NCBI GenBank assembly: GCA_964590395.1
Contig: CAZPVT010000005.1
Span: 116,387 to 180,386 of the forward strand
Reading direction: 5' to 3'
Length of the DNA stretch: 64,000 bases
Source of the DNA: an uncultured bacterium
Lineage (GTDB): Bacteria > Hydrothermota > Tepidihabitantia > Tepidihabitantales > Tepidihabitantaceae
Shown: positions 1-64,000 of the stretch, in pieces
How positions within the stretch are numbered: position 1 is the first letter of the stretch
Layout: every line of letters begins with the position of its first letter
The notes under the pieces: generated by a model
What the model saw: only the letters and a program-made list of their open reading frames with translations
Told to the model about the DNA's origin: nothing
The model's database searches: none
Program-made: the position numbers and the translations under genes

Positions 1-2
1 CC

Positions 3-1418
3 GGCCTACCCGGGGCGCTTGTTGACAATTCGGTGCGAGTACGGGCAGAGGGTTTGAAACTTGGTGAGGTGCAGATAAAAAGGGGTTATTTGGCTGAACC
101 GACCCCAGAGGTCAAACGGCTGGAGCAAAGGGTGAGGATGCTTGAGGACAGTAGCCGGATGCTGGAGGATGAGGCAGTGGTGCTTAAAGCCAAGGAGGAG
201 TTTTTAAATTCAATAAAACTCGGCGCACCGGAGGTCATCGCCAAGGAACTACAGCAGGGTAAGGTTGCGCCAGAATCCTGGCGCGGTGCGCTTTCATTCA
301 TTGGCGAAGAGTTGAGTCGAGTAAAAGCAAGGCAATTGGGGTTGAAAAGAGCGCAGGAGGAGCTAAAGAAACGTTTAGATGCGGCAAGACAGGAACTGGA
401 GGAAATGAGGGCATTGGTGGAAAACCGTAAGGAATTGATGGTAGCGGTTGAAGGAGAGCCGGGTTTACATCAGATTTCATTTTCCTATGCAATACCTGGG
501 GGGGCGGATTGGCAGCCGTATTACGAACTGCGTGCCGAGCCAGGGAGAAGGATGGTTAATCTCGCTTATTTTGCCCGGGTCAGTCAGCGGACCGGTGAGG
601 ACTGGGAGGATGTTAAGTTGATACTTTCTACTGGTGAGCCGACACCAGCGATAGCACCACCCGAGCCATTTCCCTGGTATCTTGATATAATTGAGGAGAC
701 ATTTCGGGTAAAAAGATTGCCGACACCCGGAGCGATGGCTGAAACGCAGGTGGTATTAGAGGGGTTGTCAGAAGATGCGGTTACACCAGTTGAAACCGGG
801 ATTTCACTACTGTATGTGATTCCAGGGAAAATTAGTTTAAAATCAGGGGAGGGTGCGAAAAAACTGCCTTTGGTCCAGGTTTCATTACCTACCGAGTTTG
901 AGTTTTATACATTACCCCGTTCCAGAGAAAATGCCTTTCTGACCGGCAGGATGGTTAACACCAGTCAGTTTCTCTTTATTGGTGGTGAGGCAAATACCTA
1001 TGTTGGTGAGGAGTTCACGGGTACAACCGCACTGGCAAGTATTGCGCCGCAGGATTCACTGGTGATTGGGTTTGGTATTGATGAGAGGGTGAAGGTAAAG
1101 AGGGAGCTGGTGAAGACTTTTAAGTCAACGAGCGGTCTTTTGGGCAAAACCGAGCGGATCAATTTTGTTTATCGTACAACGGTAGAAAACTACCACCCCC
1201 AGAAGGTCAAAATTAAAATAATTGAGCAGGTGCCGGTATCGCGCCAGAAAGAGATTAAGGTAACGGTTACCATGATTGAGCCGAGATATCAGGAGTATAA
1301 TGAGAACGATGGTACTTATACCTATCTGGTAGATTTGAGAAACGGGGAGAAATTGGAAGTCAATCTGGAGTTTAATGTTGAATATCCCAAAGGGAAGAAA
1401 ATAAGCGGGTTGTATTAA
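3..1418 (+). CDS. Conserved hypothetical protein, DUF4139-like, N-terminal coiled-coil. The ORF is open to the window edge (first in-frame start is GTG at 33), so it is probably 5'-truncated.
   Basis: 461-aa ORF. Coiled-coil N-terminal part, then a beta-rich C-terminal part. Motifs TGEDWEDVKLILSTGEP and PGKISL resemble the DUF4139/DUF4140 family as I recall it. Confidence 0.4.
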   Translation, partial: GLPGALVDNSVRVRAEGLKLGEVQIKRGYLAEPTPEVKRLEQRVRMLEDSSRMLEDEAVVLKAKEEFLNSIKLGAPEVIAKELQQGKVAPESWRGALSFIGEELSRVKARQLGLKRAQEELKKRLDAARQELEEMRALVENRKELMVAVEGEPGLHQISFSYAIPGGADWQPYYELRAEPGRRMVNLAYFARVSQRTGEDWEDVKLILSTGEPTPAIAPPEPFPWYLDIIEETFRVKRLPTPGAMAETQVVLEGLSEDAVTPVETGISLLYVIPGKISLKSGEGAKKLPLVQVSLPTEFEFYTLPRSRENAFLTGRMVNTSQFLFIGGEANTYVGEEFTGTTALASIAPQDSLVIGFGIDERVKVKRELVKTFKSTSGLLGKTERINFVYRTTVENYHPQKVKIKIIEQVPVSRQKEIKVTVTMIEPRYQEYNENDGTYTYLVDLRNGEKLEVNLEFNVEYPKGKKISGLY

Positions 1419-1444
1419 ACGGAAAATCTGAAATTTAATTCCGT

Positions 1445-2734
1445 ATGATTACGGTGATCGGTGCGGGGTTGTCGGGTTGCGAAGCCGCATTGCAGTGTGC
1501 CCGTGCCGGGCTACGGGTAAGAGTTTATGAGATGCGGCCGGGAAAGATGACCCCGGCACACCGGACCGATAATGTCGCGGAACTGGTCTGTTCTAATTCG
1601 TTGAAATCCGAAGAATTGACCAATGCCCACGGCTTATTGAAAGCGGAGTTAAAAATTTTTGGTTCAGTTTTGCTGGGTTGTGCTGAGAAGGCACGTATTC
1701 CCGGGGGCAAGGCGTTAGTAGTTGACCGGGTGATATTTTCTCAAATGGTTGAACAGAAGTTGCAGGAGTTCGGTGTGGAGCTCGTGCGCGAGGAGATAAC
1801 CGAAATACCGGCAGGGATGGTAATAATCGCTACCGGTCCATTGACATCAGATGGTTTGGTTCAGCAACTAATAACTCTGGTGGGAGCACGCCGACTATTC
1901 TTCTATGATGCGATTGCACCGATCGTTGATGCTGAGTCTTTGAATATGGAGCGAATCTTTACCGGCTCCCGGTACGGTAAGGGTGATGACTATTTGAACT
2001 GTCCACTCACCGAGAATGAATATAACCTTCTGGTAAGTGAACTTGCCAGTGCCGAGGTTTATCCCGGGCACAGTTTTGAACAGATTCCTTTCTTTGAAGG
2101 CTGTCTGCCGGTGGAGGAACTTGCGCGCCGAGAAAGGCTTGCTTTAGCGTTTGGTCCACTGAAACCGGTGGGACTTGTGGATCCGCATACTGGCAGGATG
2201 CCATTTGCGGTGGTCCAGTTGCGTCGGGAAAATAGTGCCGGGACGATGTTCAATATGGTTGGTTTTCAGACCCGGCTCAAATGGGCAGAGCAGGAAAGGA
2301 TATTCCGTTTGATACCGGGGTTGGAGCGGGTAGAATTCCTTCGTTACGGTAGTATTCATCGGAATACTTTCCTTTATAGCCCGGAGATCCTTTTACCAAC
2401 ACTGCAGACAAAGATTCGTCCGGATCTGTTTATTGCCGGTCAGCTGTGCGGGGTGGAGGGGTATGTGGAGGCGATCGCGACCGGCATGATCGCTGGCATC
2501 AACGCTAGCCGTTTTCAACTGGGCAAACCGCCGGTTATTCCTTCTGAACAGACAATTTTAGGGGCGCTTCTTAAATATATCACTACCCCAAGGGCTGACT
2601 TTCAGCCGATGAACGCTAACTTTGGTCTTATCACACCTCCGAAAAACCGTTTGCGTGGAATTAAAAAACGGTTTGTGCTTGCCCACAGCGCAATAGCGGA
2701 GGCGGAGAGGTTTCTTCAGAAAATAATCGGTTAA
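1445..2734 (+). CDS. trmFO: Methylenetetrahydrofolate--tRNA-(uracil54-C5)-methyltransferase TrmFO (Gid)
   Basis: N-terminal FAD-binding GxGxxG (VIGAGLSGCEAA). Full-length similarity to TrmFO, including the C-terminal GQLxGVEGYVEA region. 429 aa. Confidence 0.85.
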   Translation: MITVIGAGLSGCEAALQCARAGLRVRVYEMRPGKMTPAHRTDNVAELVCSNSLKSEELTNAHGLLKAELKIFGSVLLGCAEKARIPGGKALVVDRVIFSQMVEQKLQEFGVELVREEITEIPAGMVIIATGPLTSDGLVQQLITLVGARRLFFYDAIAPIVDAESLNMERIFTGSRYGKGDDYLNCPLTENEYNLLVSELASAEVYPGHSFEQIPFFEGCLPVEELARRERLALAFGPLKPVGLVDPHTGRMPFAVVQLRRENSAGTMFNMVGFQTRLKWAEQERIFRLIPGLERVEFLRYGSIHRNTFLYSPEILLPTLQTKIRPDLFIAGQLCGVEGYVEAIATGMIAGINASRFQLGKPPVIPSEQTILGALLKYITTPRADFQPMNANFGLITPPKNRLRGIKKRFVLAHSAIAEAERFLQKIIG

Positions 2735-2737
2735 GGC

Positions 2738-5713
2738 TTATCTTTTCTTAAAATTCAACCTATTAGACCCGATAATCGTTACCGTATTGGAGTTATAGTT
2801 GGCGATATAGACCTTGTTATCACTGGTGTTGGTGCATATAGCAGAGGGATTTTCGCCAACAGGGATCGTTTTTTCAACATAGTTACTCGCGCCGTCGATC
2901 ATAGTAACGTTTCCGTTGTCATAGTTGGCAGCATAGACCTTGTTCACCCATCCTGCCCAGACAACACTGCGGGGATGGATGCCGGTATTGATATAGGTAT
3001 AGACGGTATAATTGTTAACATCAATAACCGTTAGGTCATTGGTAGCAGAATTGGCACAGTACAGACGGCTATCCGTCGGGTTTACTGCCAAGGCATAGGG
3101 TTCGTTACCAACCGTAATTGTGGTGATGACGTTCTGATTGGCACCGTTGATGATTGTGATCCGTCCCGCGGTGCCGCTGGCACGGTTTGCGACAGCAACA
3201 TTATGACGGTTGTCAACGATCAGTGTACAGGGCTGGAGATAGGCATTGACGGTACCGATTACATTATTGGTTGCGCCATCAATTACCGTTACATTATTAC
3301 GGGCGAAGTTAGCGCAGTAGATTTTATTGTACTCCGGGCTATAGACCAAGGCGACAGGGTTAGTGTCGACAGGAACAGTAGTTATGACTTGATTGTTGTT
3401 GCCATCGATAACTGTTACTGAAGCGGAACGGTAGTTACTTACATAAACCCGATTGTTGTTGGAGTTAAAGCAGACTGCCCTTGGATTTGTTCCGACCGGA
3501 ACGGTAGCGACTACCTCATTGCTTGCTCCGTCAATTATCGTAACCGAGTTACTGCCATAATTAGTGACATAAACCTTGCCGTTGTTGGTGTTGAGACACA
3601 GATTATACGGGAATCGACCAACGCGGATAGTGGTGATAACCTGGTTGGATGTACCATCAATAACCGTAACACTGGAGTCGTTGTAATTGGCAACGAATAT
3701 TTTGTTGTGGATGCTGTCCCAGAGCAGTGCTCGTGGTTTTGCTCCTACAGTGACGGTTGCGATTACAGTATCAGGCGGACCGCTGGATTGCGCGACAGTA
3801 AATAACTCGCTAAGCCCTTGGGTCATATGTTCACCACACCAAGCCCTGATTGCGATCCTTGCCTGATTGGTCGGTGGTGACGGAACTGCCCAGGCAAACT
3901 GTCCGGGCTGGGTTGTCATACCTTGACGTTGCCAGTCAACACCACCGTTGGTGGAGTAATAAATTACCGTTGATTCCATTCCGGCAAAGGTGCCACCGGT
4001 CCAGGTTATCTGCTGAATTGAACCGACGAGCCAGCGGCTCTCCGCGGTGGGTGAGGTTACGGTAATTGGTGAAGGCGGTAACGAGTCGTAGATTACATAG
4101 CGCGCACTGATTCCAGCAGTAGATAGGGTGTCAAGATAGGCGCGGACCTGAACGCGCGCCATTTCGGTAGCCGGACTTGGTACACGCCAGTTGTAACTCT
4201 GGGGTTGGGTTGCTCTGCCATGCCGTAGCCAGTTGTTCCCGTCATCGGTAGAGTAAAAGACGACAACCGAGTCCGGGGTCCTTGGACCACCGGTCCAAGT
4301 GATTGTCTGAACAGAACCTTCACGCCAGCGCGTCTGGGCATTGGGCTGGGTAATGGTGATCGGCGGTAGTCCTTCAATAATTTTGAATGTCGCACTGAGC
4401 CCGGTTGTCGAGGAGTCAAGACAGAATGCGGTAACCCTTATCCTTGCCTGATTGGTCGGTGGTGATGGAACTGTCCAGCGGAACCTATCACCCGGACGGG
4501 TGATTTTACCGATTTTCTGCCAGGTTGTGCCGTTGTTGGTTGAGTAATAAAGAACCGAGGAGTCCATTCCTAATAGTGTTCCACCGGTCCAGGTAATCTC
4601 ATAGTTAGAGCCGATTAACCATTCTGAGGTGGAGTCAGGAGATGTTATTGTGATCGGTGAAGGTTTATTCTGGTCATAGATTTCGTAAGCAGTGGAAGTG
4701 CCAGTAGCGGTATCGCCGGATAAAAACATCCGCACCTCAATGCGGGCGGTTGGTGTAGCGGGTTCCGGGACATTCCAGGTGTAACTGCCGGATTGGATGG
4801 CAATTCCATGCCTGAGCCAGTTAGCACCACTGTCGGTTGAATAGTAGATTACAACCGAGTCAGCGGCAAGCGATTGCTGGGTTTTGCCGAGTGAACTTGA
4901 TAATAGTTGATACTCGCTCCTTTTTTTAATAAATCTCTGGTCAACTCCACCTGTCCAGAGGATTGTTTGTTGGGAGTTTACCCGCCAGCGGGTTGTGTCG
5001 TTTGGTTCGAGAACTCTGATTGCCGGACAAGTTTTAAACTGCCAGAGTGGTCCGGCTGTGGTTGTACCGTGTTGGTCCCGGGCGACTACCTGCCAGTAAT
5101 AGGTTGAGTCATATTCTAATCTGGCTGTTGTATAACTGGTTTGATTATGTCCAGAAATTAATAATGGTGGTGGCGAGGTTGTGCCTAAATAGATATCATA
5201 ATAAACAGTGTCATTAGTGTCAGGGTCACCACCTGTCCAAGATAAGGTCAGACGGATAAATAACCCGGATGCACCGGACTCGGGCGTAGGATTAGACGGG
5301 GTAAAGGGTGGGTTATTTGCTTGGGCGATGGTCGTGAACGACCAGATCGGACTGGCTGCGGTTTCGCCGCAGCGGTCTTGAGCAACAATTCGCCAGTAGT
5401 ATCGGGCAAGGAGATTAAGGTTTCTGGGGCGGTAAAATGTGTCGACTATGCCCGAATCCCGGACCGGTGGAGGCGAGCTGGTGCCGAGGTAGATGTAGTA
5501 TTTCAGACTGTCCAGGCTGTCCGGATCCGAGCAGGTCCAACGCAAAACCACACTGGTGTCAATACTCACGGCGGAACTATCCGGGAAAACTAGGCGAGGA
5601 CGGTTGGGTGGATGGTTATTAGCCGGGTCAAACGGGTTATTCCACTTCCGACACAGTATGAACAAAAGTCCAGCTGTAATAATTATAAAAATGATGGATA
5701 ACGGTTTTTTCAT
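2738..5713 (-). CDS. Large secreted/surface protein with tandem Fn3/Ig-like beta-sandwich repeats and about 9 YVTN-type beta-propeller repeats
   Basis: 991 aa. N-terminal signal/TM (IIFIIITAGLLFILC). Repeated units WSFTT / WQFKT / YYSTDxGxxW. Many copies of the N-x-VYVxNYxSNxVTVIDGxxNxVxxTIPVG motif (YVTN family). Confidence 0.7.
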   Translation of the reverse strand: MKKPLSIIFIIITAGLLFILCRKWNNPFDPANNHPPNRPRLVFPDSSAVSIDTSVVLRWTCSDPDSLDSLKYYIYLGTSSPPPVRDSGIVDTFYRPRNLNLLARYYWRIVAQDRCGETAASPIWSFTTIAQANNPPFTPSNPTPESGASGLFIRLTLSWTGGDPDTNDTVYYDIYLGTTSPPPLLISGHNQTSYTTARLEYDSTYYWQVVARDQHGTTTAGPLWQFKTCPAIRVLEPNDTTRWRVNSQQTILWTGGVDQRFIKKRSEYQLLSSSLGKTQQSLAADSVVIYYSTDSGANWLRHGIAIQSGSYTWNVPEPATPTARIEVRMFLSGDTATGTSTAYEIYDQNKPSPITITSPDSTSEWLIGSNYEITWTGGTLLGMDSSVLYYSTNNGTTWQKIGKITRPGDRFRWTVPSPPTNQARIRVTAFCLDSSTTGLSATFKIIEGLPPITITQPNAQTRWREGSVQTITWTGGPRTPDSVVVFYSTDDGNNWLRHGRATQPQSYNWRVPSPATEMARVQVRAYLDTLSTAGISARYVIYDSLPPSPITVTSPTAESRWLVGSIQQITWTGGTFAGMESTVIYYSTNGGVDWQRQGMTTQPGQFAWAVPSPPTNQARIAIRAWCGEHMTQGLSELFTVAQSSGPPDTVIATVTVGAKPRALLWDSIHNKIFVANYNDSSVTVIDGTSNQVITTIRVGRFPYNLCLNTNNGKVYVTNYGSNSVTIIDGASNEVVATVPVGTNPRAVCFNSNNNRVYVSNYRSASVTVIDGNNNQVITTVPVDTNPVALVYSPEYNKIYCANFARNNVTVIDGATNNVIGTVNAYLQPCTLIVDNRHNVAVANRASGTAGRITIINGANQNVITTITVGNEPYALAVNPTDSRLYCANSATNDLTVIDVNNYTVYTYINTGIHPRSVVWAGWVNKVYAANYDNGNVTMIDGASNYVEKTIPVGENPSAICTNTSDNKVYIANYNSNTVTIIGSNRLNFKKR

Positions 5714-5716
5714 TTT

Positions 5717-6751
5717 TTACCTGATGATAAAATAAAGTCCAATGCCTACTGTTCCAATACCGAAACCGATGTTACGGATCATATCCCAGCGTTGAGTCTG
5801 ACTGCGGAACTTTGAGGCATCTTGGGAAGTGGTTGCCTGCTTGTACTGCTGATAACTGTTTTCTGCGATGAGCGCGGAAATAGCACTGATGGTAAATGAT
5901 GATAAGCCGATTATTAGCATTGGCAGTGGTCTTTTGGGAACACGGGAAAGGGTTTCGCTCACATAGGTGGTTTCGTTGGGAGAGATTTGGATGTAATTTG
6001 TCCAGTCGCGATAATTTTTTTTACTAATTACTAAGGAATAACGGTTGGGTGGTAATTCAATAAACAGTGGAGTGGTACCGATTTGTTGTTCGTTGGCATA
6101 GGCAAGTGCGCCGTCAGGTTCGGTTAGCACACTGAGAAATCCACTGGCAGGCGCCAATTTTAAATTGAGTTCCACTGGATTTGGATCCTGGAGATTGACC
6201 GTTTTGCTAACCTCGTGGTAACCGGATAGCCGAGCGCTAACCGAGTACTGGCCAAATTTTAGGCGCGAAATAGTCAGCCCTTTTTCTGTGGTTTTGCCTT
6301 TAAATGTGCCATTGAGGTAGATGTCGGCGCCGACTGGTTCAGATGTTACAATTATTGATGAATGGCGCTCGGTAATGGTAAAATTGCCATAATAGGTTTG
6401 ATAGCCGGCGAGTTTGACTTCAAGTTCGTGACGGCCCGGACTGAGATCGGTTAATTCGAGCGGTGTTTTGCCGACTTCCAGATTGTTGACGAGCACAGTT
6501 GCGCCCGCGGGTGTTGAGGTAATGGCAACCGAGTTGCCAAAAACATTGACATCCGCCCGTAAACGAGGTAATGTTGTCGGTTTGACAGCCGGTGCCGGTA
6601 ACTTTGCCCCGCAATTCTTACAGAACTTGGCGTCGTCCCGGTTGGCCGCCCCACAATTGGGACAGGTTTTTTCTGCCCAAGCAACCGAAAGCATTACCAA
6701 AATGAGGAGCAAAATTTTTAGCGCTGATTTTAGGTATCCCAGGTTATGCAT
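5717..6751 (-). CDS. Zinc-ribbon + PEGA-domain membrane protein with a C-terminal TM anchor
   Basis: Hydrophobic N-terminal segment, then a CPNCG...CKNCG zinc-ribbon, then repeated PEGA-like units (PEGAxVxLNG-like: GATVLVNN..VGKTP, GADIYLNG..KGKT). C-terminal TM helix. An alternative internal Met start would place the zinc ribbon at the extreme N-terminus. Confidence 0.6.
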   Translation of the reverse strand: MHNLGYLKSALKILLLILVMLSVAWAEKTCPNCGAANRDDAKFCKNCGAKLPAPAVKPTTLPRLRADVNVFGNSVAITSTPAGATVLVNNLEVGKTPLELTDLSPGRHELEVKLAGYQTYYGNFTITERHSSIIVTSEPVGADIYLNGTFKGKTTEKGLTISRLKFGQYSVSARLSGYHEVSKTVNLQDPNPVELNLKLAPASGFLSVLTEPDGALAYANEQQIGTTPLFIELPPNRYSLVISKKNYRDWTNYIQISPNETTYVSETLSRVPKRPLPMLIIGLSSFTISAISALIAENSYQQYKQATTSQDASKFRSQTQRWDMIRNIGFGIGTVGIGLYFIIR

Positions 6752-6762
6752 AACTATCTCCC

Positions 6763-8034
6763 TTATTCAACGAACCGAAACCCGCAGACGGTACAGAATT
6801 GTGCCCCGATTTCCCTTCTTGTGCCACATTGGGGGCAGGTGGCTCTGCCGGCAGCAATTTTTATCCTTATCGGCGTCCGGGTTTTGATTTTGGTACCTGG
6901 TTTCGGTTCCGAATTAATGGCATTACCGATGGCAATTTCGTCATTATACTCATTGATAAAAATTATGCTATCTAGTCCTTGTTCCCGCAAGATTTTAGTC
7001 ACCTCCAACTTCGGTAGATTGGTAATTGATGGCACCACGACCATACCCGTGCTTAACCTTACCTGCACCTTGGCACCCTTTTTTATCCTTTGGCCGGGTT
7101 TCGGGTTCTGTTCCACCACCTTACCCATTGTCGCGGTATCATCCTTGTCTGGACCAAGTCCATAAACAAAACCTGCTCGTTCTAAAGTTTGTTGAGCCTC
7201 AGTATAGTAAAGTCCGACGACATTGGGAGTGGGCTTTTTATTAAAACTTATCAACACAAACGTCACCGCCGCACCTAAAACACTCAAGATCACCGCTGTC
7301 AGCCAGATGCCGGTTTTTTTCCCCGTTTTCGCAGCAACTGCCACAGGTACTGCTGGAGTTTGGACGGGTGCAGTTTGAGCCCGGGTCGGTGCTGGCTTTG
7401 GTGGTGGCGGTTTGACCGGTGGTTGTTTAGGTGGTTCTTTTATCGGCTTCGGCTGAGCAGGGACCTGAACTGAAGATGGAGGGGGCGTGGGTTGTTTAGG
7501 CGGAGACTCTTTGGGTGTCGGTTTTGGTAACAGTTCGGTAAGTGCGGAACGGAACTCGCGGGCGTTCTGAAAGCGCTGAGCAGGGTCTTTAGCCAGCGCC
7601 CGCATAATGATCTGTTCCAGTTCCTTGGGGATGTCGGGCTTGAAGGTGCTGGGCTTGGGCGGTGGCTGGCTGATGTGCGCCTGAATCAATTCGGCGCCGA
7701 TTTCCGCATCAAATGGTGGACGGCCAGCAACTGCTTCGTAAAGGACAACACCGAGCGAATAGAGGTCAGCCCGGGCGTCGATATCCCGACGTTGCGCCCT
7801 TTCCGGCGCGATATAGCGCGCGGTGCTGATTTTCGAGATACCGTAGTCAGCGAGGCGCCATACCTTATCTTCCACCTGGATGATTTTTTTAGGTTTGATG
7901 TCGCCATGGAGTTTTCCTTGGTTGTGTGCCTGGTGCAGGTCATCAAGCACTGAAGAGAATATGTTGATCAGTTCGGGCAGGGGTAGGACCCGGCGCTCAC
8001 TCAGCAGATCCGCAAGCGTTAATTCCCGCGCCAT
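6763..8034 (-). CDS. Ser/Thr-kinase-like (C-lobe only) PASTA-domain membrane protein with a C-terminal zinc ribbon. Probably a pseudokinase.
   Basis: Begins at the kinase hinge/alphaD (LHQAHNQGKLHGDIKPKKI, DYG, APE, DxYSLG motifs). No Gly-loop or VAIK lysine. An in-frame stop lies 13 codons upstream of the ATG. Then a Pro-rich linker, a TM helix, two PASTA-like repeats, and CPQCG..CTVCG at the C-terminus. Confidence 0.7.
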   Translation of the reverse strand: MARELTLADLLSERRVLPLPELINIFSSVLDDLHQAHNQGKLHGDIKPKKIIQVEDKVWRLADYGISKISTARYIAPERAQRRDIDARADLYSLGVVLYEAVAGRPPFDAEIGAELIQAHISQPPPKPSTFKPDIPKELEQIIMRALAKDPAQRFQNAREFRSALTELLPKPTPKESPPKQPTPPPSSVQVPAQPKPIKEPPKQPPVKPPPPKPAPTRAQTAPVQTPAVPVAVAAKTGKKTGIWLTAVILSVLGAAVTFVLISFNKKPTPNVVGLYYTEAQQTLERAGFVYGLGPDKDDTATMGKVVEQNPKPGQRIKKGAKVQVRLSTGMVVVPSITNLPKLEVTKILREQGLDSIIFINEYNDEIAIGNAINSEPKPGTKIKTRTPIRIKIAAGRATCPQCGTRREIGAQFCTVCGFRFVE

Positions 8035-8174
8035 ACCATTTTAGAATACAGAATTTAATAACAGATGTCAACTATTTTGCGCGGATTATGGAAAATCGTA
8101 GAGTAAACGGAGTCGGCTTGTTAGAGGTTTTTCTATTTTGTCGTAACAAGAAGGAAATCCGAAGGGGGATGGAT

Positions 8175-9812
8175 TTAATGTAGGTCTTCCGGTCGGGACA
8201 CGCCGGTGGTTTTCAGGAGGTTACGGGCAATTGGTGCGTAAGGTGAGCCAGGAAATGTCCAGAGTAACTGTTTAAGGAGCTGGACCGCTCGGTTGTGGTC
8301 TTTGAGGTATTTTTGATAGATTTCTGCCTGGTTGAGTAGGGCTTTGGGTGCCAGTTCGGTACCGGGAAAACTTTGGAGGATGCTTTCCAGGGTGCTAACC
8401 GCCTCCCGATACTTGCCAGTTTCAACGAGCGCCTGGCTTAAAAGCAGTAATACGTTCTGGGTGAGGATGGTGTCTGAGGTGGAAATTTGCCGGCAGTTTT
8501 TTATACAGTTTTCATAGTCACCCGCATCATAGGCAATTAATGCGGGGATAAGTTTTTTTGCCTCTTTGCTGTTAATTGTCAATAGGCTGAGTGCGAGCGC
8601 CTCATTGAGCAGTGGGCTATCCGGAAATTGCATGGTCAATTGTTCAACTGCCGAATAGACCGAGTCAAACTTTTCCTGATAAAAGAGGAGTTTTGCCCTT
8701 AAGTAGAGGACACGGTCGTCAGGCCGATTGATGCGTGAGATAACAGAGTAAGCGCTGTCAATTTTTTGTAGTCCGAGCAGGGCAAGGGCAAGTCCGGTCA
8801 ATGCTGGGATGTTGTTGGGGCGATGGCGGAGAAACCGCTGGTAGGCAGTGACTGCTCGGGCGAAGTCGCGTAATTTTAGCCGGGCAAGTTCTGCCAGTTC
8901 GAAACTACCGGCTGGGGTCGTGTCAGTCTCCAGTAGTTTTAAAGCCTCGGTAACCTGGTCAAGTTGCCGTAATATCCGGGCGATATCGCTCGTGAGTTTC
9001 AGGTGTTGATAGATGGCTAATGCCGCTTTTAGTGCGTTCCGTTCCTCACAGTTTCGGGCAAAGAGGTAGAGTTCCTGCTGGGAGTAGTGATTTTTGAGCA
9101 GTGCGACCGCGGTTAATTCCTCGCCCGCACCGAGATATAGTTCAGCCTGGGCGCGGGCACGCAATCGGCTGTCCTTTATCCGGTTCAGGCTGTTAATGAT
9201 TTTACTCGCATCAGCCATCTTGCCATAGTTGTTAAGCCGGTCAAAAAACAGTTCGGCACGCCGGCTGTTATGGTTGATAATTTCGCTAATAACCTCTGCG
9301 GCAGCGCTGAATTTTTTACTATGTTCGTAGAGTTCTATCAGCTGTTCTGCGTAGTCCACCCGGAAAGGTGGGGTGTTTAGGGTGGGTCTGAGATAGCGGA
9401 TGGCAAGGTCGTATTCGCCCCAACGCTTGAGGAGTTCAGTCAGTTCCAGTAACCGGTCCGGGTAGTGGCGAGCAAACTCGTTTGTCCGGGTAGCCGCTTC
9501 CGCGCGGCGCTTTAGTCCGAAGAGGGCTTCGATGAAGCCCAGTTCCAGGCTCACCGCATTGGCTGGGGTCTTTTTCAATCGGTTGAGTGCCGTATAGAGG
9601 GTGTCGTACCGTTCGATCTGCCGACAGATCCGAATTAGTCCGGCAATTGCCGATAGGTCCTGCGGATTTTTTTCAACCGCCTGTTGGTAAATTTTAAGTG
9701 CAGGTTCATACTGGCCTGCCTGTTCCAGAAGTTGTGCCCGATAGAGGTCCTGGGCAAAGATGGTAATTGCCAACGTCCAGATAGTGATAATTACCGTTGT
9801 TTTATGTCCCAT
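8175..9812 (-). CDS. Tetratricopeptide-repeat (TPR) protein, secreted/periplasmic
   Basis: 545 aa. N-terminal signal peptide. Repeated 34-residue A/L/Y-rich helical hairpins throughout (AxxxYxxAL-type). Confidence 0.7.
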   Translation of the reverse strand: MGHKTTVIITIWTLAITIFAQDLYRAQLLEQAGQYEPALKIYQQAVEKNPQDLSAIAGLIRICRQIERYDTLYTALNRLKKTPANAVSLELGFIEALFGLKRRAEAATRTNEFARHYPDRLLELTELLKRWGEYDLAIRYLRPTLNTPPFRVDYAEQLIELYEHSKKFSAAAEVISEIINHNSRRAELFFDRLNNYGKMADASKIINSLNRIKDSRLRARAQAELYLGAGEELTAVALLKNHYSQQELYLFARNCEERNALKAALAIYQHLKLTSDIARILRQLDQVTEALKLLETDTTPAGSFELAELARLKLRDFARAVTAYQRFLRHRPNNIPALTGLALALLGLQKIDSAYSVISRINRPDDRVLYLRAKLLFYQEKFDSVYSAVEQLTMQFPDSPLLNEALALSLLTINSKEAKKLIPALIAYDAGDYENCIKNCRQISTSDTILTQNVLLLLSQALVETGKYREAVSTLESILQSFPGTELAPKALLNQAEIYQKYLKDHNRAVQLLKQLLWTFPGSPYAPIARNLLKTTGVSRPEDLH

Positions 9813-9815
9813 ACT

Positions 9816-12800
9816 TCATTTATTCAACAGAAGTTCAAAATACGCCCGGATCAGTTTTTCATACTCAACCGGATAGCGCTGTTGCTGGAGGGCACGCAGG
9901 AGTTCGGACCGCAGTAGACGGTTTCTTTCCCCTTGGTCCTCGGGCAACTCGGGCGGATTTTCCAGACGGTAGGGACGTGCGGTTTCTGCCTGGCGTTCCT
10001 CTTTAAATCCCTGCTGACGGAGGCTGCGCTGGGCGTCAAGCAGGCGGGCGACGATGTCTTCCTGACGTTCAATCAGTTTGCGGTCAATTTGCAGTTCTGC
10101 CAGGCCTCTTTCCACCTGTCTCATCTCTTCCAGCATTCGGTCTAATGCACCGGTCAGACCGGGTCTTTCTCCACCCATCTGTTGCAGGAGTTGTTCCAGT
10201 TGCTGACGGAGTGCCTGCTGTTGAGAAAGTAGTCTGGATAACTGCGCCAGTTGCTGAGAGGTAAGACCGGTACTGGGAATTGGAATCGGCAAACTGGCAG
10301 TGCCGGCATTGATGCTCATCTGCTCGGATGCCATTTTCGCCAGTTGGTCAAGCAGGTTTTGCAACCCACCAGATAAACCACCTCCCTCCATTTTTGCTGC
10401 GGCACCGATTAACATTCCTGCGGCACGGTTCAGGCGCTGTCGTGCCTGGCGCATATTCTCTTTTGTACCACTGCCACTGCCCTCCATTGCCATTTTTGCG
10501 GCACTGCTCATCAGGTTGAGCGCATTGCCCAGTTCCTGATGGAGTGGCGGCGGGATTGCCAGTGTTCTGGTGCTCAGACTGGCGAGACTCTCCGCTGCCA
10601 TTTTGGTTGCTTCACCCAGCGCGGACTGTTCGTTGGCAATCTCCACCAGCCGGTCGCTGGTGGTCATTTTTTCCTCCAGTTTTTCCTGGTACTGAGAGAT
10701 GGTCAAGAGTTGATCAGCATTGGCAAGCAACTGTTTCATTACTTCCCGCGCGCGGTTTTTCTTTAACTGCTCACTCAGACATCGCAACCGATCGGCAAGT
10801 TGTCTAATGGATCCGGCGAGTTCTCGGGAGGGCAGTTGCGCGGACAATTTATCACCCGAGTTAAACAGTTGTTTTAAGGCGTCAGCCTGTTTCGGCAATT
10901 CCCGGATAGCCATCTCCTGGTTCAGTGCGGCGAGCGATTCGGTAAGTGCGGGTTCGGTGCATTGACGGGCAAGTTGCTCGATACCGTTCAAAAGACTGTC
11001 GAGATTGGTTTTTATCTCCTCCTGCTGTTGGATAAGTTGGGATTCATTTGCGGTTGGAATGTTGCCGGTTAGCTCATTTTGTTTTTGCGCCAGTTTTTCT
11101 GCCTGTCGTGCGAGTGCTTCCAGTTGGATCTCATCCATTATCCGTTTCAGGAGTTCTAAAGCGCGGTCAATGTCCGCCTTCAGGGCAGACTGCTGTTCCT
11201 GCAGACGTTCAAGTAGCGCTTTTAATTCATCGGGTCGGGCGGTCAGTTTACTACCCAGTTCGTTTAGTGCCTTCTGAAGTTCCTGCGGTAAAAGCCGAGA
11301 AAGCAGTTCCTGTAACTGGGACAGACGTTCCAGTGTTTCCTGATCCCAACTCATCCCTTGGAGCAGTTCCGCAGTGGTCTGGGCGACTTCGTTCTGCAGA
11401 CGGTCAATCTGGTTGAGCAGGTTTATCTGTTCATTCACGATCTGTTCCAGTTTTTTGCGTTCCTCCCAGCTGAGTTCCCGCTGTTTTTTTAACTCCTCAC
11501 TGATGCGCGCCAGCGCACTTCCGAGTTCTGCCTGTTCATTCTGGAGCGGTGCCAGTTGCTCCTGGGTGGTGGTGGTCTGGTTTACCGCCTGAGCGTAAAT
11601 CTGTTCCATACTGGGAAACCGCACCGTATAGATTTCACTGCGGGTACTTTTCGGACCGCTGATCGCATCATTGTCAACCACCCGCACAAAATACCGGACG
11701 GCTTCACCGGGCAGAAGGTTTGTTTTGCTCAGATCCCAGAGATAGAAGGTGGTGTCCTCCCGGTGGTTGTTGACCGTCTTCAGCCGGCGAGAGTTATTGA
11801 TGCTGTCCTTGCCGTAATGGAGCCAGATCTCGGTGATGCCAAAGTCGTCAATAGAGTTAATGCCCAGCGGAACCTGCATATTCATCGGCAGGTTGACATC
11901 ACGGCCGGGTAGAAACACTTTGACCAGTGGTGATTCATCCGGTATTGCCCGGATGTTGAATCGGTAAACCGTCTGCTGTCTATTTGGGAGCGTGGCGAGT
12001 TCAATTCTTGCCTCTCCATCCTGCCGGATGGTAAAACCGCCGCTGAGTTCTCCGGGTTGATCTCTGCTGAGCGCTAATGGCAGGGTCTCTGCTGGCAGAA
12101 TGAGAAAACCATTTTCCGCTGTGCCGGTAACTTGGGCGGTGAGATTTACCTTTGTTCCTTTCAGAAGTGCCAGATCACCGCCACTTTGACGGATGGGCTT
12201 CATTCCGGTATAAGCGGGTGGTGTGCAGTTAAAGGCAATGCTTTTAAGAGCCAGGGGCGCGATGATATTTACCCTATACCAGTCGGTTTTTTTGTTTAAA
12301 AGTCGGAACCGATAATAAAATGTTTCACCGGTGGTTAATGTAAAGATGCAGGAGTCAGCGGAAAGCCGGAGAGGGATTTTTTTTATCCGTGGTGAATTGG
12401 GGATGGCTGTTGTTTGCAACTGGATAGATTTGAATACGCCTGCAGGCTGGACTGAACAGACCAGTTTAGCAGTTTCGCCCGCAAGCAGGGTGGTATCACC
12501 AGGGACAACCTTTAGATAGATAGGCAGGTGGTCAGGTTTAAAAGCGTTCAGTAGACCAAATTTTACCCTTTCGCCTCCCTGGTTAAGCGTCAGGACAAGC
12601 AATACCAGCGCCAGAAGGCTAAAAACACCGGAAATCAGCAGGCGTCTGAAGGGCAGGATAAGTTTGAGCGGTAGCGGTCTTATCATTTCCTGCACCTGTT
12701 GAATTGCGGCATCGCGCAACTCCAGTGAGTAACCACGGCGATCAGGCTGGTAGTTTATCAGGTCCAGAGCAGAGACAACCTTTCCTTTTAACCCTGGGAA

Positions 12801-13049
12801 GGTGTGTTCAATTCTGTAACCGATATTTTTTAAGCCGGTTCTTTTTAGCCATAAGAATGATAAAATACCCAGCGGGATTAGTGAGAAGAGGAGTATCCAG
12901 CCGGAAAGGAAAAGACCAATGGCGAGCAGGGTTAATAAGATGTTGATACCGATAAAAATAAGTAAAAGCGAGAGTGTATTGATGAGGATTGCCCGGTAAC
13001 GGAGTTGCCGGATCTGCCTAACAAACTGCTCGTTAATTAACTCCCGCAC
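9816..13049 (-). CDS. Large membrane-anchored protein: N-terminal double-TM, beta-rich domain, then ~500-aa Q/L/E-rich coiled coil. Function unknown.
   Basis: 1077-aa ORF with GTG start. Two N-terminal TM helices plus a third hydrophobic segment. Long heptad-like low-complexity region. First gene of a minus-strand operon with the TPR, kinase-like and PEGA genes. Confidence 0.6.
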   Translation of the reverse strand: MRELINEQFVRQIRQLRYRAILINTLSLLLIFIGINILLTLLAIGLFLSGWILLFSLIPLGILSFLWLKRTGLKNIGYRIEHTFPGLKGKVVSALDLINYQPDRRGYSLELRDAAIQQVQEMIRPLPLKLILPFRRLLISGVFSLLALVLLVLTLNQGGERVKFGLLNAFKPDHLPIYLKVVPGDTTLLAGETAKLVCSVQPAGVFKSIQLQTTAIPNSPRIKKIPLRLSADSCIFTLTTGETFYYRFRLLNKKTDWYRVNIIAPLALKSIAFNCTPPAYTGMKPIRQSGGDLALLKGTKVNLTAQVTGTAENGFLILPAETLPLALSRDQPGELSGGFTIRQDGEARIELATLPNRQQTVYRFNIRAIPDESPLVKVFLPGRDVNLPMNMQVPLGINSIDDFGITEIWLHYGKDSINNSRRLKTVNNHREDTTFYLWDLSKTNLLPGEAVRYFVRVVDNDAISGPKSTRSEIYTVRFPSMEQIYAQAVNQTTTTQEQLAPLQNEQAELGSALARISEELKKQRELSWEERKKLEQIVNEQINLLNQIDRLQNEVAQTTAELLQGMSWDQETLERLSQLQELLSRLLPQELQKALNELGSKLTARPDELKALLERLQEQQSALKADIDRALELLKRIMDEIQLEALARQAEKLAQKQNELTGNIPTANESQLIQQQEEIKTNLDSLLNGIEQLARQCTEPALTESLAALNQEMAIRELPKQADALKQLFNSGDKLSAQLPSRELAGSIRQLADRLRCLSEQLKKNRAREVMKQLLANADQLLTISQYQEKLEEKMTTSDRLVEIANEQSALGEATKMAAESLASLSTRTLAIPPPLHQELGNALNLMSSAAKMAMEGSGSGTKENMRQARQRLNRAAGMLIGAAAKMEGGGLSGGLQNLLDQLAKMASEQMSINAGTASLPIPIPSTGLTSQQLAQLSRLLSQQQALRQQLEQLLQQMGGERPGLTGALDRMLEEMRQVERGLAELQIDRKLIERQEDIVARLLDAQRSLRQQGFKEERQAETARPYRLENPPELPEDQGERNRLLRSELLRALQQQRYPVEYEKLIRAYFELLLNK

Positions 13050-13139
13050 AGTAAAATACTATCTGTTTAATAGCCACAAGGCAAATTTGTGCCAGTAGGA
13101 AAAGATTAGGCTGGTCCGAAAGAAAAAAGCGGCGCGGTC

Positions 13140-13300
13140 ATTGCGCGGTCCTCCTCCTTTTGTCATTACGAGGAGCGTTAGCGACGAAGCAATCTATAAG
13201 CGGATAAATTGGCATCACACGCAAAGAGATTGCTTCGGGTTTTGCCCTCGCAATGAGCGGGAGGGCGAGAGTCATTGCGTTCTACCGTAGGCAGGTGGCA
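13140..13300. repeat. Structured intergenic repeat element, copy A of a dispersed family sharing a 28-nt core with 45150-45200
   Basis: Core AGCGACGAAGCAATCTATAAGCGGATAA matches 45168-45195 exactly. Internal inverted repeats: GAAGCAATCT/AGATTGCTTC and CGCAATGA/TCATTGCG. Confidence 0.55.
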
Positions 13301-13796
13301 ATCTACAACTTTGGATTAACCCGTGTTTTTAACTTAAGGGTTAAATTAGATTAACTGTTTGAATTGTCTTATTTTATATTATGGACGATATTTGAAAACC
13401 TGCCCAGGGGGCAGTATCGGGGAGGGTATCTGTAATGGTCTTGAACCGGGTTATGTGGCGGGTATCTTTCAGGGTTATAACGGTGGTAAAAGGTTTGGTT
13501 TTGTAGCCGGTTCTTGCCTGGCTCGGTGTTCTGGTACTTTCTACAGTTTTAATTATGACTTTCTCAATTCTGGGTATGATGGTTCTGTTCAAAGTTATGG
13601 TGAGGCTGTATCTGGTGGTAATAGGGTTGGTTCTGTTCTGGGTGGGTGGTGTGCTTTTCGGACGCAGGGTTTGCGTGATACGAGTGGAGCAGAGTGGGTG
13701 GAGGTTGCCGGCTGTAACTTAGTGGTGTGAAGTGTGTTGGATGTTTTAACTTTATTCTCCGGTTGAAAAGTTTTTCTAACTGGCTAATATTAAACG

Positions 13797-14702
13797 GTGC
13801 AAACTGTTGAGCATCAGTTAACCGTGGAGCGGCGGGTGACCCTGGTGGGAATGCTCATCAATATTCTGCTGGCGGTTGCCAAGTTGGTGGCAGGTGTTTT
13901 AGGCAGGTCATCCGCAATTATCGCTGACGGGTTGCACAGTTTTTCAGATCTGGCAAGTGATATTCCGGTGCTGTGGTGTGTGCGGGCTTCAAAGTCACTG
14001 CCGGATGAGGACCATCATTATGGCCATTACCGATATGAGGTGCTGATTGCACTTTTCGTCGGTGCGTTGCTGGTTTTTGTTGCGCTGTTTATTGCGGGGC
14101 AGGCGATTTTTACCATCAGTCAACAGCATGGTGGTGTGCGTAACTGGCTGCCGTTTTATATGGCGCTTGTTTCCATCGGGTTAAAGGAGATGCTCTTTTG
14201 GTGGACCAGGGCGGTGGGCAGGAGGTTTCAGAATCGGGCGCTTCTTGCCAATGCCTGGCATCACCGTTCTGATGCCTTTTCCTCAGTTGCGGTGGCGGCT
14301 GGTATTGGTGGTGCTTTGCTTGGTGGCGAACGCTGGGCGTTTCTTGACCCTCTGACCGCGGTGCTGTTGTCCGCATTTCTGGTTTATGTTGGAGTCCGGA
14401 TTGTGCGCGACGCTTTGCATAAACTTGCGGATCGGGCGCCTGAGACGGATGCGTTACTCCGGCTGAAAAAAGCGATTCTGGCGATTCCCGGGGTGAGGGG
14501 TTTTCATTCGCTTCGTGCCCGGCATTCTGGAGCGGGTAATCGGATTGAGATGGATGTCCATATTCAAGTTAGCCCGGATATTTCAGTTAAGGAGGGGCAT
14601 AATATTGCCACCAGGGTTGAGGAGGAGATCCGGCGAGTAAATTCTGATGTCAATGGAATTGTTGTGCATATTGAGCCGGATTCCGAGGAGAGATCGGTGT
14701 AA
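13797..14702 (+). CDS. Cation diffusion facilitator (CDF) family divalent-metal efflux transporter
   Basis: 301 aa. Six TM helices. HSFSDLASD and HHYGHYRYE metal-site motifs. C-terminal cytoplasmic domain typical of CzcD/FieF. Confidence 0.85.
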   Translation: MQTVEHQLTVERRVTLVGMLINILLAVAKLVAGVLGRSSAIIADGLHSFSDLASDIPVLWCVRASKSLPDEDHHYGHYRYEVLIALFVGALLVFVALFIAGQAIFTISQQHGGVRNWLPFYMALVSIGLKEMLFWWTRAVGRRFQNRALLANAWHHRSDAFSSVAVAAGIGGALLGGERWAFLDPLTAVLLSAFLVYVGVRIVRDALHKLADRAPETDALLRLKKAILAIPGVRGFHSLRARHSGAGNRIEMDVHIQVSPDISVKEGHNIATRVEEEIRRVNSDVNGIVVHIEPDSEERSV

Positions 14703-14749
14703 GTTAGTCGTTGTTGACCGTCAAAAGTTTGGGCATAAACTTTTTTATT

Positions 14750-15310
14750 ATGGAGCAGACGCCTTTTTTAACCCTGTGTCAGCAGCGGAGGTCGGTGCGT
14801 CGGTTCAGCAGCCGGCCGGTGGAAAGGGAGAAGTTGCTTTTGTGTCTGGAGGCGGCAAGGTTGGCACCTTCTGCAGACAACGGTCAGCCCTGGCGGTTTG
14901 TCGTTTTCGATGAGCCGGCAAAGAAACAGGCGCTGTGTGCTGCGGTTTTTCAGGGGGTGTTTATGGCATCCCGGCACTTTGCCCAGGCACCGGTGATCGT
15001 TGCGCTGTTGATCAAGGAGAGTTTTCTGATCAATAAACTGGCAGGAGGTGCGGTTGGAAATCAGTTTCAGTTGATTGATGCCGGGATCGCGGGTGAGCAT
15101 TTTGTGCTTGCCTGTGCTGAGCAGGAACTTGGGACCTGCTGGATCGGCTGGTTTGACGCCCGCGCACTTTTGCGTCATCTGGGTTTGAAACGGGGCTATC
15201 GGGCGGTGGCGCTTTTTGCGGTCGGTTACCCGGCAGAGGAGAGGCAGAACCGTATTCCCAAACGCAAGCCGCTGGAGGAGATTGTTTTCTGGAATCGTGC
15301 TCCGGAATGA
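14750..15310 (+). CDS. Nitroreductase-family NAD(P)H:FMN oxidoreductase
   Basis: The RRSVRRFS motif near the N-terminus is typical of nitroreductase folds. The longest ORF begins at 14711, but the MEQTPF start at 14750 is more plausible. Confidence 0.7.
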   Translation: MEQTPFLTLCQQRRSVRRFSSRPVEREKLLLCLEAARLAPSADNGQPWRFVVFDEPAKKQALCAAVFQGVFMASRHFAQAPVIVALLIKESFLINKLAGGAVGNQFQLIDAGIAGEHFVLACAEQELGTCWIGWFDARALLRHLGLKRGYRAVALFAVGYPAEERQNRIPKRKPLEEIVFWNRAPE

Positions 15311-15326
15311 GTAATAAAAAGGAGGT

Positions 15327-15905
15327 TTGATGAGGGCGAAAAAGAGGGTTTTGGTTCTGGAGGGTAGTCCACGGATTGGTAATACTGCGATAGTTACTGA
15401 CTGGGTGCTAAAAGGTCTGGGCAGAAGGGATGTTCTGGTCAAGCGGGTCCGGGTGAGTGAGTTGAATATTGCGGGTTGCCGGGAGTGTTTCGGGTGTAGC
15501 ACAGAAAAGCAGGAGGCGGGTTGTGAGCAGGAGGATGATATGCTGGAACTGTACGACCTGCTTGTGGACAGTGAGCTGACCATCTGGACCAGCCCGATTT
15601 TCTGCTGGGGTGTTACAAGTCAGTTGAAGGCGGTGGTTGATCGCTGTTTTGCCCTGCTGAATGGGGAGAATTTGTTGAAGGGGACGAAATGGGCGGTGGT
15701 TCTTACCGCGGGTGGTGATCATTATGATGGAGCGGATCTGGCGGTGGCGATGTTTAAACGGCTGGCAGAGTTTGGTAAGGTTGAGTATCTGGGGCAGTTG
15801 GTGGTTGCCAACTGTCCAGAGCCGCGCATCTTGAAGCGGAACGAGCAGCGCGCCGAGGAGGCAAGAGAGTTCGGTAGAGAGTTACGCCGGCAGATTCTCA
15901 GCTGA
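15327..15905 (+). CDS. Flavodoxin-fold NADPH-dependent FMN reductase / iron-sulfur flavoprotein (Isf-like)
   Basis: VLVLEGSPRIGNT N-terminus of the NADPH-dependent FMN-reductase fold. Compact Cys motif CRECFGCSTEKQEAGC (CX2CX2CX8C), as in Isf proteins. Confidence 0.55.
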   Translation: MMRAKKRVLVLEGSPRIGNTAIVTDWVLKGLGRRDVLVKRVRVSELNIAGCRECFGCSTEKQEAGCEQEDDMLELYDLLVDSELTIWTSPIFCWGVTSQLKAVVDRCFALLNGENLLKGTKWAVVLTAGGDHYDGADLAVAMFKRLAEFGKVEYLGQLVVANCPEPRILKRNEQRAEEAREFGRELRRQILS

Positions 15906-15908
15906 TCC

Positions 15909-18137
15909 GTGTTTTTGTTCCGATTAGCAGTAGTTTTACTTTTGCTGGCAGGTGGTGTTAATGCGGGTATTGTCTGCGGGTTTGTGCGTGATGCCGGTGA
16001 TGGTGAACCGCTTGCCTATGCCAATGTGGAGTTGAAGGGTACCGGATTAGGTACCACCACCGGTCAGAAAGGTTATTTCTGTCTGCGGGATGTGCCTGCC
16101 GGCTCTTACGAACTGGAGGTTTCCTATATCGGGTATCAGCCCTATCGGCAGGGGATTTCTGTTGCGGATGCCGGGGTTGTAAATGTAAATGTGGAGTTGC
16201 GGACCGAGCCGGTGAGGATTGATGAGGTAAAGGTTACCGCGGAGCGGGCAAGGTTTGAGCGGGAGGTGCAGATTTCCACCCAGCGGATTGACACCCGGCA
16301 GTTGGTACTGGTACCGAAACTGGGTGGTGAGGTTGATATCCTGCGCAGTGTTGCAATGATGCCCGGGGTCATTACCGTTTCCGATTTTTCCAATAAACTT
16401 TATATTCGTGGTGGTTCGCCGGACCAGAATCTGATTCTTCTGGATGGAATTACCGTTTACAATCCTGCCCATCTGTTCGGGATCTTTTCACCTTTTATTG
16501 CAGAGGCGGTGAGTGATGTTACGCTTTACGCCGGTGGTTTTCCCGCTCAATACGGGTCCAGGTTGAGTTCGGTGCTGGAGGTAAATACCCGGCAGGGCAA
16601 TACTAAGCGGTACACCGGTGAAGGTTCGGTTTCCATTATTGCGGCGAAAGGAATTGTTGAGGGTCCGATTCCGCGCGGTTCGTTTCTGTTTGCAGGCAGA
16701 CGGACCTACCTGCCGGATGTGATATTAAAACTTTTCGGTGTTGCTGGTCTGAACTACTATTTTTATGACCTGATGGGTAAGGTAAATTACGGGATAAATG
16801 ATAATCAGCAGTTGAGTTTTGCCCTGCTCGGTTCTGAGGATGTGTTGAGTTTCTGGGATCCGGGTAATCCGGATGCGTTTAAGACCCGGCTTTCCTGGGG
16901 AAACCGTGGGGTATCTTTAAGGTTGAACAGTGTTTTTAATCCGGTTCTGTATGGTGAGGTGATCACTGCCTGGAGCAACTTTTTTTCCGGGTTCAAGGTG
17001 CGTTTTTCCGAGGTTGAGGATTTAACGATGAAGGGGGAGCTGAATAACTGGAGTCTGAGGGCGAATTTTACCTGGTATCCGCTTGACCGTCATACGGTCG
17101 GATTCGGCCTGGATGGACAGATAAACCGGATGGGTTTAAGGGTGGATTTTGATACCACCCGTTTTAATGCCCGGGAGAGTCTTTTCCCGGTGGCGATCTA
17201 TGTTGACGATAAATATGAGGTGATTAAAAAGAAACTCTTTGTTAGACCCGGGATTCGTTTTGCCTATTACTCCAAAGGTAACCGGCTGGAGCCAGAGCCC
17301 AGATTAGGGCTAAAGTACCTGCCCGAGAGAAATATGGCGCTTAATCTTTCTTTGGGCAGATTTACCCAGCCTTTGGTCACGCTGAACTCTACAGAGGCGA
17401 TATTTTCAATTTATGATGTCTGGGTACCGGTGCCTGAAAATAGAAGGTTGCCCAGCGCCTGGCATTATATTCTGGGTGTTGAGAGGTGGTTAAGGGAGGA
17501 TTTTACGGTTCAGGTTGAGGGGTATTACAAGGATTATTCCCACCTGCTTGAGACCAGATACGGTGATTTTTTCACCCCGCCAGACTCACTGCTTGATGCC
17601 GATGGTTACTCCTTAGGTACGGAACTACTGGTGCGGAAGAATTCGGGCAGGATTAATGGCTGGCTTGCCTATTCTTATATGTGGACAGTCCGTCAGATTG
17701 AAACCGAGGTTTATCATCCTCATTACGACCGCCGGCACAATTTGAATCTGGTTTTGAACTTTCCGTCGCTGATATTAAATTTTGATCTTTCCTTGCATCT
17801 GACAGTTGGTTCTGGATTACCTTATTCTGGAGCGATAGGTTATTATCAACGAGTGATCGAACGGCCGGGAGGTAAATCTGAGGCGATTTGGTGGGTGATC
17901 GGTAGCGAACGGGACGGGTTAAGGTATCCGGTATATCATCGTGTGGATTTGGGTCTGTCCCGTACCGGCAGGATCGGCAGGATGGAGGTAGGGCTGTTTT
18001 TGGATATCATCAATCTCTATAATGCCCGTAATGTCCTTTTGTATTACTGGGATGTTAATCCGGAGGGCATACCGGAACGACACCAGATCAATATGATTCC
18101 GATTCTACCCACGTTGGGAATAAGAGCGAGGTTCTGA
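15909..18137 (+). CDS. TonB-dependent-receptor-type outer-membrane protein with an N-terminal CarbopepD_reg domain
   Basis: Signal peptide. Carboxypeptidase-regulatory-like domain (GxVxDxxxGEPLxxAN...G.Y.L). Plug-like region. ~600-aa beta-barrel ending in an aromatic residue (RARF). Confidence 0.7.
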   Translation: MFLFRLAVVLLLLAGGVNAGIVCGFVRDAGDGEPLAYANVELKGTGLGTTTGQKGYFCLRDVPAGSYELEVSYIGYQPYRQGISVADAGVVNVNVELRTEPVRIDEVKVTAERARFEREVQISTQRIDTRQLVLVPKLGGEVDILRSVAMMPGVITVSDFSNKLYIRGGSPDQNLILLDGITVYNPAHLFGIFSPFIAEAVSDVTLYAGGFPAQYGSRLSSVLEVNTRQGNTKRYTGEGSVSIIAAKGIVEGPIPRGSFLFAGRRTYLPDVILKLFGVAGLNYYFYDLMGKVNYGINDNQQLSFALLGSEDVLSFWDPGNPDAFKTRLSWGNRGVSLRLNSVFNPVLYGEVITAWSNFFSGFKVRFSEVEDLTMKGELNNWSLRANFTWYPLDRHTVGFGLDGQINRMGLRVDFDTTRFNARESLFPVAIYVDDKYEVIKKKLFVRPGIRFAYYSKGNRLEPEPRLGLKYLPERNMALNLSLGRFTQPLVTLNSTEAIFSIYDVWVPVPENRRLPSAWHYILGVERWLREDFTVQVEGYYKDYSHLLETRYGDFFTPPDSLLDADGYSLGTELLVRKNSGRINGWLAYSYMWTVRQIETEVYHPHYDRRHNLNLVLNFPSLILNFDLSLHLTVGSGLPYSGAIGYYQRVIERPGGKSEAIWWVIGSERDGLRYPVYHRVDLGLSRTGRIGRMEVGLFLDIINLYNARNVLLYYWDVNPEGIPERHQINMIPILPTLGIRARF

Positions 18138-18913
18138 TGCGTGGTAGATTTCTGGTGCTTATGCTTTTCTTCGCTCTGCTTGCCTGTGAGTCGCCACCAC
18201 CAGCCCGATTTTCGCCTCAACTGGTTGTGCACTGTCTGCTAAGAGCAGGAGAGGCAGTGGTTTTTGCCCGCGTTAACCGTACTTATGATCTGAAGGAAAG
18301 GTTTAATCCGGTGTTTCCTGATGCCCGGGTGAGAATTTTTTGCCACGAGGATTATCTTTTGCGTTACGGTGCAGGAGACACCTATTATACTGACCAACCG
18401 GTTCCGGTTAACACCGGAGACACCTGGCAGATTCAGGTGGTAAAATCCGGGTTTGATACGGTTTGGGGACGGACAGTGGTGCCCGCTGGTTTTGATATTG
18501 GGTTTCCCCGAAATGGTGATACAGTTTCGATTGCGGACTCAATAGTGTGGAGTCGGAGTAGAAACGCGTGTGGCTATTATCTGTCTTTCCGTCAGATAAT
18601 AGAAGGAGACACCTCTTATCTTGACGCCCTGATACCCAATGACTCGTTCGGCATTAACTATGACCCACTTTTTGTCCGGATTCCAAGGATGCTGTTTCTT
18701 ACCTTGGTTGCGCCGCCGCCGGATTCGCCACCGAGACCTTGCACCCTCTGGGTCTGGGCGCTTGATACTAACTACTATCACTGGGTGCGCGGTGGTTTCG
18801 GATTGGGGGATTCGTCAAGAGTTACCGGTGGACTGGGAGTTTTGGGTTCGGCAGTTGAGCGGTGGCGGGTGGTTTTTGTGCGGGGTGATACCACCGTGAA
18901 TCTCAGGCGGTAG
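18137..18913 (+). CDS. Lipoprotein of unknown function (possibly DUF4249-like partner of the preceding receptor)
   Basis: Lipobox LLAC. Start overlaps the stop of the receptor gene. Confidence 0.4.
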   Translation: MRGRFLVLMLFFALLACESPPPARFSPQLVVHCLLRAGEAVVFARVNRTYDLKERFNPVFPDARVRIFCHEDYLLRYGAGDTYYTDQPVPVNTGDTWQIQVVKSGFDTVWGRTVVPAGFDIGFPRNGDTVSIADSIVWSRSRNACGYYLSFRQIIEGDTSYLDALIPNDSFGINYDPLFVRIPRMLFLTLVAPPPDSPPRPCTLWVWALDTNYYHWVRGGFGLGDSSRVTGGLGVLGSAVERWRVVFVRGDTTVNLRR

Positions 18914-18953
18914 TCTGATTGACTTGCTGGACAGGGTTAATTAAAATGGAACT

Positions 18954-21116
18954 ATGATGTCGGTGGTGTTAACCGAAAATGCACTTGAGGTGTTGCGTCG
19001 ACGATATCTGCGTCGGGATGAGGAAGGGAAAATAATTGAAACTCCAGAGCAGATGTTTGAGCGGGTGGCAAAGGCGATAGCCCAGGTGGAAGTAAATTAC
19101 GGGGCAAAACAAGGGGAGGTCGACGCACTGACTGAGGAATTCTACCAGCTGCTTGCCAACCTGCGGTTTCTCCCTAACTCACCAACACTGATGAATGCGG
19201 GAACAGAACTTGGACAGTTGAGCGCCTGTTTCGTTTTGCCGGTCGGCGATTCAATGGAGGAGATCTTTGATGCGGTTAAAAATGCGGCGCTAATTCATAA
19301 ATCGGGTGGCGGAACCGGCTTCAGTTTCTCTCGGTTAAGACCGAAGGGAGATGTGGTTGGTTCAACAAAGGGTATCAGTTCTGGACCGATCTCATTTATG
19401 GAGGTGTTTGATGCGGCTACCGAAGCGGTGAAGCAAGGTGGAAGGCGCCGCGGTGCCAATATGGGGTTGTTGCGCGTTGATCATCCCGATATTCTGGAGT
19501 TTATCACCTGCAAGGATGATGTTAACCGTTTCACCAATTTTAACATTTCCGTGGGTGTAACCGAGGAGTTTATCAGGTCCGCACTTAACGATGGGGATTA
19601 TGGGTTGATAAATCCGCGTAACAATCAGGAGGTAAGAAGGCTGAAGGCAAGAACGGTACTGAATATGATCGTGCATCAGGCATGGGAAAACGGTGAACCG
19701 GGTTTAGTTTTTCTCGACCGAGTAAATGCTGACAATCCAACACCCGCACTGGGAAATATTGAGGCGACAAACCCCTGTGGTGAGCAACCGCTCCTGCCGT
19801 ATGAATCCTGTAATCTCGGTTCAATAAATCTAGCACGGATGTTAGGGGAAAAGGGAATTGACTGGGAGCTTTTGCACACGACGGTCAGGCAGGCGGTGCA
19901 TTTTCTTGATAATGTTATCGATGCTAATCATTATCCGCTCCCGGTGATTAAAGAACAGACCAATGGTAACCGTAAAATTGGGCTGGGAGTGATGGGTTGG
20001 GCAGATCTTCTGGTTCAGTTGAAAATCCCCTATAACTCCTCTGAGGCGTTAGAGTTGGCTCAGAGGGTAATTGGTTTTATTGCTGAGGAGGGCAAGCGAG
20101 CATCGAGCAAACTGGCAGAAGAGCGCGGGGTATTCCCTAATTTTAGGCAGAGCGTATACTATCCCCATTTGCCGTTGCGCAACGCCACAATTACCACTAT
20201 CGCTCCAACCGGTAGTATAAGCATCATCGCCGGGTGTAGTAGTGGAATTGAGCCTTATTTTGCCCTGGCTTACGAACGGAATGTGCTGAATGGGACAAAA
20301 TTAAAGGAGGTTAATCCCTATCTGAGAGAGGAGTTGATAAGGCGGGGGCTGTGGTGCGATTCATTGGTTGATGAATTAATTAACCGGGGGAAAATCGGTG
20401 AGCTACCGGGTATCCCTGAGGATTTAAAACGGCTGTTCCTTACCGCTTTGGAGTTAACGCCAGAGGAGCACGTGAGAATACAGGCGGCATTTCAGCGTTC
20501 CACCCACAACGCGGTGAGTAAAACCGTGAATTTGCCGAATACCGCGACCGAAGATGACGTATGGCAGGTATTTACTTTAGCTTATGAACTGGGGTGTAAG
20601 GGGGTAACCGTATACCGAGACGGTTCAAGAAGCGGGCAGGTGCTGGCAGTAAAGAGAAAAGAAAGCACGGTTAACCCTAAAGTAAGGCCATTGACACTAT
20701 CCGGAGTAACCAGGAAAATGACCACCGGCTGTGGTAATCTGTATGTTACCATCAATCGAGATGAAGCACAGAGGATTTTTGAAGTGTTTACCAATATTGG
20801 CAAAGCCGGGGTTTGTGCTCAGGTACAGGCACAAGCGATCGGCAGGCTGGTTTCGCTGGCGCTGCGTGCCGGGGTTATGCCGGAGCAGATCGTCAGGCAG
20901 TTGAAGGGGCTGAACTGTCAGTCTCCAGCTTGGACGAAGAATGAGAGGATCAGCAGTTGTGCGGATGCGATTGCCAAGGCGCTGGAACAGGAGCTGGGGA
21001 TAGTTATCGAAAATAAGGAGGGTTTGGAAGGAGCCTGTCCTGATTGTGGAGGGAGGGTGGAGTTTCAGGAGGGGTGCTTAGTCTGTGTTGCCTGCGGATT
21101 TAGTAAGTGTCCTTAA
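18954..21116 (+). CDS. nrdJ: Adenosylcobalamin-dependent (class II) ribonucleotide reductase NrdJ
   Basis: 720 aa. NPCGEQPL active-site motif. Class II-type catalytic core. C-terminal CPDCGG..CVACG zinc ribbon. Confidence 0.85.
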   Translation: MMSVVLTENALEVLRRRYLRRDEEGKIIETPEQMFERVAKAIAQVEVNYGAKQGEVDALTEEFYQLLANLRFLPNSPTLMNAGTELGQLSACFVLPVGDSMEEIFDAVKNAALIHKSGGGTGFSFSRLRPKGDVVGSTKGISSGPISFMEVFDAATEAVKQGGRRRGANMGLLRVDHPDILEFITCKDDVNRFTNFNISVGVTEEFIRSALNDGDYGLINPRNNQEVRRLKARTVLNMIVHQAWENGEPGLVFLDRVNADNPTPALGNIEATNPCGEQPLLPYESCNLGSINLARMLGEKGIDWELLHTTVRQAVHFLDNVIDANHYPLPVIKEQTNGNRKIGLGVMGWADLLVQLKIPYNSSEALELAQRVIGFIAEEGKRASSKLAEERGVFPNFRQSVYYPHLPLRNATITTIAPTGSISIIAGCSSGIEPYFALAYERNVLNGTKLKEVNPYLREELIRRGLWCDSLVDELINRGKIGELPGIPEDLKRLFLTALELTPEEHVRIQAAFQRSTHNAVSKTVNLPNTATEDDVWQVFTLAYELGCKGVTVYRDGSRSGQVLAVKRKESTVNPKVRPLTLSGVTRKMTTGCGNLYVTINRDEAQRIFEVFTNIGKAGVCAQVQAQAIGRLVSLALRAGVMPEQIVRQLKGLNCQSPAWTKNERISSCADAIAKALEQELGIVIENKEGLEGACPDCGGRVEFQEGCLVCVACGFSKCP

Positions 21117-21130
21117 ATTTAATTTTAAGG
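21111..21130 (+). terminator. Weak AT-rich hairpin overlapping the nrdJ stop (possible terminator)
   Basis: CCTTAAA-tttaat-TTTAAGG 7-bp stem. No clear U-tract. Confidence 0.2.
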
Positions 21131-21218
21131 ACTGCCGTTAGTTACTGATTAATACCCGGGGATGACACGATCGGGTAAGTTCTTGACTTGCTTAAAATTG
21201 TGGTTATGCTGAAGATAT

Positions 21219-22247
21219 ATGCCGAAAACATACACGGCAATTGAAAGTTGGATAGTCACCAATTTGCAGTTAACGCCGTCAAATAGTATTGAGCAGACCT
21301 ATGAAAGGCTGGAGCGACAGGGAGATAACCTACCGTTGCTTAATGCCCCGCAGGATTTAACTAATCCGGCGCATTTTATCGAGGAGGCGGTAATCTGGGA
21401 TTTTGCTTTACATCTGGCGGGGTGTGAGAAGGTGCTGGATGTTGGTTGTGGTGATGGCTGGCCCAGCCTGCGGCTTGCTAACCATTTTCCCATCTTGGTG
21501 GCGGTTGACGCTTCAGCCCGCCGTGTTGCTACTGCACAAGCCAATGCCCGGCGTTTAGGATTAAAGAATGTGAGTATTAAACAGATGTCAGCGCTGGAAA
21601 TGGATTTTCCCGATAGTTCGTTTGATGGTGTGGTCGCAGCGAGTGTTATTGAGCAGACAACCAATCCTTATCAGGCACTACGAGAGATTTTCCGGGTGCT
21701 TAAACCAGGGGGAAAATTGCGGCTGTTTTTTGAACCGGGCGATAACAGCACCAAGGGAGTTAGCGAGCGGGTTTTTATTTCGGAGACCGAGGATTCCCCC
21801 GGGTATCATTATGTCTTGAAACACAGTCGCCCTCCGTGGGAACGTAACTATCTGGTCAAATTTCCCCCAACTCCAGAGGTTAAAGATGCTTTCCGGCGGT
21901 TGCACAGTCTGATCGAAAGGCTGGGCTCAAATCCGAGACAGGCGCCAGAAATTGGCCTGAATTTTTTAACAGAAAACCAGACTCAAATCCTGGGGGTAAG
22001 CTGGTATGAAATAGAACTTTTTACCAGTGAGACGATGAAGGAGACTTTGGAAGAGGTTGGTTTTGAGGAAGTGGATGTCATTTATTCGGCTGGCACTTTT
22101 GCGCGCCGGTTTTTCCCTTTGATACAGGAGCAAGGGCTTTCCAGTATTCAACTGGCGGCTTGCTGTCGTGCTCTGGCAGAAATTAGTAAGGACATTTCAG
22201 CACCACATATTTCCGGCGAACCGATTGTTGCAGTAAGACCAAAATGA
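21219..22247 (+). CDS. Class I SAM-dependent methyltransferase
   Basis: Motif I VLDVGCGDGW. Post-I acidic residue. Motif VLKPGGKL. Confidence 0.7.
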   Translation: MPKTYTAIESWIVTNLQLTPSNSIEQTYERLERQGDNLPLLNAPQDLTNPAHFIEEAVIWDFALHLAGCEKVLDVGCGDGWPSLRLANHFPILVAVDASARRVATAQANARRLGLKNVSIKQMSALEMDFPDSSFDGVVAASVIEQTTNPYQALREIFRVLKPGGKLRLFFEPGDNSTKGVSERVFISETEDSPGYHYVLKHSRPPWERNYLVKFPPTPEVKDAFRRLHSLIERLGSNPRQAPEIGLNFLTENQTQILGVSWYEIELFTSETMKETLEEVGFEEVDVIYSAGTFARRFFPLIQEQGLSSIQLAACCRALAEISKDISAPHISGEPIVAVRPK

Positions 22248-22265
22248 TATAATAAGGAGGGGGTT

Positions 22266-23546
22266 ATGGGTAGTTATCTGGATAAAAGACGGAGGTGGAC
22301 GGTACTCGGTAAAATGGTCTTATTTCTGGCAGTGGTTCTTAGCTACTGTCAGCGCCCACCCGAAGGCAAGCGAATCGGTAGTAGTTATCAGGAACTGTCA
22401 AAGGCAGAGGTTTGGAAAGTGCCATCCCGTAGTCAGGCACAAATTATCGGTTTGCGACCCGGGGATTTAATAATCGCCTATAATGACGAGGTCATTAAAA
22501 ATTTTGGGGATTATCTTGCCGCAGAAAAGCATCTGGTGGGAACCCGGGAAGCAGTGAAGTTAACCGTTTTGCGCGATGAGCAGGAGATAAATCTTGAGAC
22601 AAAACCGGTACCGCTCAGCTTCATTCCCAGGACGAAAATGTACAGTGCCAGTCTTGCTAAAGCCTTGGATGATATCCTGCAACATTTCGGACAGCAAGGC
22701 TTTTATGACTGGCTGGCAGCGATGACTGGCGAGTCTTTTGCATTGACACTGCTGGACCAGGACTGTCAATCGTGGGGTGGAGATGGATTGGCGGATAACT
22801 ATCTTACCAATGTTGGCAAATTCACCGGGTTGTCTTTTCGGACGATCTATCAGAGTTCAGCAGGAGATACGGAGGAGCAATATAGGGCACGTGCGGCATT
22901 GGCACAGGGATTAGCAGAGAACAAATTTGTCCTCGTTTACGGTGGTTGGGAAAAGGTTTCAGGTAATGGTTGGGGGATTGTGGTGCGTTTTGATTCCAAA
23001 GATTCGGTTTTTTATGGCTATGCGATTGAGGATGGAGAGGAGCAGGCGTTGAAGAGGGGGCTTGTCCGTGCCTATGAGGTTAAATTTCGAGGCAAGGTTA
23101 ATATTGAGTTGCCTATATTGGTAACCACAGTATTGGAACAGGCGCTGGAGATGGGCCTGGCGGCCAGTGATTCTGGTTGGCACTCCGGGCTGGAGGCTTA
23201 CGATGTCATTCTGAAACAACTAGAGCGGTTCCCACTCTGTCCAGAAGGAGTTGATGTCAGTAATCTGTGCTTTTACAATATGGTCTGGCGTCTGATCAGC
23301 AAGAAAGAAAGTGCCAATCGGTTCCTTTATGAGATGAGAGAAGTTCTACCAGAGGGAGCAGAAATGTTTGAAGAGGTTATCGGCCGAAATCGGGCGATTA
23401 TTGGCCGACTGGAAGGGGTTGCGGCTGCTGGGGTAAGTTTCAATTCTTTAGATGAGCAAAGAAAGGTCGCCAAGGTTATTTACGAAATCCAGCAGATTGA
23501 AAACGATATTCTTGGGATTTATGAAGAGATAATCGGCGAGTTGTAA
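22266..23546 (+). CDS. Hypothetical protein with N-terminal TM/signal and a PDZ-like segment
   Basis: 426-aa ORF with an RBS. IIGLRPGDLIIAYNDEVI resembles a PDZ ligand-binding strand. Confidence 0.4.
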   Translation: MGSYLDKRRRWTVLGKMVLFLAVVLSYCQRPPEGKRIGSSYQELSKAEVWKVPSRSQAQIIGLRPGDLIIAYNDEVIKNFGDYLAAEKHLVGTREAVKLTVLRDEQEINLETKPVPLSFIPRTKMYSASLAKALDDILQHFGQQGFYDWLAAMTGESFALTLLDQDCQSWGGDGLADNYLTNVGKFTGLSFRTIYQSSAGDTEEQYRARAALAQGLAENKFVLVYGGWEKVSGNGWGIVVRFDSKDSVFYGYAIEDGEEQALKRGLVRAYEVKFRGKVNIELPILVTTVLEQALEMGLAASDSGWHSGLEAYDVILKQLERFPLCPEGVDVSNLCFYNMVWRLISKKESANRFLYEMREVLPEGAEMFEEVIGRNRAIIGRLEGVAAAGVSFNSLDEQRKVAKVIYEIQQIENDILGIYEEIIGEL

Positions 23547-23563
23547 TTTGTAGGCAAAAGGAC

Positions 23564-24367
23564 TTACCAGGTTTTCCCGGTCGAATCAAAAGTCCATTTC
23601 TGTTTTGAAATTTTTAAATAGAGTTCAATTCCCCGGCGCCGGCCAATCATTTTTAAGCCGAACGAAGAGCGGGGTTTGATGTCAATCGCGGTGCGGGCAA
23701 AGGAGCCGAATATCCGAATCTGCCCGAATTCCAAGTAATAAGGAACGGTTTTAGGTATCCGCTTACTGATATCGGTGTTTCCCGGTAGCCAGACCACCGG
23801 TCGGTTGCAGGAAATGGAGGTTGTTTCTCGGTTGATCATCGGTAGCAGTGCATACAAGGTCTCGGACAGGTCGAGTTTGTTAATCCTGAGTAGTTTTCTG
23901 GTTGTGGGTGAGAGAATATGTTCCAGCGCGACATCGGCGAGTTCGAACATTGAAAGTGTATCCCGGCTGCCGTACTGAAATGTTTGATCAAGGATATTGG
24001 AGAGCCAGACCAGTTGCCAGCCCGAGTCGGTAAAAAGCCAGTTCCCATAAATGTACTCGTAATCCTGTTTTCCTTGAAAGGTAACGTAGGTCGAAATATG
24101 TCCACCGCGTCCGCGGATCTCGATTAACCGGGTATTAATCTGGGCGATACGTCGATTTTTCACCCAAGCCTTCAGCGCGGAGTCGAAACGGAAAAACTCA
24201 ATTTCCTGCCGGAAAGCCGGGACAAACAGTTCATAAATTGTCCGGCTGTCGTTGTTTAAGATTGCCGAACTGACCTTTTGTGCCTTATGGTTGAGTTGGT
24301 ATTCGGTTTTAGGTTCGGCTGCGAGGATAATGGTATGGATAAGTAGGGGGGGGAAAATAAACTTCAC
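23564..24367 (-). CDS. Hypothetical secreted protein
   Basis: 267-aa ORF with an N-terminal signal-like segment. No recognisable motifs. Confidence 0.35.
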   Translation of the reverse strand: MKFIFPPLLIHTIILAAEPKTEYQLNHKAQKVSSAILNNDSRTIYELFVPAFRQEIEFFRFDSALKAWVKNRRIAQINTRLIEIRGRGGHISTYVTFQGKQDYEYIYGNWLFTDSGWQLVWLSNILDQTFQYGSRDTLSMFELADVALEHILSPTTRKLLRINKLDLSETLYALLPMINRETTSISCNRPVVWLPGNTDISKRIPKTVPYYLEFGQIRIFGSFARTAIDIKPRSSFGLKMIGRRRGIELYLKISKQKWTFDSTGKTW

Positions 24368-24370
24368 AAA

Positions 24371-24445
24371 CGGGCCCGACCAGATTTGAACTGGCGATCT
24401 TCGCCGTGACAGGGCGACGTGTTAACCATGCTACACTACGGGCCC
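24371..24445 (-). tRNA. tRNA-Asp (anticodon GTC)
   Basis: The reverse complement folds as a 75-nt cloverleaf: 7-bp acceptor GGGCCCG/CGGGCCC, anticodon loop CTGTCAC, T-loop GTTCAAATC. Confidence 0.85.
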
Positions 24446-24663
24446 TGATTAAATACTATAATTCTGGTGGCGGATGTCAAATCAGGACGTAATGGATGGG
24501 CGACAGTTGCCGCGACTTTTGACGGCATTCCATAGCCTGAGATAAGTTGTGGGGAAAATAAGAGGGTTATTCTATTTGTTTTCTGGTTAATATCCAGGGA
24601 GTTGTGCTATTATGTTGACCATATATTAAATTTAAAATTTATACAAGTGAAAGGAGGTACTTT

Positions 24664-26023
24664 ATGATTCGTTTGATAATGTTTTTTGCTTCTCTTGTTG
24701 CTGTTATCTTCGCCTAGGAGGTTATATGGTCGAGGCAGTAGGATTTCGGTCCGATGAGGCGTTAATCGGCATTACCAGTAAGGGGGGGATGATAATTGGC
24801 GTAGGGGGTTATGTTGATTCAGTTAATTACGATGCCGAGGGACTGATTGTAGTTTTTAATCAATCGGGTGAAACGCTGAACATCGGGACAATAGATCTGG
24901 GCGGTGATGAGCTGTTGATTGATGTCTGCCTGGACAATGAGTTGAACTGCTACATTGCCGGTAATGGCTCACCAGTTGGATTTAACCGTTGGCGACCTAA
25001 GGATTTTATCCGCAACCCATCATTTCAGGCACCCTACTGTATTATCGCCAACTTTGATTCGCTGGGTAATATGAAATGGGGAATAGTTGAATCGCCCTAT
25101 GTTGCTACAGGAGTTGCTGTTGACACTCGGGGCGACTGTTATTCTACCGGGGGCTATGGCGAAGGTTTTTATGATTTCTGCGTTGTGAAGATTCGGCCAT
25201 CCGGTGATACCGCATGGACCAGAATTTTCGATTATAGTTTGATGGATATACTATATCGGCCGGCTAATGACCGTGCGGGCAATCTGATTGCCCCGGGTTT
25301 TACATTTGACTTTTCGACGATGCGCGGAGTTGTTATGAAGGTATAGCCTGCGGGTGAAACGGGGTGGGCGAGGGTTGATAACTCAATGCCTTTGTGGCGT
25401 TTGTCAGTGCGGATGTGGACGAAATGGAGAGAATCTTTGTTACCGGTTTTTACCGGGGACACAGTTAACATTGATTTACCGGTGATCGGGCTGGACAGTT
25501 TTGGAAACGAGCTCTGGGGTCAGAGTTATGATTTCTCCTATGACGACGAGGGTTGGGTATTGTCAGCGCTCAGGACGGCTACATCTATGTTACCGGCTAT
25601 AATAGTGATGGGATGCGGCGTTCTTAAAACTTCTGGCTGATGACGGTAGTTTGGTCTGGGCTGAGCGGTATGACTTTGGTGGCTACGAGTACTTTCAGGA
25701 TGTAATGGTGGGTGAGGATGGTAATCCAATCGCTGGCGGTTTTACTGACTACTCAAGCGCTACCCCTTATGACCTGCTTCTCACCAAATTTGTCCCCAGC
25801 ATAGGGATTACCCAGTTAGAAAAATTTCGGGGATATGGGAAGAGAATTGTTGGATTCAAAACGGGGAACTTTGTTTAATGCTTACCTCAGGGGAAACTAC
25901 GATTTAGAGATATTTGATCTTTCGGGAAGGGGTGTAGCGAGATTTTACCGGCAGTTTTTAGTCAGGGGCAGAATCGATTACATCTCGGTAAGGTTGCCAG
26001 TAGTATTTATATTGTCCCGCTAA
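24664..26023 (+). pseudogene. Decayed gene for an SBBP beta-propeller-repeat protein with a T9SS C-terminal sorting domain. It shows in-frame TAG codons and at least 3 frameshifts.
   Basis: RBS + MIRLIMFFASLVAVIFA signal peptide ends at TAG (24715). The body continues in another frame from 24726. There is an in-frame TAG at 25344-25346. Frame shifts occur near 25550 and 25640. Repeated xGxxxWxxxYDF units continue across the breaks. The tail has a T9SS-CTD-like YDLEIFDLSGRGV segment. Confidence 0.5.
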
Positions 26024-26183
26024 CCGAGCCGAGTGGCAGAATAAACACTCAAAAGGCAGTGATGGTAAAGTGATTATTGGCGACCGGAAGTAACATAGGG
26101 AGTTCTAGCCAATATTAGCGATAATTTATACATTTGACTTTTGGAAAAGTTGGGATAAATTAATGAAGGCAGTTCTCTATTTG

Positions 26184-26271
26184 GGAGGGCTAGCCTAATC
26201 TGGTAAGGCAGCAGACTTGAAATCTGCCGATCCGGCGACGGGTCTTGCGGGTTCGAATCCTGCGCCCTCCG
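26184..26271 (+). tRNA. tRNA-Ser (anticodon TGA)
   Basis: 7-bp acceptor GGAGGGC/GCCCTCC + discriminator G. Anticodon loop CTTGAAA. Long variable arm. T-loop TTCGAAT. Confidence 0.8.
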
Positions 26272-26334
26272 TTTTAAAAACCGGTTTTGGATTGATTTTT
26301 TGTATTATAGATGTTTTTGTTTATAAAATAAAAA

Positions 26335-26423
26335 GGAGAGGTGGCCGAGAGGCTGAAGGCAACCGCTTGCTAAGCGGTTATACCCCTAACCGGGTATCAA
26401 GGGTTCGAATCCCTTCCTCTCCG
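26335..26423 (+). tRNA. tRNA-Ser (anticodon GCT)
   Basis: Acceptor GGAGAGG/CCTCTCC + G. Anticodon loop TTGCTAA. Long variable arm. T-loop TTCGAAT. Confidence 0.8.
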
Positions 26424-26453
26424 CTGGTAATTAATTCTGGCTATTAACCGCCA

Positions 26454-28034
26454 ATGGGCGATAAAACCGTCCGTGTGAGGATTGCCCCTTCCCCAACCGG
26501 TGCTTTGCATCTGGGTTTAGCAAGGACCGCTCTTTATAATTACCTGTTTGCACGGAGAAATAAAGGTATTTTTATTCTGCGGATTGATGATACCGATGAA
26601 AATCGCAATCAGCCTGAAATGCTGAAACCAATTCTTGCTGGTCTGCGTTGGTTAGGGCTTAACTGGGATGAGGGGCCGCTGGTCGGCGGTCCTTATGAGC
26701 CATATTTTCAGTCTCAACGCAAGGAGATATATCAGGCAGCAGTTAGCAAACTTTTGGAAGTCGGTGCTGCTTATAAGGACTACGCTACACCGGAAGAGGT
26801 GTCGGCGGAGCGGGAGCAGGCAAGGAGAGAAGGAAAAACTTTTCGTTACAGCCGGCGGTGGTGCGCAGAAACCACAGCCGATTGTGCCCGATTCGAAGCC
26901 CAGGGCAGAAAACCGGTGATCCGCTTGAAGATGCCGATGGAGGGTAAGATCGTTATTAACGATTTAATTAGAGGTAGGGTTGAATTTGATCTGAGTTTGG
27001 AGCAGGATCATGTAATTCAACGTCAGGATGGGAGTTTTCTTTATCATTTAACCAGCGCGGTCGACGACGGGGAGATGGGTATTACACACATCATCCGGGC
27101 TGAAGAGCACCTTTCCAACACACCGCGCCAGATATTTATACTCCAAAACTTGGGGTATAGTTTACCGGAATTTGCTCATCTTCCCTATGTTGCAGAACCA
27201 GGGAGTAAAAATAAACTGAGTAAACGGAAATTAAAAGAGTACATAAAGAAAAAGGATTTTGCCGAACTCTTGGCAAGGGGGGGAAAGATCGCCCGCCGGC
27301 TTAACTGGCAGTTGTCTCCGGAGATTTTTAATCCGGTGGTAATCGATTTCTATCAGCGGACCGGTTTTTTGCCTGAGGCGTTGATTAACTATCTGGCGCT
27401 GCTTGGCTGGTCTTATGACGACCGTACCGAATTTTTTTCGCTGGCAGAACTTACTCAGGTATTTTCGCTGGATAAGGTGGTTCGTTCACCGGCAAGTTTT
27501 GACCCGCAAAAACTTATTGCCTTTCAGGTGCATTATTTGATGGAATTACCGGTAGAAAAGCGAACAGAACTGGTGCTCCCTTATCTACTTCAGGCCGGAG
27601 TTATTACCTCGCCGGTGGAACTTTCGGTAAAAGAAATGGTCAAAAAAATAGCCCAAGCGGCCGGTGATCGAATCAAAATTGCCGGTGATATACTCGATTA
27701 TAAGTATTTCTTTGTTCCGGATGAGCAACTAAACTATGATGAGAAGGCGGTCAAGCGCTGGCTTGCTGATAGTCGGCAAAAGCAGATTCTCAGTGCGGTA
27801 CGGGAGACCCTTGCTCAAATCGACTCTTTTGAGGTGGACAGGTTGCATACCGAGCTGGAGTTATTCATTAAACAGCAGGGCGTCAAAGGTATGGAGTTGA
27901 GCCAGATTTTGCGTGTGGCGGTTACAGGTCGTGATTATGGATTTGGTATCAATGAGGTGTTGGCGATATTAGGTAAGAACAGAGTAATTAACCGGATTGA
28001 CCGGATTCTGTCCAAAGCGGTTCTCCCATTTTGA
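26454..28034 (+). CDS. gltX: Glutamyl-tRNA synthetase
   Basis: Class I HIGH-type motif (SPTGALHLG). KLSKRK (KMSKS-type) motif. 526 aa with a C-terminal anticodon-binding extension. Confidence 0.85.
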   Translation: MGDKTVRVRIAPSPTGALHLGLARTALYNYLFARRNKGIFILRIDDTDENRNQPEMLKPILAGLRWLGLNWDEGPLVGGPYEPYFQSQRKEIYQAAVSKLLEVGAAYKDYATPEEVSAEREQARREGKTFRYSRRWCAETTADCARFEAQGRKPVIRLKMPMEGKIVINDLIRGRVEFDLSLEQDHVIQRQDGSFLYHLTSAVDDGEMGITHIIRAEEHLSNTPRQIFILQNLGYSLPEFAHLPYVAEPGSKNKLSKRKLKEYIKKKDFAELLARGGKIARRLNWQLSPEIFNPVVIDFYQRTGFLPEALINYLALLGWSYDDRTEFFSLAELTQVFSLDKVVRSPASFDPQKLIAFQVHYLMELPVEKRTELVLPYLLQAGVITSPVELSVKEMVKKIAQAAGDRIKIAGDILDYKYFFVPDEQLNYDEKAVKRWLADSRQKQILSAVRETLAQIDSFEVDRLHTELELFIKQQGVKGMELSQILRVAVTGRDYGFGINEVLAILGKNRVINRIDRILSKAVLPF

Positions 28035-28070
28035 CATCAGAGGAGCAGTTTGATATGATAAATAATTTCT

Positions 28071-29786
28071 ATGAGTTGGGATAACGAGAAAAAGTCGGGT
28101 CCTGATTTCATCAGGCGCATAATTAACGAGGACTTGGCGTCGGGTAGATTTCAGCCACCGATTGTTACCCGTTTTCCACCCGAACCTAATGGCTATCTCC
28201 ACATTGGTCATGCCAAGTCGATCTGTCTGAACTTCGGGATTGCTCAGGAGTATGGTGGCAGGTGTCATCTGCGTTTCGATGACACCAATCCAGAAAAGGA
28301 AGAGGAGGAATTTGTCCGGTCAATAATTGAGGATGTCCGATGGCTAGGATTCGACTGGAGGGATTATTTGTATTACGCTTCGGATTACTATGAGCAGTTG
28401 TATCAGTGGGCGGTAGAGTTGATTAAAAACGGTAAGGCTTATGTGTGTGATCTTTCTCCAGAACAGGTGCGAGAGTATCGGGGAACATTGACCGAGCCGG
28501 GTCGAGAAAGTCCGTATCGGAATCGCTCGGTGGAGGAAAATCTGAAGTTGTTTGATCAGATGCGCAGAGGTGAATTCCCTGATGGTGCCAAAACCCTGCG
28601 TGCCAAGATTGATATGGCGTCCCCTAATCTGAATATGCGCGATCCGGTGATGTACCGAATTATGCGTGTTCCCCATCACCGCACAGGCGACAAATGGTGC
28701 ATCTATCCGACATACGACTGGGCACACGGTCAGTCCGATGCCATTGAAGGTGTCACCCATTCAATCTGCACGCTGGAGTTTGAAGACCACCGGCCGCTCT
28801 ATGACTGGTTTATTGAACAACTTGGAATTCACCACCCACGTCAAGTGGAGTTTGCGCGGTTGAATCTGACCTACACCGTACTAAGCAAGCGTCGGTTGAT
28901 GGAGTTGGTACAAGGGGGTTATGTTTCAGGTTGGGATGATCCACGCATGCCGACGATCGCTGGATTACGGCGGCGTGGGTATACCCCGGAGTCAATAAGA
29001 AACTTCTGTGAGATAATCGGAGTCGCCAAAGCAGAGACAGTTGTTTCGATCGACCTTTTGGAGCACTGTGTGCGAGAAGATCTGAACCGACGGGCAGAAC
29101 GTCGGATGGCGGTATTGAAGCCATTAAAGGTGGTGATTGAAAACTACCCCGAAGGGCAGGTTGAGGAGCTGGTGGCACTCAACAATCCCGAAGATTCCAA
29201 TGCCGGCACCCGACTTGTACCTTTTTCCCGGGAGATTTACATTGAACAAGATGATTTCCGTGAGGAGCCACCGCCCAAATACTACCGTTTAGCTCCGGGA
29301 AGAGAAGTACGGTTGCGTTATGCCTATTTCGTCAAATGTGTCGGGGTGACTAAAGATGAGCAGGGGCGTATTAAGGAACTCCGCTGTACCTATGATCCCC
29401 AGACTCGCGGCGGTAACGCGCCGGATAAAGGGAGAGCTAAGGCAACCATTCACTGGGTATCTGTGCCCCACGCTGTTAATGCCGAAGTTCGGCTTTACGA
29501 TCGGTTATTTACTATGCCGGACCCGGATGAAGTGCTACCGGGGAAGGACTGGAGGGCAAATATTAACCCCGATTCACTGGTGGTATTAGCGGAGTGTAAA
29601 TTAGAACCGAGTTTTAATGATGTCAAGCCCGGTGAGATATTTCAGTTTGAACGGCTGGGCTATTTCTGCGCGGATTTGAAAGACTGTCAGCCAGGCCGGC
29701 TGGTTTTCAATCGTACCGTTACGCTCAAGGATACCTGGGTGAAGATCGAACAGAAAATGAAAGAAACACGAAAGGAGGAAAGGTGA
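28071..29786 (+). CDS. glnS: Glutaminyl-tRNA synthetase
   Basis: N-terminal [23 protein letters not shown] motif. VLSKR motif. GlnRS-specific C-terminal beta-barrel anticodon-binding domains. 571 aa. Confidence 0.85.
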
Positions 29787-30391
29787 GTTTTCTTTGGCAA
29801 CTGGAAAAAGGAAAAGGCGTGCAATTTTTAGCCGGAGTCGCGGCTAAGGTAGCAAAACAAGGCGATGGTAAATGGAAATACCGTGTCCAAATAACGGGTA
29901 AACCTGACAAGTATGTCCTTTTAGGACTGCAATTCGGTAGCCACATCCTTGCCCGTTTTCCCAAAAATGAATCGAGGGGGTATGAACTGGCAACGACACT
30001 TGAGCGGATGGTGAACCTAATCGTCAACGAGGGGATCTGGCCTAATTCGGACCTGATTCGCTATGCGGATGCATCCGAGGTAATGAAATTGAGTGGTCCC
30101 GCAGACGAAATTGGCGGTGAGATGCTCGAAGCCGGGCTTATCATCGCCCCCGGTAGTGAGGCACCAACCTTGATTTTTGCGGAGCCATTTAAGGTCCCTG
30201 ATGAAGCACTGATGTATTCGGTAATTGCGGTATGGCAAACGCTGATTGGTGTTCTGGATAACACTGGTGTGGAGAAGTTTGATCGGGCACTGCGTTATTT
30301 TAATTCTTATTTAGATGAAGGGCTCAACTGTTCGGATTCGATGATTGCTGCCAATCTTGCCAACCGCGCATACCGTGCGGCTCTTGAGTAG
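29783..30391 (+). CDS. Hypothetical protein
   Basis: 202-aa ORF. GTG start overlaps the glnS stop (GTGA). No motifs recognised. Confidence 0.35.
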
Positions 30392-33300
30392 TTACTCCTT
30401 CAACTCTACCGGTTTGTTTTTTCGTTCTGATCTTAGTTCAAATATGGTGTAAAGCACCGGGATGAGTACCAGTGGTAGAAATGTTGAAACCAACATACCG
30501 CCAACAATTGCTCGGCCTAAAGGTGACCACAGTTCTGCGCCCTCACCGATCTGAAACGCCAAGGGTAGCATACCGAAAATTGTCGTCAACGAGGTCATCA
30601 GGATCGGTCGCAGTCGAACTCGTCCCGCTTCTTTAACTGCTGCCAGCAGTGCTAATCCTTGTTTACGCCGTAACTGGTTAGTGTAGTCAATGTAAACAAT
30701 GCCGTTGTTGACCACAATTCCGACCAGTATTAGAACACCCAGCAGTGAGATAACAGAGATAGTGGTGCGGGTTATAAATAGTGTCCACAGTACCCCAATT
30801 ATCGCGAAGGGCATCGTGAACATTATGATGAAAGGGTCGCGTAACGATTCAAACTGGGAAGCCATTACGACAAACACGAGTGTCACCGCGATCAAAAGTA
30901 CTAGGGCAAAATCGCGGAAGGTGGTGGTCATCTCCTGATATGAACCGGAGAGTTGAATATTAAAGCCAGCTGGCACCGGTATTGTCTTTATCGCCCGGGT
31001 AATTTTCTGGGCAAGTTGGCCAGCAGAGATGCCCTCGGTCCTACCGGTAATTTTGACCACGCGCTGATTGTTCTTGCGTTCCAACTCTATCGGTCCTGTA
31101 CCGGTGCTTACCGTAACCAGATTTTTCAATGGTACCGGACCGGTTGGACTGTTGATACTCATACCAAGAATGTCAATCAGTTCGTTCCGCTGTTCTTCTG
31201 GCAACCGGAGGAGAATATCATATTCCCTACCCATTAACCGGAAGGTGCTGACCGTATTGCCTTGAATCTGGGTGCGCAGGGCAGAGCCAATCTGATAGGG
31301 CGTTAAGCCGTAAATGGCCGCCTTCTGACGGTCGATTATCAGTTGCAGTTCTGGTTTCCCAGGTTCTCTACCGGATTTTAGATCCACTAACCCTGGTATT
31401 GTCTCTATTATTGCGATCACCTGTCGAGTTAACGAGTCTGCAGTTGCCAGATCGTATCCGGTGATATTCAATTCGATGCCGGTGCTAACACCAGCCATCG
31501 CGGTGAAACTCCGTTCGGTCACTCGCACTCTTAAACCGGGGATTTTTGCTGCGAAGGCACGGATCGTCCTGTCAATCTCGGCTACGGAATGCCGGCGCTC
31601 TCGTTTTGGTTTCAGAATCATGTTGACTGAGCCGGTATGACTGCCAGTTACCCCGCCGAAGATTGCCTGAAATCCCGTCCCAGAACCTAGCTGAACAGTT
31701 ACCCCTTGAATGTCATTGCGCCAATTTTGCAGGATGTAGTTTTCCAATTTGCTTACCGCCCAATCAGTAGTTTTTAAATCGGTGCCGACCGGCATCTCAA
31801 CAGAGAAGGTATGAAACTGGCTCTCCTGGGAAGGGAAGAACTCCCTACCAATAAACGGTGTGAGCCCGATACTGAGTAACAGGAGGATCACCGCTCCGAA
31901 TACAACCAGTCGGCGATGGCTGAGTGCCCAGCCAACAAGCCTTTCATACCTATCTTCCAGACGACGATAAAACCGTTCACTCCACCCCCTAATACCCTTT
32001 TCTGTTCCTCCCTTCGGTGGCGGTAGATATCTGCTGGTAAGAGTAGGAATTAAGGTCAGGGCGATAACCAGCGAAGCACCGAGCGCTCCGACCACTGCCC
32101 ATACCAGTTCCCGAAAAAATACCTGCATCAATCCTCGGACTAAGAGCAGGGGCAGAAAGACCACTACCGTTGTCAAGGTCGAGGCGGTAATTGCCATTCC
32201 TACTTCACTTGTGCCAATGCTGGCAGCACGAACTCGTTCCTCGTTTCTCTCCCGGTAGCGGAAGATCGCTTCAAAGACTACGATACCATTGTCTACGACC
32301 ATTCCTACCGCTATTGCCAGTCCAGCCATAGAGAGGATGTTAATTGAAAATTCCAGCAGGAACATAAAGAAAAGCGCAAAGAATACTGAAAGGGGTATTG
32401 CAAAGGCAACAAACGCGGTGGCGCGAATGCGACGGAGAAAAAGGAATAGTACCATAACCGCGAGAATACTACCTAAAAGCAAGTTGATAAATACATTGTT
32501 TATTGAACGGGCAATCTCTCGGGAACTGTCGTAGAAGATAGTTGCGCTGATACCGGTTGGTAATGTTCTCTTCAATTCTTCAAACGTCTGACGCGCCGCC
32601 GCCGCAACCCGCACAGTATTAGCGTCGGGACGACGTTGAACGACAACGAAAAGGCAGTTTTCGCCATTATAACGCGTCACCGTGAGTTGCTCTTCAGCAC
32701 CCCAGGTGACTCCAGCCACATCTTTTAACAAGATCGGACTCATTCCCTTCATTCCGACCGGAGTATTTTTTACCGCTTCCGGACTGTGATATTCGCCGAT
32801 CAAACGAATCAGATATTCTTTGCCATTACCGACCACCGTTCCTGCCGGATAGTTCAAATTCTGTGCCTTCAGTGTCTGATTTAGCAGGTCGATGGAGATG
32901 CCCGCCGCGGTCAGTTTCTGAATATCGACTTTCACCTGTAACTGCCGTTTAGTTCCGCCGGCGACTATTGCCGAAGCAACTCCTGGTACCCTTTGGAGTG
33001 CATCTGCGAGGTCATCAGCGGCGTCTCGCAGGGTCAAAGGGTCAACATCACCATATAACCCGATTTGGAGAATCGGCATCATCGAGGCGTCAAGTTTCAA
33101 GACAAAGGGGCGCGTGGCTGCATCCGGTAGTTGGGCAATCGCCATATCCAGCCGGTCCCGAACATCAGCCGCCACGGCATCAAGGTTGGTGCCCCAGGCG
33201 AACTGGAGCTGAATGATTGAGATGTTTTCGAGTGAGCGTGAGGTGATCTCTTTGAGATTGGAGATCGTTCCCACCCGTTGTTCCAGAGTTTTGGTGACTT

Positions 33301-33484
33301 CTGCTTCAACCTCTAATGGTCCAGCACCGGGATAGGTAGTAACAATTATCACTGAAGGCAGAGTAACTTGGGGAAATATATCTACTGGCATTCGTGAGAT
33401 GCTGACCGCGCCAAAGAGAACCAGTACCAGCGATACCAGGATGGTGGTAATGGGGCGGCGAATTGATATGTCGGTGATTTTCAC
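30392..33484 (-). CDS. RND (HAE1/AcrB-type) efflux transporter permease
   Basis: 1030 aa, 12 TM. AcrB-type architecture with two large periplasmic loops. Conserved TM4/TM10 regions. Confidence 0.85.
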   Translation of the reverse strand: MKITDISIRRPITTILVSLVLVLFGAVSISRMPVDIFPQVTLPSVIIVTTYPGAGPLEVEAEVTKTLEQRVGTISNLKEITSRSLENISIIQLQFAWGTNLDAVAADVRDRLDMAIAQLPDAATRPFVLKLDASMMPILQIGLYGDVDPLTLRDAADDLADALQRVPGVASAIVAGGTKRQLQVKVDIQKLTAAGISIDLLNQTLKAQNLNYPAGTVVGNGKEYLIRLIGEYHSPEAVKNTPVGMKGMSPILLKDVAGVTWGAEEQLTVTRYNGENCLFVVVQRRPDANTVRVAAAARQTFEELKRTLPTGISATIFYDSSREIARSINNVFINLLLGSILAVMVLFLFLRRIRATAFVAFAIPLSVFFALFFMFLLEFSINILSMAGLAIAVGMVVDNGIVVFEAIFRYRERNEERVRAASIGTSEVGMAITASTLTTVVVFLPLLLVRGLMQVFFRELVWAVVGALGASLVIALTLIPTLTSRYLPPPKGGTEKGIRGWSERFYRRLEDRYERLVGWALSHRRLVVFGAVILLLLSIGLTPFIGREFFPSQESQFHTFSVEMPVGTDLKTTDWAVSKLENYILQNWRNDIQGVTVQLGSGTGFQAIFGGVTGSHTGSVNMILKPKRERRHSVAEIDRTIRAFAAKIPGLRVRVTERSFTAMAGVSTGIELNITGYDLATADSLTRQVIAIIETIPGLVDLKSGREPGKPELQLIIDRQKAAIYGLTPYQIGSALRTQIQGNTVSTFRLMGREYDILLRLPEEQRNELIDILGMSINSPTGPVPLKNLVTVSTGTGPIELERKNNQRVVKITGRTEGISAGQLAQKITRAIKTIPVPAGFNIQLSGSYQEMTTTFRDFALVLLIAVTLVFVVMASQFESLRDPFIIMFTMPFAIIGVLWTLFITRTTISVISLLGVLILVGIVVNNGIVYIDYTNQLRRKQGLALLAAVKEAGRVRLRPILMTSLTTIFGMLPLAFQIGEGAELWSPLGRAIVGGMLVSTFLPLVLIPVLYTIFELRSERKNKPVELKE

Positions 33485-34362
33485 TTTTCCTCCGCCTCAG
33501 CCACGGCTACCTGCTGACCATCTTTGGTCAACTCCTTGCCGAGCGTAGCAACCAGTTCACTAGGCTGCAATCCGCTGATGACTTCCACCCATTCATCGCC
33601 GTGCAAACCGATAGTAATCCAGCGGAAACGGGCAATACCTTTTTCGACCACGACGACCTTGTTTTCGTCAGTAGTAAATAGGGCGCTAACCGGTATACTC
33701 AGAACATTCCGTTTTTCCTCAACCGTTATCCGTGCCATTCCTGCCATTCCAGGAACCAGTTTACTTCTGGGGTTGGGTATGGTGATTTCTACGGTTGCGG
33801 AGCGGGATTGAGGATCAAGCATCGGTGAGACCTGAGTCACGGTGCCGATGAAACTGGTTTCGGGAAATGCGGAAAAGGAGACTGTTGCCTTGGCGCCACG
33901 CCGGATATAAGGGAGATCTGCATCGCTAACCGCGGCTTTCATTTTGATTCGCTCCGAAAACCGGGCGATCGCAGCAAAAGGTATTGTCGGGGAAACCACT
34001 TGACCAACCTCAACATAAACTTTTCCCACAACCCCGGCGATCGGCGAACACACTGGTCCGGGTTTATAGTCGATTCCGGGGATGTCATTGACCACATAGG
34101 CAATCGGTTCGTCAACGCCGATAAAACTGCCCTCTGGTTTGACGATCTCGGTAACGCGGCCGGTAATCTTGGATGTTACGATAACCTGTTGTTCTCCCTG
34201 TAAAATACCCAGTAGTTGTATTGACCGGGTTACGGTTCTTATCTCACAGGGGATGACCTGAACCGCGGGAAGGGACGCAGTTTTTTCCTTTTTTCCTCCG
34301 CCACAGCCGTAAAGGAGTGCGGTAATAATAACAAAAAGTAATCCGGTATTTTTTCTGCTCAT
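33481..34362 (-). CDS. RND efflux periplasmic adaptor (membrane fusion protein)
   Basis: Lipoprotein signal LLYGCGG. Beta-barrel/lipoyl MFP layout. Translationally coupled to the RND pump. Confidence 0.75.
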   Translation of the reverse strand: MSRKNTGLLFVIITALLYGCGGGKKEKTASLPAVQVIPCEIRTVTRSIQLLGILQGEQQVIVTSKITGRVTEIVKPEGSFIGVDEPIAYVVNDIPGIDYKPGPVCSPIAGVVGKVYVEVGQVVSPTIPFAAIARFSERIKMKAAVSDADLPYIRRGAKATVSFSAFPETSFIGTVTQVSPMLDPQSRSATVEITIPNPRSKLVPGMAGMARITVEEKRNVLSIPVSALFTTDENKVVVVEKGIARFRWITIGLHGDEWVEVISGLQPSELVATLGKELTKDGQQVAVAEAEEK

Positions 34363-34374
34363 TATCTATCCTCC

Positions 34375-35766
34375 TTAAATCTTACCGATTGCTCGTAGCA
34401 ACCGGGCACGGGCGATGGTATAGCCTGCCAACGCTCTTAAATGAGCCACTCGGCTCTGGGTAAGTTGTAATTGGATGTCTAAGAATTCCAGGTTGCTCAA
34501 TAGACCGTTATTGTAACGCTGTTCTGCGAGTTGAAATGCTTCTTGTGCCACCGCGACATTTTCCTTTTGAAAGGCAATATTTTGTTGTTCTTGATGCAGA
34601 TTAGCCAGGGCGGCTTGCACCTCAAGTTTTATCCCCTCTTCTACCATTTTTACCGCCAGTGCCGCCTGTCGGTAGCGAGATTGTGCCTGCTTGAGTTTGT
34701 GGTAATTGGCAAGTCCGGTGAAAATCGGCATACTCACCCCAATGGTCGCATTCCAATCTTTACCCCAGCGGTCATTGAAGCCGACCGGTTTCTTATAGTC
34801 GTAATTGAACTGAGTAAATATCGTCGGCAGATTAGCCGTCCGCGCAATTTGCACCCCAAGATTAGCAATTCTTAATGTCTGGCGTAACTGATTAAGTTCG
34901 GGTCGGTTGCTCAAAGCCGAGTCGAATACCGAGCTAAGATCGATATCCAGCGATTCCACATTAAACTCACTCCTCAACACCAGTACCGTCTTTTCCGAAA
35001 CGCCAATTAGGTTATATAATGCTGCATAGGCAAGAGTTATACCATTTTCTACCTGTATTACCTGATTTGCCATACTAGTCAGACTGAGTTTTGCACGCAT
35101 TACATCCAAGCGACTGGCAAGTCCAGACTCATAAAGCCTCTCTACCTGCTGGACATGGCGCTTAAGTTGTTCGTAAGATTCTTTAATTAGTTCCTTAGTT
35201 TTTTCGGTGAGCAGTGTCTGATAAAATGCCTCAATCGTTTGGACTTTGGTTTGCTGGCGTGCCACTTCGTACGCCGCCTTTTGTGCGGCAAGCGTCAACC
35301 CCGCAATCCGGTAGGCGTTAATCAATTTGCCCCAGGTAAAAACCGTCTGTTGGACCGAGGTGCGCAAAATATAATTATCCTGGGAACCAAGGGGCATCGT
35401 TAGGGTATCAGCTCCAACTGGCATTGGCACCGAATCGGTAAATCCGATGAGCTGCCCGGTCTGTGGATCGTAAACCCGCAAAGGCAGTTGCCGATAAACC
35501 GGGGTAACCAACTGAAATTCATTAAGCGTTCCCAGCCGGGTATAACTACCTGAGGCGGAGATCTGGGGAAAAAAACTCCCCAATGCTACCGCCTTGCCAG
35601 CCGCTGCCTCCAGTACCCTTTCCTGGTTCTGCTGCAGCTGATAGTTATTCTTCAACGCCAGTTCTATCGCCAGATTTTCATCCAGCACCAGTGTATCTGC
35701 CCATAGCGCGGGTGCACTCAGCGCACTGATGGCAAATAGTATCAATGTAAATCCGAATTGGCTCAT
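34375..35766 (-). CDS. TolC-family outer-membrane efflux channel
   Basis: Signal peptide. Two tandem TolC-type repeats with coiled-coil segments. 463 aa. Confidence 0.75.
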   Translation of the reverse strand: MSQFGFTLILFAISALSAPALWADTLVLDENLAIELALKNNYQLQQNQERVLEAAAGKAVALGSFFPQISASGSYTRLGTLNEFQLVTPVYRQLPLRVYDPQTGQLIGFTDSVPMPVGADTLTMPLGSQDNYILRTSVQQTVFTWGKLINAYRIAGLTLAAQKAAYEVARQQTKVQTIEAFYQTLLTEKTKELIKESYEQLKRHVQQVERLYESGLASRLDVMRAKLSLTSMANQVIQVENGITLAYAALYNLIGVSEKTVLVLRSEFNVESLDIDLSSVFDSALSNRPELNQLRQTLRIANLGVQIARTANLPTIFTQFNYDYKKPVGFNDRWGKDWNATIGVSMPIFTGLANYHKLKQAQSRYRQAALAVKMVEEGIKLEVQAALANLHQEQQNIAFQKENVAVAQEAFQLAEQRYNNGLLSNLEFLDIQLQLTQSRVAHLRALAGYTIARARLLRAIGKI

Positions 35767-36365
35767 TTGCCTCCTTTTGTTTTAACCGCAATACCATAAA
35801 AAAATAGATCCAGTGCCCGTGCCGGCGTGCCTTTGATTTTCAACTCCTTAGACATCAGCAGTAACCCGGCGCGGAAGGCGTTAAGGAAGGAAAGCGCCGC
35901 CAGCCTTGGCTCCACCGGTCTAAATTCGCCAGTGCGGACCCCTTCCTCAATTATCTCCGCTAGGGCGTCAACCATACTCTTGACTTCAGGCAGGACCTGC
36001 CGATGAAATCGCTGGGCGATATTGCACCGTTCCTTTTTCATTTCCGGAAAGACCAGGTCAATTGCCGCAGGATGCTGGAGCAACTTTTCGGTCCAGAGAT
36101 TAAAGATCAGGCTGATTTTCTCTTTAGCGGCAAGCGACTTACTTGCGACCTCTTTTAGATAAGCAGTCGCCTGACCGATGAGCCACTGGATAATGCCGAC
36201 ATAAAGGTCAGGTTTATCTTTGAAGTAGAGGTAGACTGTGCCCTTAGCAACACCGGCTGCCCGGGCAACATCATCAACCTTCATCTCGTAATAGCCTTTA
36301 CTACAGACGACACCGAATGCCGCTTGCAGTAGGGCTTCGCGCTTGGTAAGTGATTTTCCTTTCAT
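35763..36365 (-). CDS. TetR/AcrR-family transcriptional regulator
   Basis: N-terminal HTH (LLQAAFGVVCSKGYYEMKVDDVARAAGVAKGTVYLYF). 200 aa. First gene of the efflux operon. Confidence 0.8.
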   Translation of the reverse strand: MKGKSLTKREALLQAAFGVVCSKGYYEMKVDDVARAAGVAKGTVYLYFKDKPDLYVGIIQWLIGQATAYLKEVASKSLAAKEKISLIFNLWTEKLLQHPAAIDLVFPEMKKERCNIAQRFHRQVLPEVKSMVDALAEIIEEGVRTGEFRPVEPRLAALSFLNAFRAGLLLMSKELKIKGTPARALDLFFYGIAVKTKGGK

Positions 36366-36368
36366 AAA

Positions 36369-36382
36369 ACTGACCAGTCAGT
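36369..36382. promoter_or_regulatory. Candidate TetR operator palindrome immediately upstream of the tetR start
   Basis: ACTGAC-ca-GTCAGT is a perfect 6-bp inverted repeat beginning 4 nt 5' of the tetR start codon. Confidence 0.35.
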
Positions 36383-36428
36383 CATTATACCTAACATCTA
36401 ATCTTATGTCAATCTTTTCTTTTAGACC

Positions 36429-37274
36429 TCAGTATTCGGGGGGCAGATTTAGCAATTGGTCGTAGGAGAAGACCGGACCGTCTTTGCAGACATATTTCGG
36501 TCCGATGTTACAATGGCCACATTTGCCGATACCGCACTTCATTCGGTTTTCCAGGGATAGAAATACCCGGTCCGGGCTAAAACCCAGTTCGGCTAACACC
36601 GGATGGGTATACTTAATCATTATCGGAGGTCCACACACCAGTGCCACCGCATTCTCCGCCTTCGGTGCTACCGATTTCAGGACGTTAGGTACCAGTCCCT
36701 CCCTTTTAGGCCAATCAGCACCGTTTAATCGATCGACGCACAGAATTAAATCCAGGTCCGGATTTTGCTCCCAGGCGCGCAATTCCTCTTTGTAAAGCAG
36801 TTCTCCTGGGGAACGGGCGCCGTAGATGGCGGTGATCTTGCCGAAGTTTAGTCGATTTTTTGGTGGAAGTAGATGGGCGATCGTGGCGCGCAGAGTGGTG
36901 AAGGAAAAGCCACCGGAAACGATCACCACATCCTTCCCAATCATTAACTCAAAAGGATAAGAGTTTCCCCAGGGGCCGCGCATGCCGATAATTTTTCCTT
37001 CGGTCATTTCGTGCAATGCGGTAGTGAACACTCCAACCCGTTTTACGGTGAATTTAACCAGCGGTTCGTGCGGGGCAGAGGCAATGCCGAACGGTGCTTC
37101 GCCGGTGCCGGCAATTGATAGAAAGGCAAACTGGCCTGGTATGAACTGAAACTGTTGCCGGTCAGATTCGTTAACAAAAGCCAGATCAAATGTTTTTAGG
37201 TCCCGAGCATCGTTTTCGATCGTTACCTTTTCGATCCGCATCGACAGGGGCAGATAAGGGTTAGACATCATCAT
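36429..37274 (-). CDS. Sulfhydrogenase gamma-subunit-like (HydG/AsrB-type) FAD/NAD(P)H oxidoreductase with a [2Fe-2S] cluster
   Basis: Strong similarity to P. furiosus HydG, including the C-terminal RMKCGIGKCGHCNIG and CKDGPVFSY motifs. Confidence 0.75.
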   Translation of the reverse strand: MMMSNPYLPLSMRIEKVTIENDARDLKTFDLAFVNESDRQQFQFIPGQFAFLSIAGTGEAPFGIASAPHEPLVKFTVKRVGVFTTALHEMTEGKIIGMRGPWGNSYPFELMIGKDVVIVSGGFSFTTLRATIAHLLPPKNRLNFGKITAIYGARSPGELLYKEELRAWEQNPDLDLILCVDRLNGADWPKREGLVPNVLKSVAPKAENAVALVCGPPIMIKYTHPVLAELGFSPDRVFLSLENRMKCGIGKCGHCNIGPKYVCKDGPVFSYDQLLNLPPEY

Positions 37275-38290
37275 TTTCCCATCCCATCAATGATCCGTAG
37301 CAGTTTCGCTACTGTTTGGCGGATGTCAATTCCGGCGGGACAGGCGCTGATGCATCTGCCGCAACCGACGCAGGAGATTAAGCCTACCTGCTCGGTGGTG
37401 TAGTAAAATTTATCCATCATCCGGTTACGATAGCGGGAACTCGAGTCAAAACGGGGGTTGTGTCCTGAGGCATGCCGGGAATAGAGTGTAAACTGGCACG
37501 AATCCCAAACCCGGTAGCGGGCAGATTTACCCCGCATCGTTTCGTCGGTGACATCAAAGCAATGGCAGGTTGGACAGAGAAAGGTGCAGGCGCCGCAGTT
37601 GACACAGGAGAGACTCAGAACCTCCCAGACCTCATGCTTGAACAGTTGAGGCAATTTTCCCTGCAACTTCTTGACATCAAATCGTTCGTTTATTTCGCTT
37701 TCCACCTTTGACTTCAACGCCGCCCTCTTTCTTAAAACCGTCTCATCCGCCGGGGAGAGGTCCGCGAGGAGTTTCTCCCCTTTTTCGGTAACCGCTTCGG
37801 CAAGAAACACCCCCTCCACTTCAGTTAGAAGTAAATCCAGGCCTTCAGTATCGTGAGGGCTGTTACCCAGCGCAAAACAAAAACAGGTAGGGGCGGTGCG
37901 ATTGCAAGCCATACCGATCAGGGTGGTTTTTTCAACTCTTCTCTGGACATAAGGGTCGCTTTTTCCATCCTGGACAAAAAACCGTTCAAGCACCTTAAGG
38001 GCACGGGCATCACAGGGGCGAATGCCAAAGAGTATCTGTTCTTGGATGGGTGCCGGTACAATCGGGTTGCCATTTTTGTCAAAGCGCATAAGCAGTTCGC
38101 AACGGGGAAAGATAAAGCCCTTTGCCGGCTCACGGCTATTGACCGCTTCAAGGTAGACCTCATCTACGGAACTGATTTTTGCCCAGTTGGCAGTGCCTTT
38201 TTCTCGTACCGGGGCATAGACATCAACATGGGATATTAACCGGTCGAGCAATTGGGTAAGTTCGTTTCGGGTAACGATACAGGCTTTCAT
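37271..38290 (-). CDS. Sulfhydrogenase beta-subunit-like (HydB/AsrA-type) iron-sulfur protein
   Basis: VYAPV, LFGIRPCDARALKVLE, CVNCGACTFLCPTCHCFDV, VWDSCQF and CVGCGRCISACPAGI motifs align with HydB/AsrA. Confidence 0.75.
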   Translation of the reverse strand: MKACIVTRNELTQLLDRLISHVDVYAPVREKGTANWAKISSVDEVYLEAVNSREPAKGFIFPRCELLMRFDKNGNPIVPAPIQEQILFGIRPCDARALKVLERFFVQDGKSDPYVQRRVEKTTLIGMACNRTAPTCFCFALGNSPHDTEGLDLLLTEVEGVFLAEAVTEKGEKLLADLSPADETVLRKRAALKSKVESEINERFDVKKLQGKLPQLFKHEVWEVLSLSCVNCGACTFLCPTCHCFDVTDETMRGKSARYRVWDSCQFTLYSRHASGHNPRFDSSSRYRNRMMDKFYYTTEQVGLISCVGCGRCISACPAGIDIRQTVAKLLRIIDGMGK

Positions 38291-39135
38291 TTAATAAACT
38301 CCTGGGAGTCTTCGGGTAAAAAACGGGTAAGGGCGGGGGGACTGTTGATATCAACACCGGGCGAGGTGTCAAACCGTTCGCGGACGATCTTAGTGATCCG
38401 ACGGTTAAAGCGCATCAGATCAATCCCCATCGGGCAGGCACGGTGACAGGCACCGCATTCCACACACCTGCCCGCCATATGTAGGAGACGGATGATGTGA
38501 AAGACCATATTGTCGGAAATGTTATGGGTTTTGCCGAGAAGTTGGGGTGTTGAGGCATCAACAAAACAGACTGGACAGTAGCAGTTCGGGCAGGCCTGAC
38601 GGCAGGCATAACAGCGAATACAGCGGGCAACATCCGCACTTAAAACCTGCCACCTTTGGTCTGGTGTCAACCGGTCAAAATCATCATCTGCCTTTAGCAC
38701 CTGTGGGCCCGGTGTTGTTTTTTCTACCGGTGCATCGACCATTTCATCGTAAATTACCGGATTCGGATACTGACAGGCCTTGCAGGTAACCGACTTTTCT
38801 CCGTTGTGCACCACGCCTTCACAGCCTACACCGAGGATATAGAGGTTTTCCCGGACAATTTGCTTTTCCTGGAGGAGAACAACGATGGAACGGGAATCAC
38901 AGCCCTTAGCGATTACCGCCACCCTGCCAATATTCTTTACCTTCAGAAGATAATTAGCGATGTTAGGAGAACAGGTGGAGTCAAAGATCAGCTCTGCTGT
39001 CTGGTCTGGTGTGGTGGCGAAAAATGGCTGGGCAACGTTATCTTGGGCACCAGCACGATAACCTAATACTAATTTCACCACACCTTGGCTCAAAAGTTCG
39101 TTTGCCCGTTTGCGTAGTAGTTCGGTTCGACTCAT
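38287..39135 (-). CDS. Iron-sulfur oxidoreductase subunit with two 4Fe-4S ferredoxin motifs (possibly FrhB/FdhB-like)
   Basis: CIRCYACRQACPNCYC and CVECGACHRACP motifs. The N-terminal domain contains a GCDSRS segment. Confidence 0.55.
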   Translation of the reverse strand: MSRTELLRKRANELLSQGVVKLVLGYRAGAQDNVAQPFFATTPDQTAELIFDSTCSPNIANYLLKVKNIGRVAVIAKGCDSRSIVVLLQEKQIVRENLYILGVGCEGVVHNGEKSVTCKACQYPNPVIYDEMVDAPVEKTTPGPQVLKADDDFDRLTPDQRWQVLSADVARCIRCYACRQACPNCYCPVCFVDASTPQLLGKTHNISDNMVFHIIRLLHMAGRCVECGACHRACPMGIDLMRFNRRITKIVRERFDTSPGVDINSPPALTRFLPEDSQEFIK

Positions 39136-39566
39136 TGCGGTATTTCCTTAATCAGTTTTTTATTTGGCCCGAGTTGCCGGACCTTCTCAGTTACTTCCTT
39201 AACCAGTTGGGCAAAACGTTCTCCTTCGGATGCAGAAACCCAGGCAAATGTTACCCTACCTGGTTCAATACCGCAGAAGGCCAAGAGGTCGTTTAAGACA
39301 GCAAACCGGCGCCGGGCAACAAAATTGCCGGTGAGATAATGGCAGTCACCAGGATGGCACCCGGAAACTAAAACGCCGTCCGCCCCCTGCTGTAAAGCCT
39401 GTAAAATAAAAAAAGGGTCAACCCTGCCCGAGCAGGGAACTCGGATTACCCGGATTGATGGAGGATAGTGGATGCGAGAGATTCCTGCGAGGTCAGCTCC
39501 GGCATAAGAACACCAGTTACACAGAAAGGCGACGATTTTGGGTTGAAAATCGCTGTTATCCGCCAT
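39132..39566 (-). CDS. MvhD/FlpD-like (methyl-viologen-reducing hydrogenase delta-subunit domain) electron-transfer protein
   Basis: KIVAFLCNWCSYAGADLAG...RVPCSGRVD...GCHPGDCHY is the classic MvhD Cys pattern. The longest ORF extends to 39683, but the MADNSDF start at 39566 gives a typical ~144-aa MvhD. Confidence 0.65.
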   Translation of the reverse strand: MADNSDFQPKIVAFLCNWCSYAGADLAGISRIHYPPSIRVIRVPCSGRVDPFFILQALQQGADGVLVSGCHPGDCHYLTGNFVARRRFAVLNDLLAFCGIEPGRVTFAWVSASEGERFAQLVKEVTEKVRQLGPNKKLIKEIPQ

Positions 39567-39892
39567 TTGAATAGTTATTATAACCTTAATTGATTCCTGT
39601 GTCCAGTTTGGCGGTAATTGATGGTTAAAAAATAAACCCATGCCGATAATCACTGTTCCGCAGAGGGCAAAATTAATGCGCAAAGTGCTTTTGGGGTTAA
39701 ATTATTTCAGGATAATGGAGTTAGTACTGAGAACGGTTCTTTTTAAGGTAGTGTTAGTATGGCGGTTTTTCAATGGTAATTGGAATTGGAGAGGAGGGAC
39801 GGGTTAAAAACAAATTGTATGACAGTAGAGATTGATTACTGGCTTTCCTTTTTTATTGACAGGAGTTTTTTGTATTTTAAAATTGAGTAAAA

Positions 39893-39965
39893 GCCGGGAT
39901 AGCTCAGTTGGTAGAGCACAGGACTGAAAATCCTGGTGTCCACAGTTCGATTCTGTGTCCCGGCA
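39893..39965 (+). tRNA. tRNA-Phe (anticodon GAA)
   Basis: GCCGGGA acceptor. D-loop AGCTCAGTTGGTAGAGC. Anticodon loop CTGAAAA. T-loop GTTCGATTC. 73 nt. Confidence 0.85.
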
Positions 39966-39992
39966 TCGTAGTTCTTAAAATACGGAGGATTT

Positions 39993-40247
39993 TTGGCAAA
40001 GCGTAGCATTTCGGTTTTAAGACAGGCGAGAAAGAATGAGCGCCGCCGGGAGCGTAACCGGTTAAGGCGGTTGGCAATGAAAAAGGCGATAAAGGCGGTG
40101 CGCAACGCCCAAACAAAGGAGGAGGCGTTAAAGGCATTCGTTACTGCCCAGTCGGTGATTGACCGTTCGGTAAAGTATAGAATTATTCACCGCAATACCG
40201 CCAGCCGACTCAAATCCCGTCTGATGAAGGCAATCGCTTATCTATAA
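39993..40247 (+). CDS. rpsT: 30S ribosomal protein S20
   Basis: 84-aa basic helical protein with an S20-like N-terminus (AKRSISVLRQARKNERRRERNR). TTG start with a GGAGG RBS. Confidence 0.8.
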   Translation: MAKRSISVLRQARKNERRRERNRLRRLAMKKAIKAVRNAQTKEEALKAFVTAQSVIDRSVKYRIIHRNTASRLKSRLMKAIAYL

Positions 40248-40290
40248 AAAACCGGCAAAACCCGCGGGGTGTACACCGCGCTGATCGCCA

Positions 40291-41487
40291 ATGAAGGTTC
40301 TTTATATCACCACTGCCTATCCCCGCTCAGAAAAAGATATCATCACGCCCTGGTTAGTTGAAACCGTTCAGCTTCTGCAGGGCAAAGCCATTGACATCAC
40401 GGTGTTTACTTCTGCCTATCAGGGGCTGGGCGACCAGACGGTGATGGGAACAAGGGTCAAACGGTTTCGATATTTTTTTGCCCGCTGGGAGAAATTAACC
40501 CATGATGAAACCGCAATCGATCGGGTGCAGAAGGGATTTTTAAACAAAATTCTGGCGTTCTGTTATCTGCTTTTGGGCACGATGGCAGTCTGGCGGTTAT
40601 GCAGGAAAGAGCATTTTGACATAATCCATGTTCACTGGCCATTGCCCCACTTCCTGTTTGGTTATGTGGCAGGGCGGGTCTGTGCCGCGCCGATTGTAAT
40701 CAGTTTTCACGGTGCGGAGTTGATGGCGGTGCGCAAGAAATTTCGGCTCCTGCGGCCGTTTCTGCGCTGGGCGATTGCCCGCGCAGACCGGGTAACTGCC
40801 AATTCCACCCACACGGTTCGGGCAATTCAAGAGATTTTTAATCGGTCCGTGGATATTGTTCCGTTTGGGGCAGCGGTTTCTACAAAGGGGGGGCAGGTAC
40901 GGGTGGAAATGGCTGCAGAGAAATCTATTCTTTTTGTTGGCAGGCTGGTTGAGCGGAAAGGGGTAAGGTATCTGATTGAGGCAGCCGCGCAGATCGCTTC
41001 CCGGTATAACATTCGGGTTGATATTGTGGGTGATGGTCCGGAGTTGCCGAAACTGATGCGGTTGACCGCTGAGAAGGGGCTTGGCGCGGTGGTCAGATTC
41101 CACGGCCGGGTTTCAGCTGAGGAACTGCCCCGGTTCTATGAGAACTGTGATATATTTGTTCTGCCCGCGGTTATCGACAGTAAGGGTGATACCGAAGGGT
41201 TAGGAGTGGTGTTGATTGAGGCGATGACCTATAAGAAACCGGTGATAGCATCAGCAGTTGGTGGGATTACCGATCTGGTGATAGATGGTCAGACTGGACT
41301 TGCAGTTCCTCCCGGTGATGGAGATGCACTTGTCCGGGCGATCGTTCAATTAATTGAAAAGCCAGAACTGGCGCAGCGGCTCAGCCAGCAGGGTTATGAG
41401 CATATCTTAGCCAATTACTCCTGGGGGGTAATAATTGACCGGCTTATAACTCTATATCAGGAAGTTTATTCCAGCCATTCAGAATAA
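40291..41487 (+). CDS. Glycosyltransferase family 1 (GT4-type, GT-B fold)
   Basis: The C-terminal half carries the EGLGVVLIEAM...KPVIAS...GGI..LV motif characteristic of GT4 enzymes. Confidence 0.8.
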   Translation: MKVLYITTAYPRSEKDIITPWLVETVQLLQGKAIDITVFTSAYQGLGDQTVMGTRVKRFRYFFARWEKLTHDETAIDRVQKGFLNKILAFCYLLLGTMAVWRLCRKEHFDIIHVHWPLPHFLFGYVAGRVCAAPIVISFHGAELMAVRKKFRLLRPFLRWAIARADRVTANSTHTVRAIQEIFNRSVDIVPFGAAVSTKGGQVRVEMAAEKSILFVGRLVERKGVRYLIEAAAQIASRYNIRVDIVGDGPELPKLMRLTAEKGLGAVVRFHGRVSAEELPRFYENCDIFVLPAVIDSKGDTEGLGVVLIEAMTYKKPVIASAVGGITDLVIDGQTGLAVPPGDGDALVRAIVQLIEKPELAQRLSQQGYEHILANYSWGVIIDRLITLYQEVYSSHSE

Positions 41488-42443
41488 TGACCGAGCAGAC
41501 GGTTAGTCCGAGAAAGAAACTGAGCTGGCTCCGTTATACCGTGGGCACGGTCGTCGTTGTTGTTTCATTTTATTTTCTGCTCAGCCGGCTCTGGCGAGAC
41601 TGGCACCAGATTCCGTTTTTCCAACTGCGTTTTACTCCCCATTGGCTGGTGCTGTCCTATCTGGTGCTGTTATTGTTTCATCTTCCACTCGGGGCTTACG
41701 GCTGGAAGTTGATCCTTTGGGGATTGGGCGAAAGGATAAGTTTTTCGCGGGCGCTGGGGATTATCACCGTTACCCAATTGGGTAAGTACGTACCGGGAAA
41801 AATCTGGTTTACTGTGGGACGGATGTCGTTTGCTCAACAGGACGGGGTTGCCGAAGCGAAAAGTCTGGTGAGCGTAATTATCGAGACCGGATTACTCCTA
41901 TTGTCAGCGATCTTTCTTTTTGCGGTTGCGGTATTTCTCCTGCCTCGGGCAATAGTGCCCAAAGGTCTGTATTATTTATTCCTATTAGCACCTTTTACCC
42001 TGTTTGTCATCTATCCACCCGTCCTTAACCGGATTTTAAAACCAACTTTGCGGTTTTTTAAACAGCCCGAGTTTACACTCAACCTTTCTTATTCTCGTCT
42101 GCTGGGAATTTTTTCATTATACATTACTGACTGGCTGGTTCAGAGTATCGGTTGTTTTTTGCTGATCAACTCTTTTTATCCCTTGGGCATTGCCCGGCTG
42201 CCGATGCTCGTCGGTGGTTATTCCATCTCTTGGATTTTGGGGTTCATCGTGCTAATCGCGCCGGCTGGTTTGGGCATCCGGGAAGGGATATATACCTATA
42301 TTTTAAAACTGGTAATGCCGGAGTCAGTTGCTATTATATCAGCGTTGCTCACAAGAATCTGGATGAGCAGCGCGGAACTGGTAATGGCACTTTTCTGCCT
42401 GCCGCTTTTGCGGCGGAGTAAACCTGAGATTATCAGGAGGTAA
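41487..42443 (+). CDS. Flippase-like / lysylphosphatidylglycerol-synthase TM-region family membrane protein (UPF0104)
   Basis: 318 aa, ~8 TM. GKYVPGKIW and PAGLGIREG motifs. Confidence 0.55.
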   Translation: MTEQTVSPRKKLSWLRYTVGTVVVVVSFYFLLSRLWRDWHQIPFFQLRFTPHWLVLSYLVLLLFHLPLGAYGWKLILWGLGERISFSRALGIITVTQLGKYVPGKIWFTVGRMSFAQQDGVAEAKSLVSVIIETGLLLLSAIFLFAVAVFLLPRAIVPKGLYYLFLLAPFTLFVIYPPVLNRILKPTLRFFKQPEFTLNLSYSRLLGIFSLYITDWLVQSIGCFLLINSFYPLGIARLPMLVGGYSISWILGFIVLIAPAGLGIREGIYTYILKLVMPESVAIISALLTRIWMSSAELVMALFCLPLLRRSKPEIIRR

Positions 42444-42445
42444 TT

Positions 42446-44893
42446 ATGGCAAAGAAGCGAGCAGCACCCCGGGCAAAAACGCCGGCAGTAAAAAGACCGG
42501 AGCAGGTGATACCAGAGGAGAAACTGCACCGTTATGCGGTAGCCGGTTTTTTTGTTCTGCCCCTGATTTTTTGGGGTAGGTTACTGTTTGGGCCTGTGAT
42601 GACGTATGGGACCGATTTTCTCGGTGCTGGGGGGTATGCGGCGCGTCAATTTATGGCTGAGTACATCCGCAACCATTTAACCATTGCGCTATGGCAGCCC
42701 CAGATACTGTGTGGTCAACCGACGGTAGCGGCATTTTTTGGCGATCTTTTTTATCCAACGATATTTTTACGTCTCTTTTTGCCCGTTCATATCGTTTGGG
42801 CGTGGACATTCTATATTCATACGGTACTGGCCGGGCTCGGTACCTATCTTTTTATCAGGGAACTGAAAGTTTCGACACTTGCAGGCGTTGTGGCTGGTGT
42901 TGCCTATATGTTTTCCGGTTCGCTGATGACCCTTGCCTTTGCCGGCCACGATGGCCGGTTAATCGGTTCCGCTTTGATGCCCTGGACGGTTTTTCTTTTG
43001 ATCCGGGGGTTAAATCGGCGACAACTGTTCTGGTTTGTGCTTACAGGTTTAGTGCTCGGTCTACAACTTCTGTCCGGACATATCCAGAAGGTATATTATA
43101 CCGTCTTGATACTGGTCGCCTGGTTTATCTTTAACTGGGTTCGGATGCTCAGGCAGGAGAAGGAGATAAAATCATCAGCAGTTAAATTGATAGGTTACTT
43201 TGGGCTTAGCGGACTCTTTGCGATTGGTATCGCGGCAATTCAGTATCTACCGATTTACGCCAATCTGCCTTACAGTGCCCGGGGCGCAGAGCGGGGTTAT
43301 GAGTTTGCTACCTCCTGGTCGATGCCGATCGCTGAGATATTTGATCTATTAACGCCGAAGTTCTCTGGTGGACTGGAGAACTACTGGAGTAAGAATCCGT
43401 TCAAACTGCACAGCGAGTATTTAGGGATTCTGCCTCTGCTTTTTGCCTTCATTGCCTTAATCCGATGCCACAAGACCCCCATCGTTAGATTTTTCTCTTT
43501 CACGGTGCTTTTTGCTGTATTAATGGCCTGGGGTGGAAACACACCTTTTTATCGTCTGCCTTATTACCTGCTGCCCGGAATCAGCAAGTTTCGCGGTCCA
43601 GGGATGATATTCTTTGTTGCCGGTTTTGCGCTTGCGGTACTGGCAGGCTATGGGGTTAATTACTGTTTTGACCGTTCAAACACCGATGGGTTGAAGAAAA
43701 CATTGCGGGCGCTACTTTACGCCGGGGCCGGGCTTTTTCTGTTACTACTGTTCTTTCTTGTTGCCCGTGATGCAGCGAGCTCGATTTTTAATCCGGGCAC
43801 GCGTCTTGTCCAGTTTGAAGCCAACTATCCCTCATTGACCTCAGGAATGGTATTTGCGGTATTCCTCTGGCTGATTGGCATCGGCATCGTCTATCTACCG
43901 CGTGCCGGTGTTAGTCCACAACTTGTGGTGGTGACAACCGTGCTGATAATGACGCTTGATGTTGGTTTAGCATTGAAACTCTGGGACAATCAGCGTGGTT
44001 ATATCCGTTCGGTTCCGCCACCGCAGGAGTATTTTGCTCCGGATGAAGTGGTGCGTTTTTTAAGGCCGGATAGTTCCTTTTATCGGGTTCTACCCTTAAA
44101 TTATGAACGCTCGGATCAGGGAATATTGTGGTTACACGGTATCTATTCTACCGGTGGGCAGATACCGAATCCTTTGCAGAGTTATCAGGATTTCATCGGT
44201 GCGGGGAAAAGCGTGCTCTTTCAGGCAAACAATCTGCTAAATTCCAATTTTATGAATTTACTGAATGTGAAATATGTTATTACCTACAACCTGCCAAGCG
44301 ACATCTCCCGGTTTGACCCCCAGAGCCAGCAGGTGATCAATCAGTTACGACTCTACTTCAGTCAGCCCCAGTTTGAGCAGGTATTTGCCGGAACTTACTA
44401 CGCGGTGTATTACAACCGGCAGTTTCTACCTCGTGCCTTTATTGTCCATAATTACGAGGTCGTTAGAGATAAGGATGAACTTTTGTCCCGATTGATGCAA
44501 CCGGATTTTGATCCCAGCCAGACCGCACTACTTTACACTAAACCAGAGTTTGAACCCGGTATGCTGGTGGATACGGTTGCCCGGTGTTCGATTGTATATT
44601 ATGATGCCAATCGGATTAAACTGTCTGCCCGGCTGTTAGCACCCGGACTGTTGATTCTTAGTGAGAACTATCATCCGGACTGGCAGGTTAAGATCAATGG
44701 CAAAAGTGCGCAGCTGTTACCCGCATTTCACACCCTGCGGGCAGTTGTTCTGGAGGTGGGCGAACATCAGGTGGAGTTTACTTATTATCCTAAATACTAC
44801 CGGCTGGGTATGCTTTTGACCCTGCTTACCGCATTGGCGATCCCCCTTTTGTCATTGCGAGGCACAAAGTACCATGGCAATCTCACAGCGTAA
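42446..44893 (+). CDS. YfhO-family polytopic membrane protein (surface polymer glycosylation)
   Basis: 815 aa. Many N-terminal TM helices plus a C-terminal extracytoplasmic domain. Sits in a GT1 + flippase-like cluster. Confidence 0.65.
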   Translation: MAKKRAAPRAKTPAVKRPEQVIPEEKLHRYAVAGFFVLPLIFWGRLLFGPVMTYGTDFLGAGGYAARQFMAEYIRNHLTIALWQPQILCGQPTVAAFFGDLFYPTIFLRLFLPVHIVWAWTFYIHTVLAGLGTYLFIRELKVSTLAGVVAGVAYMFSGSLMTLAFAGHDGRLIGSALMPWTVFLLIRGLNRRQLFWFVLTGLVLGLQLLSGHIQKVYYTVLILVAWFIFNWVRMLRQEKEIKSSAVKLIGYFGLSGLFAIGIAAIQYLPIYANLPYSARGAERGYEFATSWSMPIAEIFDLLTPKFSGGLENYWSKNPFKLHSEYLGILPLLFAFIALIRCHKTPIVRFFSFTVLFAVLMAWGGNTPFYRLPYYLLPGISKFRGPGMIFFVAGFALAVLAGYGVNYCFDRSNTDGLKKTLRALLYAGAGLFLLLLFFLVARDAASSIFNPGTRLVQFEANYPSLTSGMVFAVFLWLIGIGIVYLPRAGVSPQLVVVTTVLIMTLDVGLALKLWDNQRGYIRSVPPPQEYFAPDEVVRFLRPDSSFYRVLPLNYERSDQGILWLHGIYSTGGQIPNPLQSYQDFIGAGKSVLFQANNLLNSNFMNLLNVKYVITYNLPSDISRFDPQSQQVINQLRLYFSQPQFEQVFAGTYYAVYYNRQFLPRAFIVHNYEVVRDKDELLSRLMQPDFDPSQTALLYTKPEFEPGMLVDTVARCSIVYYDANRIKLSARLLAPGLLILSENYHPDWQVKINGKSAQLLPAFHTLRAVVLEVGEHQVEFTYYPKYYRLGMLLTLLTALAIPLLSLRGTKYHGNLTA

Positions 44894-45215
44894 AACCCGG
44901 GCTACCCGCAAAGGGATTGCTTCCTGCCTGCGGCAGTTCGCAATGACGAAGGAAGGAATGTCATTGCGAGGACGCTCCATCCCCCTTGTTATTGCAAGGA
45001 GCGATAGTGATGAAGCAATCTCACGTAAAGGGATTCCTTCGCCCTTCGGGCTCGGAATGACGAAAAAGGATAGGCTCGGAATGAAGAAAAAAGAATAGAC
45101 TTGGAATGACAAAGAAACGACGGGTGCGAAATGACAGAAAGGGGGAGACTGTCATTGATAGGAGTGATAGCGACGAAGCAATCTATAAGCGGATAAGACA
45201 GGATACACGCAAAAG
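44851..45215. repeat. Structured intergenic repeat region, copy B of the dispersed family, with a degenerate ~24-nt tandem array
   Basis: GTCATTGCGAGG occurs twice. Hairpin CGCAATGAC-12nt-GTCATTGCG. Four tandem units ..GGAATGACgAAAaag.. at 45048-45145. 28-nt core identical to 13182-13209. Confidence 0.55.
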
Positions 45216-45242
45216 TAATTGCGCCGATTTCCGGGATACTGT

Positions 45243-45270
45243 TTGACAGCCGAGCCGATTTTGTTAAAAT
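45243..45270 (+). promoter_or_regulatory. Sigma-70-like promoter for the lipoprotein-receptor-T9SS-cargo operon
   Basis: TTGACA-16 nt-TAAAAT. Downstream GTG start with AAGGAGG. Confidence 0.45.
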
Positions 45271-45327
45271 TCCTAAAAGAAAATATGAAAATTGGGTTCA
45301 GGAAGAGCAAATAAAAGGAGGCAAGCT

Positions 45328-46335
45328 GTGCAGGTAATAATTAAAAGGTACCGACTGTTAGGAGTCGGCCTATTACTGGCAGTGGTGATGTTCACCGGCT
45401 GCGGTCGAATGCCGCCACAAGAAATCTGGCAGCCGAATGCGCAAGATTCCACCGCGCTCGATTCTATCGTTCTTGCCAACAAGGATTTGCTTACCGTGAA
45501 TTTCGCTGAGACGGAGATGCAGTATCTCGAATGGGTGGTTCCGGATACAATTCTCAAAAAGGCAATCAAGGATAATCCCTTCAAACAGCGCTATATCTGC
45601 GACTCAATGCAACGTATTTTTAATGACTCACTACGCAAATGGCATCACCGGTTTATTGCCACGGTTGACACCGGAGTAGGGGATACAACCGCAACAATTT
45701 TTGTCACAGAGACGATACCGGGCAGATTAATAATGCACGCCAGAAGGTATACAAGATATCTGCGCGATTCAATTATCATCACGCCATCCGATACCATCCG
45801 GTTACACTTCTACGATACCCTCTGGACCGACACCTCCCTGATTGTTGAGAAGCCAATTAACGCAATTGCTTATGACGGGTGTGTTTTACGCAAGGAACAG
45901 GGGGCCTGGCGGTTCTGGAAATTGGCTGGTGGCCAGCGGTTTTATGCACCAACCTTTGAGGATGCACCGTATTTAGTTAACGTCTATCTCACCAATGGAA
46001 CCCGAAGCGATACTTTTGCCTGGCGTCCTGACACCCTACATTTTGGCACCCAGCGGTTTTACGAATATCCGGACAGTCTATTAACATATCCAGAGAACGA
46101 CAGTTTGTGGATTACTTCTTTTTACAATCCCACCGGAACCGACTTTTTTAATTTCTTTATCTTCCAGGGGGTGCGGTACCGAGTCATCGCCACTAACCGA
46201 ATAAGATTGACTCAATCAGGTGTGCATCGGCTTTATGTGGAACAGGTGCCGTATGCGGTGTTTTATGATTCGGGCGGCGAGTTAACAGCTACTGTCTGGG
46301 GAATTCCTATTTATATTAAAGGAGGCGGACAATGA
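45328..46335 (+). CDS. Lipoprotein of unknown function
   Basis: GTG start at 45328 preceded by AAGGAGG (the ATG at 45292 lacks an RBS). Lipoprotein signal LLLAVVMFTGC. Stop overlaps the next start. Confidence 0.45.
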   Translation: MQVIIKRYRLLGVGLLLAVVMFTGCGRMPPQEIWQPNAQDSTALDSIVLANKDLLTVNFAETEMQYLEWVVPDTILKKAIKDNPFKQRYICDSMQRIFNDSLRKWHHRFIATVDTGVGDTTATIFVTETIPGRLIMHARRYTRYLRDSIIITPSDTIRLHFYDTLWTDTSLIVEKPINAIAYDGCVLRKEQGAWRFWKLAGGQRFYAPTFEDAPYLVNVYLTNGTRSDTFAWRPDTLHFGTQRFYEYPDSLLTYPENDSLWITSFYNPTGTDFFNFFIFQGVRYRVIATNRIRLTQSGVHRLYVEQVPYAVFYDSGGELTATVWGIPIYIKGGGQ

Positions 46336-49163
46336 GAAGGTGTGCATTTTTTATTATCGCTTTGCTTTTAATCGCGGGGAGCGCATTTGCGGGCGTTGTC
46401 GGTCGGATTAAAGGCAAGGTGATCGATAAGAAGACCAGAGAGCCCTTAGTTGGTGCCAATGTGATTGTGGTCGGCACCGAACTGGGTGCAGCGACCGATG
46501 CGAACGGTGAATATGAGATTAACAATGTCCCGCCGGGCAGGTATAAACTTACCGCTTCCTACATCAGTTATAACGAGATGAGCGTTACTGATGTGCTGGT
46601 AGTTCAGGACCAGGTGGCGATTATTGACTTTCAGTTAAGCCCGACAGTGATTGAGGTTGGTCCGGTTGAGGTGAAGGCAGAACGGCCATTGGTGAACCGG
46701 GGAACGGTGACGGTGGAGCGGGTGATCACTGATGAGGAGTTCAAGCGGTTGCCGGTTGTGCAACTGTCTGAACTGGTCGGTTTGCAGGCGGGCGTTACGC
46801 AAACCACGGGTCGGGGCTGGACCCACATCCGTGGCGGTAGATACGATGATGTCGCCTATCTGGTGGACGGTGTCGCGGCGCAGGATGCAGTGGTAGGAAC
46901 GCTGTGGTCAAGCCCGAAGCCCACGAGTGATGCGCTGGCATCGGTGGTGGTGGTGACCGGTGGTTTTGATGCGGAGTATGGCTCAGCGATGTCCGGTATT
47001 ATCAAGGCAGTGACCAAAGAGGGTGGTTCACGAACCAGCGGGAAGATCGGGTATCTGACTGATGAGGTTTTCCCGAAACCGGACCTGAATTTCGGTTATA
47101 ACCGGGTTACCTTTTCGCTGGGCGGACCCACATTCTATAACCGCCTGCGTTATTTTATCTCCACCGAATACTTCAAGACCGATGATGACCGAAACTGCCT
47201 GTATAAGGTTAATTCGCCCAGAGGTGAGTATGCGGCAGAAGGTAAATTGACACTTCAGTTTCCGAAGGAGTTTTTCCTGACCCGGGAGGGTTTGAAGTTA
47301 ACCGTCGACGGCTATCACTCCAATTACCAGTGGCAGGCATGGGCGAACAGTTACAAGTTTTATCAAAAGGCACTTTATGCCAATAGGGTACGTAGTTATA
47401 AAGGTAATGTGACGCTGAACCATATGCTTTCGCCGACCACGGTTTATGAGGCGAAGTTGGGCGTTTTCTCCACCTCGTTAATCAGGACGGTGCGGAATTT
47501 TGATGCTGAGGCAGCAGATACCACCGGATTCTGGGGTTTTCTGCGCAAGAACGGAATCTGGGACCGATATTTCTTCCGGGCTGAGGACTGGGTGTTTAAC
47601 AATCCGGAAGGGCTATCGAAGAAAGAGGCGGTTTTGCAGTTGTGGCGTTCTTACTGGCTATCCCCGAGCGGGGACACCGTTTATGCCCATAAGGCGCAGA
47701 AGAAGAATTTTATGACCGCGTATGCTTTGATCGATAATCCCTATGGTGTGGCTGGTCTGTTTGTTACCGAAGGTGATAACCGGACCTGGCATTACCGGCA
47801 AACCGATCATATGCTTTTCAAGTTTGATCTGACCAAGACCATCTCCAAGGTACACGAGATCAAGACTGGTGTTGATATCACTCAGTATTCGGTTTCAATG
47901 TATGACAACTCCCTACCATGGGACCAGAATCCGTTCTGGGATGCGTTTAATTATAAACCGCTGGTGGCTGCTGCTTATATCCAGGACCGGGCAGATTTTG
48001 AGGACCTGGTGGTGCGTGCTGGTGTTCGGTTTGATTATCTTGATGCAAAGGCAAAGGTGCGGGTTTTTCCTGAGTCGCTCGGTTCAACACCAGAAATTGC
48101 CGACAGTTTTATACCGGTGCCGCCAAAGTACCGTCTTTCACCTCGACTGGGTATCTCTTATCCGATTACTGAGCGGATTAAGTTCCGCTTTTCTTATGGC
48201 CATTTCTTCAAAAATCCGGTTTTTGCCAATCTGTATGAGTACGGTGAGCGACCAGCAGCCGAATTGCGGGGGCGGGGTAATGTCATTGTGGGTAATCCGG
48301 ATATGAGCGCGGAAAAGACCATCGCCTATGAGTTAGGGTTTGATGCCCAGTTAAGTGATGTATTTGCCTTTGACCTGACTGCATTTTACAAGGATGTGTT
48401 TGACCTTTCCGGTGTGCGTGTAGTTTCCGCACTGCCTCAGCCCTACACGATGTATTACAATGTCGAGTATGCCCGTATTCAGGGTTTTGAAGCAACGATG
48501 ACCAAGGCGCTTGCCAATTACTGGAATACCCAATTGGGTTACACCTTCCAGGTCGCGAAAGGCACCGCCTCCACTGCGACTGACCAGTATCAGCGGGAAA
48601 AACCACTGCAGATTGATTTCTATCTGGATCAAGATCAGCGCCATTCACTGCACGGCAGTTTAGGATTTTACTTTCCGTCGGACTTTGGATTTACTCCACT
48701 GCGCGACTTCAATGCCTCCGCGGTTGCCAATTATGGCTCTGGTATGCCCTACACACCGACCGACATTAGAGGTAACCGAACCGGTGCGGAAAATTCGGCA
48801 AGAATGCCTTCAAGTTTCACGATGGATATGCGGTTTGGCAAGGACATCAGACTGGGTGGTCTTAACCTAGTGCTTTCCTGCGATATTACCAACCTTCTGA
48901 ATGCCCGGGTGGCAACCAATGTTTATGCTACGACCGGTAAGCCGGATAATGATGGGCGGGTATTCACACCACAGGAGTTTGTGCCTGGTATCAGGTTCGG
49001 GGATCTGTATTACCATCCGGCACGGGATTTCAATCATGATGGTTATCTGACGCGGATGGAGATGTATCAGTCCTATATTCGGGCGCGCGAGGATTATGTG
49101 AAGGCACCGACCTATTACGGTTCGTCAAGGAAAGTTCGTTTTGGCATCAGCCTGTCTTTCTAA
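46332..49163 (+). CDS. TonB-dependent-receptor-type outer-membrane protein with an N-terminal CarbopepD_reg domain
   Basis: Signal peptide. GVVGRIKGKVIDKKTREPLVGANV..GEYEINNVPPGRYKL. Plug. Large beta-barrel ending in F. Confidence 0.7.
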   Translation: MRRCAFFIIALLLIAGSAFAGVVGRIKGKVIDKKTREPLVGANVIVVGTELGAATDANGEYEINNVPPGRYKLTASYISYNEMSVTDVLVVQDQVAIIDFQLSPTVIEVGPVEVKAERPLVNRGTVTVERVITDEEFKRLPVVQLSELVGLQAGVTQTTGRGWTHIRGGRYDDVAYLVDGVAAQDAVVGTLWSSPKPTSDALASVVVVTGGFDAEYGSAMSGIIKAVTKEGGSRTSGKIGYLTDEVFPKPDLNFGYNRVTFSLGGPTFYNRLRYFISTEYFKTDDDRNCLYKVNSPRGEYAAEGKLTLQFPKEFFLTREGLKLTVDGYHSNYQWQAWANSYKFYQKALYANRVRSYKGNVTLNHMLSPTTVYEAKLGVFSTSLIRTVRNFDAEAADTTGFWGFLRKNGIWDRYFFRAEDWVFNNPEGLSKKEAVLQLWRSYWLSPSGDTVYAHKAQKKNFMTAYALIDNPYGVAGLFVTEGDNRTWHYRQTDHMLFKFDLTKTISKVHEIKTGVDITQYSVSMYDNSLPWDQNPFWDAFNYKPLVAAAYIQDRADFEDLVVRAGVRFDYLDAKAKVRVFPESLGSTPEIADSFIPVPPKYRLSPRLGISYPITERIKFRFSYGHFFKNPVFANLYEYGERPAAELRGRGNVIVGNPDMSAEKTIAYELGFDAQLSDVFAFDLTAFYKDVFDLSGVRVVSALPQPYTMYYNVEYARIQGFEATMTKALANYWNTQLGYTFQVAKGTASTATDQYQREKPLQIDFYLDQDQRHSLHGSLGFYFPSDFGFTPLRDFNASAVANYGSGMPYTPTDIRGNRTGAENSARMPSSFTMDMRFGKDIRLGGLNLVLSCDITNLLNARVATNVYATTGKPDNDGRVFTPQEFVPGIRFGDLYYHPARDFNHDGYLTRMEMYQSYIRAREDYVKAPTYYGSSRKVRFGISLSF

Positions 49164-49176
49164 GGGGGAGGATAAG

Positions 49177-52122
49177 GTGAATAGAGCGCTTAAAATTTCT
49201 TTAGTTATCATTATTCTACTGGCGGTCTTTGCGCCAGTGTTTGCCAAAACCGCCACGCCCGTTTCCCGGGGAAAGCGGATTTATGATATGAAGTGGCTGA
49301 ATATCAACCGCTGGAAATGTCCGTTTTACAACGATGGCAGATACGGGATTGATGTTACGGTTGGCACTGGTCAGGCAGGAGGCAGCTGGCCCCAGCCTTT
49401 GCATAACTGCTATATCTTTGGTGCGGGGATGTGGTTTGGCTCGTTGAAGCCGCGTGAGGATGGTAAGACCGATACTCTGGTCTCTTTCGGATACAACCCG
49501 AATTCCGGTGGCACCGAGATGACGCCGACGACAGTTGCCCGCGCACCAGAAGGTGCGGGAAGTTCGGATGACCGGATTTTTGTTTATCCTAATGACTGGC
49601 CACCAAGCCCCAGGGACCGCTGGACTACCGGAAATTCTAAGATCGACAGCATGCTGATTCCTTATGAGGCTTTCTCTTTACAGGATATGTGGTGTGTCTA
49701 TTCGGATGCGGCACCGGAAAATCATATCGCACCAGGCAAACCGCAGAATATTGATGTTTACCAGGTGATTTACGCCTGGAACTATCCATCGAATCAGGAT
49801 ATCTTCTTTATCATCTATAATGTGCGCAATTCTGGGGACGATACCCTGAAGCGATGCTTTATCGGCGCGGTGAATGATCCGGATATCGGCAATGCCCCAG
49901 ATGATATGGTCGGGTTTATTCTCAAAGACTACATTCCGGGTGCCGATACAGTGGAAAATGTTGGGTATGCGGGTGATGTTGATAATCAGGAAACCCCAGG
50001 AAGCACCTGGGAGTCAGGAACACCGGGCGTTTTCGCATATAAGTTTCTGGACAGTCCGAAACGGGATTCAATCACTGCGAGCGGTGATACAGTGAAGGTG
50101 CCATTGGGGATGACCGCATTTAAAAAGTTCACAATTGACATTGACCCGGTTACTGACCCGGCTCAGTATCTGACGATGGCTGGTTATGATTATCGAACTG
50201 GTGTTTATTCGGCTTATGATTCGGTTGATGTAACTGCTGCGGATAAACGTTTTATTATGTGCTCAGGACCATTTGATCTTGCCCCGGGGCAGGTTGAGCG
50301 GTTGGTAGTAGCAGCAATCGGTGCACCATTTGGTGGGCCAAATCAACCATGGGCAGACCGGCCAAAGGACTCGTTAGTTCATCTGGCGCGGGTCGCCAAT
50401 GCCGCGCAATTTATCTATAACCAGGGATGGCTCCTACCAGGACCACCGGTTGCACCGAATATAATACTTTTGCCAGGAGATAAACAGGTGCGGCTCGTCT
50501 GGGATGACCTGCCGCAAAGGACGCCAGACCGTTACTGGGAAAAGGTAGCGAGTCAGCCTGGTCCAGGATATGACCCGATGTATCGTGGTTATGACTTTCA
50601 GGGGTATGTTATCTATAAATCACGCGACGGTGCCAACTGGAAGATCATCGGTCAGTGTGATCTGGCTGACACTCTGCCCAAGTCAGGAACCGACACCCTC
50701 TGGCCATACAAAGTGGAGATATCCGAGAACAAACGGGATACAACTTACCTCTGGCCACTGGGTAGAGATGAGACCCAGCCGGACAGTCTCTGGGTCAGGA
50801 TGAATAATCGCGGGGTATACTATACACTGCTCGATAAAGATGTGATCAACGGTTTCACCTATTACTACTGTGTGACCGCGTACGACTGGAACTATATCAC
50901 TAAAACGAAGGACAGTCTCGGTAATCCGGTCACCTGGGATACTTTGATTCTGCGTTCGGGTATTGTTGCTAACTTCTTAACAACACCGAGATGGGAGCCG
51001 GTGAATTACATCTGGCCTGAGGTACGGGTTGTGCGGGTGGCGGGTGATTCGTTAAACAGTGCGTTAATCTGTTCCACAACGGTGACGGTACCTTTTAATG
51101 TTACGGGTGATGTTTATGAGATCAGGTTTTTAGGACCCGAGTGGAGTGGTTCTTTTGAAAAACCGATCTACTCCTACTATGCGGTGAACACCACTAAAAA
51201 TGAGTCACTGGTGATTGATACTACCTCCTTTACCTACGAGATCGCATCACCGGCAAAGAAGTTGAGTTTTGATCTACCGATAATTAACGGCATCGCGACC
51301 AAGATGGTGCTGGGTATGAAGATTCCGGATGTACCGTTTACCGCGGTAAGCGTGGAACAGGGTAATTATCCGGCTGATTCCTTAAAGATTGGCGTGGCAC
51401 CGCGTCAGGCTTACTGGGCATTCCGGGGTTCGGATTACCGGATTGAGTGGCAGAACCGGAATGGCTATCTCACGGCCAGGGTTTACGATGTTACTAACGG
51501 CGGAATTGAAGTGCCATTCTCCAAGTTTACCAGTGCAGGAACTGGGCCACAGAATGCGAATGGCTGGTGCTTTGTGGACAGAGGTTTGCGCTCGCCCACC
51601 GATACCTTAAAAGGCACAATCGCTCACATTTACATCTGCGGCGGTTATTTAGGTTTCAAACAGTCCGGGGACAGTTTGCAGAGCTTAATCAACTCAATTC
51701 AGGACGGCAATGTCTGGTTGCTCACCGGTTACCGGTCAGGTGGTGCGGCACCATCCTATAATATCCTGAGACTGGTGCCGACCGTGGGATATGCGGATAC
51801 CAGTACCAAGCAGAAGTTGCAGGTTAAGGTGGTGCCTAATCCTTACATCGTGTTTAACCCGTGGGAAAAGACAACTGAGGAGCGGAAGGTCAAGTTCACC
51901 CATCTGCCGAATCGTTGCAAGATCCGGATCTTCACTACTTCTGGAGACCTGGTTAAGGTAATTGAGCATAACGATTCCAAGCGACAGCCAATGGATCTGG
52001 GTGGCACTGCGGACTGGGATCTGGTTAACGATTATCAACAGTTGATCGCGTCCGGAGTTTATATCTTCCATGTGGAATCACCGGTTGGTGAGTTCACTGG
52101 GAAGTTGATGGTCATCCATTAA
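49177..52122 (+). CDS. Large secreted protein with a T9SS C-terminal sorting domain (cargo of unknown function)
   Basis: GTG start with a GGGGGAGG RBS. Signal peptide. The C-terminal ~90 aa (VVPNPYIVFNP...KIRIFTTSGDLV...ASGVYIFHV..GKLMVIH) match the Por-secretion CTD pattern. Confidence 0.6.
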   Translation: MNRALKISLVIIILLAVFAPVFAKTATPVSRGKRIYDMKWLNINRWKCPFYNDGRYGIDVTVGTGQAGGSWPQPLHNCYIFGAGMWFGSLKPREDGKTDTLVSFGYNPNSGGTEMTPTTVARAPEGAGSSDDRIFVYPNDWPPSPRDRWTTGNSKIDSMLIPYEAFSLQDMWCVYSDAAPENHIAPGKPQNIDVYQVIYAWNYPSNQDIFFIIYNVRNSGDDTLKRCFIGAVNDPDIGNAPDDMVGFILKDYIPGADTVENVGYAGDVDNQETPGSTWESGTPGVFAYKFLDSPKRDSITASGDTVKVPLGMTAFKKFTIDIDPVTDPAQYLTMAGYDYRTGVYSAYDSVDVTAADKRFIMCSGPFDLAPGQVERLVVAAIGAPFGGPNQPWADRPKDSLVHLARVANAAQFIYNQGWLLPGPPVAPNIILLPGDKQVRLVWDDLPQRTPDRYWEKVASQPGPGYDPMYRGYDFQGYVIYKSRDGANWKIIGQCDLADTLPKSGTDTLWPYKVEISENKRDTTYLWPLGRDETQPDSLWVRMNNRGVYYTLLDKDVINGFTYYYCVTAYDWNYITKTKDSLGNPVTWDTLILRSGIVANFLTTPRWEPVNYIWPEVRVVRVAGDSLNSALICSTTVTVPFNVTGDVYEIRFLGPEWSGSFEKPIYSYYAVNTTKNESLVIDTTSFTYEIASPAKKLSFDLPIINGIATKMVLGMKIPDVPFTAVSVEQGNYPADSLKIGVAPRQAYWAFRGSDYRIEWQNRNGYLTARVYDVTNGGIEVPFSKFTSAGTGPQNANGWCFVDRGLRSPTDTLKGTIAHIYICGGYLGFKQSGDSLQSLINSIQDGNVWLLTGYRSGGAAPSYNILRLVPTVGYADTSTKQKLQVKVVPNPYIVFNPWEKTTEERKVKFTHLPNRCKIRIFTTSGDLVKVIEHNDSKRQPMDLGGTADWDLVNDYQQLIASGVYIFHVESPVGEFTGKLMVIH

Positions 52123-52133
52123 AGGAGGCAAGA

Positions 52134-53171
52134 ATGAAAATAGCGTTGAAAATCTTATTGCTCGGTTTGGTGGTTTGTTCCTTTTCCTATGGTGCGTTCA
52201 GCAAGGTGGCGACAACCGGGGCGAATTTTCTGAAAATCGGCGTGGGCAGGGCGTCAGGAATGGGCGATGCGTTTACCGCGCTGGCTGATGATGCCTCGGC
52301 TGCCTATTTTAACCCGGCAGGTCTGGCGAATGTCAATCGGCAGGCACAGGTCAATCATGCGAAATGGTTTGCGGATATCAACCACGACTTCATGGTGGTT
52401 GTGTTACCGGTAACCAATTTCGGCACGGTCGCATTTACTGCTACTGCGCTGACGATGGGTGACATTGAGGTAACAACGGTTGATGACCCGAAGACGCCGG
52501 CGCGCGAGGATGAGGGAACCGGGCTGAAGATCGGTGCTAATGATCTGGCATTCGGTATCAGTTACGCCCGGATTATCACGGACAAGTTGTCATTCGGGCT
52601 TTCGGTCAAGGCGGTTCAACAGACCATCTGGGATATGGGGGCTTCTGCAGTGGGTTTTGATATGGGGCTTTTCTACAACACCGGGTTCAAGTCGCTAAGG
52701 CTGGGCGCTGCTGTCACCAACTACGGAACTCAACTGGCTTTTTCCGGGCCGCATCTGGATTACAACTTTAACTGGTCCGATTCCGGACCGAAGCAACTGC
52801 AGGGCTCTTACAAAACCACACCCTCACCACTACCGACCGCATTCCGTTTCGGGGTGGCGATGGATTTGGTGAACACCGGCGCCAATCGGCTTACCACCGC
52901 AGTTGACATTGTGCATCCTTCAGACATCAATGAGACGGTCAATATCGGCCTGGAATACGGTTTAGCCAATATGTTCTTTTTGCGCGGGGGCTATATCCTG
53001 AATGTTGACCAGAACTACCACCAGAAACTCGGCGATCTCACCGGACTCTGTGCCGGACTGGGCATAAAAGGCAAACCGACTCCTGTGCTGGAGATAGGGC
53101 TTGATTATGCGTTCCGGTATTATCAATACTTGAAACCCACACACCGGTTGATGTTGACCGTTGGCTTTTAA
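52134..53171 (+). CDS. PorV/PorQ-family (FadL-like) outer-membrane beta-barrel protein
   Basis: Signal peptide, then GANFLKIGVGRASGMGDAFTALADDASAAYFNPAGLA, the hallmark N-terminal motif of PorV/FadL-like barrels. Ends in aromatic GF. Flanked by two CTD-bearing genes. Confidence 0.55.
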   Translation: MKIALKILLLGLVVCSFSYGAFSKVATTGANFLKIGVGRASGMGDAFTALADDASAAYFNPAGLANVNRQAQVNHAKWFADINHDFMVVVLPVTNFGTVAFTATALTMGDIEVTTVDDPKTPAREDEGTGLKIGANDLAFGISYARIITDKLSFGLSVKAVQQTIWDMGASAVGFDMGLFYNTGFKSLRLGAAVTNYGTQLAFSGPHLDYNFNWSDSGPKQLQGSYKTTPSPLPTAFRFGVAMDLVNTGANRLTTAVDIVHPSDINETVNIGLEYGLANMFFLRGGYILNVDQNYHQKLGDLTGLCAGLGIKGKPTPVLEIGLDYAFRYYQYLKPTHRLMLTVGF

Positions 53172-55335
53172 GGACAAGGGGTTCGCTCTTAGAGCGGTTA
53201 AACTGACAGGGGGATGGTTAACCATCCCCCTGTTGCTATTATCTGCCAGGGCTATAGGTGCTAAATGGACTGTGGGTATTTACATCGGCGCGGATAACGG
53301 AATGAGCGAACAGGCTTATGTTGACATTGCGGAGATGATGAAAGTTGGCTCAAGTAGCGAGGTCAATATCGTGGTGCAGGTTGATAATGCCAGCCGGGAC
53401 ACCAATCCGAACTGCCGGCGTTATTTAATCCTTAAAGATCAGCGGGAACTGCTTGCAGACCTTGGTGAACTGGATATGGCAGACACCGCGGTGCTTGCGG
53501 ATTTCATTGCGTTTCTGGGTAGAAATTTTCCTGCCCGTAACTACTTTCTTATCATCTGGGACCACGGCAACGGCTGGCGTGCAGGTTATGGTCCACAGCG
53601 GGCGGTGGTGATTGATGAGTCCCATAGTCATATGATGGGGGTGGCAGGTGGCGAGTTAAACCGGGCACTGGCAAACGGAGTTAAACGGCTGGGCAAGAAA
53701 CTGAAGATTTTAGGTTTTGATGCCTGTTTGATGGGGTGCATTGAGGTGGCAACTGAGGTGATGGACTACTGTGAATACCTCCTTGCCTCGGAGGCGATGG
53801 TGGAGTGGAATGGGTTACCCTATGATGCCATATTCAGAAGGTTAACCACCCAGCCTGACATACCGGTTGAACAGTTACTTTCCGGTATCTGTGAGGACTA
53901 TGTTAACGCATATCCGGACCGGGCGGTCTGTCTTTCGGCGATCAGCACCGCACAACTGAAACAGGTGATAAAAACCCTCTCTGTTGTGCTTAAAGACAGT
54001 ATTGGTTCAGATGATAGACGTGTTCAAACTGCCCGTCTTGGTGTGCAGACATTTCCGCAGGATCTGGTTAGCCAGCCCAAAGTCAACGATGAGATGATCG
54101 ATCTTATTCATTTCTGGCAGCTGGTAGGGGGTAATGGCACCGAGAAACTCTGTCAGGCTCTTGAAGGGTTGGTTGTGGCAAATGCGGTGGGGGGGGCGGA
54201 TTTTAACAATGCGCAGGGTCTTGCGGTCTGGTTTCCTTTTCGGTACCTTGGTTTCAAATCCAAGGCAAAGGAGTATCAGCAACTGGTTTTCTCAGACAGT
54301 GTGCCCTGGCTTAGTTTCTTAAACAACTATTTCGGTTTAGACGATGCCAAACCTGAAACACCCCGGATTATCAAACACCAGACCGGAAACCGGGGAGATG
54401 TCCGGCTCTGGTGGCACCGGGTTAAGGACTGGTCACCGGTTACCTACCATCTTTATCAGGCGACCGCGCCCGCATCGATTTTACAGGACCACTGCGACAG
54501 TTTTGCCTCTTGGCAGTCACAGGGCTGGGCCGTTTCAACCCGGTATAGCCGTTCACCCGGGAGTTCGTTTTTCTCGGGTTCAGCGAGCAACTTAACTCAC
54601 CTCCTGACACTAAAATCCGGAGTATCACTGCCTGCAGGTGGTTTGCTTGCCTTTTATGCCTATTACTCAACCCAGGAGACCGAAGACTCCTTGGGTAACA
54701 TTACCCGTGATGCCTGCTATATTGAAACCTCAACTGATCGCCAAAACTGGCAGATACTGGACTCAATTTACGGTTCTGGTGAATCCTGGCAGGAGTTTTC
54801 CTATCTTCTGGTTCCAGCCGAGAATGTTTATATCCGGTTCAGATACACCACCGACCAGACCATAAACCGGCTCGGTGTTTTTATTGACGACATCCGGATT
54901 GAACGGTTTTTGACCCTGCGCAAGGCGCTGGTTACCACCGACACCACATCCTACCTCTTCAACCTTGCCCGGGAGACCACCGGTTATTACTTTTTCCTTA
55001 TGGCGCAGGATGCATCTGGCAACTACTCCAATCTCAGCTCCTATTACCCGGTAAAGATCAAAACCCTTGCCGAACCCTACACCCGACCCGCGCCATTTTC
55101 CGGGCAATGTCAACTTATCCTGGACTTTCCGGCAGGTGAAACTCCGGATGTCTACATCTACACATTGAGCGGCGCCCTGGTCAAAAAATTCTCAAAGGTC
55201 ACTAACCGGATGATTGACTGGGACGGCAAAAACGAATATGGTAGAGACCTGGCTGATGGGGTCTATTTAGTTTTAGTCCGGGGTAAAAACTTCAAAAAAA
55301 TCGGCAAAATCGCCCGGGTGGGGGTAAAAGGATAA
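53161..55335 (+). CDS. Clostripain-family (C11) cysteine peptidase with a T9SS C-terminal sorting domain
   Basis: IYIGADNG..., IIWDHGNGW (His) and GFDACLMG (Cys) catalytic-dyad motifs. C-terminal CTD (DVYIYTLSGALV...DGVYLVLV...KIGKIARV). Confidence 0.7.
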   Translation: MAFKDKGFALRAVKLTGGWLTIPLLLLSARAIGAKWTVGIYIGADNGMSEQAYVDIAEMMKVGSSSEVNIVVQVDNASRDTNPNCRRYLILKDQRELLADLGELDMADTAVLADFIAFLGRNFPARNYFLIIWDHGNGWRAGYGPQRAVVIDESHSHMMGVAGGELNRALANGVKRLGKKLKILGFDACLMGCIEVATEVMDYCEYLLASEAMVEWNGLPYDAIFRRLTTQPDIPVEQLLSGICEDYVNAYPDRAVCLSAISTAQLKQVIKTLSVVLKDSIGSDDRRVQTARLGVQTFPQDLVSQPKVNDEMIDLIHFWQLVGGNGTEKLCQALEGLVVANAVGGADFNNAQGLAVWFPFRYLGFKSKAKEYQQLVFSDSVPWLSFLNNYFGLDDAKPETPRIIKHQTGNRGDVRLWWHRVKDWSPVTYHLYQATAPASILQDHCDSFASWQSQGWAVSTRYSRSPGSSFFSGSASNLTHLLTLKSGVSLPAGGLLAFYAYYSTQETEDSLGNITRDACYIETSTDRQNWQILDSIYGSGESWQEFSYLLVPAENVYIRFRYTTDQTINRLGVFIDDIRIERFLTLRKALVTTDTTSYLFNLARETTGYYFFLMAQDASGNYSNLSSYYPVKIKTLAEPYTRPAPFSGQCQLILDFPAGETPDVYIYTLSGALVKKFSKVTNRMIDWDGKNEYGRDLADGVYLVLVRGKNFKKIGKIARVGVKG

Positions 55336-55406
55336 AGGCCTCTAATTCCTCGGGAAGTCTGCTGAATAATCACAATCAACTACTTAGTTGTGTAACTAAT
55401 ATATAA

Positions 55407-56672
55407 CTATGCTTCTGCCGCACATAAAAATTGAATTACATCGGCTAGATATTCAACTTTATTTTTCCCGGGCGGTAATAACCTGTTTTCAAATATATAA
55501 ATATATTTGTCAAGCAAGTAATTTACAATTGTAGTGAGTTCAACTTCTCCGCACTCCGAATTTATTACGGAATCGTACATTAGTCTTAAACTTTTATCTT
55601 CTTTCAATAAGCCTAAAAAACTTATGGTGAAATTCTTTTTATATTTAAGTAACATACTCCTTTCGTCAATAGTTATTAGTTGAGATAACCAAATATCATC
55701 GTATTTCAATAAAAGCAAATCGGATACTGAAAAACTTTTCCTAAAAAGCTTTAATGTAATATCGTTACCGTATAACGCTCCTACTCTTACTATTAATTTA
55801 GAATAAGACAAACCGATCTCCATTTGTAAGTTCTCGGTGTCTTTACTAATTATTTTCATTGTTGGACTTTGTTCTATTATATTTTGTAGGTATTCAAAGC
55901 CTTCCCGGCTTGAAGAGTAAAATCCGTTGGTTTTATCGCCTTGAATTGTCGCGGGATTGTCACCTGTATCAAACAAAACACCGATATATATTTCAAAGTT
56001 TTTAATTCCAAACTTCTCAAGTAATTCTGTTAGAGAAAATTCCTCATGGTTTCTTCTGAATAATTTTATATTGGAGTTAAAATACTCTACGAAAATTCCA
56101 AATTTTTCCGATGTCCAGATTTCTCGTCTGCCAGCAGCCCCGCCGGTATCTACTCTATTTTTAAGTTCAACTAATACAATCGTTTTTTCGTCTTGTATAA
56201 TACTTCCTACATCAGTGGTTACATCCTTGTTACCTAACCAATCCCATTCAATCGTCCTTAAGATTTTCTTTTCTGTGGAGGACAACCCTTGCTGAGTAAA
56301 AATACCCTTCTTCTTGTGGATAGATGGGTATGTTAACCAAAATGGAAGTTTGCTAAGTTCTATATCCAGAGAACAATTTTCAAAGGAGGAGGCTATTTTC
56401 TTTTCAATATACCTTCCACGACCACCCTGACTGTGATGATAATAAGATGTAACACCTAGTAAAGCTTCGTAATATTCTTTGATTTCAGGTGGAGCACTTA
56501 ATAGTCCATCGTAAACTTTGGCTACCGGATCAAAATCCTTTGCATTAATATTCATACAAAGCTCTTTGAAATTTATTAATATGTTTTTATAAGGTTCATA
56601 AAGTAATATTTGTCCAAGATCTAATTTCCCTTTTTCTTTTATACACAGAAGGTTTTTCTTTTTAATAATCAC
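55407..56672 (-). CDS. Hypothetical protein (candidate restriction endonuclease partner of the upstream methyltransferase)
   Basis: 421-aa ORF in ~33% GC DNA. Its start lies 1 nt after the MTase stop. Possible PD-(D/E)xK-like IIQDEK..LVELK segment (weak). Confidence 0.4.
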   Translation of the reverse strand: MIIKKKNLLCIKEKGKLDLGQILLYEPYKNILINFKELCMNINAKDFDPVAKVYDGLLSAPPEIKEYYEALLGVTSYYHHSQGGRGRYIEKKIASSFENCSLDIELSKLPFWLTYPSIHKKKGIFTQQGLSSTEKKILRTIEWDWLGNKDVTTDVGSIIQDEKTIVLVELKNRVDTGGAAGRREIWTSEKFGIFVEYFNSNIKLFRRNHEEFSLTELLEKFGIKNFEIYIGVLFDTGDNPATIQGDKTNGFYSSSREGFEYLQNIIEQSPTMKIISKDTENLQMEIGLSYSKLIVRVGALYGNDITLKLFRKSFSVSDLLLLKYDDIWLSQLITIDERSMLLKYKKNFTISFLGLLKEDKSLRLMYDSVINSECGEVELTTIVNYLLDKYIYIFENRLLPPGKNKVEYLADVIQFLCAAEA

Positions 56673-56673
56673 A

Positions 56674-58005
56674 TTATTTCACTTTCTCGCAAATTATTAT
56701 ACTTTCTCCTCTGATTGCTCTATTCCGAGCACCTAATAGGGGATTAAATATCAATCTTTCAAATTTAAATCCCACTTCTTCACAAAACCTTTTAGTTGTC
56801 AAGGTAGTGGGAATTTTTTTCCCATTTACGGTACTGTCTCCAATTATAATAGCCAGCTTGCCGCCAGGCTTTAATGCCCAGAAGATATTTTTTATTAATT
56901 CTTTCAAGTCTTCATAATACATCGCTACTTTTGGAGGCAGTCCTTTATAAGATATTTCTGATTTCCCATTTTTCATACCCAGATATCTTGACTCGATTTT
57001 TTTCATATCTATGCCCAAATAGTCATAAGCAATTTTGTCTTTCCCAACATAATCTATAGAAAAATAGTAAGGCGGACTTGTAATGCAGGCGTCAAATTTC
57101 CCATCGAACTCCCTCATTTTCTTGAGTTCAAGGACATCGCCTTCAATGATTTTGGCAGGTTTAAAGTTAAGGCGATATTTTTCTTTTATTTCTATCGTTT
57201 TTTTTGAACATTGTTTTATATAGTTTAATTTTTCAATAAAGAGCCCCAATTTTCCTTTTCTATTATACCTTGAAGTTCTCATAAAGGCATCGACTGTATC
57301 AAAATATACTGCGAGCATTAATTTTTGAATTAATGGATCGGGGCATCCCCAGTTTTTATTTTCTATGGCTTGTAAGATATCTTGGAGTTCTTGTTGAGTA
57401 AAATTCAACTTTTGTTCATCGATAAAAAGCAAATCGTTTTTTAATTCTGATAGAACAATTCCCATCGGGGTAACATCTATGCCAGTACTTTTGATTCCCA
57501 TAAGGGAGGCTTCGTGTGTAGTCGTTCCTGAGCCGTTAAAGGGGTCTAAAAGGAGAGAATCGCTGTTTAATTTAAAGGTATTAATTAAAGTCCTAACTAC
57601 TCGTGGATAGAATTTGCCTTTATATGGATATAGATTATGAAACGCATAGGCATTCGTGTCACCAAATTTATCAACAAAATCTGTGTAAAGAGTTTTTTCC
57701 CCTTTTACTATTTCTAGGTGCGCTACTCTTAACCTTATAAATTCTTCATCGCCCTTAAATCTAACCGTTCGGTTTATTGGGTCAATTTTATATTCTTCAG
57801 TTAACCCACGCAGTTCTAAATCCAAAAGTTCCAGATCTGCAAGGGTTTGCATCCAGAAGCCAAATATTGTGTCACCTTTTTGGGCGACATAGTTTGCAAA
57901 TTCTTGGGAGTAAGCCTCGATTATCTCTTGATAAGACGGAAATTCGTAGGTACCAAACATCGTCATTTGTTTTCCCTGTTTTAATGCTCGAACGTCTTTA
58001 CTCAT
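56674..58005 (-). CDS. DNA amino-methyltransferase (N6-adenine or N4-cytosine), type II R-M-like
   Basis: Motif I LLDPFNGSGTT, then, after a TRD-sized gap, motif IV ITSPPYY. AT-rich. Confidence 0.75.
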   Translation of the reverse strand: MSKDVRALKQGKQMTMFGTYEFPSYQEIIEAYSQEFANYVAQKGDTIFGFWMQTLADLELLDLELRGLTEEYKIDPINRTVRFKGDEEFIRLRVAHLEIVKGEKTLYTDFVDKFGDTNAYAFHNLYPYKGKFYPRVVRTLINTFKLNSDSLLLDPFNGSGTTTHEASLMGIKSTGIDVTPMGIVLSELKNDLLFIDEQKLNFTQQELQDILQAIENKNWGCPDPLIQKLMLAVYFDTVDAFMRTSRYNRKGKLGLFIEKLNYIKQCSKKTIEIKEKYRLNFKPAKIIEGDVLELKKMREFDGKFDACITSPPYYFSIDYVGKDKIAYDYLGIDMKKIESRYLGMKNGKSEISYKGLPPKVAMYYEDLKELIKNIFWALKPGGKLAIIIGDSTVNGKKIPTTLTTKRFCEEVGFKFERLIFNPLLGARNRAIRGESIIICEKVK

Positions 58006-58094
58006 TTATAAACTTTCCCCGATTGAGCATATATAGATTAATTTGAGATAAACAGTTGATTCGACGAGAGAGTAAGATCAATAACATTATCTAA

Positions 58095-58215
58095 AATTTA
58101 TAGTTGCACCCCTCCAAGTCAACTTTTTACCGGCGAGTGTTGCGGTTCCGGCACTGCCAGGCGCCGGTATCGGGGATAGGTTTTTTGAAACAGACCAGAG
58201 GGCAATTTGGGCATA
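58095..58215. repeat. Copy 2 of a triplicated palindrome + promoter-like element
   Basis: CCTCCAAGTCAA...CCGGCActgccaggcGCCGG-TATCGGGGATAGGTTTTTTGAAA. Shares the 5' part and core with 62995-63125. ~90 nt upstream of the MTase start. Confidence 0.6.
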
Positions 58216-58734
58216 TGAACTGGCAATGATATTTTCCACATCATTAGTCCCGCTTAGTCCTTTTTTCTCTCTGCTCTTTTATACCATTAATTATCCAGAT
58301 GGTTAGAGCGATAATTATGCAAATAATTACGAAAGCCACAACCAGATAGTAAACTGTAAGTGTTATTAATGGCAGTGTCGCTTAAACTAATATTGCCACC
58401 GGCAGAAGAATAAGTATCGCTAATACTTTAGCAACCAAACGAACTTGATGCTTGTTTCGAAACTTCCATAGTCCAATGGCAGTAAAAATACTAATGATAG
58501 CAATACTTAATAGGCTAATTAACATCCAGGCCTTTATACCTTCGCCATATATAAGCGAGATAAACAGGAGATATAGTGGTATTATTGTCTCCAGTATTAA
58601 AAGCCTAATTATATTACGAATTGATGCCAGCTCTTTCTTAATATTATATACCGCCTTTTATGCTATTTCCGATAACGTCTTGCGGATAAAAGAATTTGCC
58701 GAAGGTAATGTTGGGCGAAGCCTCTTATCCGCTG

Positions 58735-59664
58735 TTAGGCGGAGGAGCACTCTCTTTCCCAGCTTTCCTGTATCGGGCGATAAATTTCTTCTATTCTTTC
58801 CTTCGTTAGCAAATTTTCTTTTATTATAACCTCATATACATGAACCTGAAAATCGCTCCACCTAATCGGATGAGCAATTTGGCGTCTTGGTGTAAGCTCT
58901 TTTAACTCATAGTCTTTTAGTTCCAACCCTTTGGATAAAAATGCTTTTAAGTCCTCTGTGTCAAAATGAATTTCGTTATCAGCAATTAAATACCTTGTAT
59001 TTAGAACCGAAAAGTAGGGATAAATATTTGTAACACTTTTCCTATTTCCACCCTTGCCACATCCTTCTCGCACTTTCACCATATAAGCGACATTTATTCC
59101 GTGTCTAAGAAGAACCTCTTGAAAGAAGTTTATATTTTCAAATAGAAAATAAATCACAGGTTTTTCAATCTTTCCCAACTTGTTTGAGGTTATCTCAATG
59201 TCTAATAAATAAATTTCCGGAGTTTTTGGAGCCTCTTCTTTATCAACAACAGATTCCTCATTAACTTCATATTTTACTAAAGAAGCGTCGATACATAAAG
59301 GATAAATCTTTTTCGCTACTACATTTGTTTTGCCGTCGTTAAACACTTCGCCTTTCTTCAGTTTTACCATTTTTTTATTATAATCTGTATGTATAAAAAG
59401 ATCCGGGGCAGGAATTCCATAGTCTGTTACAATATTGATATTACCCCTGATACCCCTGATATTATTTTCATCTATCTCGGACAATTCCAAAATGTCGCGA
59501 TAGTCATTACCAGCACTTGGATACCATAAGATTTCTGGATTATCGCCGACTGTGCTAAATAAATCGTTGAGTCGTTTTTGTGACGCTTGATTTCTCGCTT
59601 TTAATAGTTGTTTAATAGATCTTACTTCCTTATAGCCTTTCTTCGGATCTTTTCTTGTTGACAT
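58735..59664 (-). CDS. Hypothetical protein (309 aa), AT-rich, flanked by copies of the repeated element
   Basis: Long ORF in low-GC DNA. No recognisable motifs. Confidence 0.4.
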   Translation of the reverse strand: MSTRKDPKKGYKEVRSIKQLLKARNQASQKRLNDLFSTVGDNPEILWYPSAGNDYRDILELSEIDENNIRGIRGNINIVTDYGIPAPDLFIHTDYNKKMVKLKKGEVFNDGKTNVVAKKIYPLCIDASLVKYEVNEESVVDKEEAPKTPEIYLLDIEITSNKLGKIEKPVIYFLFENINFFQEVLLRHGINVAYMVKVREGCGKGGNRKSVTNIYPYFSVLNTRYLIADNEIHFDTEDLKAFLSKGLELKDYELKELTPRRQIAHPIRWSDFQVHVYEVIIKENLLTKERIEEIYRPIQESWERECSSA

Positions 59665-59780
59665 ATTACCTCCTTGTTTTAGAGCGATTTTTTATCTTTT
59701 GTGTGCGGTCAAGGTCCAATAAGGACATCGATAAAATTCATAACAATAACAATAAATCTGTCGAGGTCAAGTTTTTTCTT

Positions 59781-59885
59781 GCAGTTTGTTTTCATCCGGC
59801 AGTGTTAGGTGCCGGTAGCGGGGATAGGTCTTTTCAAATAGTTGGAGAATAGTCCGGGCAAGTTCTGGGTAGGGGACAGGTAAGG
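59781..59885. repeat. Copy 3 of the triplicated element
   Basis: CCGGCAgtgttaggTGCCGG-TAGCGGGGATAGGTCTTTTCAAATAGTTGGAGAATAGTCCGGGCAAGTTC. Shares the core and 3' part with 63040-63110. Confidence 0.6.
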
Positions 59886-60088
59886 GACGGTTTTAAATTC
59901 CAAGGATTATCTGCAGGGGTTCTGTTTTACGCTTTCTTTTTTAAACCTGTGAGAGTTAAATTCTTTTGTTTAAAGGTGTCCAAGAGGTCACCTCGACAGG
60001 TTATCTATATCTATTTTCCCCTCATATTTGCCGGCAAGGATTCAAAAGAAATTTCGTCAATGATGTTTGAGGATAAGTTCGGACATAA

Positions 60089-61579
60089 TTAAGTTAACAT
60101 TAAAAACTTTAATGGGACCTTTATAATAGAGTCATTTATTAATTCCAGTCTGCCACTTCCCAGGACTAATCCATATTTACTTTTGACTTTTCTCATCGTA
60201 TTTTCAACTTGCCTGATTTCCTCTTTATTAAAACCAAGTTCAATGACGACATTGCTCCTGTTCTTCAGGGTTAAAACAAAATCTGCGCCGCACTCGGCAA
60301 TATCATAAGACAGACTGTAAGCCAACGCTTTCTTTAAATCATTCTCAAAAATTAAGGTAAAATAATCTTCCAGTTTTTTGCCTTCGATGCCCGGGGGGAA
60401 ACTGTTGTCTAAAATGGCACCGCGAAGAGACGGGGTTATAAAGAGATACTTTGGAGTTTTTCTGGTGGTGCCATAAGTTCTACCGTAAGCCTTTACCTTA
60501 ATTAAAACACCACTCATAACTAAAACATCCAGCAGGGCTGATAATGTTCTGATATTATCAATTTTTAAGGTCTTTAATAGTTTTTCATAACTGATCAGAT
60601 CAGAGTTAGCCAGCAGGTAAAGCAGGTCGTTGATTTTGCTGATCGTTTCGGTCTTAAACCTTTTCAGGGTTAAAATGTCTTTCGTAATTATTCCGTTGAT
60701 CACATACTTTATCCGTTCTGCGATTTCAACCTGGTTTTGCAAGCCAACCACAAATGGAAATCCGCCGTTTTTGAAGAATTCATCTTCGCAACCGGGTGAT
60801 AAACTCAAAAAAAATCTTTTCACTGCTGATTCTTTATCTTTAAGTTCGTTAAAAACCTCTTTGGCATTCCGGGAGTTGAAAATGATTTCCTTCAGTTCTT
60901 CTGATAGATTTTCAACAGGATAAATATTATGTTTTAAGATTAGATATTCGCTGAATTTCATCGGGAAAAGTTCTTTTACTGTTGCTCTTCTCATTAAATC
61001 TGCGCCTATTTTTATGTTAATTGCTGAAGAACCGGTGGCGATGACCAGTAAATTTTTATGCCCCTTGGTATGGTCAAACAACACTTTTAAAAACAGATTC
61101 CATTTTTCATCAAAGTGGACCTCATCAAGTAAAAGGATGATCTTTTTATCTAAAGTTACAAAATTGAAATTGTTTACCTTCTCGAAAAATTGAAAGAATT
61201 CACTTAAACCGATCTGTTCAAAATGAAACTTGCTGATATCAAAATAAAAACGATAATCAAGTTTGTTTAAATTTTTTAGTAACTCTGCATCCTCAGGATT
61301 ATCGGGATTTAAAAACTTTTCGAGTTTATAAATCTGCATCAACAGAGTTGTTTTACCCACCCCTCTGATGCCGGGTAATAGAATAATTTTTTCAAACTCG
61401 TTTATTTTATCAGTGAGAAACTCGTTTATTTTCTTTTTGAAAAAGGAGAAAATGTGTCTTGTTGGCTTGAGATTTTTATTGTCATCGTAAAGATACCCTT
61501 CGTTTAATTGGGGAAGGATTTTAAGCCAGTTCTTATAAAAATTTTCCAATTTTTCCTCGTTCATCAGTCGGTATTCCAT
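60089..61579 (-). CDS. AAA-family ATPase (AAA_14 + DUF4143-type)
   Basis: Walker A GIRGVGKTT. Walker B ILLLDEVHF. Winged-helix-like C-terminal region. 496 aa. AT-rich. Confidence 0.7.
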   Translation of the reverse strand: MEYRLMNEEKLENFYKNWLKILPQLNEGYLYDDNKNLKPTRHIFSFFKKKINEFLTDKINEFEKIILLPGIRGVGKTTLLMQIYKLEKFLNPDNPEDAELLKNLNKLDYRFYFDISKFHFEQIGLSEFFQFFEKVNNFNFVTLDKKIILLLDEVHFDEKWNLFLKVLFDHTKGHKNLLVIATGSSAINIKIGADLMRRATVKELFPMKFSEYLILKHNIYPVENLSEELKEIIFNSRNAKEVFNELKDKESAVKRFFLSLSPGCEDEFFKNGGFPFVVGLQNQVEIAERIKYVINGIITKDILTLKRFKTETISKINDLLYLLANSDLISYEKLLKTLKIDNIRTLSALLDVLVMSGVLIKVKAYGRTYGTTRKTPKYLFITPSLRGAILDNSFPPGIEGKKLEDYFTLIFENDLKKALAYSLSYDIAECGADFVLTLKNRSNVVIELGFNKEEIRQVENTMRKVKSKYGLVLGSGRLELINDSIIKVPLKFLMLT

Positions 61580-61987
61580 TACAAACTAAACACGCATTCA
61601 GATTGTATCACAATACAAACTGAATGTCAAATAAAGACCCTCTTGTCACCTCTGGTGGTGTAAATAGCAACTGGTTAAAAACAGATAACCCTGGATGAGT
61701 ATTTTGGATAACCATCGTCGCCCGATTTGTCAAAATGCGCCAAATACATAATTTCACCACCAGATTAAAGGTTTTATTATTTTATAATTCACCTCCTTTA
61801 AATTGACCTTTTCGATATCTTTTGCTTTGCTATCTTCGCATTGCTTAAGTTTAAGGCATTTAAAGAAACCACCTCCACCATCAATTATGGCACCGACAAA
61901 TAGAGCATCTAACACGTTATAAAAATTTTCTTCTTATAATTATGATAATAAGTCCCCCTTAAATTCAATCTTTTATCGGCAGGTTTT

Positions 61988-62980
61988 TTATTGGGTTTCG
62001 TGCTGTTCGAAGTATTCAAAGGCGTCGATCAGGTCAAGGTAGATGCCGTCAAAGCCAGCAGTAAGGATTTTTTTGACATAGGAGTTGTCGTTGCCGTAGA
62101 TGATCTTTTGCCATTGCGGGTCCCAGTATTTTACTCGATAGTTGCCGGGCCAGTCCGGGTTTTGTTCAAGGAGCCAGTCGGGCGGGTTTTGTTGCCATTC
62201 AGGACGCCAGTAGTAGCGGTAGTCCTCGGCTTCGCCGATACTGAGGTAGGACAGGATTAGCCGTCTGCCACCGTTTGCCTTGGTTTTTAAGCGGGCAATT
62301 TCGTCCGCGGTTAAAGGGAGTGTGTCATAAAACAGATCGATGATCAGGAGGTCGTAGTTGGTTGCGCTGAGAGCGTTCAGGAAGGCGGTTTTGTCCCTGA
62401 AGGCACCGTGGTTAATCAGACAGAGGAAGTTCTGTGCCTGTTTTAGGGTGGTGATGTCGCTGGCGTTGACCCGGTGGGGTTCGGGGGGATAAGCGGGTAT
62501 GTTGTCCAGTTCCCGGTGGTCAGCCACAAAGGAGATGTAGCCGTGGCGGGTGTTCTGAAGATTGGAGTTGTCAACAAAGGTGCGGGTTGAGCAGTAGTCA
62601 ATGACCAGCACCTCAATGCCGCAACTTTCCGCAAGGTTTAGAAATGGGATAATCCGGTTGCGGACTGATTCCGGCGTTGGGATGTTGTCTCCATCGTATC
62701 CGTAGAATAGGTCCTCTCTGCCCAGTCCGTGAATCGCTTTAATGTAGGCAATTGCCGGTGTGCCGGTATCCGTTCCATCGATTGTGAGCAGTTCCTGGCC
62801 ATTCTGGGGGATGATGAGGAAATCGGGGTTTATTTTTTGGGTGTAGGCGCTGATTTTCTGGACAAACTGGCGCATATCTTCGCGGCAGTCCCTTTGGTTT
62901 GGTTGGAGATGCTGACACCCTGGGGACATTAAGGCGGTTAATGTCAGCGGGATCGTAATTAGAAGGAGGTTTATTTTCAT
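61988..62980 (-). CDS. GH114-like (endo-alpha-1,4-polygalactosaminidase-type) TIM-barrel glycoside hydrolase, secreted lipoprotein
   Basis: Lipoprotein signal (LMSPGC). GFDGIYLDLID motif typical of GH114/PelA-like hydrolases. Confidence 0.5.
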   Translation of the reverse strand: MKINLLLITIPLTLTALMSPGCQHLQPNQRDCREDMRQFVQKISAYTQKINPDFLIIPQNGQELLTIDGTDTGTPAIAYIKAIHGLGREDLFYGYDGDNIPTPESVRNRIIPFLNLAESCGIEVLVIDYCSTRTFVDNSNLQNTRHGYISFVADHRELDNIPAYPPEPHRVNASDITTLKQAQNFLCLINHGAFRDKTAFLNALSATNYDLLIIDLFYDTLPLTADEIARLKTKANGGRRLILSYLSIGEAEDYRYYWRPEWQQNPPDWLLEQNPDWPGNYRVKYWDPQWQKIIYGNDNSYVKKILTAGFDGIYLDLIDAFEYFEQHETQ

Positions 62981-62994
62981 AACCAGTTTTGTAA

Positions 62995-63125
62995 CTTAAT
63001 ACTCCTCCAAGTCAAGCTTTGTTCTCGGGCTGTGCTTTGTCCGGCACTGCCATATGCCGGTATCGGGGATAGGTTTTTTCAAAGAGTTGGAGGATGGTGC
63101 GGGCAAGTTCCGGATAGGGGGCAGT
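62995..63125. repeat. Copy 1 (most complete) of the triplicated element; it overlaps the 3' end of the HTH gene
   Basis: CTCCTCCAAGTCAAG...CCGGCActgccataTGCCGG-TATCGGGGATAGGTTTTTTCAAAGAGTTGGAGGATGGTGCGGGCAAGTTCCGG. Confidence 0.6.
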
Positions 63126-64000
63126 TGAAAGGAGGCGGTTTAACTCCGGTTTTTGTTTTTCCGGGTCAGATTCAAGTTGTAAGGCGGTATTGGTTAGTTG
63201 ATGGAGAAGTTCAATTGCCCAGAGTCTTATCTGTGGGTCAAGGTTTTCGGTTTTTAGTTCCCGGTTGATCTCTCCGAAGATCACCGCGGCGGTGCCGGCA
63301 ATCCGTTTTTTCTTTTCAGTTTCTGCCCGGTGTTTTTCCAGTATCAGCCTTTTTTCTGCCCGGATAGGTGCGGGTAAGGGGCGGTTTTTTAGTTCCGAGA
63401 TTATCCAGAGGAGGTCCTGGTCCGGGTTGAGGAGTCCCTGTTTTTCAATCTCTGCGTAAAGGTTTTTGATCTCCTGTTCAATTGTCTCGATGCCGGCTGA
63501 AGGCAGGTTGAGTTCTTTTATTCGGTCGCGCTGTTTTAGGAGGAGTCGGGTGCGGCGGTTCTGGTCGTCGCGGGTGGAGAGGTAGGTTTGGAAGATTTTT
63601 CTGCCGTAGTGGCAGAGTTGGGTGAGTTTTTCCTGGTCAATCTGTTCTGCCTCAGGTGCGGTGATTATCCGGTAAAGGGTGTCTTCAAGGATGGTGCGGA
63701 GGATGCGGTTCTGGAGGAGTTGTTTTATGCGGCCAGGTCGCCGGTTTAAACTCTTTTTGGGCAGGGTTTCGGTTGGTTGTGTAAGATCCGGAGGAGTTTC
63801 GGTTTTCGGGGTGATGGTGGCAGAGCGGTTTAAGAGCTCAATTATTTCGTTGAAGGTGGCATTGCACGCGGTGAGGTAGTTGGTAATGGTGATGATTGAT
63901 GGGTTTTTGATTTTACCGGTTTCAAGGCGGTGAAGCAAAACATAGTATCCCGGTGCCTCGGGCGTAATTTTTTGTGCCAGTTGTTTTAATGTGAGGTTTG
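63012..64000 (-). CDS. Helix-turn-helix-domain protein, 5'-truncated by the window edge
   Basis: The N-terminal region (LKQLAQKI....LLHRLETGKIKNPSIITITNYLTACN) resembles an XRE-type HTH. The ORF stays open to position 64000. Confidence 0.4.
   Translation of the reverse strand, partial: NLTLKQLAQKITPEAPGYYVLLHRLETGKIKNPSIITITNYLTACNATFNEIIELLNRSATITPKTETPPDLTQPTETLPKKSLNRRPGRIKQLLQNRILRTILEDTLYRIITAPEAEQIDQEKLTQLCHYGRKIFQTYLSTRDDQNRRTRLLLKQRDRIKELNLPSAGIETIEQEIKNLYAEIEKQGLLNPDQDLLWIISELKNRPLPAPIRAEKRLILEKHRAETEKKKRIAGTAAVIFGEINRELKTENLDPQIRLWAIELLHQLTNTALQLESDPEKQKPELNRLLSTAPYPELARTILQLFEKTYPRYRHMAVPDKAQPENKA

Follow-up and report, generated by a model that had tools for sequence, protein, structure and literature searches.

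Why should two intergenic regions of the same bacterial DNA, about 32 kb apart, share an identical 28-nt sequence? The window, by which we mean the whole 64-kb stretch analysed here, holds AGCGACGAAGCAATCTATAAGCGGATAA exactly twice, at 13180-13207 and at 45169-45196, both on the + strand. A sequence-only reading had reported the identity, which is exact, but had placed the second copy at 45168-45195, one position off. It had also held that the match is not due to chance, and this is borne out: none of 100 dinucleotide shuffles gave the 28-mer, even with up to three mismatches tolerated, and a chance match was rejected on that count (0/100). What kind of element, then, is the 28-mer a part of, and at what level, DNA or RNA, does it act?

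Repeat units of the window

The shared sequence extends beyond 28 nt. A 47-nt repeat is found at 13161-13207, at 45150-45196 (89%) and at 44987-45033 (64%), and the sequence 3' of units A1 and B3 (Table 1) is also common to both places, with about 80% identity by eye over about 66 nt. Words resembling GTCATTGCGAGG and GAAGCAATC, with their complements, are restricted to 13136-13306 (region A) and 44850-45230 (region B), apart from one noise match with two mismatches elsewhere; GTCATT(A/G)CGAGG-type words and their inverted complements had rightly been seen in both copies. The copies are intergenic, as had also been said, region A lying between ORFs and region B following an ORF at 42446-44893(+). 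The 160-nt "element" that had been taken as one entity, however, is a cluster of several units of about 37 nt. HMMs trained solely on copies from foreign genomes find 13161-13196 (E = 2.6e-8) and 45160-45185 (E = 1e-4), and four further window units at E < 0.01, with nothing significant elsewhere in the 64 kb. In total the window has eight recognisable units plus fragments, all in the two intergenic regions (Table 1, in which L324 and L328 are loci of a close relative, GCA_053497075.1).

Table 1. Units, spacers and fragments of the repeat family in the window
Feature	Position	Strand	Sequence	Evidence and remarks
Solitary head fragment (unit 5' end alone)	13136-13148	+	GGTCATTGCGCGG	Head search; kept in L328
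A1, L type	13161-13197	+	TGTC-ATTAC-GA-GGAGCGTTAGCGAC-GAA-GCAAT-CTAT	L-unit HMM, E = 2.6e-8
Spacer of dimer A	13198-13224	+	AAGCGGATAAATTGGCATCACACGCAA	Common to dimer B3 and two L328 dimers
A2, inverted partner of A1	13225-13258	-	GCTC-ATTGC-GA-GGGCAAAACCC-GAA-GCAAT-CTCT	Search, HMM, fold
A3, degenerate, without GA..GAA frame	13270-13306	+	AGTC-ATTGC-(19 nt)-GCAAT-CTAC	Head search
B1	44850-44885	+	TGTC-ATTGC-GAGGCACAAAGTACCATG-GCAAT-CTCA	Head search; decayed orthologue in L324
B1', well preserved	44912-44948	-	CGTC-ATTGC-GAA-CTGCC-GCA-GGCAG-GAA-GCAAT-CCCT	Fold, HMM
Head fragment	44959-44974	+	TGTCATTGCGAGGACG	Word search, HMM
B2, L type, decayed	44987-45023	+	TGTT-ATTGC-AA-GGAGCGATAGTGAT-GAA-GCAAT-CTCA	HMM; 64% to A1
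B2', well preserved	45029-45062	-	CGTC-ATTCC-GA-GCCC-GAA-GGGC-GAA-GGAAT-CCCT	Head search, fold
Head-only fragment	45075-45086	-	CTCGGAATGAAG	Head search
Head-only fragment	45100-45111	-	CTTGGAATGACA	Head search
Head-only fragment	45124-45136	-	GTGCGAAATGACA	Head search
B3, L type	45150-45186	+	TGTC-ATTGA-TA-GGAGTGATAGCGAC-GAA-GCAAT-CTAT	HMM, E = 1e-4; 89% to A1
B3 spacer (resembles dimer A spacer), then decayed inverted partner	45187-45230	+	AATTGCGCC... (partner)	

Units A1 and B3, each of which holds the first 18 nt of its copy of the 28-mer, are L-type units (defined below) with damaged outer stems, that of A1 carrying one A.C mismatch. The dimers of the window are A1/A2, B1/B1' and B2/B2'. 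Since most window units are decayed, with mutated tags, broken stems or nothing left except the head, they are probably relics and passengers.

Structure of the unit and the dimer

A unit of the family is about 32-38 nt long and consists of (C/T)GTC, ATTGC, GA, a variable inner hairpin, GAA, GCAAT, and a C followed by 2-3 nt. ATTGC and GCAAT form an outer stem of 5 bp, and GA and GAA a purine-rich internal loop. Across 744 units from other genomes the tag is CGTC in 625 (84%) and TGTC in 106 (14%), with CCAN tails making up 74% and CTCN tails 10%. Window tags are TGTC (A1, B1, B3) and CGTC (B1', B2'), with mutated versions in A2 (GCTC, from GTC to CTC), A3 (AGTC) and B2 (TGTT); window tails are CTAT, CTCA, CTCT, CTAC and CCCT, retaining the C and diverging after it. 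The GTC 5' of the palindrome and the C 3' of it are conserved across the repeat family, and in the window both are present in A1, A3, B1, B1', B2' and B3 and mutated in A2 and B2.

The inner segments fall into types. The S type, with 7 nt, accounts for 289 of the 744 units (GCGAAGC 149, GCGCAGC 71, GCGTAGC 24, GCGGAGC 18) and is GC-GNA-GC, the sole variable base being the middle one of the GNA triloop. The L type, with 13 nt, accounts for 209 and reads G-GA-GC-GNA-GC-GA-C. Remaining units have other small inner hairpins, such as GGCCC-GCA-GGGCC or GCCC-AAA-GGGC. Among 246 distinct inner segments 56 have a perfect terminal stem of at least 3 bp, versus about 5 after shuffling. In the window, A2 has a GGG/CCC inner hairpin, and folding predicts both it and the outer stem; B1' has an inner hairpin of 5 bp with a GCA triloop. 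The outer stem of B2', ATTCC/GGAAT, is a double compensatory change relative to ATTGC/GCAAT, and compensation of this kind is seen across families, with ATTCT/AGAAT in Planktothrix and ATTCCCGC/GCGGGAAT in Neisseria.

Does a unit fold by itself? Nearest-neighbour DNA folding of single consensus units gives marginal energies, no better than those of shuffles (z about 0), so the fold of the unit rests on comparative evidence and not on energetics. Where the inner hairpin is longer, as in the unit at 44912-44948 (-7.3 kcal/mol), the predicted DNA fold is the expected architecture.

A dimer is two inverted units, tags outward, with a 20-35-nt spacer between them, and the dimer is what is copied. 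We parsed 177 dimers among the fetched loci. The spacer ends are complementary, with CAG...CTG in 164 of 350 strand-reads. A dimer usually joins two unlike units, an L and an S, with inner segments that are not mutually complementary, so each unit seems to be an independent hairpin; the long hairpin of a dimer is a consequence of the inverted arrangement of its units. Flanks of the dimers are random beyond position +/-2, and the bases at -1 and +1 are complementary (C/G or T/A) in 84%.

Distribution among bacteria

Additional copies had been proposed as a check on the repeat, and hundreds were retrieved in many phyla, with more in the close relative. The full-dimer pattern gave 71 loci in IMG/VR, a viral collection, and a partial pattern gave at least 120 genome stretches in a collection of species-representative genomes. 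The matches listed include many from Bradyrhizobium, other Alphaproteobacteria, Rickettsiales (Ca. Tisiphia), Gammaproteobacteria, Patescibacteria, Ignavibacteria, Bacteroidota (Pedobacter, Sphingobacterium), Chloroflexi/Anaerolineae, Zixibacteria, Syntrophaceae, Spirochaetaceae and Binatia. Parts of the element that lay outside the search patterns are likewise conserved. The repeat family is very widespread. The spacer of the window type (AAGCGGATAAATTGGCATCAC...) was found, across all fetched loci, only in locus L328 of the close relative, so no "master copy" of the window dimers turned up among the fetched loci. Literature searches with the repeat's sequence strings returned primer noise only, and the supplementary data of PMC3733652 and PMC11893778 yielded no sequence of the exact window family.

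Association with Ssn-type nuclease genes

What protein might deal with such hairpins? SsnA of Neisseria meningitidis is a 94-aa single-domain GIY-YIG protein whose target, the Neisseria unit NTS, is CGTCATTCCCGCGMAVGCGGGAATCYRG, with the frame CGTCATT...AATCYRG (Chenal et al. 2025, Nat Commun 16:2388, PMC11893778). SsnA binds the hairpin in single-stranded DNA alone, and that of one strand alone, and its cut falls a few nt to the 5' side; the GTC that precedes the palindrome is important for cleavage and the C that follows it for binding, and ssn genes are typically flanked by Ssn-related motifs, or SRM (PMC11893778). In the available text of that paper the biochemical specificity is established for Neisseria and Wolbachia hairpins only, and the demonstrated role of Ssn in Neisseria is to modulate transformation.

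Dimers of the window's repeat family flank Ssn-type GIY-YIG genes in other organisms. Metagenome contigs were searched for TCGCAATGAC, followed after 20-50 nt by a GIY-YIG N-terminus, and at least 120 loci were found; viral contigs gave no match to this pattern. Among the matches listed, all 120 ORFs were recognised (E values of 1e-8 to 1e-42) by an HMM derived from five known Ssn proteins. At 99 of the loci the gene was complete and enough downstream sequence was available, and among the matches listed, in 79 of these (80%) the stop codon is followed by a GTCATTGCGA head no more than 120 nt away, versus such a head in 32 of 2588 background windows (1.2%); the downstream copy was no part of the search pattern. 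Strict full dimers on both sides of the gene occur at 30 loci, again among the metagenome matches listed. The repeat-flanked proteins are about 95 aa long, have PF01541 as their only domain and keep the catalytic Tyr, Tyr and Glu; one shares 61% identity with the gonococcal SsnA orthologue. The GC content of the contigs that carry them ranges from 32 to 70%.

An Ssn-like query found ssn genes in records of N. gonorrhoeae, Azospirillum and Planktothrix. In Planktothrix the flanks of the gene consist of TGTC-ATTCT-GAG-TGAAAC-GAA-GAAT-CTC dimers, with the same GA..GAA architecture as the window family, and ssn loci of the viral collection carry CGTC-ATCCCGCA-CGAA-GCGCAGC-GAAG-ATGCGGGA-CCCAGG units. 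The window itself has no ssn gene, and neither do 193 loci with the element alone, by two regular expressions and then by the Ssn HMM; the HMM scan took in the window and the first 203 fetched loci, those that preceded the WOR-3 loci L324-L329, and its only hits were the ssn loci themselves. A profile search of a protein database gave at least 8000 GIY-YIG candidates, with none named WOR-3 among the 120 matches listed.

The published SRM expression, HGTCWYN(0-2)YYVSBRHN(0-5)WNVSBRGN(0-2)RNCYNB, fits the NTS and the unit from Azospirillum. It fits neither the S and L consensus nor the ssn-flanking units of Planktothrix and of locus L199, and it matches no window unit and nothing else in the window. 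What puts the window family outside it is a G at position 4 of the stem, together with the long composite loop. That such a variant is missed suggests that counts of SRM made with this expression are underestimates. The present side analysis ties this very widespread, SRM-escaping variant directly to Ssn-type GIY-YIG genes, which we regard as a modest addition.

Gene setting and turnover in the WOR-3 lineage

Region A lies between a DUF4175-like gene at 9816-13049(-) and a cation-efflux gene at 13797-14702(+), which are divergent. Region B lies between a YfhO-like ORF at 42446-44893(+) and a lipoprotein-like gene that starts at about 45292 or 45328(+), and the B cluster separates the yfhO-like gene from the next promoter. 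Unit B1 makes up the last 14 or so codons of the YfhO-like ORF, whose stop codon, 44891-44893, is 6 nt beyond B1; B1 has been co-opted as YfhO-like C-terminal codons both in the window genome and in GCA_053497075.1. The repeats account for two long intergenic regions, for the odd C-terminus of the yfhO-like gene, and for spurious small ORFs such as 13141-13290 and 44874-45098. Repeat clusters of this sort are also places where short-read assemblies may break.

The proteins encoded beside the repeats have their closest homologues in bacteria named candidate division WOR-3, and it is instructive to compare the same sites in such relatives. At site B of the close relative GCA_053497075.1 (locus L324) the 3' end of yfhO keeps a decayed B1. 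That locus lacks about 315 nt (44912-45225, comprising B1', B2, B2', the fragments and B3, one of the two carriers of the 28-mer), with about 45 unrelated nt in their place. At site A (locus L328) the same genome carries the orthologue of dimer A, whose head is closer to the canonical form, and an extra block of units of about 200 nt, inserted at window position 13136/13137. The extra block includes a spacer like that of dimer A and a unit identical to B2' over a 30-nt core (45033-45062). In a more distant WOR-3 relative (L329) the two genes are 90 nt apart and there is no element, i.e., the site is empty. Gain and loss of units among the relatives, together with the empty site, indicate that the clusters were gained and remodelled within the lineage, in part through duplication between repeated modules.

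What kind of element?

Our preferred reading, to which we give a probability of roughly 0.65, is that the window repeats are REP-like sequences of the CGTC-tagged kind, members of an Ssn-related family of ssDNA hairpins. "MITE/REP-like" had been the first guess; the REP-like half agrees with the CGTC-tagged frame and the inverted dimers, and the strict MITE half is at odds with 146 distinct dimers that have no target-site duplication. How would such units be used? By analogy with SsnA of N. meningitidis, as far as the available text of PMC11893778 describes it, each unit would fold on its own strand when DNA becomes single-stranded in replication, transformation or repair; a cognate Ssn would bind the folded unit sequence-specifically and nick a few nt 5' of the GTC tag. 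Such cutting could drive spread of the repeat, local recombination and turnover of clusters. By the same analogy we infer that a cognate Ssn acts, or once acted, on the window units as ssDNA hairpins, and their spread and turnover would depend on Ssn activity or on recombination between copies. The link between Ssn genes and the repeats supports Ssn as the partner enzyme of the orphan CGTC REPs. Ssn proteins are not known to mobilise repeats, in Neisseria or elsewhere, and most units of the window are mutated at sites important for the Neisseria hairpin. The kind of repeat is already known, and for specialists of REP or Ssn nothing here is surprising.

A bolder version of this reading can be framed, and we offer it tentatively, thinking it rather less than an even bet. 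The ATTGC-GA...GAA-GCAAT repeat might be a distinct and nearly pan-bacterial Ssn-associated sub-type, with an IS-like dimer-ssn-dimer cassette and non-autonomous dimers. Its hairpin would be composite, with possible tandem G.A pairs and a GNA mini-hairpin, and repeated horizontal spread of the cassette would lie behind the near-identity of copies from Bradyrhizobium to Patescibacteria, Chloroflexi and WOR-3. If this holds, the enzyme long sought for mobilising or maintaining the orphan CGTC REPs would be Ssn, and no natural system would suit a test of their partnership better than the window's repeat family.

Might the repeats instead act in RNA? Stabilisation of mRNA is the classical role of REPs, and dimers in 3' or 5' UTRs could provide a long hairpin that is a 3'-end protector, a terminator or a small structured RNA. 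Hairpin-forming arms had been noted before, and folding of copy A does give a hairpin of about 120 nt (-66.9 kcal/mol, with z scores of -2.8 for the + strand and -5.2 for the - strand). Dimers form long stable hairpins on either strand, dispersed copies lie a median of 10.5 nt beyond the upstream stop codon (heuristic gene calls), cluster B begins inside the 3' end of the yfhO-like gene, and many REPs have been argued to be transcribed (PMC3733652). Against an RNA role, the small structured RNA family that the sequence-only reading had entertained finds no Rfam match, even at permissive thresholds: in Rfam 15 only tRNAs of the window reach the gathering score, neither region has a relevant match at E <= 10, and canonical copies have none at E <= 1. 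Neither window region has a terminator-like tail or U tract. Copy A sits between divergent genes, and the classes of intergenic region occupied by dispersed dimers are those of the background (tandem:convergent:divergent 47:20:10 versus 493:220:152, by heuristic gene calls). Within tandem regions, dimers led by the long unit and dimers led by the short one are equally frequent (21:21), so there is no bias with respect to transcription, and the two units of a dimer have non-complementary inner segments. Covariation, which had been proposed as a check, is absent: the stems are kept in sequence across phyla without it, which points to a protein that reads the sequence. The sole characterised partner of such hairpins, in the available text of PMC11893778, acts on ssDNA and not on RNA. 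We consider an RNA-level explanation improbable as the primary one; it could nevertheless coexist with the DNA-level explanation, with which RNA-level side effects of hairpins at 3' ends are compatible.

The general architecture, with inverted REP dimers, a spacer, an intergenic position and no target-site duplication, is shared with REPINs, in which the REP is mobilised by a RAYT, an IS200/IS605-like Y1 HUH transposase. The tag of the window family, however, is (C/T)GTC and not the GTAG of RAYT-associated REPs, a survey of CGTC repeats came upon no tyrosine transposase gene that they flank (PMC3733652), and the gene that was found flanked by the window's repeat family encodes a GIY-YIG nuclease. 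We regard a REPIN of this type as a long shot. A classical MITE, which would be a deletion derivative of an insertion sequence, bounded by terminal inverted repeats and mobilised by a DDE transposase, is very improbable indeed: small size and the inverted termini GTCATTGCGAG / CTCGCAATGAC fit it, but target-site duplications of 2-8 nt are absent from the 146 distinct dimers (counts at or below chance for each k = 2-8) and the flanks are random beyond +/-2, the conserved module is the unit and not the dimer alone, solitary units and head fragments being common, and no transposase gene is associated with the family. Other candidates were rejected: a CRISPR, an integron attC (no GTTRRRY core), an intrinsic terminator (no T tract) and a coding repeat (the copies are intergenic and their frames are not conserved).

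Comparison with known systems

How does the window family compare with what has been described? The CGTC-tagged REPs, families CGTC-1 to -4 (Di Nocera, De Gregorio & Rocco 2013, BMC Genomics 14:522, PMC3733652), have a terminal CGTC/TGTC (also CCTC) tag, an AT start of the stem and a CCA tail, and are mostly inverted dimers; they occur in five phyla, including Proteobacteria, Bacteroidetes, Chlorobi and Spirochaetes, near the 3' ends of genes and sometimes in frame inside genes. Neisseria dRS3 and Rickettsia RPE-4 and RPE-6 are classed among them (PMC3733652), and the peptides VIPAKAGI and VIAGLDPAIH in the available part of that paper's supplement back-translate to units with the same frame and other stems. 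Like the CGTC REPs as that text describes them, the window family has an unpaired (C/T)GTC tag, A-T and T-A as first pairs, a tail that starts with C, inverted dimers with complementary spacer ends, an intergenic position near the 3' ends of genes, an occasional contribution of codons, no associated tyrosine transposase, and a spread over Proteobacteria, Bacteroidetes, Chlorobi, Spirochaetes and other groups. Unlike them, with their stem of 8-9 bp and loop of 4-5 nt, it has a composite stem of 5 bp, a GA/GAA loop and an inner hairpin, and window copies have C-T-A/C where the CGTC REPs have CCA, a comparison by description and not with a named family. RPE-4 and RPE-6 insert in frame in genes, and B1, which forms the C-terminus of the YfhO-like protein, is like them in this; they have a ATTCCCGC-type stem and other hosts, and there is no in-frame internal insertion in the window (PMC3733652, available text).

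The REPs and BIMEs of E. coli and Pseudomonas, with the REPIN-RAYT system, are likewise short extragenic palindromes in inverted doublets and clusters of mixed units, free of target-site duplications and with an ssDNA hairpin as the presumed recognised form. In contrast to their GTAG tag and HUH Y1 transposase, the window family has a CGTC tag and a GIY-YIG nuclease, and whereas REPINs are lineage-specific in sequence, the unit of the window family is nearly identical across phyla.

Further parallels are with NTS/dRS3 and the SRM, so far as the available text of PMC11893778 presents them. The window family shares the frame CGTCATT-(palindrome)-AATC(C/T)(A/G)G and an oriented hairpin, it flanks both sides of single-domain GIY-YIG genes of about 95 aa (cd10448-type, about 94 aa, in the Ssn system), and in some genomes such repeats reach hundreds of copies. 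It differs in lying outside the published expression and in being characterised here from sequence alone, whereas NTS has been studied biochemically. The window family also reaches Patescibacteria, Zixibacteria and WOR-3, phyla that the available text of PMC11893778 does not name for SRM, and the copies described here extend a known kind of repeat to candidate division WOR-3.

Repeats at gene boundaries

The repeat unit B1 (44850-44885), a REP-like hairpin unit of the B cluster, has become part of a gene. It supplies the last ~14 codons of the YfhO-like ORF (42446-44893), whose stop codon lies just 3' of the unit at 44891-44893, and the Pfam YfhO match stops at residue 792 of the 815. A close WOR-3 relative (locus L324) has this gene end built in the same way, with a decayed unit. 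The cluster itself lies between the yfhO stop codon and a near-consensus sigma-70-type promoter (45243-45270; TTGACA-16 nt-TAAAAT with a TG extension, 11/12), which follows the cluster immediately and is also kept in L324.

At region A, the other repeat site, a small Gly/Val-rich ORF of 123 aa (13359-13730), for which no Pfam match was found, is located between the repeats and the cation-efflux gene. The ORF is kept in the close relative (L328, 4659-4934); in the more distant one it is absent, and the intergenic region there is only 90 nt. The small ORF may have arrived jointly with the region A repeats.

We also note two independent short-read contigs from Logan, L072 and L073, both of which carry the cation-efflux gene in a form identical to that of the window. 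Both begin ~108 nt 3' of region A, equivalent to window position ~13414 onward. Contigs with homologues of Ssn, the small GIY-YIG ssDNA nuclease, are mostly very short, 0.5-3 kb. The starts of L072 and L073 and the short Ssn-homologue contigs are both consistent with the breaking of assemblies at these repeats.

Other repeats and putatively acquired DNA in the window

A 49-nt segment is present six times at 2770-3706, with a period of 126 nt and an identity of 61-71%; these segments probably represent a repeated 42-aa protein domain of a large gene. Farther along, a block at 55400-61600 has a GC content of 0.34-0.37, versus ~0.49. A direct repeat of 47-85 nt has three copies, at 58147-58193, 59795-59879 and 63040-63124, the last of which lies within the 3' end of an ORF on the minus strand (63012-63938). 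Block and repeats together appear to be acquired DNA, possibly defence-related, that was inserted in a nested fashion and is accompanied by duplicated sites of gene-end or att-like type.

Features of the low-GC block
Feature	Position	Strand
DNA-methylase-like ORF	56674-58005	-
DUF7663 ORF	58735-59664	-
AAA_14 ATPase	60089-61579	-

Tandem and hybrid dimers in other loci

Two IMG/VR loci, L044 and L071, contain three tandem dimers with a period of ~157 nt. The repeated module is the dimer plus ~100 nt of flank; the arrays are local amplifications of the element together with its flank rather than dispersed insertions.

Hybrid dimers are found in L028, L029, L032, L063, L084, L131, L152 and other loci. 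In these, an ATTGC-type unit has as its partner a unit from another repeat, TGTC-tagged and alphaproteobacterial (CCTGTCATCGGGCCGCGC...GCGCGGACCCGTTGG). The existence of such hybrids suggests that different CGTC-type families recombine with each other or use the same machinery.

Follow-up and report, generated by a model that had tools for sequence, protein, structure and literature searches.

The DNA analysed here, referred to as the window, is a 64,000-nt stretch from an uncultured bacterium, and it contains a 1.7-kb interval bounded on the left by tRNA-Asp(GTC) (24371-24445, minus strand) and on the right by tRNA-Ser(TGA) (26184-26271, plus strand). The interval holds only one ORF of more than 100 codons (24726-25346, 206 aa), and the disrupted gene to which this ORF belongs extends over 24664-26073, a length of 1,410 nt compared with 1,413 nt for the intact genes of its family. 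All features of this gene lie on the plus strand. A Shine-Dalgarno-like sequence (AAAGGAGG, 24650-24657), read directly in the sequence, is still intact 6 nt 5' of an ATG that opens a 17-codon putative signal peptide, MIRLIMFFASLVAVIFA (24664-24714). The signal peptide was judged by eye from a basic residue and a hydrophobic core, then A followed by Q, and it aligns with the N-termini of the homologues, for example MPRLSAILFCLFAVSLA followed by QDT. The initial annotation had described a ribosome-binding site, a signal-peptide ORF that stops at a TAG after 17 codons (24715-24717) and a repeat-rich body that resumes in a different frame, and all of these are seen by direct reading. A three-frame translation shows that the propeller motifs jump among all three frames. 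The longest undisturbed stretch, which covers propeller blades 1-4 (24753-25343), is part of the 206-aa ORF and shares 59-64% identity with intact homologues. The remnant of a T9SS type A C-terminal sorting domain (...YDLEIFDLSGRGVARFY... / ...LGKVASSIYIVPLTEPSGRINTQKAVMVK) lies at 25850-26070, and the C-terminal tail ends with ...SSIYIVPLTEPSGRINTQKAVMVK, followed by a TGA at 26071-26073. Both the sequence reading and the homologue alignment identify this TGA as the ancestral stop and the true 3' end, 50 nt beyond the end previously set at position 26023, which is just the stop of an out-of-frame ORF.

An Rfam scan of 23500-27000 found no family beyond the tRNAs and no hidden RNA gene. Sub-threshold matches to RF04351 (Plastid-psbl-rps4 3'UTR) occur on the minus strand at 26370-26423 and 26195-26271, antisense to two tRNA-Ser genes; the model almost certainly resembles the complement of a tRNA, and the matches do not represent a real element. 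In addition, a promoter-like TTGACT-16-TAAATT sequence is present at 26134-26161, near tRNA-Ser(TGA).

A stitched conceptual translation of the locus (475 aa) was used as the query for homologue searches. It matches seven intact proteins (P0001-P0007) of 469-478 aa with E values of 3e-171 to 1e-123, 47-58% identity and 97-100% coverage, and the best match has an E value of 3e-171, 58% identity and 100% coverage. When aligned, the frame-corrected copy is 46-61% identical to the seven proteins, one of which carries the NCBI name 'T9SS type A sorting domain-containing protein [candidate division WOR-3 bacterium]'. Neither the stitched translation nor its fragments show a Pfam match at E<=1, PF06739 included, and the stitched translation obtains 13.5 bits with TIGR04183 (E 0.052), below the cutoff of 23. 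Because no Pfam or NCBIfam model is matched above threshold by the copy itself, the family was assigned through the intact homologues. The SBBP model PF06739 is above threshold in six of the seven (26.6 bits against 20.5 for P0001), Por_Secre_tail (PF18962) is also found in six, and TIGR04183 exceeds its cutoff in four of the five homologues scanned (P0001, P0002, P0006, and P0007, 24-31 bits). The SBBP and CTD labels given to the locus earlier are correct for the intact homologues, and on the decayed copy they stay under threshold.

The beta-propeller fold was checked on the homologue P0001 only. Its AlphaFold2 model, built from the seven-sequence alignment (pLDDT 80.4, pTM 0.72), contains an N-terminal helix (residues 2-14), about 28 beta strands and a C-terminal beta sandwich. 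The best PDB matches of the model in Foldseek are to the CylK propeller (E 1e-19, TM 0.66-0.67, 20% identity), followed by many other propellers. Based on the domain matches of the homologues and the P0001 model, the ancestral protein is predicted to have had an SBBP-type propeller between a signal peptide and a T9SS-type sorting domain. Among SBBP proteins (PF06739), the cyanobacterial Friedel-Crafts alkylase CylK (PDB 7FH6, 7ROO) thus provides a propeller on which the homologue model superposes, but there is no evidence of CylK-like catalysis, and the window copy itself no longer matches PF06739. The homologues score 33-56 bits with the model for Leptospira LipL53-type SBBP lipoproteins (NF047494), far under its 400-bit cutoff.

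Lesions were mapped by frameshift-aware dynamic programming of the DNA against five intact homologues, a comparison that the initial annotation had proposed, and the same core result was obtained with all five proteins. Relative to the intact homologues, the locus carries three in-frame TAG codons and about eight 1-nt frameshifts (seven deletions and one insertion). The first TAG (24715-24717) stands at a position that is CAG (Gln) in all intact homologues examined, indicating a C>T transition. The second (24739-24741) falls on the Tyr/Ile of the first W-x-R-x-[YI]-D motif, which is encoded by TAT in the deep-branching P0006 and P0007. The third (25344-25346) corresponds to TCA (Ser) in most homologues and to AAA (Lys) or Thr in others, and the change from TCA to TAG takes at least two steps. 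This codon had been described as the second in-frame TAG, splitting otherwise continuous propeller motifs; it does lie between well-aligned motifs, but it is the third, the one at 24739 having been missed.

The first frameshift is a 1-nt deletion at 24751-24752 that cuts a Ser codon to 2 nt and is placed at the same site with all five homologues. The second, also a 1-nt deletion, is located to the range 25386-25393 and not to an exact base, and the third is a 1-nt insertion in a T5 run at 25447-25451. This T5 run is the longest homopolymer at any of the frameshifts; several indels coincide with short runs of T or G. At 25554-25555, a fourth 1-nt change, a deletion, reduces the Leu codon of the conserved DDEGLGIV motif to TG, and a fifth frameshift, again a 1-nt deletion, lies at 25613-25623 after the G run of ...GATGGG. 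The alignment paths vary by homologue at about 25825-25870, where either two 1-nt deletions (frameshifts 6 and 7, at ~25840 and ~25869) or a single +1 event would account for the change in frame; two deletions are favoured because a short frame-0 segment, CWIQNGEL, matches FWLVRNGEL of the homologues. The eighth frameshift is a 1-nt deletion at 25955-25968, within the C-terminal sorting domain. About seven frame changes are therefore found by the frameshift-aware alignment after the TAG at 25344, instead of the two claimed at first.

Of the 140 columns at which all seven intact homologues agree, 23 are changed in the frame-corrected copy. Among these changes are C273T, C328A, G265E, G458S, R195I, R422N, D312A, and D360G; two conserved Cys residues are replaced, as are several Gly, Asp, and Arg residues. 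When each intact member is left out in turn, the shallow members deviate at 1.4-4.7% of the invariant columns, and the deepest members, P0006 and P0007, deviate at 16-21%. The excess in the window copy thus appears moderate; it is compatible with relaxed constraint and would not be decisive alone. Compared with the uncharacterised WOR-3 family of ~470-aa proteins represented by P0001-P0007, the window copy is colinear over its full length and has the same domain order, but it differs in its three nonsense codons, its about eight frameshifts, these 23 changed positions and a neighbourhood unlike that of every intact member examined.

A further protein of the family, P0008 (264 aa), is a fragment of another decayed copy, at ~5520-6940 of L010 (ENA ERZ4756919 NODE_144, a 177-kb contig). 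The copy is identical in Logan ERR6564811. It is 68% identical to P0005, and its locus and that of the intact P0006 are syntenic, with Rrf2, a 231-aa protein, and Metallophos genes upstream and CsgG-like genes downstream. The start codon of the L010 copy is lost, in-frame stops are present at 5593, 5986, and 6618 (all TAG), and there are three frameshifts; none of the lesions is shared with the window copy. The L010 copy deviates at 21 of 143 invariant columns, compared with 1.4-2.7% for its closest intact relatives. This locus is an independent second pseudogene in another WOR-3 lineage and shows that the family is dispensable in some lineages. In WOR-3 hot-spring bacteria, point decay has thus removed an accessory T9SS-type surface propeller gene on at least two independent occasions.

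A scan of the genome contigs found only two intact members of the family. The scan of metagenome contigs with the window's own 197-aa stretch gave no match, and the scan with the family alignment recovered only known members and distant SBBP proteins, so that no intact relative closer than ~60-61% identity was found in these contig scans. One metagenome contig (IMG Ga0129301_1003589, L013) carries an intact P0002-type member that is 59% identical to the frame-corrected window copy, and it comes from the same metagenome sample as one of the contigs that carry the decayed copy (IMG Ga0129301_1000371, L001); the intact member could belong to another organism or be a paralogue in the same genome.

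The genes that flank the locus are housekeeping genes and are all intact (ribonucleotide reductase, methyltransferase, GluRS, GlnRS, and an AcrB-type pump). By GluRS, the nearest relatives are WOR-3 MAGs with only 70-77% identity. Four loci of the closest relatives (L026-L029, GluRS 72-77% identical) were compared with window positions 26184-30391, and the order tRNA-Ser(TGA), tRNA-Ser(GCT), GluRS, GlnRS, ~203-aa ORF, and AcrB-type pump is kept in them, synteny beginning at tRNA-Ser(TGA). Upstream of the tRNAs, the three relatives that extend so far have other genes (a PKD protein, a GreA-like protein, Sua5, and Wzi), and no copy or remnant of the propeller gene is found upstream of tRNA-Ser in the relatives' loci. 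The synteny comparison also reveals no conserved neighbourhood for the family, the intact members being located in other surroundings. The differing upstream genes of the relatives and the varied neighbourhoods of the family members place the decayed copy at a synteny breakpoint beside tRNA genes, and the family acts like a gene that is accessory, mobile or subject to frequent rearrangement.

We conclude with high confidence that 24664-26073 is a genuine and fairly old pseudogene, derived from a gene for a secreted seven-bladed SBBP propeller with a sorting domain in a WOR-3 hot-spring bacterium, which was inactivated and then drifted neutrally. Decay of a surface or cargo protein gene had been put forward at the outset, and it is borne out by eleven lesions relative to intact homologues, by their recurrence in three other assemblies (described below) and by the intact neighbouring genes. 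The ancestor would have been a secreted protein of ~470 aa with a Sec signal peptide, a seven-bladed SBBP-type propeller and a T9SS type A CTD. After inactivation of the gene in this WOR-3 lineage, neutral drift would have added three nonsense substitutions, all to TAG and one of them clearly a transition (CAG>TAG), together with about eight 1-bp indels that show the preference for deletions usual in bacteria. No large deletion has occurred, and the full 1.41 kb is still colinear with the intact homologues. Translation from the retained RBS and ATG would end after 17 codons, so that no propeller could be made. The about eight indels and three stops in 1.4 kb suggest a neutral divergence of roughly 5-10% since inactivation; because no intact copy closer than ~60% identity was found, the time of inactivation and dN/dS are not estimable.

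Bacterial pseudogenes ordinarily decay through nonsense mutations and 1-bp indels, with a bias towards deletions. The window copy resembles ordinary bacterial pseudogenes in its multiple point lesions, its seven deletions against one insertion, some of them in short homopolymers, its intact flanking genes and its signs of relaxed constraint. It differs from them in the absence of a large deletion despite about 11 lesions and in the identity of its nonsense codons, all of which are TAG. These two differences also count against an old pseudogene: a locus that keeps its full length, RBS and start and has only 1-bp indels is somewhat tidy, and TAG accounts for all three premature stops against an expected share of 0.38-0.50. 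The pseudogene is real but ordinary. Gene callers report three or four separate 'hypothetical proteins' here (206, 84, 75, and 62 aa) where one pseudogene should be annotated, and such fragments stand in public protein databases, so the value of the result lies mostly in annotation hygiene. The locus also indicates that a dead stretch of ~1.4 kb can survive without shortening beside tRNA genes at a rearrangement breakpoint.

It is very unlikely that the locus is a partly functional remnant, in which a fragment such as the 206-aa ORF at 24726-25346 (blades 1-4) would still be expressed or useful, or that it is a phase-variable contingency locus. The retention of the promoter-proximal region, the RBS, the ATG and the full length without large deletions would fit such a remnant, as would the prediction of the 206-aa ORF by gene callers in every assembly. 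However, this ORF has neither a signal peptide nor a sorting domain, its propeller is incomplete, and the fragment has no Pfam hit. In addition, its ATG at 24726 has no evident RBS, the upstream RBS serving the 17-codon ORF. Phase variation was rejected: TRF detects no simple-sequence tract that would permit reversible switching, the longest run at a frameshift is T5, and eight shifts and three stops, eleven lesions in all, could not be reverted by slippage. 

The lesions are also present in other assemblies. The 206-aa fragment ORF occurs on seven contigs, three of which were retrieved and compared (L001, L002, and L003, from three other sample accessions). The Logan SRR5216256 sequence is 100% identical to the window over 24371-26229. 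The sequences from IMG 3300010284 and IMG 3300022548 have the same length as the window over 21726-28346 (6.6 kb) and differ from it by 3 SNPs and 1 SNP, respectively, and there are no indel differences among the compared assemblies. Of the three SNPs by which the IMG 3300010284 population differs from the window over the 6.6 kb, two (24959 and 25025) lie inside the pseudogene, which is consistent with relaxed constraint, with numbers too small to test. IMG 3300022548, an Illumina/SPAdes co-assembly, comes from the Cone Pool hot-spring mat, from which WOR-3 MAGs have been reported (PMC7490370). TRF found no tandem repeats in the region, and no dispersed repeats are present in 24400-26200, where short direct repeats are at chance level. 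Illumina/SPAdes data contain very few indel errors. None of the 38 other long ORFs of the window, among them ORFs of 991, 1077, 1030, 943, and 993 aa, is interrupted, and uninterrupted ORFs of at least 200 codons cover 90% of the rest of the window.

These results bear on the possibility, also raised by the initial annotation, that the gene is truly intact and that its lesions are consensus or assembly errors in a repetitive or strain-variable gene. The protein consists of repeated blades, metagenome assemblies are the source of the sequence, and two strain SNPs lie inside the gene, all of which could favour errors of this kind. However, the same indels and stops recur in three other assemblies from different sample accessions, one of them the Illumina/SPAdes co-assembly, the DNA lacks tandem or dispersed repeats in 24400-26200, and eleven errors in 1.4 kb would stand against zero in the 38 other long ORFs. 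Because the lesions are shared, the repeats are absent and the other ORFs are intact, assembly error was rejected as highly improbable.

The premature stops follow an unusual pattern. The 38 other long ORFs of the window end with TAA in 24 cases, TGA in 12, and TAG in 2, and none of them is split by a TAG, which answers, for the window, a count of TAG usage that had been proposed together with the suggestion of stop-codon readthrough. Based on the codon usage of intact genes, TAG is expected to make up 38-50% of single-nucleotide nonsense substitutions, and all six premature stops in the window copy and the L010 copy are TAG. Trinucleotide counts over all frames give 16 TAG in the pseudogene against about 12 predicted from the window average, and 1-7 in the intact homologues from other genomes. 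This TAG enrichment in stop usage, nonsense spectrum and trinucleotide counts is suggestive at best and was noticed post hoc. The all-TAG premature stops probably reflect codon bias (G-ending codons on a G-rich coding strand) together with chance. It is unlikely that the six of six TAG arose other than by chance, for example through a lineage-specific mutational bias on the G-rich coding strand of these thermophilic WOR-3 genomes, or, much less likely, through an amber-specific tolerance or suppression under which alleles with TAG would last until frameshifts build up; a milder version would be a repeated, selected loss of the propeller gene (e.g. as a phage receptor) in hot-spring WOR-3.

Almost no credence can be given to recoding, in which TAG would be read as an amino acid (by a suppressor tRNA, as pyrrolysine or after reassignment), with or without programmed frameshifting, and a full-length protein would be made: its appeal is that the three premature stops are all TAG, the rarest terminator of the window (2 of 38 genes), that the three in the L010 pseudogene are TAG as well, and that six of six has a p value of about 0.003-0.016 at an expected share of 0.38-0.50, calculated post hoc, but the eight frameshifts would remain, at sites without slippery or long homopolymer sequence, TAG ends two ordinary genes and splits no other long ORF of the window, none of the window's four tRNAs has a CUA anticodon, the first and second TAG replace a conserved CAG and a TAT as one-step nonsense mutations, and the 16 TAG trinucleotides stand against a window average of about 12 per 1.41 kb. 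Since TAG is a genuine, rare stop here and eight frameshifts remain, readthrough and reassignment were rejected. Programmed frameshifting and transcriptional slippage were likewise ruled out, since the lesions are too many and neither slippery sites nor long homopolymers are present. The locus has no bearing on open questions of the genetic code or recoding.

T9SS type A cargo proteins (TIGR04183/PF18962) are defined in Bacteroidota, and the intact homologues resemble them in having a signal peptide and a CTD above cutoff. A PorV/PorQ-family outer-membrane protein is also encoded in the same window, at 52134-53171 (NF033709, 197 bits against a cutoff of 90), so that the decay of the propeller gene is not obviously part of the loss of a whole secretion pathway. 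In contrast to such cargo, the host belongs to WOR-3 and not to Bacteroidota, T9SS secretion there is only putative, and the sorting domain of the window copy is frameshifted and below cutoff. A literature search for WOR-3 and T9SS found no paper. The PorV/PorQ-family gene is flanked by genes for a 993-aa protein (no Pfam match) and a C11 (clostripain-family) peptidase, within 49141-55335, and the C-termini of both neighbours show weak, sub-threshold similarity to T9SS CTDs or the PorZ tail. The region 49141-55335 is a possible secretion or cargo cluster of a WOR-3 genome.

Two compositional features were also observed in the window. A low-GC block at 55400-62000 (GC 0.34-0.37, compared with about 0.49 elsewhere) contains genes for an N6/N4 DNA methylase (56674-58005), a DUF7663 protein (58735-59664), and an AAA_14 ATPase (60089-61579), together with unannotated ORFs, and was probably acquired horizontally as a restriction-modification or defence island. 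GC skew of the plus strand is strongly positive (0.1-0.29) over 1-30000, across genes of both orientations, and is ~0 at 30-38 kb, a possible sign of a replication-strand effect or of a switch in skew near 30 kb.

Follow-up and report, generated by a model that had tools for sequence, protein, structure and literature searches.

The window analysed here, a 64-kb stretch of DNA from an uncultured bacterium of the WOR-3 lineage, contains four adjoining genes that encode an MvhD-type protein, two iron-sulfur proteins and a flavoprotein, and it raises the question of which enzyme these proteins serve. A sequence-only reading had proposed a 'hydrogenase-less sulfhydrogenase-like' module, which would be a novel system. 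However, both the composition and the order of the genes match the described flxDCBA/Flox loci (PMC12125255, PMC4215793, PMC5947623), and the four genes most probably form one translationally coupled operon for a Flx/Flox-type electron-input arm whose HdrA partner is encoded elsewhere. The module belongs to the known Flx/Flox kind and is not a hydrogenase remnant; it has only lost its linkage to hdr in one WOR-3 subclade. It is identified as Flx from the order and composition of its genes, the masses of the subunits and the later literature.

Gene arrangement and boundaries

The genes flxD-flxC-flxB-flxA occupy the minus strand from 39566 to 36429 (Table 1), and their ORF coordinates overlap by 4 bp at each junction (39135/39132, 38290/38287 and 37274/37271), in agreement with the four tightly overlapping ORFs and the coordinates first reported for the locus. 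The exception is the 5' end of the MvhD gene, formerly placed at 39683: translation from the TTG at that position would add 39 residues that are unconserved in 64 homologues, and the flxD start is most likely the conserved ATG at 39566, for a protein of 144 aa. The candidate promoter TGGACA-17-TATAAT agrees with the consensus at 11 of 12 positions, with six such sites in the region against 4.6 expected. The distance from the end of its -10 hexamer to the flxD ATG is 11 nt, and the flxD mRNA leader may therefore be very short or absent.

Table 1. Features of the flx operon and its flank in the window.
Feature	Positions	Strand	Basis or context
flxD, MvhD-type [2Fe-2S] adaptor, 144 aa	39132..39566	-	Pfam FlpD and PDB MvhD matches
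flxC-like Fe-S protein, 282 aa	38287..39135	-	FdhB/ElpB match by sequence and fold
flxB-like Fe-S protein, 339 aa, HydB/AsrA superfamily	37271..38290	-	Fer4_22, 9nez_B
flxA-like FAD/[2Fe-2S] flavoprotein, 281 aa, presumed NAD(P)H site	36429..37274	-	Pfam domains, 9nez_C
Candidate promoter TGGACA-17-TATAAT	39577..39605	-	Consensus match only
tRNA-Phe	39893-39965	+	Flank of flx operon
rpsT	39993-40247	+	Flank of flx operon

The operon is bounded, as previously described, by tRNA-Phe and rpsT upstream and by a TetR plus OEP/MFP/RND efflux operon downstream. An identical gene arrangement occurs in three independent assemblies, one of them a 181-kb contig, which excludes a misassembly and with it the suspicion that adjacent [NiFe] genes had been hidden by one. 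A Pfam scan covered 39 of the 44 window ORFs of at least 150 aa; three efflux genes were covered by precomputed Pfam entries, and the antisense ORFs at 14768-15583 and 40597-41103 were left out. None of the scanned ORFs of the 64-kb window matches NiFeSe_Hases, Oxidored_q6, Hdr (CCG) or NIR_SIR. Among these ORFs, the statement that no NiFe large or small subunit gene adjoins the operon thus stands.

Composition of the four subunits

FlxD matches Pfam FlpD (PF02662; E 1.6e-55, 186.8 bits against a cut-off of 22.3) and, in the PDB, MvhD (5odc_D, E 3e-49) and 7bkb_F (E 3e-48). Five cysteines, with the motifs CNWC, C(S)G and GCHxGDCH, are kept in 94-98% of 64 homologues. Motif mapping in homologues shows the cofactor ligands of all four Flx proteins to be conserved.

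FlxC had been described as a 2x[4Fe-4S] protein. A domain search does find two ferredoxin motifs, but the protein is FdhB/ElpB-like and its 16 conserved cysteines are sufficient for four clusters, in line with reports of four [4Fe-4S] clusters in ElpB/FdhB. Its phmmer matches in the PDB include 9t1s_M (E 3.6e-29), 7bkb_E (E 8e-24) and 8rvu_E (E 4e-22), and Foldseek searches of the PDB with an AF2 model (pLDDT 87.6) return 7bkb_E (3e-13, TM query 0.70) and 8rvu_E (7e-13) as the best. The alignment with FdhB falls into two pieces, and FdhB residues ~130-256 have no counterpart. A Pfam search of FlxC gives no match to PF04432 (FrhB_FdhB_C; flavin/F420) at E<=0.01, while a 372-aa FlxC paralogue in the Hdr cluster described below (L089) does match it (E 1.3e-7). 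FlxC is a truncated FdhB/ElpB homologue; since it lacks about 130 FdhB residues and the FrhB_FdhB_C match, it is probably a wire and not a hydride-accepting subunit.

The homology of FlxB and FlxA to HydB and HydG of Pyrococcus furiosus is real. FlxB matches Pfam Fer4_22 (E 4e-35) and aligns over residues 11-331 with the sulfhydrogenase I (SHI) beta subunit (9nez_B, E 5e-41); fifteen cysteines plus a histidine are invariant. FlxA contains NAD_binding_1, DHODB_Fe-S_bind and FAD_binding_6 domains, and its residues 4-278 align with SHI gamma (9nez_C, E 3e-50). Many homologues carry the JGI label 'sulfhydrogenase subunit beta'.

FlxA conserves the canonical motifs YGARS and CGPPIM and the cysteines C247/C252/C255/C263. 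Its glycine loop reads GGFSFTT in place of GGxGxxP, and the position of the flavin-N5 serine is occupied by glycine (PFGIAS). These two replacements make NAD(P)H appear less secure as the FlxA donor than it is for the Desulfovibrio type. The GGFSFTT-type loop is common to 44 of 81 FlxA-like proteins. The surveyed Flx modules split cleanly into two subtypes that match the class of HdrA they follow. The FlxA of the window belongs to subtype II, defined by GGF(A/S)FTT / P(I/F)GIA; subtype II Flx is associated with a non-canonical Hdr, with an extra or long HdrA, in 26 loci and, across 80 loci, never follows the ~650-aa HdrA class. To our knowledge, subtype II FlxA, the majority form among sampled loci, has not been characterised biochemically.

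Related loci, the candidate partner and competing explanations

A genome scan identified 80 related loci, which are spread over more than 15 phyla and include some from Asgard and Thermoplasmatales archaea. The genes are ordered C-B-A in 76 of these and accompanied by MvhD as well in 71. An HdrA-type ORF lies within 9 kb of the module in 65 of the 80 loci (65 of the 68 that could be judged); only three modules demonstrably stand alone, and eight are at contig ends and not judgeable. The complete WOR-3 genome CP070680 has the module right next to hdrC-hdrA-HdrL-mvhD, in divergent orientation. A neighbour-joining tree of 87 sequences, computed without bootstrap support values, unites all MvhD-linked FlxB in one clade, outside which fall HydB of P. 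furiosus and the [NiFe]-linked HydB. The window FlxB groups, in this tree without support values, with those of the stand-alone loci L005, L008 and L009, and the sister of this group is the Hdr-adjacent locus L004.

The window corresponds to contig ..._1000002 of metagenome JGI 3300010308. The largest contig of this metagenome, Ga0136652_1000001, carries a cluster hdrC-hdrB-hdrA(648)-HdrL(1491)-mvhD-FdhB-like-Fer4-HdrA(1005), one HdrA of which (P0169) is also present in SRR10519663. The tetranucleotide correlation between the Hdr contig and the window (r = 0.89; GC 0.495 versus 0.479) is at the level of within-window controls and above every unrelated locus. The two contigs very probably come from one organism, a conclusion based on co-occurrence and composition and not on a closed genome. 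Both the 1491-aa and the 1005-aa proteins are 48-52% identical over their full length to long HdrAs that directly precede type II Flx, and the 1005-aa HdrA has no mvhD after it. Judging by these sequences, the likeliest Flx partner would be the 1005-aa HdrA, the 1491-aa HdrL and the 648-aa HdrA being less likely. The idea of a module that docks onto a partner encoded elsewhere therefore survives for Hdr, given the 65 of 68 judgeable loci and the matching hdrCBA/HdrL on the second contig.

We infer the partnership with HdrA, there being no hdr gene in cis within the 64-kb window, and likewise the physical complex, its donor, its acceptors and its direction. In such a complex, NAD(P)H would reduce the FAD of FlxA, from which electrons would pass to the FlxA [2Fe-2S] cluster, then through up to four FlxB clusters and up to four clusters of the FdhB-like FlxC to the [2Fe-2S] cluster of MvhD/FlxD. 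This subunit would dock on a flavoprotein of the HdrA type whose gene lies elsewhere in the genome. The FAD of HdrA would then split the electron pair between a low-potential acceptor (ferredoxin) and a disulfide that HdrB/C-type subunits reduce; in the reverse mode, confurcation could yield NAD(P)H. The module itself had been suggested to be an electron-bifurcating complex. In solved Hdr complexes, however, the bifurcation site is the HdrA FAD (PMC12350162), and any such site here would be the same. Elsewhere the subtype directly follows an HdrA of ~1000 or 1400-1500 aa (HdrL), and a rearrangement has probably parted the WOR-3 module from hdr. It is rather unlikely that the WOR-3 arm instead acts in trans as a separately transcribed input for more than one of the three HdrAs (648, 1005 and 1491 aa), or for a non-Hdr partner, with a FlxA donor that is perhaps not NAD(P)H.

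Also unlikely is a free-standing soluble oxidoreductase that works without Hdr, as a NAD(P)H:ferredoxin or NAD(P)H:polysulfide oxidoreductase or with another acceptor, and that represents a new function of the WOR-3 subclade. The module does stand alone among unrelated neighbours in the window lineage, in L005, L008 and L009 and, independently, in the Latescibacterota locus L014, and the flx operon appears to own a candidate promoter. However, MvhD is the connector to HdrA in the PDB complexes Mvh-Hdr, Fdh-Hdr and Elp-Hdr, and the four proteins have no recognisable substrate site beyond the nucleotide site of FlxA. Moreover, what is probably the same genome retains three genes of the HdrA class, of which one lacks the mvhD-flx that usually lies downstream, and the sister lineage L004 still adjoins hdr.

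A further reading assigns FlxB and FlxA, as beta and gamma, to a group-3b [NiFe] sulfhydrogenase with its catalytic alpha and delta genes elsewhere in the genome. This is very improbable, even though SHI beta and gamma are their best matches among solved structures and JGI names many homologues accordingly. In NCBIfam, FlxB scores 171 bits with AsrA, 160 with ShyB and 156 with HydB (cut-offs 323, 690 and 750), and FlxA scores 182 with ShyC, 176 with AsrB and 171 with HydG (cut-offs 600, 289 and 650). FlxB thus reaches at most one quarter of the ShyB/HydB cut-offs and FlxA less than one third of those for ShyC/HydG. The HydB phylogeny, proposed earlier as a check, speaks against a hydrogenase as well: the window FlxB falls in the MvhD-linked clade, and outside it are P. 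furiosus HydB and the HydB of outgroup L026, where Pfam places Oxidored_q6 and NiFeSe_Hases directly after HydG. [NiFe] genes come within 9 kb of the module at only one of 76 module loci, where they belong with a second, separate HydB/HydG pair. SHI has no place for an MvhD or FdhB-like subunit, and the scanned window ORFs include no [NiFe] genes.

Hardly credible, finally, is an origin as electron-transfer subunits of an AsrAB-type sulfite reductase, whether with AsrC nearby, as had been considered, or elsewhere: AsrA is the top NCBIfam match of FlxB (TIGR02910, E 3.7e-50) and FlxA matches AsrB (TIGR02911, E 9e-52), but both scores are well below the cut-offs, and no sirohaem (NIR_SIR) protein is found among the scanned window ORFs. 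The module also has MvhD and an FdhB-like protein in its operon, and in 65 of 80 loci its companion is HdrA and not AsrC.

Comparison with known systems

The closest described counterparts of the Flx/Flox-type arm are found in Desulfovibrio, where the gene order is hdrCBA-flxDCBA (PMC12125255) or is described as Hdr/flox (PMC4215793). Flx/Flox modules are described as encoded beside hdrA, either as hdrCBA-flxDCBA or as hdrA-flxDCBA-hdrBC. The FlxABCD-HdrABC systems of D. vulgaris, D. alaskensis and Bilophila likewise combine FlxD of the MvhD type, two polyferredoxin-like Fe-S proteins (FlxC and FlxB) and a FAD/NAD-type FlxA in the order D-C-B-A, and in Desulfovibrio and Bilophila they are proposed to be the NADH-linked donor arm of an HdrA-based bifurcating or confurcating complex. 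Compared by mass alone, the subunits here fit those of D. vulgaris (FlxA 31 kDa, FlxB 39 kDa and FlxCD 54 kDa; PMC10920352). In contrast to Desulfovibrio Flx, the window lacks hdr in cis, its FlxC is 282 aa long against about 316-350 aa, and its FlxA is of subtype II, whereas the D. vulgaris HdrA (70.9 kDa) belongs to the ~650-aa class.

Syntrophobacter-type loci of S. fumaroxidans provide the other parallel: Flox occurs there with a non-canonical Hdr that has an extra or long HdrA and in which HdrD replaces HdrBC (PMC5947623). The context of Hdr/Flox at Sfum_1969-1977 is that of subtype II in 26 loci, and the hdrABC-HdrL-mvhD-FdhB-like genes of the second contig have the layout of S. fumaroxidans HdrABC/HdrL (Sfum_0819-0824, PMC5947623). 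In S. fumaroxidans, Flox lies beside hdr genes, whereas here flx and hdr are carried by separate contigs.

Two structural relatives account for the parts of the arm. In the FdhAB-MvhD and ElpABC donor arms of methanogen Hdr complexes (7BKB, 8RVU, 9T1S), FdhB/ElpB, the neighbour of MvhD in the arm, corresponds to FlxC and MvhD/ElpC to FlxD; in the Flx arm, however, FlxA would provide the hydride site, acting through FlxB, and the presumed donor is NAD(P)H and not F420H2 or formate. P. furiosus HydB/HydG (9NEZ) and AsrA/AsrB have superfamilies, full-length alignments and cysteine motifs in common with FlxB/FlxA, but the latter differ in the lack of a [NiFe] or sirohaem partner, in sub-cut-off scores, in forming a separate clade and in the FlxA glycine loop. 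The sequence matches that the four proteins have in the PDB include no Flx chain, so a view of the arm as one SHI beta/gamma-like pair joined to one FdhB/MvhD-like pair may help in modelling the Flx-Hdr complex. The reading also matters for annotation: the automatic names 'sulfhydrogenase beta', 'formate dehydrogenase beta' and '4Fe-4S ferredoxin' could mislead on hydrogen, sulfur and formate metabolism in WOR-3, whereas a Flx assignment points to a bifurcating/confurcating system of the Hdr type, linked to NAD(P)H, in this organism.

The methylene-THF reductase MetFV-HdrABC-MvhD, known from Moorella and Sporomusa, uses MvhD and HdrAs of the long classes, 1487 aa and 942 aa in length (PMC9430772), both of which it shares with the setting of subtype II. 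It differs in that Pfam finds no metF or metV among the scanned window ORFs, nor are these among the genes called in L089. In the Bacillota loci L007, L019 and L028, a type II flxDCBA lies directly beside a MetFV-HdrABC-MvhD-type cluster.

The flxDCBA operon and its products

Four minus-strand ORFs overlap one another by 4 bp in a tight operon, as proposed from the sequence alone, with tRNA-Phe and rpsT upstream and a TetR gene with an OEP/MFP/RND efflux operon downstream (coordinates in the table). The arrangement is identical on a 181-kb JGI contig and in two independent Logan assemblies; the operon is therefore not an assembly artefact, and misassembly, which had been raised as a possible objection, can be discarded. 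The stated lack of adjacent [NiFe] genes was also borne out: Pfam found no [NiFe] hydrogenase domain in the window ORFs scanned, and no Hdr/CCG or sirohaem domain (of the 44 ORFs that reach 150 aa, 39 were scanned and three efflux genes were judged by precomputed Pfam annotation, the remainder being two antisense ORFs).

Homology extends over all four subunits, and the cofactor ligand sets are complete. The first product, FlxD, is an FlpD/MvhD protein (Pfam, E 1.6e-55) that aligns with a structurally characterised MvhD (E 3e-49) and retains all five cysteines. Its gene most likely starts at the internal ATG, giving 144 aa, because the listed ORF's extra 39 residues lack conservation. A promoter-like site lies close before this ATG, where no Shine-Dalgarno sequence can be seen, and the operon's mRNA may have little or no leader. 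In the flanks of the operon, scans with Rfam and for inverted repeats returned tRNA-Phe only, and a terminator scan gave sites no more numerous than expected by chance.

The second product, FlxC (282 aa), carries two ferredoxin-type motifs in Pfam, but its earlier label as a 2x[4Fe-4S] protein says too little. Its matches are F420-type formate dehydrogenase beta subunits (FdhB) from Hdr complexes (9t1s_M, E 3.6e-29; 7bkb_E, 8e-24; 8rvu_E, 4e-22), and its 16 conserved cysteines suffice for four clusters. In structures of Hdr complexes, the mobile donor arm consists of FdhB/ElpB (FAD and four [4Fe-4S]) and MvhD/ElpC ([2Fe-2S]). The FlxC match is split in two, FdhB residues ~130-256 being passed over, and Pfam did not match FrhB_FdhB_C; FlxC is probably a wire without the former flavin/F420 site.

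The third product, FlxB (339 aa, Fer4_22), aligns nearly end to end with the beta subunit of P. furiosus sulfhydrogenase I (9nez_B, E 5e-41), and the fourth, FlxA (281 aa, FAD_binding_6, NAD_binding_1 and DHODB [2Fe-2S] domain), does so with the gamma subunit (9nez_C, E 3e-50), in agreement with the HydB and HydG homology first recognised. FlxB has 15 invariant cysteines and a conserved histidine; FlxA retains its four [2Fe-2S] cysteines and the nucleotide motifs YGARS and CGPPIM. Both score far under the NCBIfam cut-offs (HydB, ShyB and AsrA; HydG, ShyC and AsrB), which places them, by profile score, in those superfamilies and outside those equivalogs.

In Desulfovibrio and Bilophila, the operon hdrCBA-flxDCBA (gene order hdrC-hdrB-hdrA-flxD-flxC-flxB-flxA) is described as a heterodisulfide reductase coupled to an NADH-oxidising flavin oxidoreductase (PMC12125255; PMC4215793), with FlxA as "the predicted NADH dehydrogenase" (PMC4759654). 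The D. vulgaris masses (FlxA 31.0 kDa, FlxB 39.4 kDa, FlxCD 54.1 kDa, HdrA 70.9 kDa; PMC10920352) agree with the sizes in the window for the Flx subunits; the comparison rests on gene order, operon and masses as described in later papers. Given this order and these masses, the module belongs to Flx/Flox, and the idea of a new kind of hydrogenase-less sulfhydrogenase falls away. The four genes probably encode the Flx arm, the electron-input arm for HdrA.

Gene context and subtypes among relatives

Close homologues carry the name candidate division WOR-3. CP070680 is a complete WOR-3 genome in which the four genes divergently adjoin hdrC-hdrA(662)-long HdrA(1482)-mvhD-FdhB-like. A scan of genome collections, for which an alignment of FlxB (339 aa) served as query, yielded at least 80 loci; they come from over 15 phyla, Asgard and Thermoplasmatales archaea included, and the window's own genome is absent from the 80 listed. 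ORFs were called in these loci and labelled with phmmer. Among these listed matches, FlxC-FlxB-FlxA occur in order in 76 of 80 loci, with MvhD in front as well in 71; an HdrA-type ORF lies within 9 kb in 65 and an HdrB/C-type ORF in 56. Genomic coupling of the Flx module to HdrA is near-universal among the matches listed.

The main rival reading, that of an independent enzyme which works with some new partner, is unlikely. Demonstrably stand-alone modules (at least 3 kb on each side) make up 3 of the 80 listed loci, and their neighbours are unrelated; in 8 of the 80, HdrA was not seen and the module lies at a contig end. In a neighbour-joining tree, the window groups with the stand-alone WOR-3-like loci L005, L008 and L009, and their sister is the Hdr-adjacent locus L004, which points to a single rearrangement inside one WOR-3 subclade. 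Comparison of the Latescibacterota locus L014 with its sister L015 reveals a second, independent unlinking from hdr.

The sulfhydrogenase and AsrAB readings are each highly improbable, given the NCBIfam cut-offs, the gene context and the tree; no sirohaem domain, as AsrC would show, turned up in the window ORFs scanned. P. furiosus HydB falls outside the single clade of MvhD-linked proteins, as does the hydrogenase-linked HydB of the Thermoplasmatales locus L026, the only locus among the matches listed where [NiFe] genes lie no more than 9 kb from the module. A second HydB/HydG pair, separate from the Flx pair, accompanies those genes; Oxidored_q6 and NiFeSe_Hases proteins come after it, and the whole is, by its gene content, a true sulfhydrogenase-type operon. 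L026 is thus a natural internal control for distinguishing the Flx pair from the paralogous HydB/HydG pair.

Among the matches listed, FlxA proteins fall cleanly into two types, and the FlxB tree (neighbour-joining) is broadly congruent with the split. Type I (at least 29 sequences) has the glycine loop GGIG(L/Q)AP and flavin-site motif M(I/F)SIS, with an HdrA of ~650 aa directly upstream of mvhD in at least 23 cases; by mass, D. vulgaris HdrA belongs to this HdrA class. Type II (at least 44 sequences, the window among them) has GGF(A/S)FTT and P(I/F)GIA, with a long HdrA (~1000 or 1400-1500 aa) directly upstream of mvhD in at least 26 cases; among the matches listed, the ~650-aa class never occupies this position, and an HdrBC-type gene often follows type II. 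The GGF(A/S)FTT loop had been considered typical of all Flx modules, a claim dropped because wider tabulation confines it to one subtype. [quoted passage not shown]

The window feature is a type II Flx/Flox module of a known family, in WOR-3 and unlinked from hdr. Its residual novelty lies in type II FlxA and in the choice of partner by the unlinked arm among three HdrA-class proteins. In the literature examined, neither a biochemical study of type II FlxA nor a description of Flx modules split by upstream HdrA class was found.

Candidate Hdr partner and proposed electron path

A WOR-3 HdrA query and contig look-up led to HdrA P0169 on contig Ga0136652_1000001 (291,648 bp) of metagenome JGI 3300010308, in which the window is contig ..._1000002; both P0169 and the window's operon also occur in SRR10519663. 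The Hdr cluster there (L089) reads hdrC-hdrB-hdrA(648)-HdrL(1491)-mvhD-FdhB-like(372)-Fer4(219)-HdrA(1005), with a POR-linked Hdr-like set in front of it; the two layouts are the "HdrABC/HdrL" and "HdrAL/POR" of S. fumaroxidans (PMC5947623). The tetranucleotide correlation between window and Hdr contig is 0.89 (0.87-0.95 within the window; at most 0.81 for the best unrelated locus), with GC at 0.495 versus 0.479. The L089 cluster is a probable part of the window's own genome.

The 1491-aa and 1005-aa proteins share 48-52% identity over their full length with long HdrAs directly before type II flxDCBA, and the 648-aa protein shares 50-58% with HdrAs preceding type I modules. The most parsimonious candidate partner of the orphan flxDCBA is the 1005-aa HdrA, because it is the only HdrA there without mvhD after it.

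NAD(P)H is the presumed donor of type II FlxA because two motifs are canonical, despite the unusual glycine loop. NAD(P)H would reduce the FAD of FlxA, and electrons would pass by way of its [2Fe-2S] cluster and the clusters of FlxB and then of FlxC to the [2Fe-2S] of MvhD, which would hand them to the FAD of HdrA. Bifurcation there would send them to ferredoxin and to a disulfide that HdrB/C reduces; alternatively, the chain may run in reverse.

Other features of the window

The TetR-efflux-GlnRS/GluRS synteny that follows the flx operon is kept in relatives L005 and L006 at 65% identity. The TonB-dependent receptor region, whose 993-aa ORF has no Pfam match, may serve protein uptake or proteolysis linked to type IX secretion, and the methylase region, whose 421-aa ORF likewise has no Pfam match, may form an islet for restriction-modification or defence. 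The PASTA-domain kinase either is missing its N-lobe or has a start codon placed too far downstream. The 271-aa antisense ORF is probably not a gene.

Coordinates of features in the window and in two compared loci
Location	Position	Strand	Feature
Window	39683..36429	-	flxDCBA, four ORFs
Window	39135/39132, 38290/38287, 37274/37271	-	4-bp overlaps
Window	39566	-	Conserved flxD ATG
Window	39577-39605	-	Promoter-like; its -10 hexamer stops 11 nt short of the flxD ATG
Window	39893-39965	+	tRNA-Phe
Window	36384-36412	-	Perfect sigma-70 consensus TTGACA-17-TATAAT (12/12) in 63-bp gap before TetR gene
Window	30392-36365	-	TetR-OEP-MFP-RND efflux operon, headed by TetR
Window	26184-29786	+	Tandem tRNA-Ser genes (anticodons TGA, GCT), then GluRS-like (526 aa) and GlnRS-like (571 aa)
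Window	45292-55335	+	TonB-dependent receptor (CarboxypepD_reg, Plug), 993-aa ORF, PorV-like, clostripain-family C11 peptidase
Window	6763-8034	-	PASTA-domain Ser/Thr kinase ORF; Pkinase profile matched from position 84 on
Window	55407-61579	-	Run of 421-aa ORF, N6/N4 DNA methylase, DUF7663 protein, AAA_14 ATPase
Window	14768-15583	-	271-aa ORF antisense to nitroreductase (14711-15310) and FMN-reductase (15327-15905) genes
L026 (Thermoplasmatales MAG)	8617-20366		HdrA-MvhD-FlxC-FlxB-FlxA ~5 kb from HydB-HydG-small-large [NiFe] operon
L089 (Ga0136652_1000001 240029-261975)	1-21947		Hdr super-cluster beside 2-oxoacid:ferredoxin oxidoreductase genes; four FlpD/MvhD domains, among them those of a 516-aa fusion (FlpD+Fer4+CCG) and of a 645-aa protein (Fer4+FlpD)

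Follow-up and report, generated by a model that had tools for sequence, protein, structure and literature searches.

Genes for a TonB-dependent transporter, a 981-aa surface protein and a PorV-like barrel form a conserved module in candidate division WOR-3

Five adjacent genes in a 64,000-nt stretch of DNA (the window) from an uncultured bacterium encode a lipoprotein, a TonB-dependent transporter (TBDT), a large secreted protein, a PorV-like barrel and a clostripain-family peptidase. An earlier note on this DNA had described them as a compact T9SS cargo locus. The question is whether the large protein is mere cargo or whether the genes encode one surface system. The host belongs to candidate division WOR-3, now 'Caldifarciminota', which is placed outside the FCB group by NCBI; the organism had been judged not to look Bacteroidetes-like, and it is indeed not a member of the Bacteroidota. 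The one WOR-3 strain in culture uses yeast extract as its only growth substrate, and its ABC transporters are few (PMC12285271).

Layout of the locus and its surroundings

All five co-directional open reading frames named in the earlier note were found behind the promoter candidate (Table 1), with spacings from gene 1 to gene 5 of -4, +13, +11 and -11 nt. Promoter-like sites were not in excess over the region as a whole. A comparable site (at least 10/12) was present 5' of gene 1 in 21 of 33 orthologous loci versus 5% of control segments, and from its sequence the site at the head of the locus is a putative promoter. The likely start of gene 1 is a GTG with AAGGAGG 6 nt upstream of it. Gene 3 also probably starts at a GTG rather than at the opening of its reading frame, and gene callers give a product of 981 aa for the protein that had been listed with 993 aa.

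Table 1. Positions in the window of the five genes and associated sequence elements
Feature	Open reading frame	Coordinates	Strand	Properties
Sigma-70-like promoter candidate		45243-45270	+	TTGACA-16-TG-n-TAAAAT (TTGACA-16 nt-TAAAAT with TG extension); 11/12, top score of the region
Gene 1, 335-aa lipoprotein	45292-46335	45328-46335	+	signal peptide ending in lipobox FTG-C
Gene 2, 943-aa TBDT	46332-49163	46332-49163	+	signal peptide, CarboxypepD_reg aa 26-112, Plug aa 130-220, 22-strand-type barrel (Pfam)
Gene 3, 981-aa secreted multidomain protein	49141-52122	49177-52122	+	signal peptide, beta domains, family-specific CTD
Gene 4, 345-aa PorV/PorQ-family outer-membrane barrel	52134-53171	52134-53171	+	NF033709 197 bits, cut-off 90
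Gene 5, 724-aa clostripain-family (C11) cysteine peptidase	53161-55335	53161-55335	+	Pfam C11 131.6 bits
Hairpin		53204-53235	+	perfect, 14 bp, GC-rich; 32 nt past the porV-like stop, within the signal-peptide codons of gene 5

Just upstream of the locus lie glycosyltransferase, LPG_synthase_TM and YfhO genes, which were not kept as neighbours in the orthologous WOR-3 loci compared. A second receptor-lipoprotein pair, proposed at 15909-18913, proved to be real: the first gene product is TBDT-like, with a CarboxypepD_reg and a Plug domain, and the next is a DUF4249 protein. A decayed gene for a protein with a C-terminal sorting domain (CTD), suspected at 24.7 kb, was not borne out: no NCBIfam model matched it, and the best CTD-HMM match in its vicinity had an E value of 0.63.

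The CarboxypepD_reg, Plug and barrel matches of the gene 2 product all exceeded the Pfam cut-offs, and the receptor recognised earlier is a TBDT. No equivalog was found in NCBIfam; the SusC/RagA model TIGR04056 covered the N-terminus only and gave 68.8 bits against a cut-off of 368. A conserved V-x-V-x-A strand motif lies ahead of the plug. The gene 1 lipoprotein was considered as a SusD-like protein and rejected, as no SusD/RagB-like helical fold was found; its predicted model was of poor quality. An acidic surface-export motif was looked for in the lipoprotein and was absent.

The surface protein, the barrel and the sorting domains

In the structure model, the gene 3 product is predicted to contain a beta-supersandwich (about aa 38-420), an FN3-like region (about 429-600) and beta-sandwiches (about 615-870), followed by a CTD reaching from VVPNPY (aa 885, nt 51829) to the end of the protein. 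No known catalytic domain was detected in the 981-aa product, in line with the lack of recognisable catalytic motifs noted before. The supersandwich is a fold often tied to carbohydrate binding (N-terminal domains of glycoside hydrolases, aldose epimerases), whereas a peptidase is the only enzyme of the locus. The protein was rejected as a PorU or PorZ, since it is no beta-propeller and matches the fold of neither beyond the CTD. The family is large, with 1178 cluster representatives at E<=1e-30.

In line with the earlier claim of two Por-type CTDs, the tails of the gene 3 and gene 5 products were homologous T9SS-type CTDs (hhalign 98%, E 2e-13) whose best NCBIfam matches were the CTDs of PorZ and PorU. 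On TIGR04183 the gene 5 tail scored 19.3 bits, just below the cut-off of 23. The NCBIfam matches of the gene 3 tail were limited to the CTD ends of these PorZ and PorU models. Profiles of the two CTDs also picked up C-terminal domains of other WOR-3 proteins, several of which passed TIGR04183, a C25 peptidase and a subtilisin-like protein among them. These other proteins do not adjoin TBDTs. A conserved C25 protein with a CTD, of about 1240 aa, is encoded elsewhere in WOR-3 genomes. Some relatives are publicly annotated as 'T9SS type A sorting domain-containing protein'. The gene 3 CTD is a distinct subtype: members of the family scored a median of 88 bits on its profile, whereas CTD proteins outside the family never exceeded 28 bits. 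About 82 kb of this genome showed none of the core T9SS genes, an absence that carries little weight because this length amounts to only a few per cent of the genome.

The gene 4 product carries the signature KIGVGRASGMGDAFTALADDASAAYFNPAGL, and its assignment as a PorV/FadL-like barrel was upheld by the family model. It stayed below the cut-offs of the PorV, PorQ and PorV2 equivalogs alike and scored about equally on PorQ (74.7 bits) and PorV (69.8 bits). The only PDB sequence match was PorV of F. johnsoniae (6h3i_F, E 8e-6). A PorV-like gene lay directly 3' in 49 of 57 gene 3 homologues with the family CTD and in none of 19 without it (Fisher p 6e-12, homologues being counted without correction for phylogeny). 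The pairing of a CTD protein with a PorV-like barrel also recurs as paralogous WOR-3 pairs (L035, 68-4012; L006, 2164-4328). These gene neighbourhoods suggest that the barrel is dedicated to the 981-aa protein and does not serve as the general shuttle.

The catalytic residues of the C11 peptidase, His135 (nt 53563) and Cys189 (nt 53725), are both intact, and the motifs WDHG and FDACLMG were conserved in 34 orthologues. C11 relatives in the PDB matched with E values down to 6.5e-12. The middle region gave a weak MAM-like match, and the CTD (aa 640-722, nt 55078-55326) is of near-threshold type A. A C11 peptidase with a CTD had been proposed, and the domain match, the intact residues and the homology of its tail to the gene 3 CTD agree with this.

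Conservation of the module

The order of the five genes was fixed in about 35 WOR-3 species genomes between flanks that vary, and the module was retained in every WOR-3 genome sampled. Among the WOR-3 orthologues the TBDT was the best conserved of the five proteins, with 49-90% identity, compared with 50-84% for the barrel and 36-64% for the peptidase. In one genome pair the identities were 85% for the TBDT, 76% for the 981-aa protein and 77% for the PorV-like barrel, with 76% for ribonucleotide reductase; conservation at or above that of a housekeeping enzyme fits proteins in mutual contact. Such conservation of a TBDT is unusual for nutrient uptake and could instead reflect a role in envelope biogenesis or secretion. 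The orthologous triad of TBDT, large protein and PorV-like barrel, in this order, is likewise found in Ignavibacteria and in further uncultured lineages. Of 79 metagenomic loci, 42 had it; among the 36 for which both sides could be judged, the number was 32. In distant lineages the gene 2 orthologue lies directly 5' of the large-protein gene, and outside WOR-3 too, gene 3 homologues with the family CTD are almost always flanked by the orthologous TBDT and barrel. The three-gene core appears to be undescribed. The locus is thus a fixed module of phylum-wide order and housekeeping-level conservation instead of the compact cargo locus proposed before, and its 981-aa protein, belonging to a large family with its own CTD subtype and its TBDT and barrel neighbours, is not mere cargo.

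Only 8 of these 79 metagenomic loci had the C11 gene after the triad. Most distant triads lack it, and many lack the lipoprotein gene. A perfect hairpin of 10-16 bp occurred 16-36 nt past the porV-like stop in 38 of 38 loci. Its arms differ in sequence between loci yet stay complementary, with compensatory changes, and in AT-rich lineages it is followed by a T-run. Distant loci had it as well (18 of 54, compared with 10 of 280 random segments). From its sequence pattern the hairpin may act as a terminator or attenuator. A conserved hairpin ahead of the C11 gene, together with the absence of this gene from most distant versions, argues that the peptidase is an add-on.

Proposed role and comparison with known systems

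We favour, tentatively and at somewhat less than even chances, a nutrient-capture complex centred on the TBDT, with a surface partner whose CTD docks in a PorV-like barrel of its own and with the C11 peptidase as an added protease. The 981-aa protein would be exported via its Sec signal peptide and displayed at the surface through its own variant of the T9SS-type CTD, which would remain docked in the gene 4 barrel as that of PorZ does in PorQ and that of PorU in PorV in Porphyromonas. Its supersandwich, FN3 and beta-sandwich domains would bind a macromolecular substrate beside or over the transporter, and the latter would import the product with TonB energy. In WOR-3, the lipoprotein would be co-translated with the transporter, and the C11 cysteine endopeptidase with its type A-like CTD would cleave substrate proteins on the cell surface; being transcribed through or after the hairpin, gene 5 would probably be expressed at a lower level. 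We infer the physical complex of TBDT, 981-aa protein and barrel, and with it the retention of the gene 3 CTD. The direction of import is assumed, and the substrates may be peptides or glycopeptides. Surface proteolysis or nutrient capture, as suggested in the earlier note, stays the most likely function, given the T9SS-type CTDs, the PorV-family barrel, the intact C11 peptidase and the TonB-dependent receptor.

That the five genes are a plain T9SS cargo locus, with gene 4 encoding a general PorV shuttle and genes 3 and 5 ordinary cargo lying by chance next to gene 4 and to an unrelated receptor pair for nutrient uptake, seems unlikely. The type A-kind CTDs, the barrel above the PorV_fam cut-off and the public annotation of relatives are consistent with it, as are the other WOR-3 CTD proteins passing TIGR04183, which imply that a general CTD pathway and a general shuttle must exist somewhere. 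However, cargo sets normally vary, whereas here the order is fixed throughout the phylum and the triad persists in distant lineages with orthologous TBDT and barrel. The private CTD subtype co-occurs with the adjacent barrel, and the extra PorV_fam barrels beside other WOR-3 CTD proteins point to dedicated barrels rather than a single shuttle. It is quite improbable that the locus encodes a sorting and attachment machine like PorU-PorV-PorZ-PorQ of P. gingivalis, in which the gene 3 product would deliver surface glycan or LPS, the barrel would anchor, and the C11 peptidase would replace the C25 peptidase PorU as the CTD-cleaving sortase. C11 and C25 peptidases both belong to clan CD, the gene 5 dyad is intact, and porU and porV are adjacent in Bacteroidota. 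The PorZ/PorU-like tails, the near-equal PorQ and PorV scores of the barrel, the commonly carbohydrate-binding fold of gene 3, the glycan genes just upstream and the housekeeping-level conservation also agree with such a machine. Nevertheless, the 981-aa protein has no beta-propeller and no PorZ or PorU fold beyond the CTD, the glycan genes are not conserved neighbours, most distant triads are without any peptidase, the C25 protein of WOR-3 itself could be the sortase, and the TBDT, the best conserved member, is left without a role.

The least probable of the explanations weighed is that the TBDT serves as an exporter or assembly partner, TonB energy serving to carry the 981-aa protein through the outer membrane or to insert it, and the PorV-like barrel receiving its CTD. 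Oar of Myxococcus xanthus, like the gene 2 product, bears an N-terminal CarboxypepD_reg domain. Oar is a TBDT required for secretion of the protease PopC (PMC6434023), and the strict gene order across phyla, the unusual conservation of the whole gene 2 TBDT and, weakly, the lack of core T9SS genes in the DNA covered fit such a function. The likeness lies in a TBDT with a functional link to a secreted protease; the Myxococcus system is not known to involve a PorV-like barrel or CTD. Moreover, the gene 2 product has the plug and barrel of an ordinary importer, it is hard to see mechanistically how a 22-strand barrel would let a folded 981-aa protein pass, the other WOR-3 CTD proteins are not beside TBDTs, and the T9SS-type CTDs, like the PorU-like C25 protein, point to a conventional T9SS.

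The favoured nutrient-capture complex shares parts with several described systems. In P. gingivalis, PorU and PorZ are held at the surface by the 14-strand barrels PorV and PorQ and keep their CTDs (PMC7463736). Gene 4 belongs to the same barrel family and the tails match these CTDs best, but the supersandwich, FN3 and beta-sandwich architecture of gene 3 differs from the beta-propellers of PorZ and the C25 domain of PorU; the present pair also shares an operon with a TBDT and comes from WOR-3, Ignavibacteria and further uncultured lineages instead of Bacteroidota. In Flavobacterium johnsoniae, genes for type B CTD cargo are linked to those of cognate PorP/SprF-like shuttle barrels matched by CTD subtype (PMC12618676). 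Here too a private CTD subtype predicts an adjacent barrel gene, but the barrel is of the PorV/PorQ family, the CTD is nearer type A than type B, and the unit includes a TBDT. In the BAM complex of Bacteroidota, surface subunits next to BamA are held by the FadL-like barrels BamG and BamF (PMC12578637; 10.1101/2025.02.17.638638), and in the locus studied here a 14-strand FadL/PorV-related barrel would likewise form a fixed structural anchor, next to a larger barrel, to which surface proteins attach. There is no BamA within the locus, and gene 4 scored at chance level on the NCBIfam BamG model NF053685 (14.3 bits versus 250), whose description is silent on which of the two groups' subunits was modelled.

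In Bacteroidota, SusCD/RagAB utilisomes work with surface enzymes, and RagAB takes up peptides together with the gingipains. The WOR-3 locus resembles these systems in a CarboxypepD_reg TBDT that is co-encoded with surface proteins for binding and degrading substrates, including a clan CD cysteine peptidase with a CTD that would provide the peptides. It lacks a SusD/RagB-like helical lipoprotein and scores far below the TIGR04056 cut-off, and its peptidase is of family C11 rather than C25 as in the gingipains. Its surface partner would be anchored by the CTD-barrel pair. If true, this anchoring in place of a lipid would set the locus apart from a SusCD/RagAB 'utilisome' with a gingipain-like protease.

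Organization and conservation of the five-gene module

An ORF scan located five ORFs on the + strand between 45.2 and 55.3 kb, with inter-ORF spacings of -4, +13, +11 and -11 nt. They encode a lipoprotein (gene 1), a TonB-dependent transporter (TBDT; gene 2), a large protein (gene 3), a PorV-like barrel (gene 4) and a C11 peptidase (gene 5). In identical metagenome contigs the publicly available gene calls match these ORFs; they start gene 3 at a GTG, which gives a protein of 981 aa, and place the start of gene 1 at an internal Met. For gene 1 the GTG given in the table is preferred, because AAGGAGG is positioned 6 nt upstream of it and the predicted product then has a lipoprotein signal peptide ending FTG-C. 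Among 33 orthologues of the lipoprotein the G-C-G-R motif was retained in 90% or more. A site comparable to the promoter-like sequence upstream of gene 1 was present at 21 of 33 orthologous loci, compared with 5% of control segments.

Features of the window outside and within the five-gene module
Feature	Position	Strand	Description
Beta-propeller and kinase cluster	2738-8034	-	991-aa YVTN/NHL beta-propeller protein; protein with zinc ribbon, PEGA and CarboxypepD_reg; Ser/Thr kinase with PASTA domains and C-terminal zinc ribbon
Second TBDT-like gene and neighbour	15909-18913		742 aa with CarboxypepD_reg and Plug, followed by a DUF4249 protein (258 aa)
ORF at 24.7 kb	24726-26180		Gly/Asp-rich translation
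Best CTD-HMM match in this area	25820-26020		E 0.63
400-bp gap before gene 1	44850-45240		many short direct and inverted repeats, including TGTCATTGCGAGG (four times) and GGCTCGGAATGA (two to three times)
Sigma-70-like promoter match	45243-45270		TTGACA-16-TG-n-TAAAAT, in the 400-bp gap upstream of gene 1; best match of the region
Gene 1, preferred start	45328	+	GTG
Gene 3, start	49177	+	GTG
Hairpin	53204-53235		perfect, GC-rich, directly after the porV-like stop; overlaps gene 5 signal-peptide codons in the window and its relatives
Low-GC island	55407-61579	-	N6/N4 DNA methyltransferase-like gene, 421-aa unknown, DUF7663 protein, AAA_14 ATPase

In tblastn searches the order lipoprotein, TBDT, 981-aa protein, PorV-like barrel, C11 peptidase was found in essentially every locus of candidate division WOR-3 that was long enough to judge. 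When all ORFs of these loci were clustered, only the five module families were common to 36-46 loci, while the best flanking family reached 13. The named gene 3 homologues were all from WOR-3, as were 45 of 45 loci from GTDB species representatives. Averaged over alignment columns, identity to the window protein was highest for the TBDT (0.70), followed by the barrel (0.66), the 981-aa protein (0.60), the C11 peptidase (0.50) and the lipoprotein (0.41). Between the window and the MAG JBBISL01 the same proteins were 85%, 77%, 76%, 60% and 58% identical, respectively, and ribonucleotide reductase, which served as the yardstick, was 76% identical. Receptors for nutrients and secreted cargo proteins tend to evolve comparatively fast; the conservation level seen here therefore suggests that protein-protein contacts are constrained or that the function is a central one.

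The surroundings of the module differed between genomes. Directly downstream of the C11 gene the window has a low-GC island (34-37% GC, compared with about 49% elsewhere), resembling an insertion of restriction-modification or defence genes; what flanks the module on this side varies among relatives. At the position of the 400-bp gap the closest relatives, loci L005, L006 and L046 (500-5800), have about 5.5 kb encoding a small protein with a T9SS-type C-terminal domain (CTD) and a second PorV_fam barrel (123.7 bits). On the opposite strand this insert encodes a short paralogue (461 aa) of the 981-aa protein; the CTD of this paralogue passes TIGR04183. The gap in the window may be a deletion scar.

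Identity of the encoded proteins

Gene 4 scored 197.3 bits on the PorV/PorQ family model NF033709 (cut-off 90), with residues 27-345 aligned to profile positions 1-326, and 28.9 bits on the Pfam PorV model PF19572 (cut-off 27). It stayed below the equivalog cut-offs of PorV (NF033710, 69.8 vs 250 bits), PorQ (NF033711, 74.7 vs 220) and PorV2 (NF052325, 85.4 vs 325). The protein is a member of the PorV/PorQ family and not an orthologue of PorV, PorQ or PorV2. Its sole PDB sequence match was F. johnsoniae PorV (E 8e-6). Identity as BamG or BamF was also considered and dropped, as the NCBIfam BamG match was at chance level.

Gene 2 is a TonB-dependent transporter by the HMMs for the Plug (32.0 vs 23.9 bits) and the 22-strand barrel (TonB_dep_Rec_b-barrel, 94.4 vs 27); CarboxypepD_reg scored 68 bits (cut-off 32.3). 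A conserved g-V-x-V-x-A strand motif, which may correspond to a TonB box, lies between CarboxypepD_reg and Plug. No NCBIfam equivalog or subfamily cut-off was reached. The SusC/RagA model TIGR04056 gave 68.8 of the 368 bits required and matched the N-terminus only, and no SusD/RagB match was obtained for the gene 1 lipoprotein, which is mostly beta and placed upstream of gene 2. The module therefore lies outside the SusC/RagA-SusD/RagB family. The second TBDT-like protein of the window shared 31% identity with gene 2 across an N-terminal region of approximately 235 aa, and no PorV-like or CTD gene is located beside this gene and its DUF4249 neighbour.

Gene 5 reached 131.6 bits on Peptidase_C11 (PF03415, cut-off 25.8), and its PDB matches included C11 relatives down to E 6.5e-12. 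The His/Cys dyad, His135 in WDHG and Cys189 in FDACLMG, was conserved in all 34 sequences compared. The enzyme is not a clostripain orthologue (TIGR02806, 53.9 vs 550 bits).

The tail of gene 5 scored 19.3 bits on the CTD model TIGR04183 (cut-off 23). The gene 3 tail had no match to this model; among the NCBIfam models only the PorZ CTD (23.3 bits) and the PorU CTD (14.1 bits) responded, and residues 905-979 formed an all-beta domain at the end of the AF2 model. Both tails are homologous to each other (hhalign 98%, E 2e-13), and profiles built from them also picked up the tails of further WOR-3 proteins; several of these proteins pass TIGR04183 at 24-36 bits. Those passing include a subtilisin-like protein and a protein combining Peptidase_C25 with a CTD.

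The best conserved part of the gene 3 superfamily is the tail of the large protein, VVPNPY...FT-N/H-LP..C.IRI-F/Y-T..GDL...I.H...W-D-L...ASG.Y. Family members scored a median of 88 bits on an HMM of this tail. No other CTD protein exceeded 28 bits on this HMM, and these other proteins scored higher on the C11-type CTD model. Among family members whose downstream sequence extended for 1.1 kb or more, a PorV-like gene directly followed the large protein in 49 of the 57 with this private CTD and in 0 of the 19 without it (Fisher p 6e-12, uncorrected for shared ancestry). Paralogous pairs were also found in WOR-3: at locus L035 a second PorV_fam barrel comes directly after a 953-aa paralogue of the large protein, and at L006 a further such barrel stands behind a small CTD protein. 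Co-occurrence and paralogous pairs are the pattern expected if each CTD stays docked in its own barrel, and from genomic co-occurrence gene 4 is predicted to bind the gene 3 CTD at the cell surface. A similar docking is known for the CTDs of PorZ and PorU, which are held in PorQ and PorV, respectively (PMC7463736). The linkage of cargo gene and cognate barrel gene resembles that of type B CTD cargo genes with genes of PorP/SprF barrels (PMC12618676).

The observations of an earlier note on this DNA, with one exception, therefore hold from the domain identities and the homologous tails. The five co-directional, tightly spaced genes and the promoter-like site are present, the PorV-like barrel passed its family HMM, the C11 peptidase has a high PF03415 score and an intact dyad, and the organism, described as not Bacteroidetes-like, belongs to a lineage that NCBI lists as phylum Caldifarciminota, outside the FCB group. 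Of the two Por-type CTDs proposed, the tails are homologous to each other and putatively of T9SS type; TIGR04183 itself recognized neither at its cut-off. The exception is a decayed CTD gene claimed at 24.7 kb; the ORF had no family match, and the best CTD-HMM match in the area was insignificant (see table). Near the start of the window, the zinc-ribbon segments of two proteins in the beta-propeller and kinase cluster were similar to each other.

In 38 of 38 WOR-3 loci (the window and L005-L048) a perfect GC-rich hairpin of 10-16 bp was found 16-36 nt downstream of the stop codon of the porV-like gene. Its arms co-vary between WOR-3 lineages, the sequences differing with complementarity kept. 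In AT-rich lineages the hairpin is intergenic; a T-run comes next, and after it the start codon of the C11 gene. A hairpin after porV also occurred in 18 of 54 distant loci, compared with 10 of 280 random segments. The simplest reading is that the hairpin would be a terminator or attenuator ending an ancestral unit, behind which the C11 gene was added, probably with lower expression.

The triad of genes 2-4 beyond WOR-3

An exhaustive profile search returned 1178 cluster representatives of the large-protein family at E<=1e-30, with members in Ignavibacteria and Latescibacterota. Three of four distant members looked up were encoded between a TBDT with CarboxypepD_reg and Plug and a PorV-like barrel, in the same order as in the window, and all three proteins at these loci were homologous to the window proteins (25-40% identity). 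The fourth, a dockerin-bearing protein from Latescibacterota, stands alone. A metagenome scan with distant relatives as query yielded 79 loci, 42 of which had the triad on one strand; among those judgeable on both sides the proportion was 32 of 36. A C11 gene was located downstream in 8 of the 79 and a lipoprotein homologue upstream in 12. Exceptions to this arrangement were copies standing alone or in tandem paralogue arrays.

Tandem arrays of two or three large-protein paralogues were seen at the metagenome loci L061, L063, L065, L066, L076, L098 and L100, where no TBDT or PorV-like neighbour was present and most copies had no family-specific CTD. In one distant lineage (L054, 12598-17607; L060 and L062, downstream of porV) an unknown protein of 328 aa, another full TBDT and a PEGA/beta-propeller protein are encoded after the triad; at L058 a GWxTD-domain protein takes this place.

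The individual domains are already known, and automated annotation names some of the relatives T9SS type A proteins. In the literature on PorV-like and TonB-dependent proteins neither the triad nor its phylum-wide conservation in WOR-3 was found described, nor was a private CTD linked to the PorV-like barrel encoded next to it.

Possible function of the module

We tentatively favour the view that the module is a TBDT-centred capture complex. The large protein would be exported, and its CTD, seated in the co-encoded barrel, would keep it at the surface, where it would bind a macromolecular substrate beside the TBDT, which would take in the product. In WOR-3 the lipoprotein and a surface C11 endopeptidase would complete the machine. 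The SusCD/RagAB utilisomes with gingipains are comparable in function, not in family membership. The single cultured WOR-3 strain grows on yeast extract only and has few ABC transporters (PMC12285271), which is compatible with a capture complex, not evidence for it.

A plain cargo locus served by a general PorV, close to what the earlier note had proposed, seems unlikely. PorV is regarded as a general shuttle in Bacteroidota, and the genes studied here instead form a fixed module of constant order with variable flanks. We consider quite unlikely an attachment machine of the PorU/V/Z/Q type with the C11 peptidase as sortase. The gene 3 tail does respond to the PorZ and PorU models, but the PorZ model NF052228 covered the CTD portion only (23.3 vs 260 bits) and two beta-propellers were not found; the predicted structure consists of a supersandwich, FN3 and beta-sandwiches, and Foldseek against PorZ (5m11) gave a probability of 0.44 and a TM of 0.10. 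Neither gene 3 nor gene 5 was identified as PorU sortase (NF033707) or Peptidase C25, the PorU model matching at the CTD end only. The C11 peptidase as only possible sortase is further weakened by the C25 + CTD protein, which is encoded outside the window, conserved in WOR-3, and consists of Propeptide_C25, Peptidase_C25 and CTD in approximately 1240 aa. Its representative at L029 (419-4132) scored 189 bits on Peptidase_C25 and 76.8 bits on the PorU model (cut-off 420), and homologues (P0146-P0188) had 49-65% identity among about 45 matches. This protein resembles PorU and is a candidate PorU-type sortase or gingipain-like protease. No T9SS genes were present in the neighbourhoods of C25 + CTD genes examined.

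Export of the large protein by the TBDT, which would be analogous to the Oar-PopC precedent (PMC6434023), is improbable. The same degree of improbability is assigned to a self-contained outer-membrane display system without a classical T9SS translocon, in which the TBDT-type barrel would energise export or assembly and the PorV-like barrel would capture the private CTD. SprA/Sov and PorK/L/M/N (GldKLMN) were absent from about 82 kb of this genome (the window with about 18 kb beyond its two ends), a few per cent of the whole; among the papers searched, none was found to link WOR-3 to T9SS or any secretion system. If such a display system were real, CTD/PorV sorting would predate the Bacteroidota T9SS and be more modular than it, and TBDTs would be protein exporters in several uncultured phyla.

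To our knowledge, work on PorV-family barrels and T9SS-type CTDs has been confined almost entirely to Bacteroidota. The fixed triad described here comprises a PorV-like barrel, a TBDT and a protein with its own private CTD; it occurs throughout WOR-3, in Ignavibacteria and in numerous metagenomic lineages, with housekeeping-like conservation in WOR-3. If, as in the favoured capture complex, the three proteins form one complex, this would be a second way, besides lipidation, to mount substrate-binding partners on TonB-dependent transporters, and docking of a CTD in a barrel would serve as a construction principle of general use beyond the classical T9SS. The module is a concrete target in sy37, the one cultured WOR-3 strain, and a testable handle on the feeding of these poorly known phyla.
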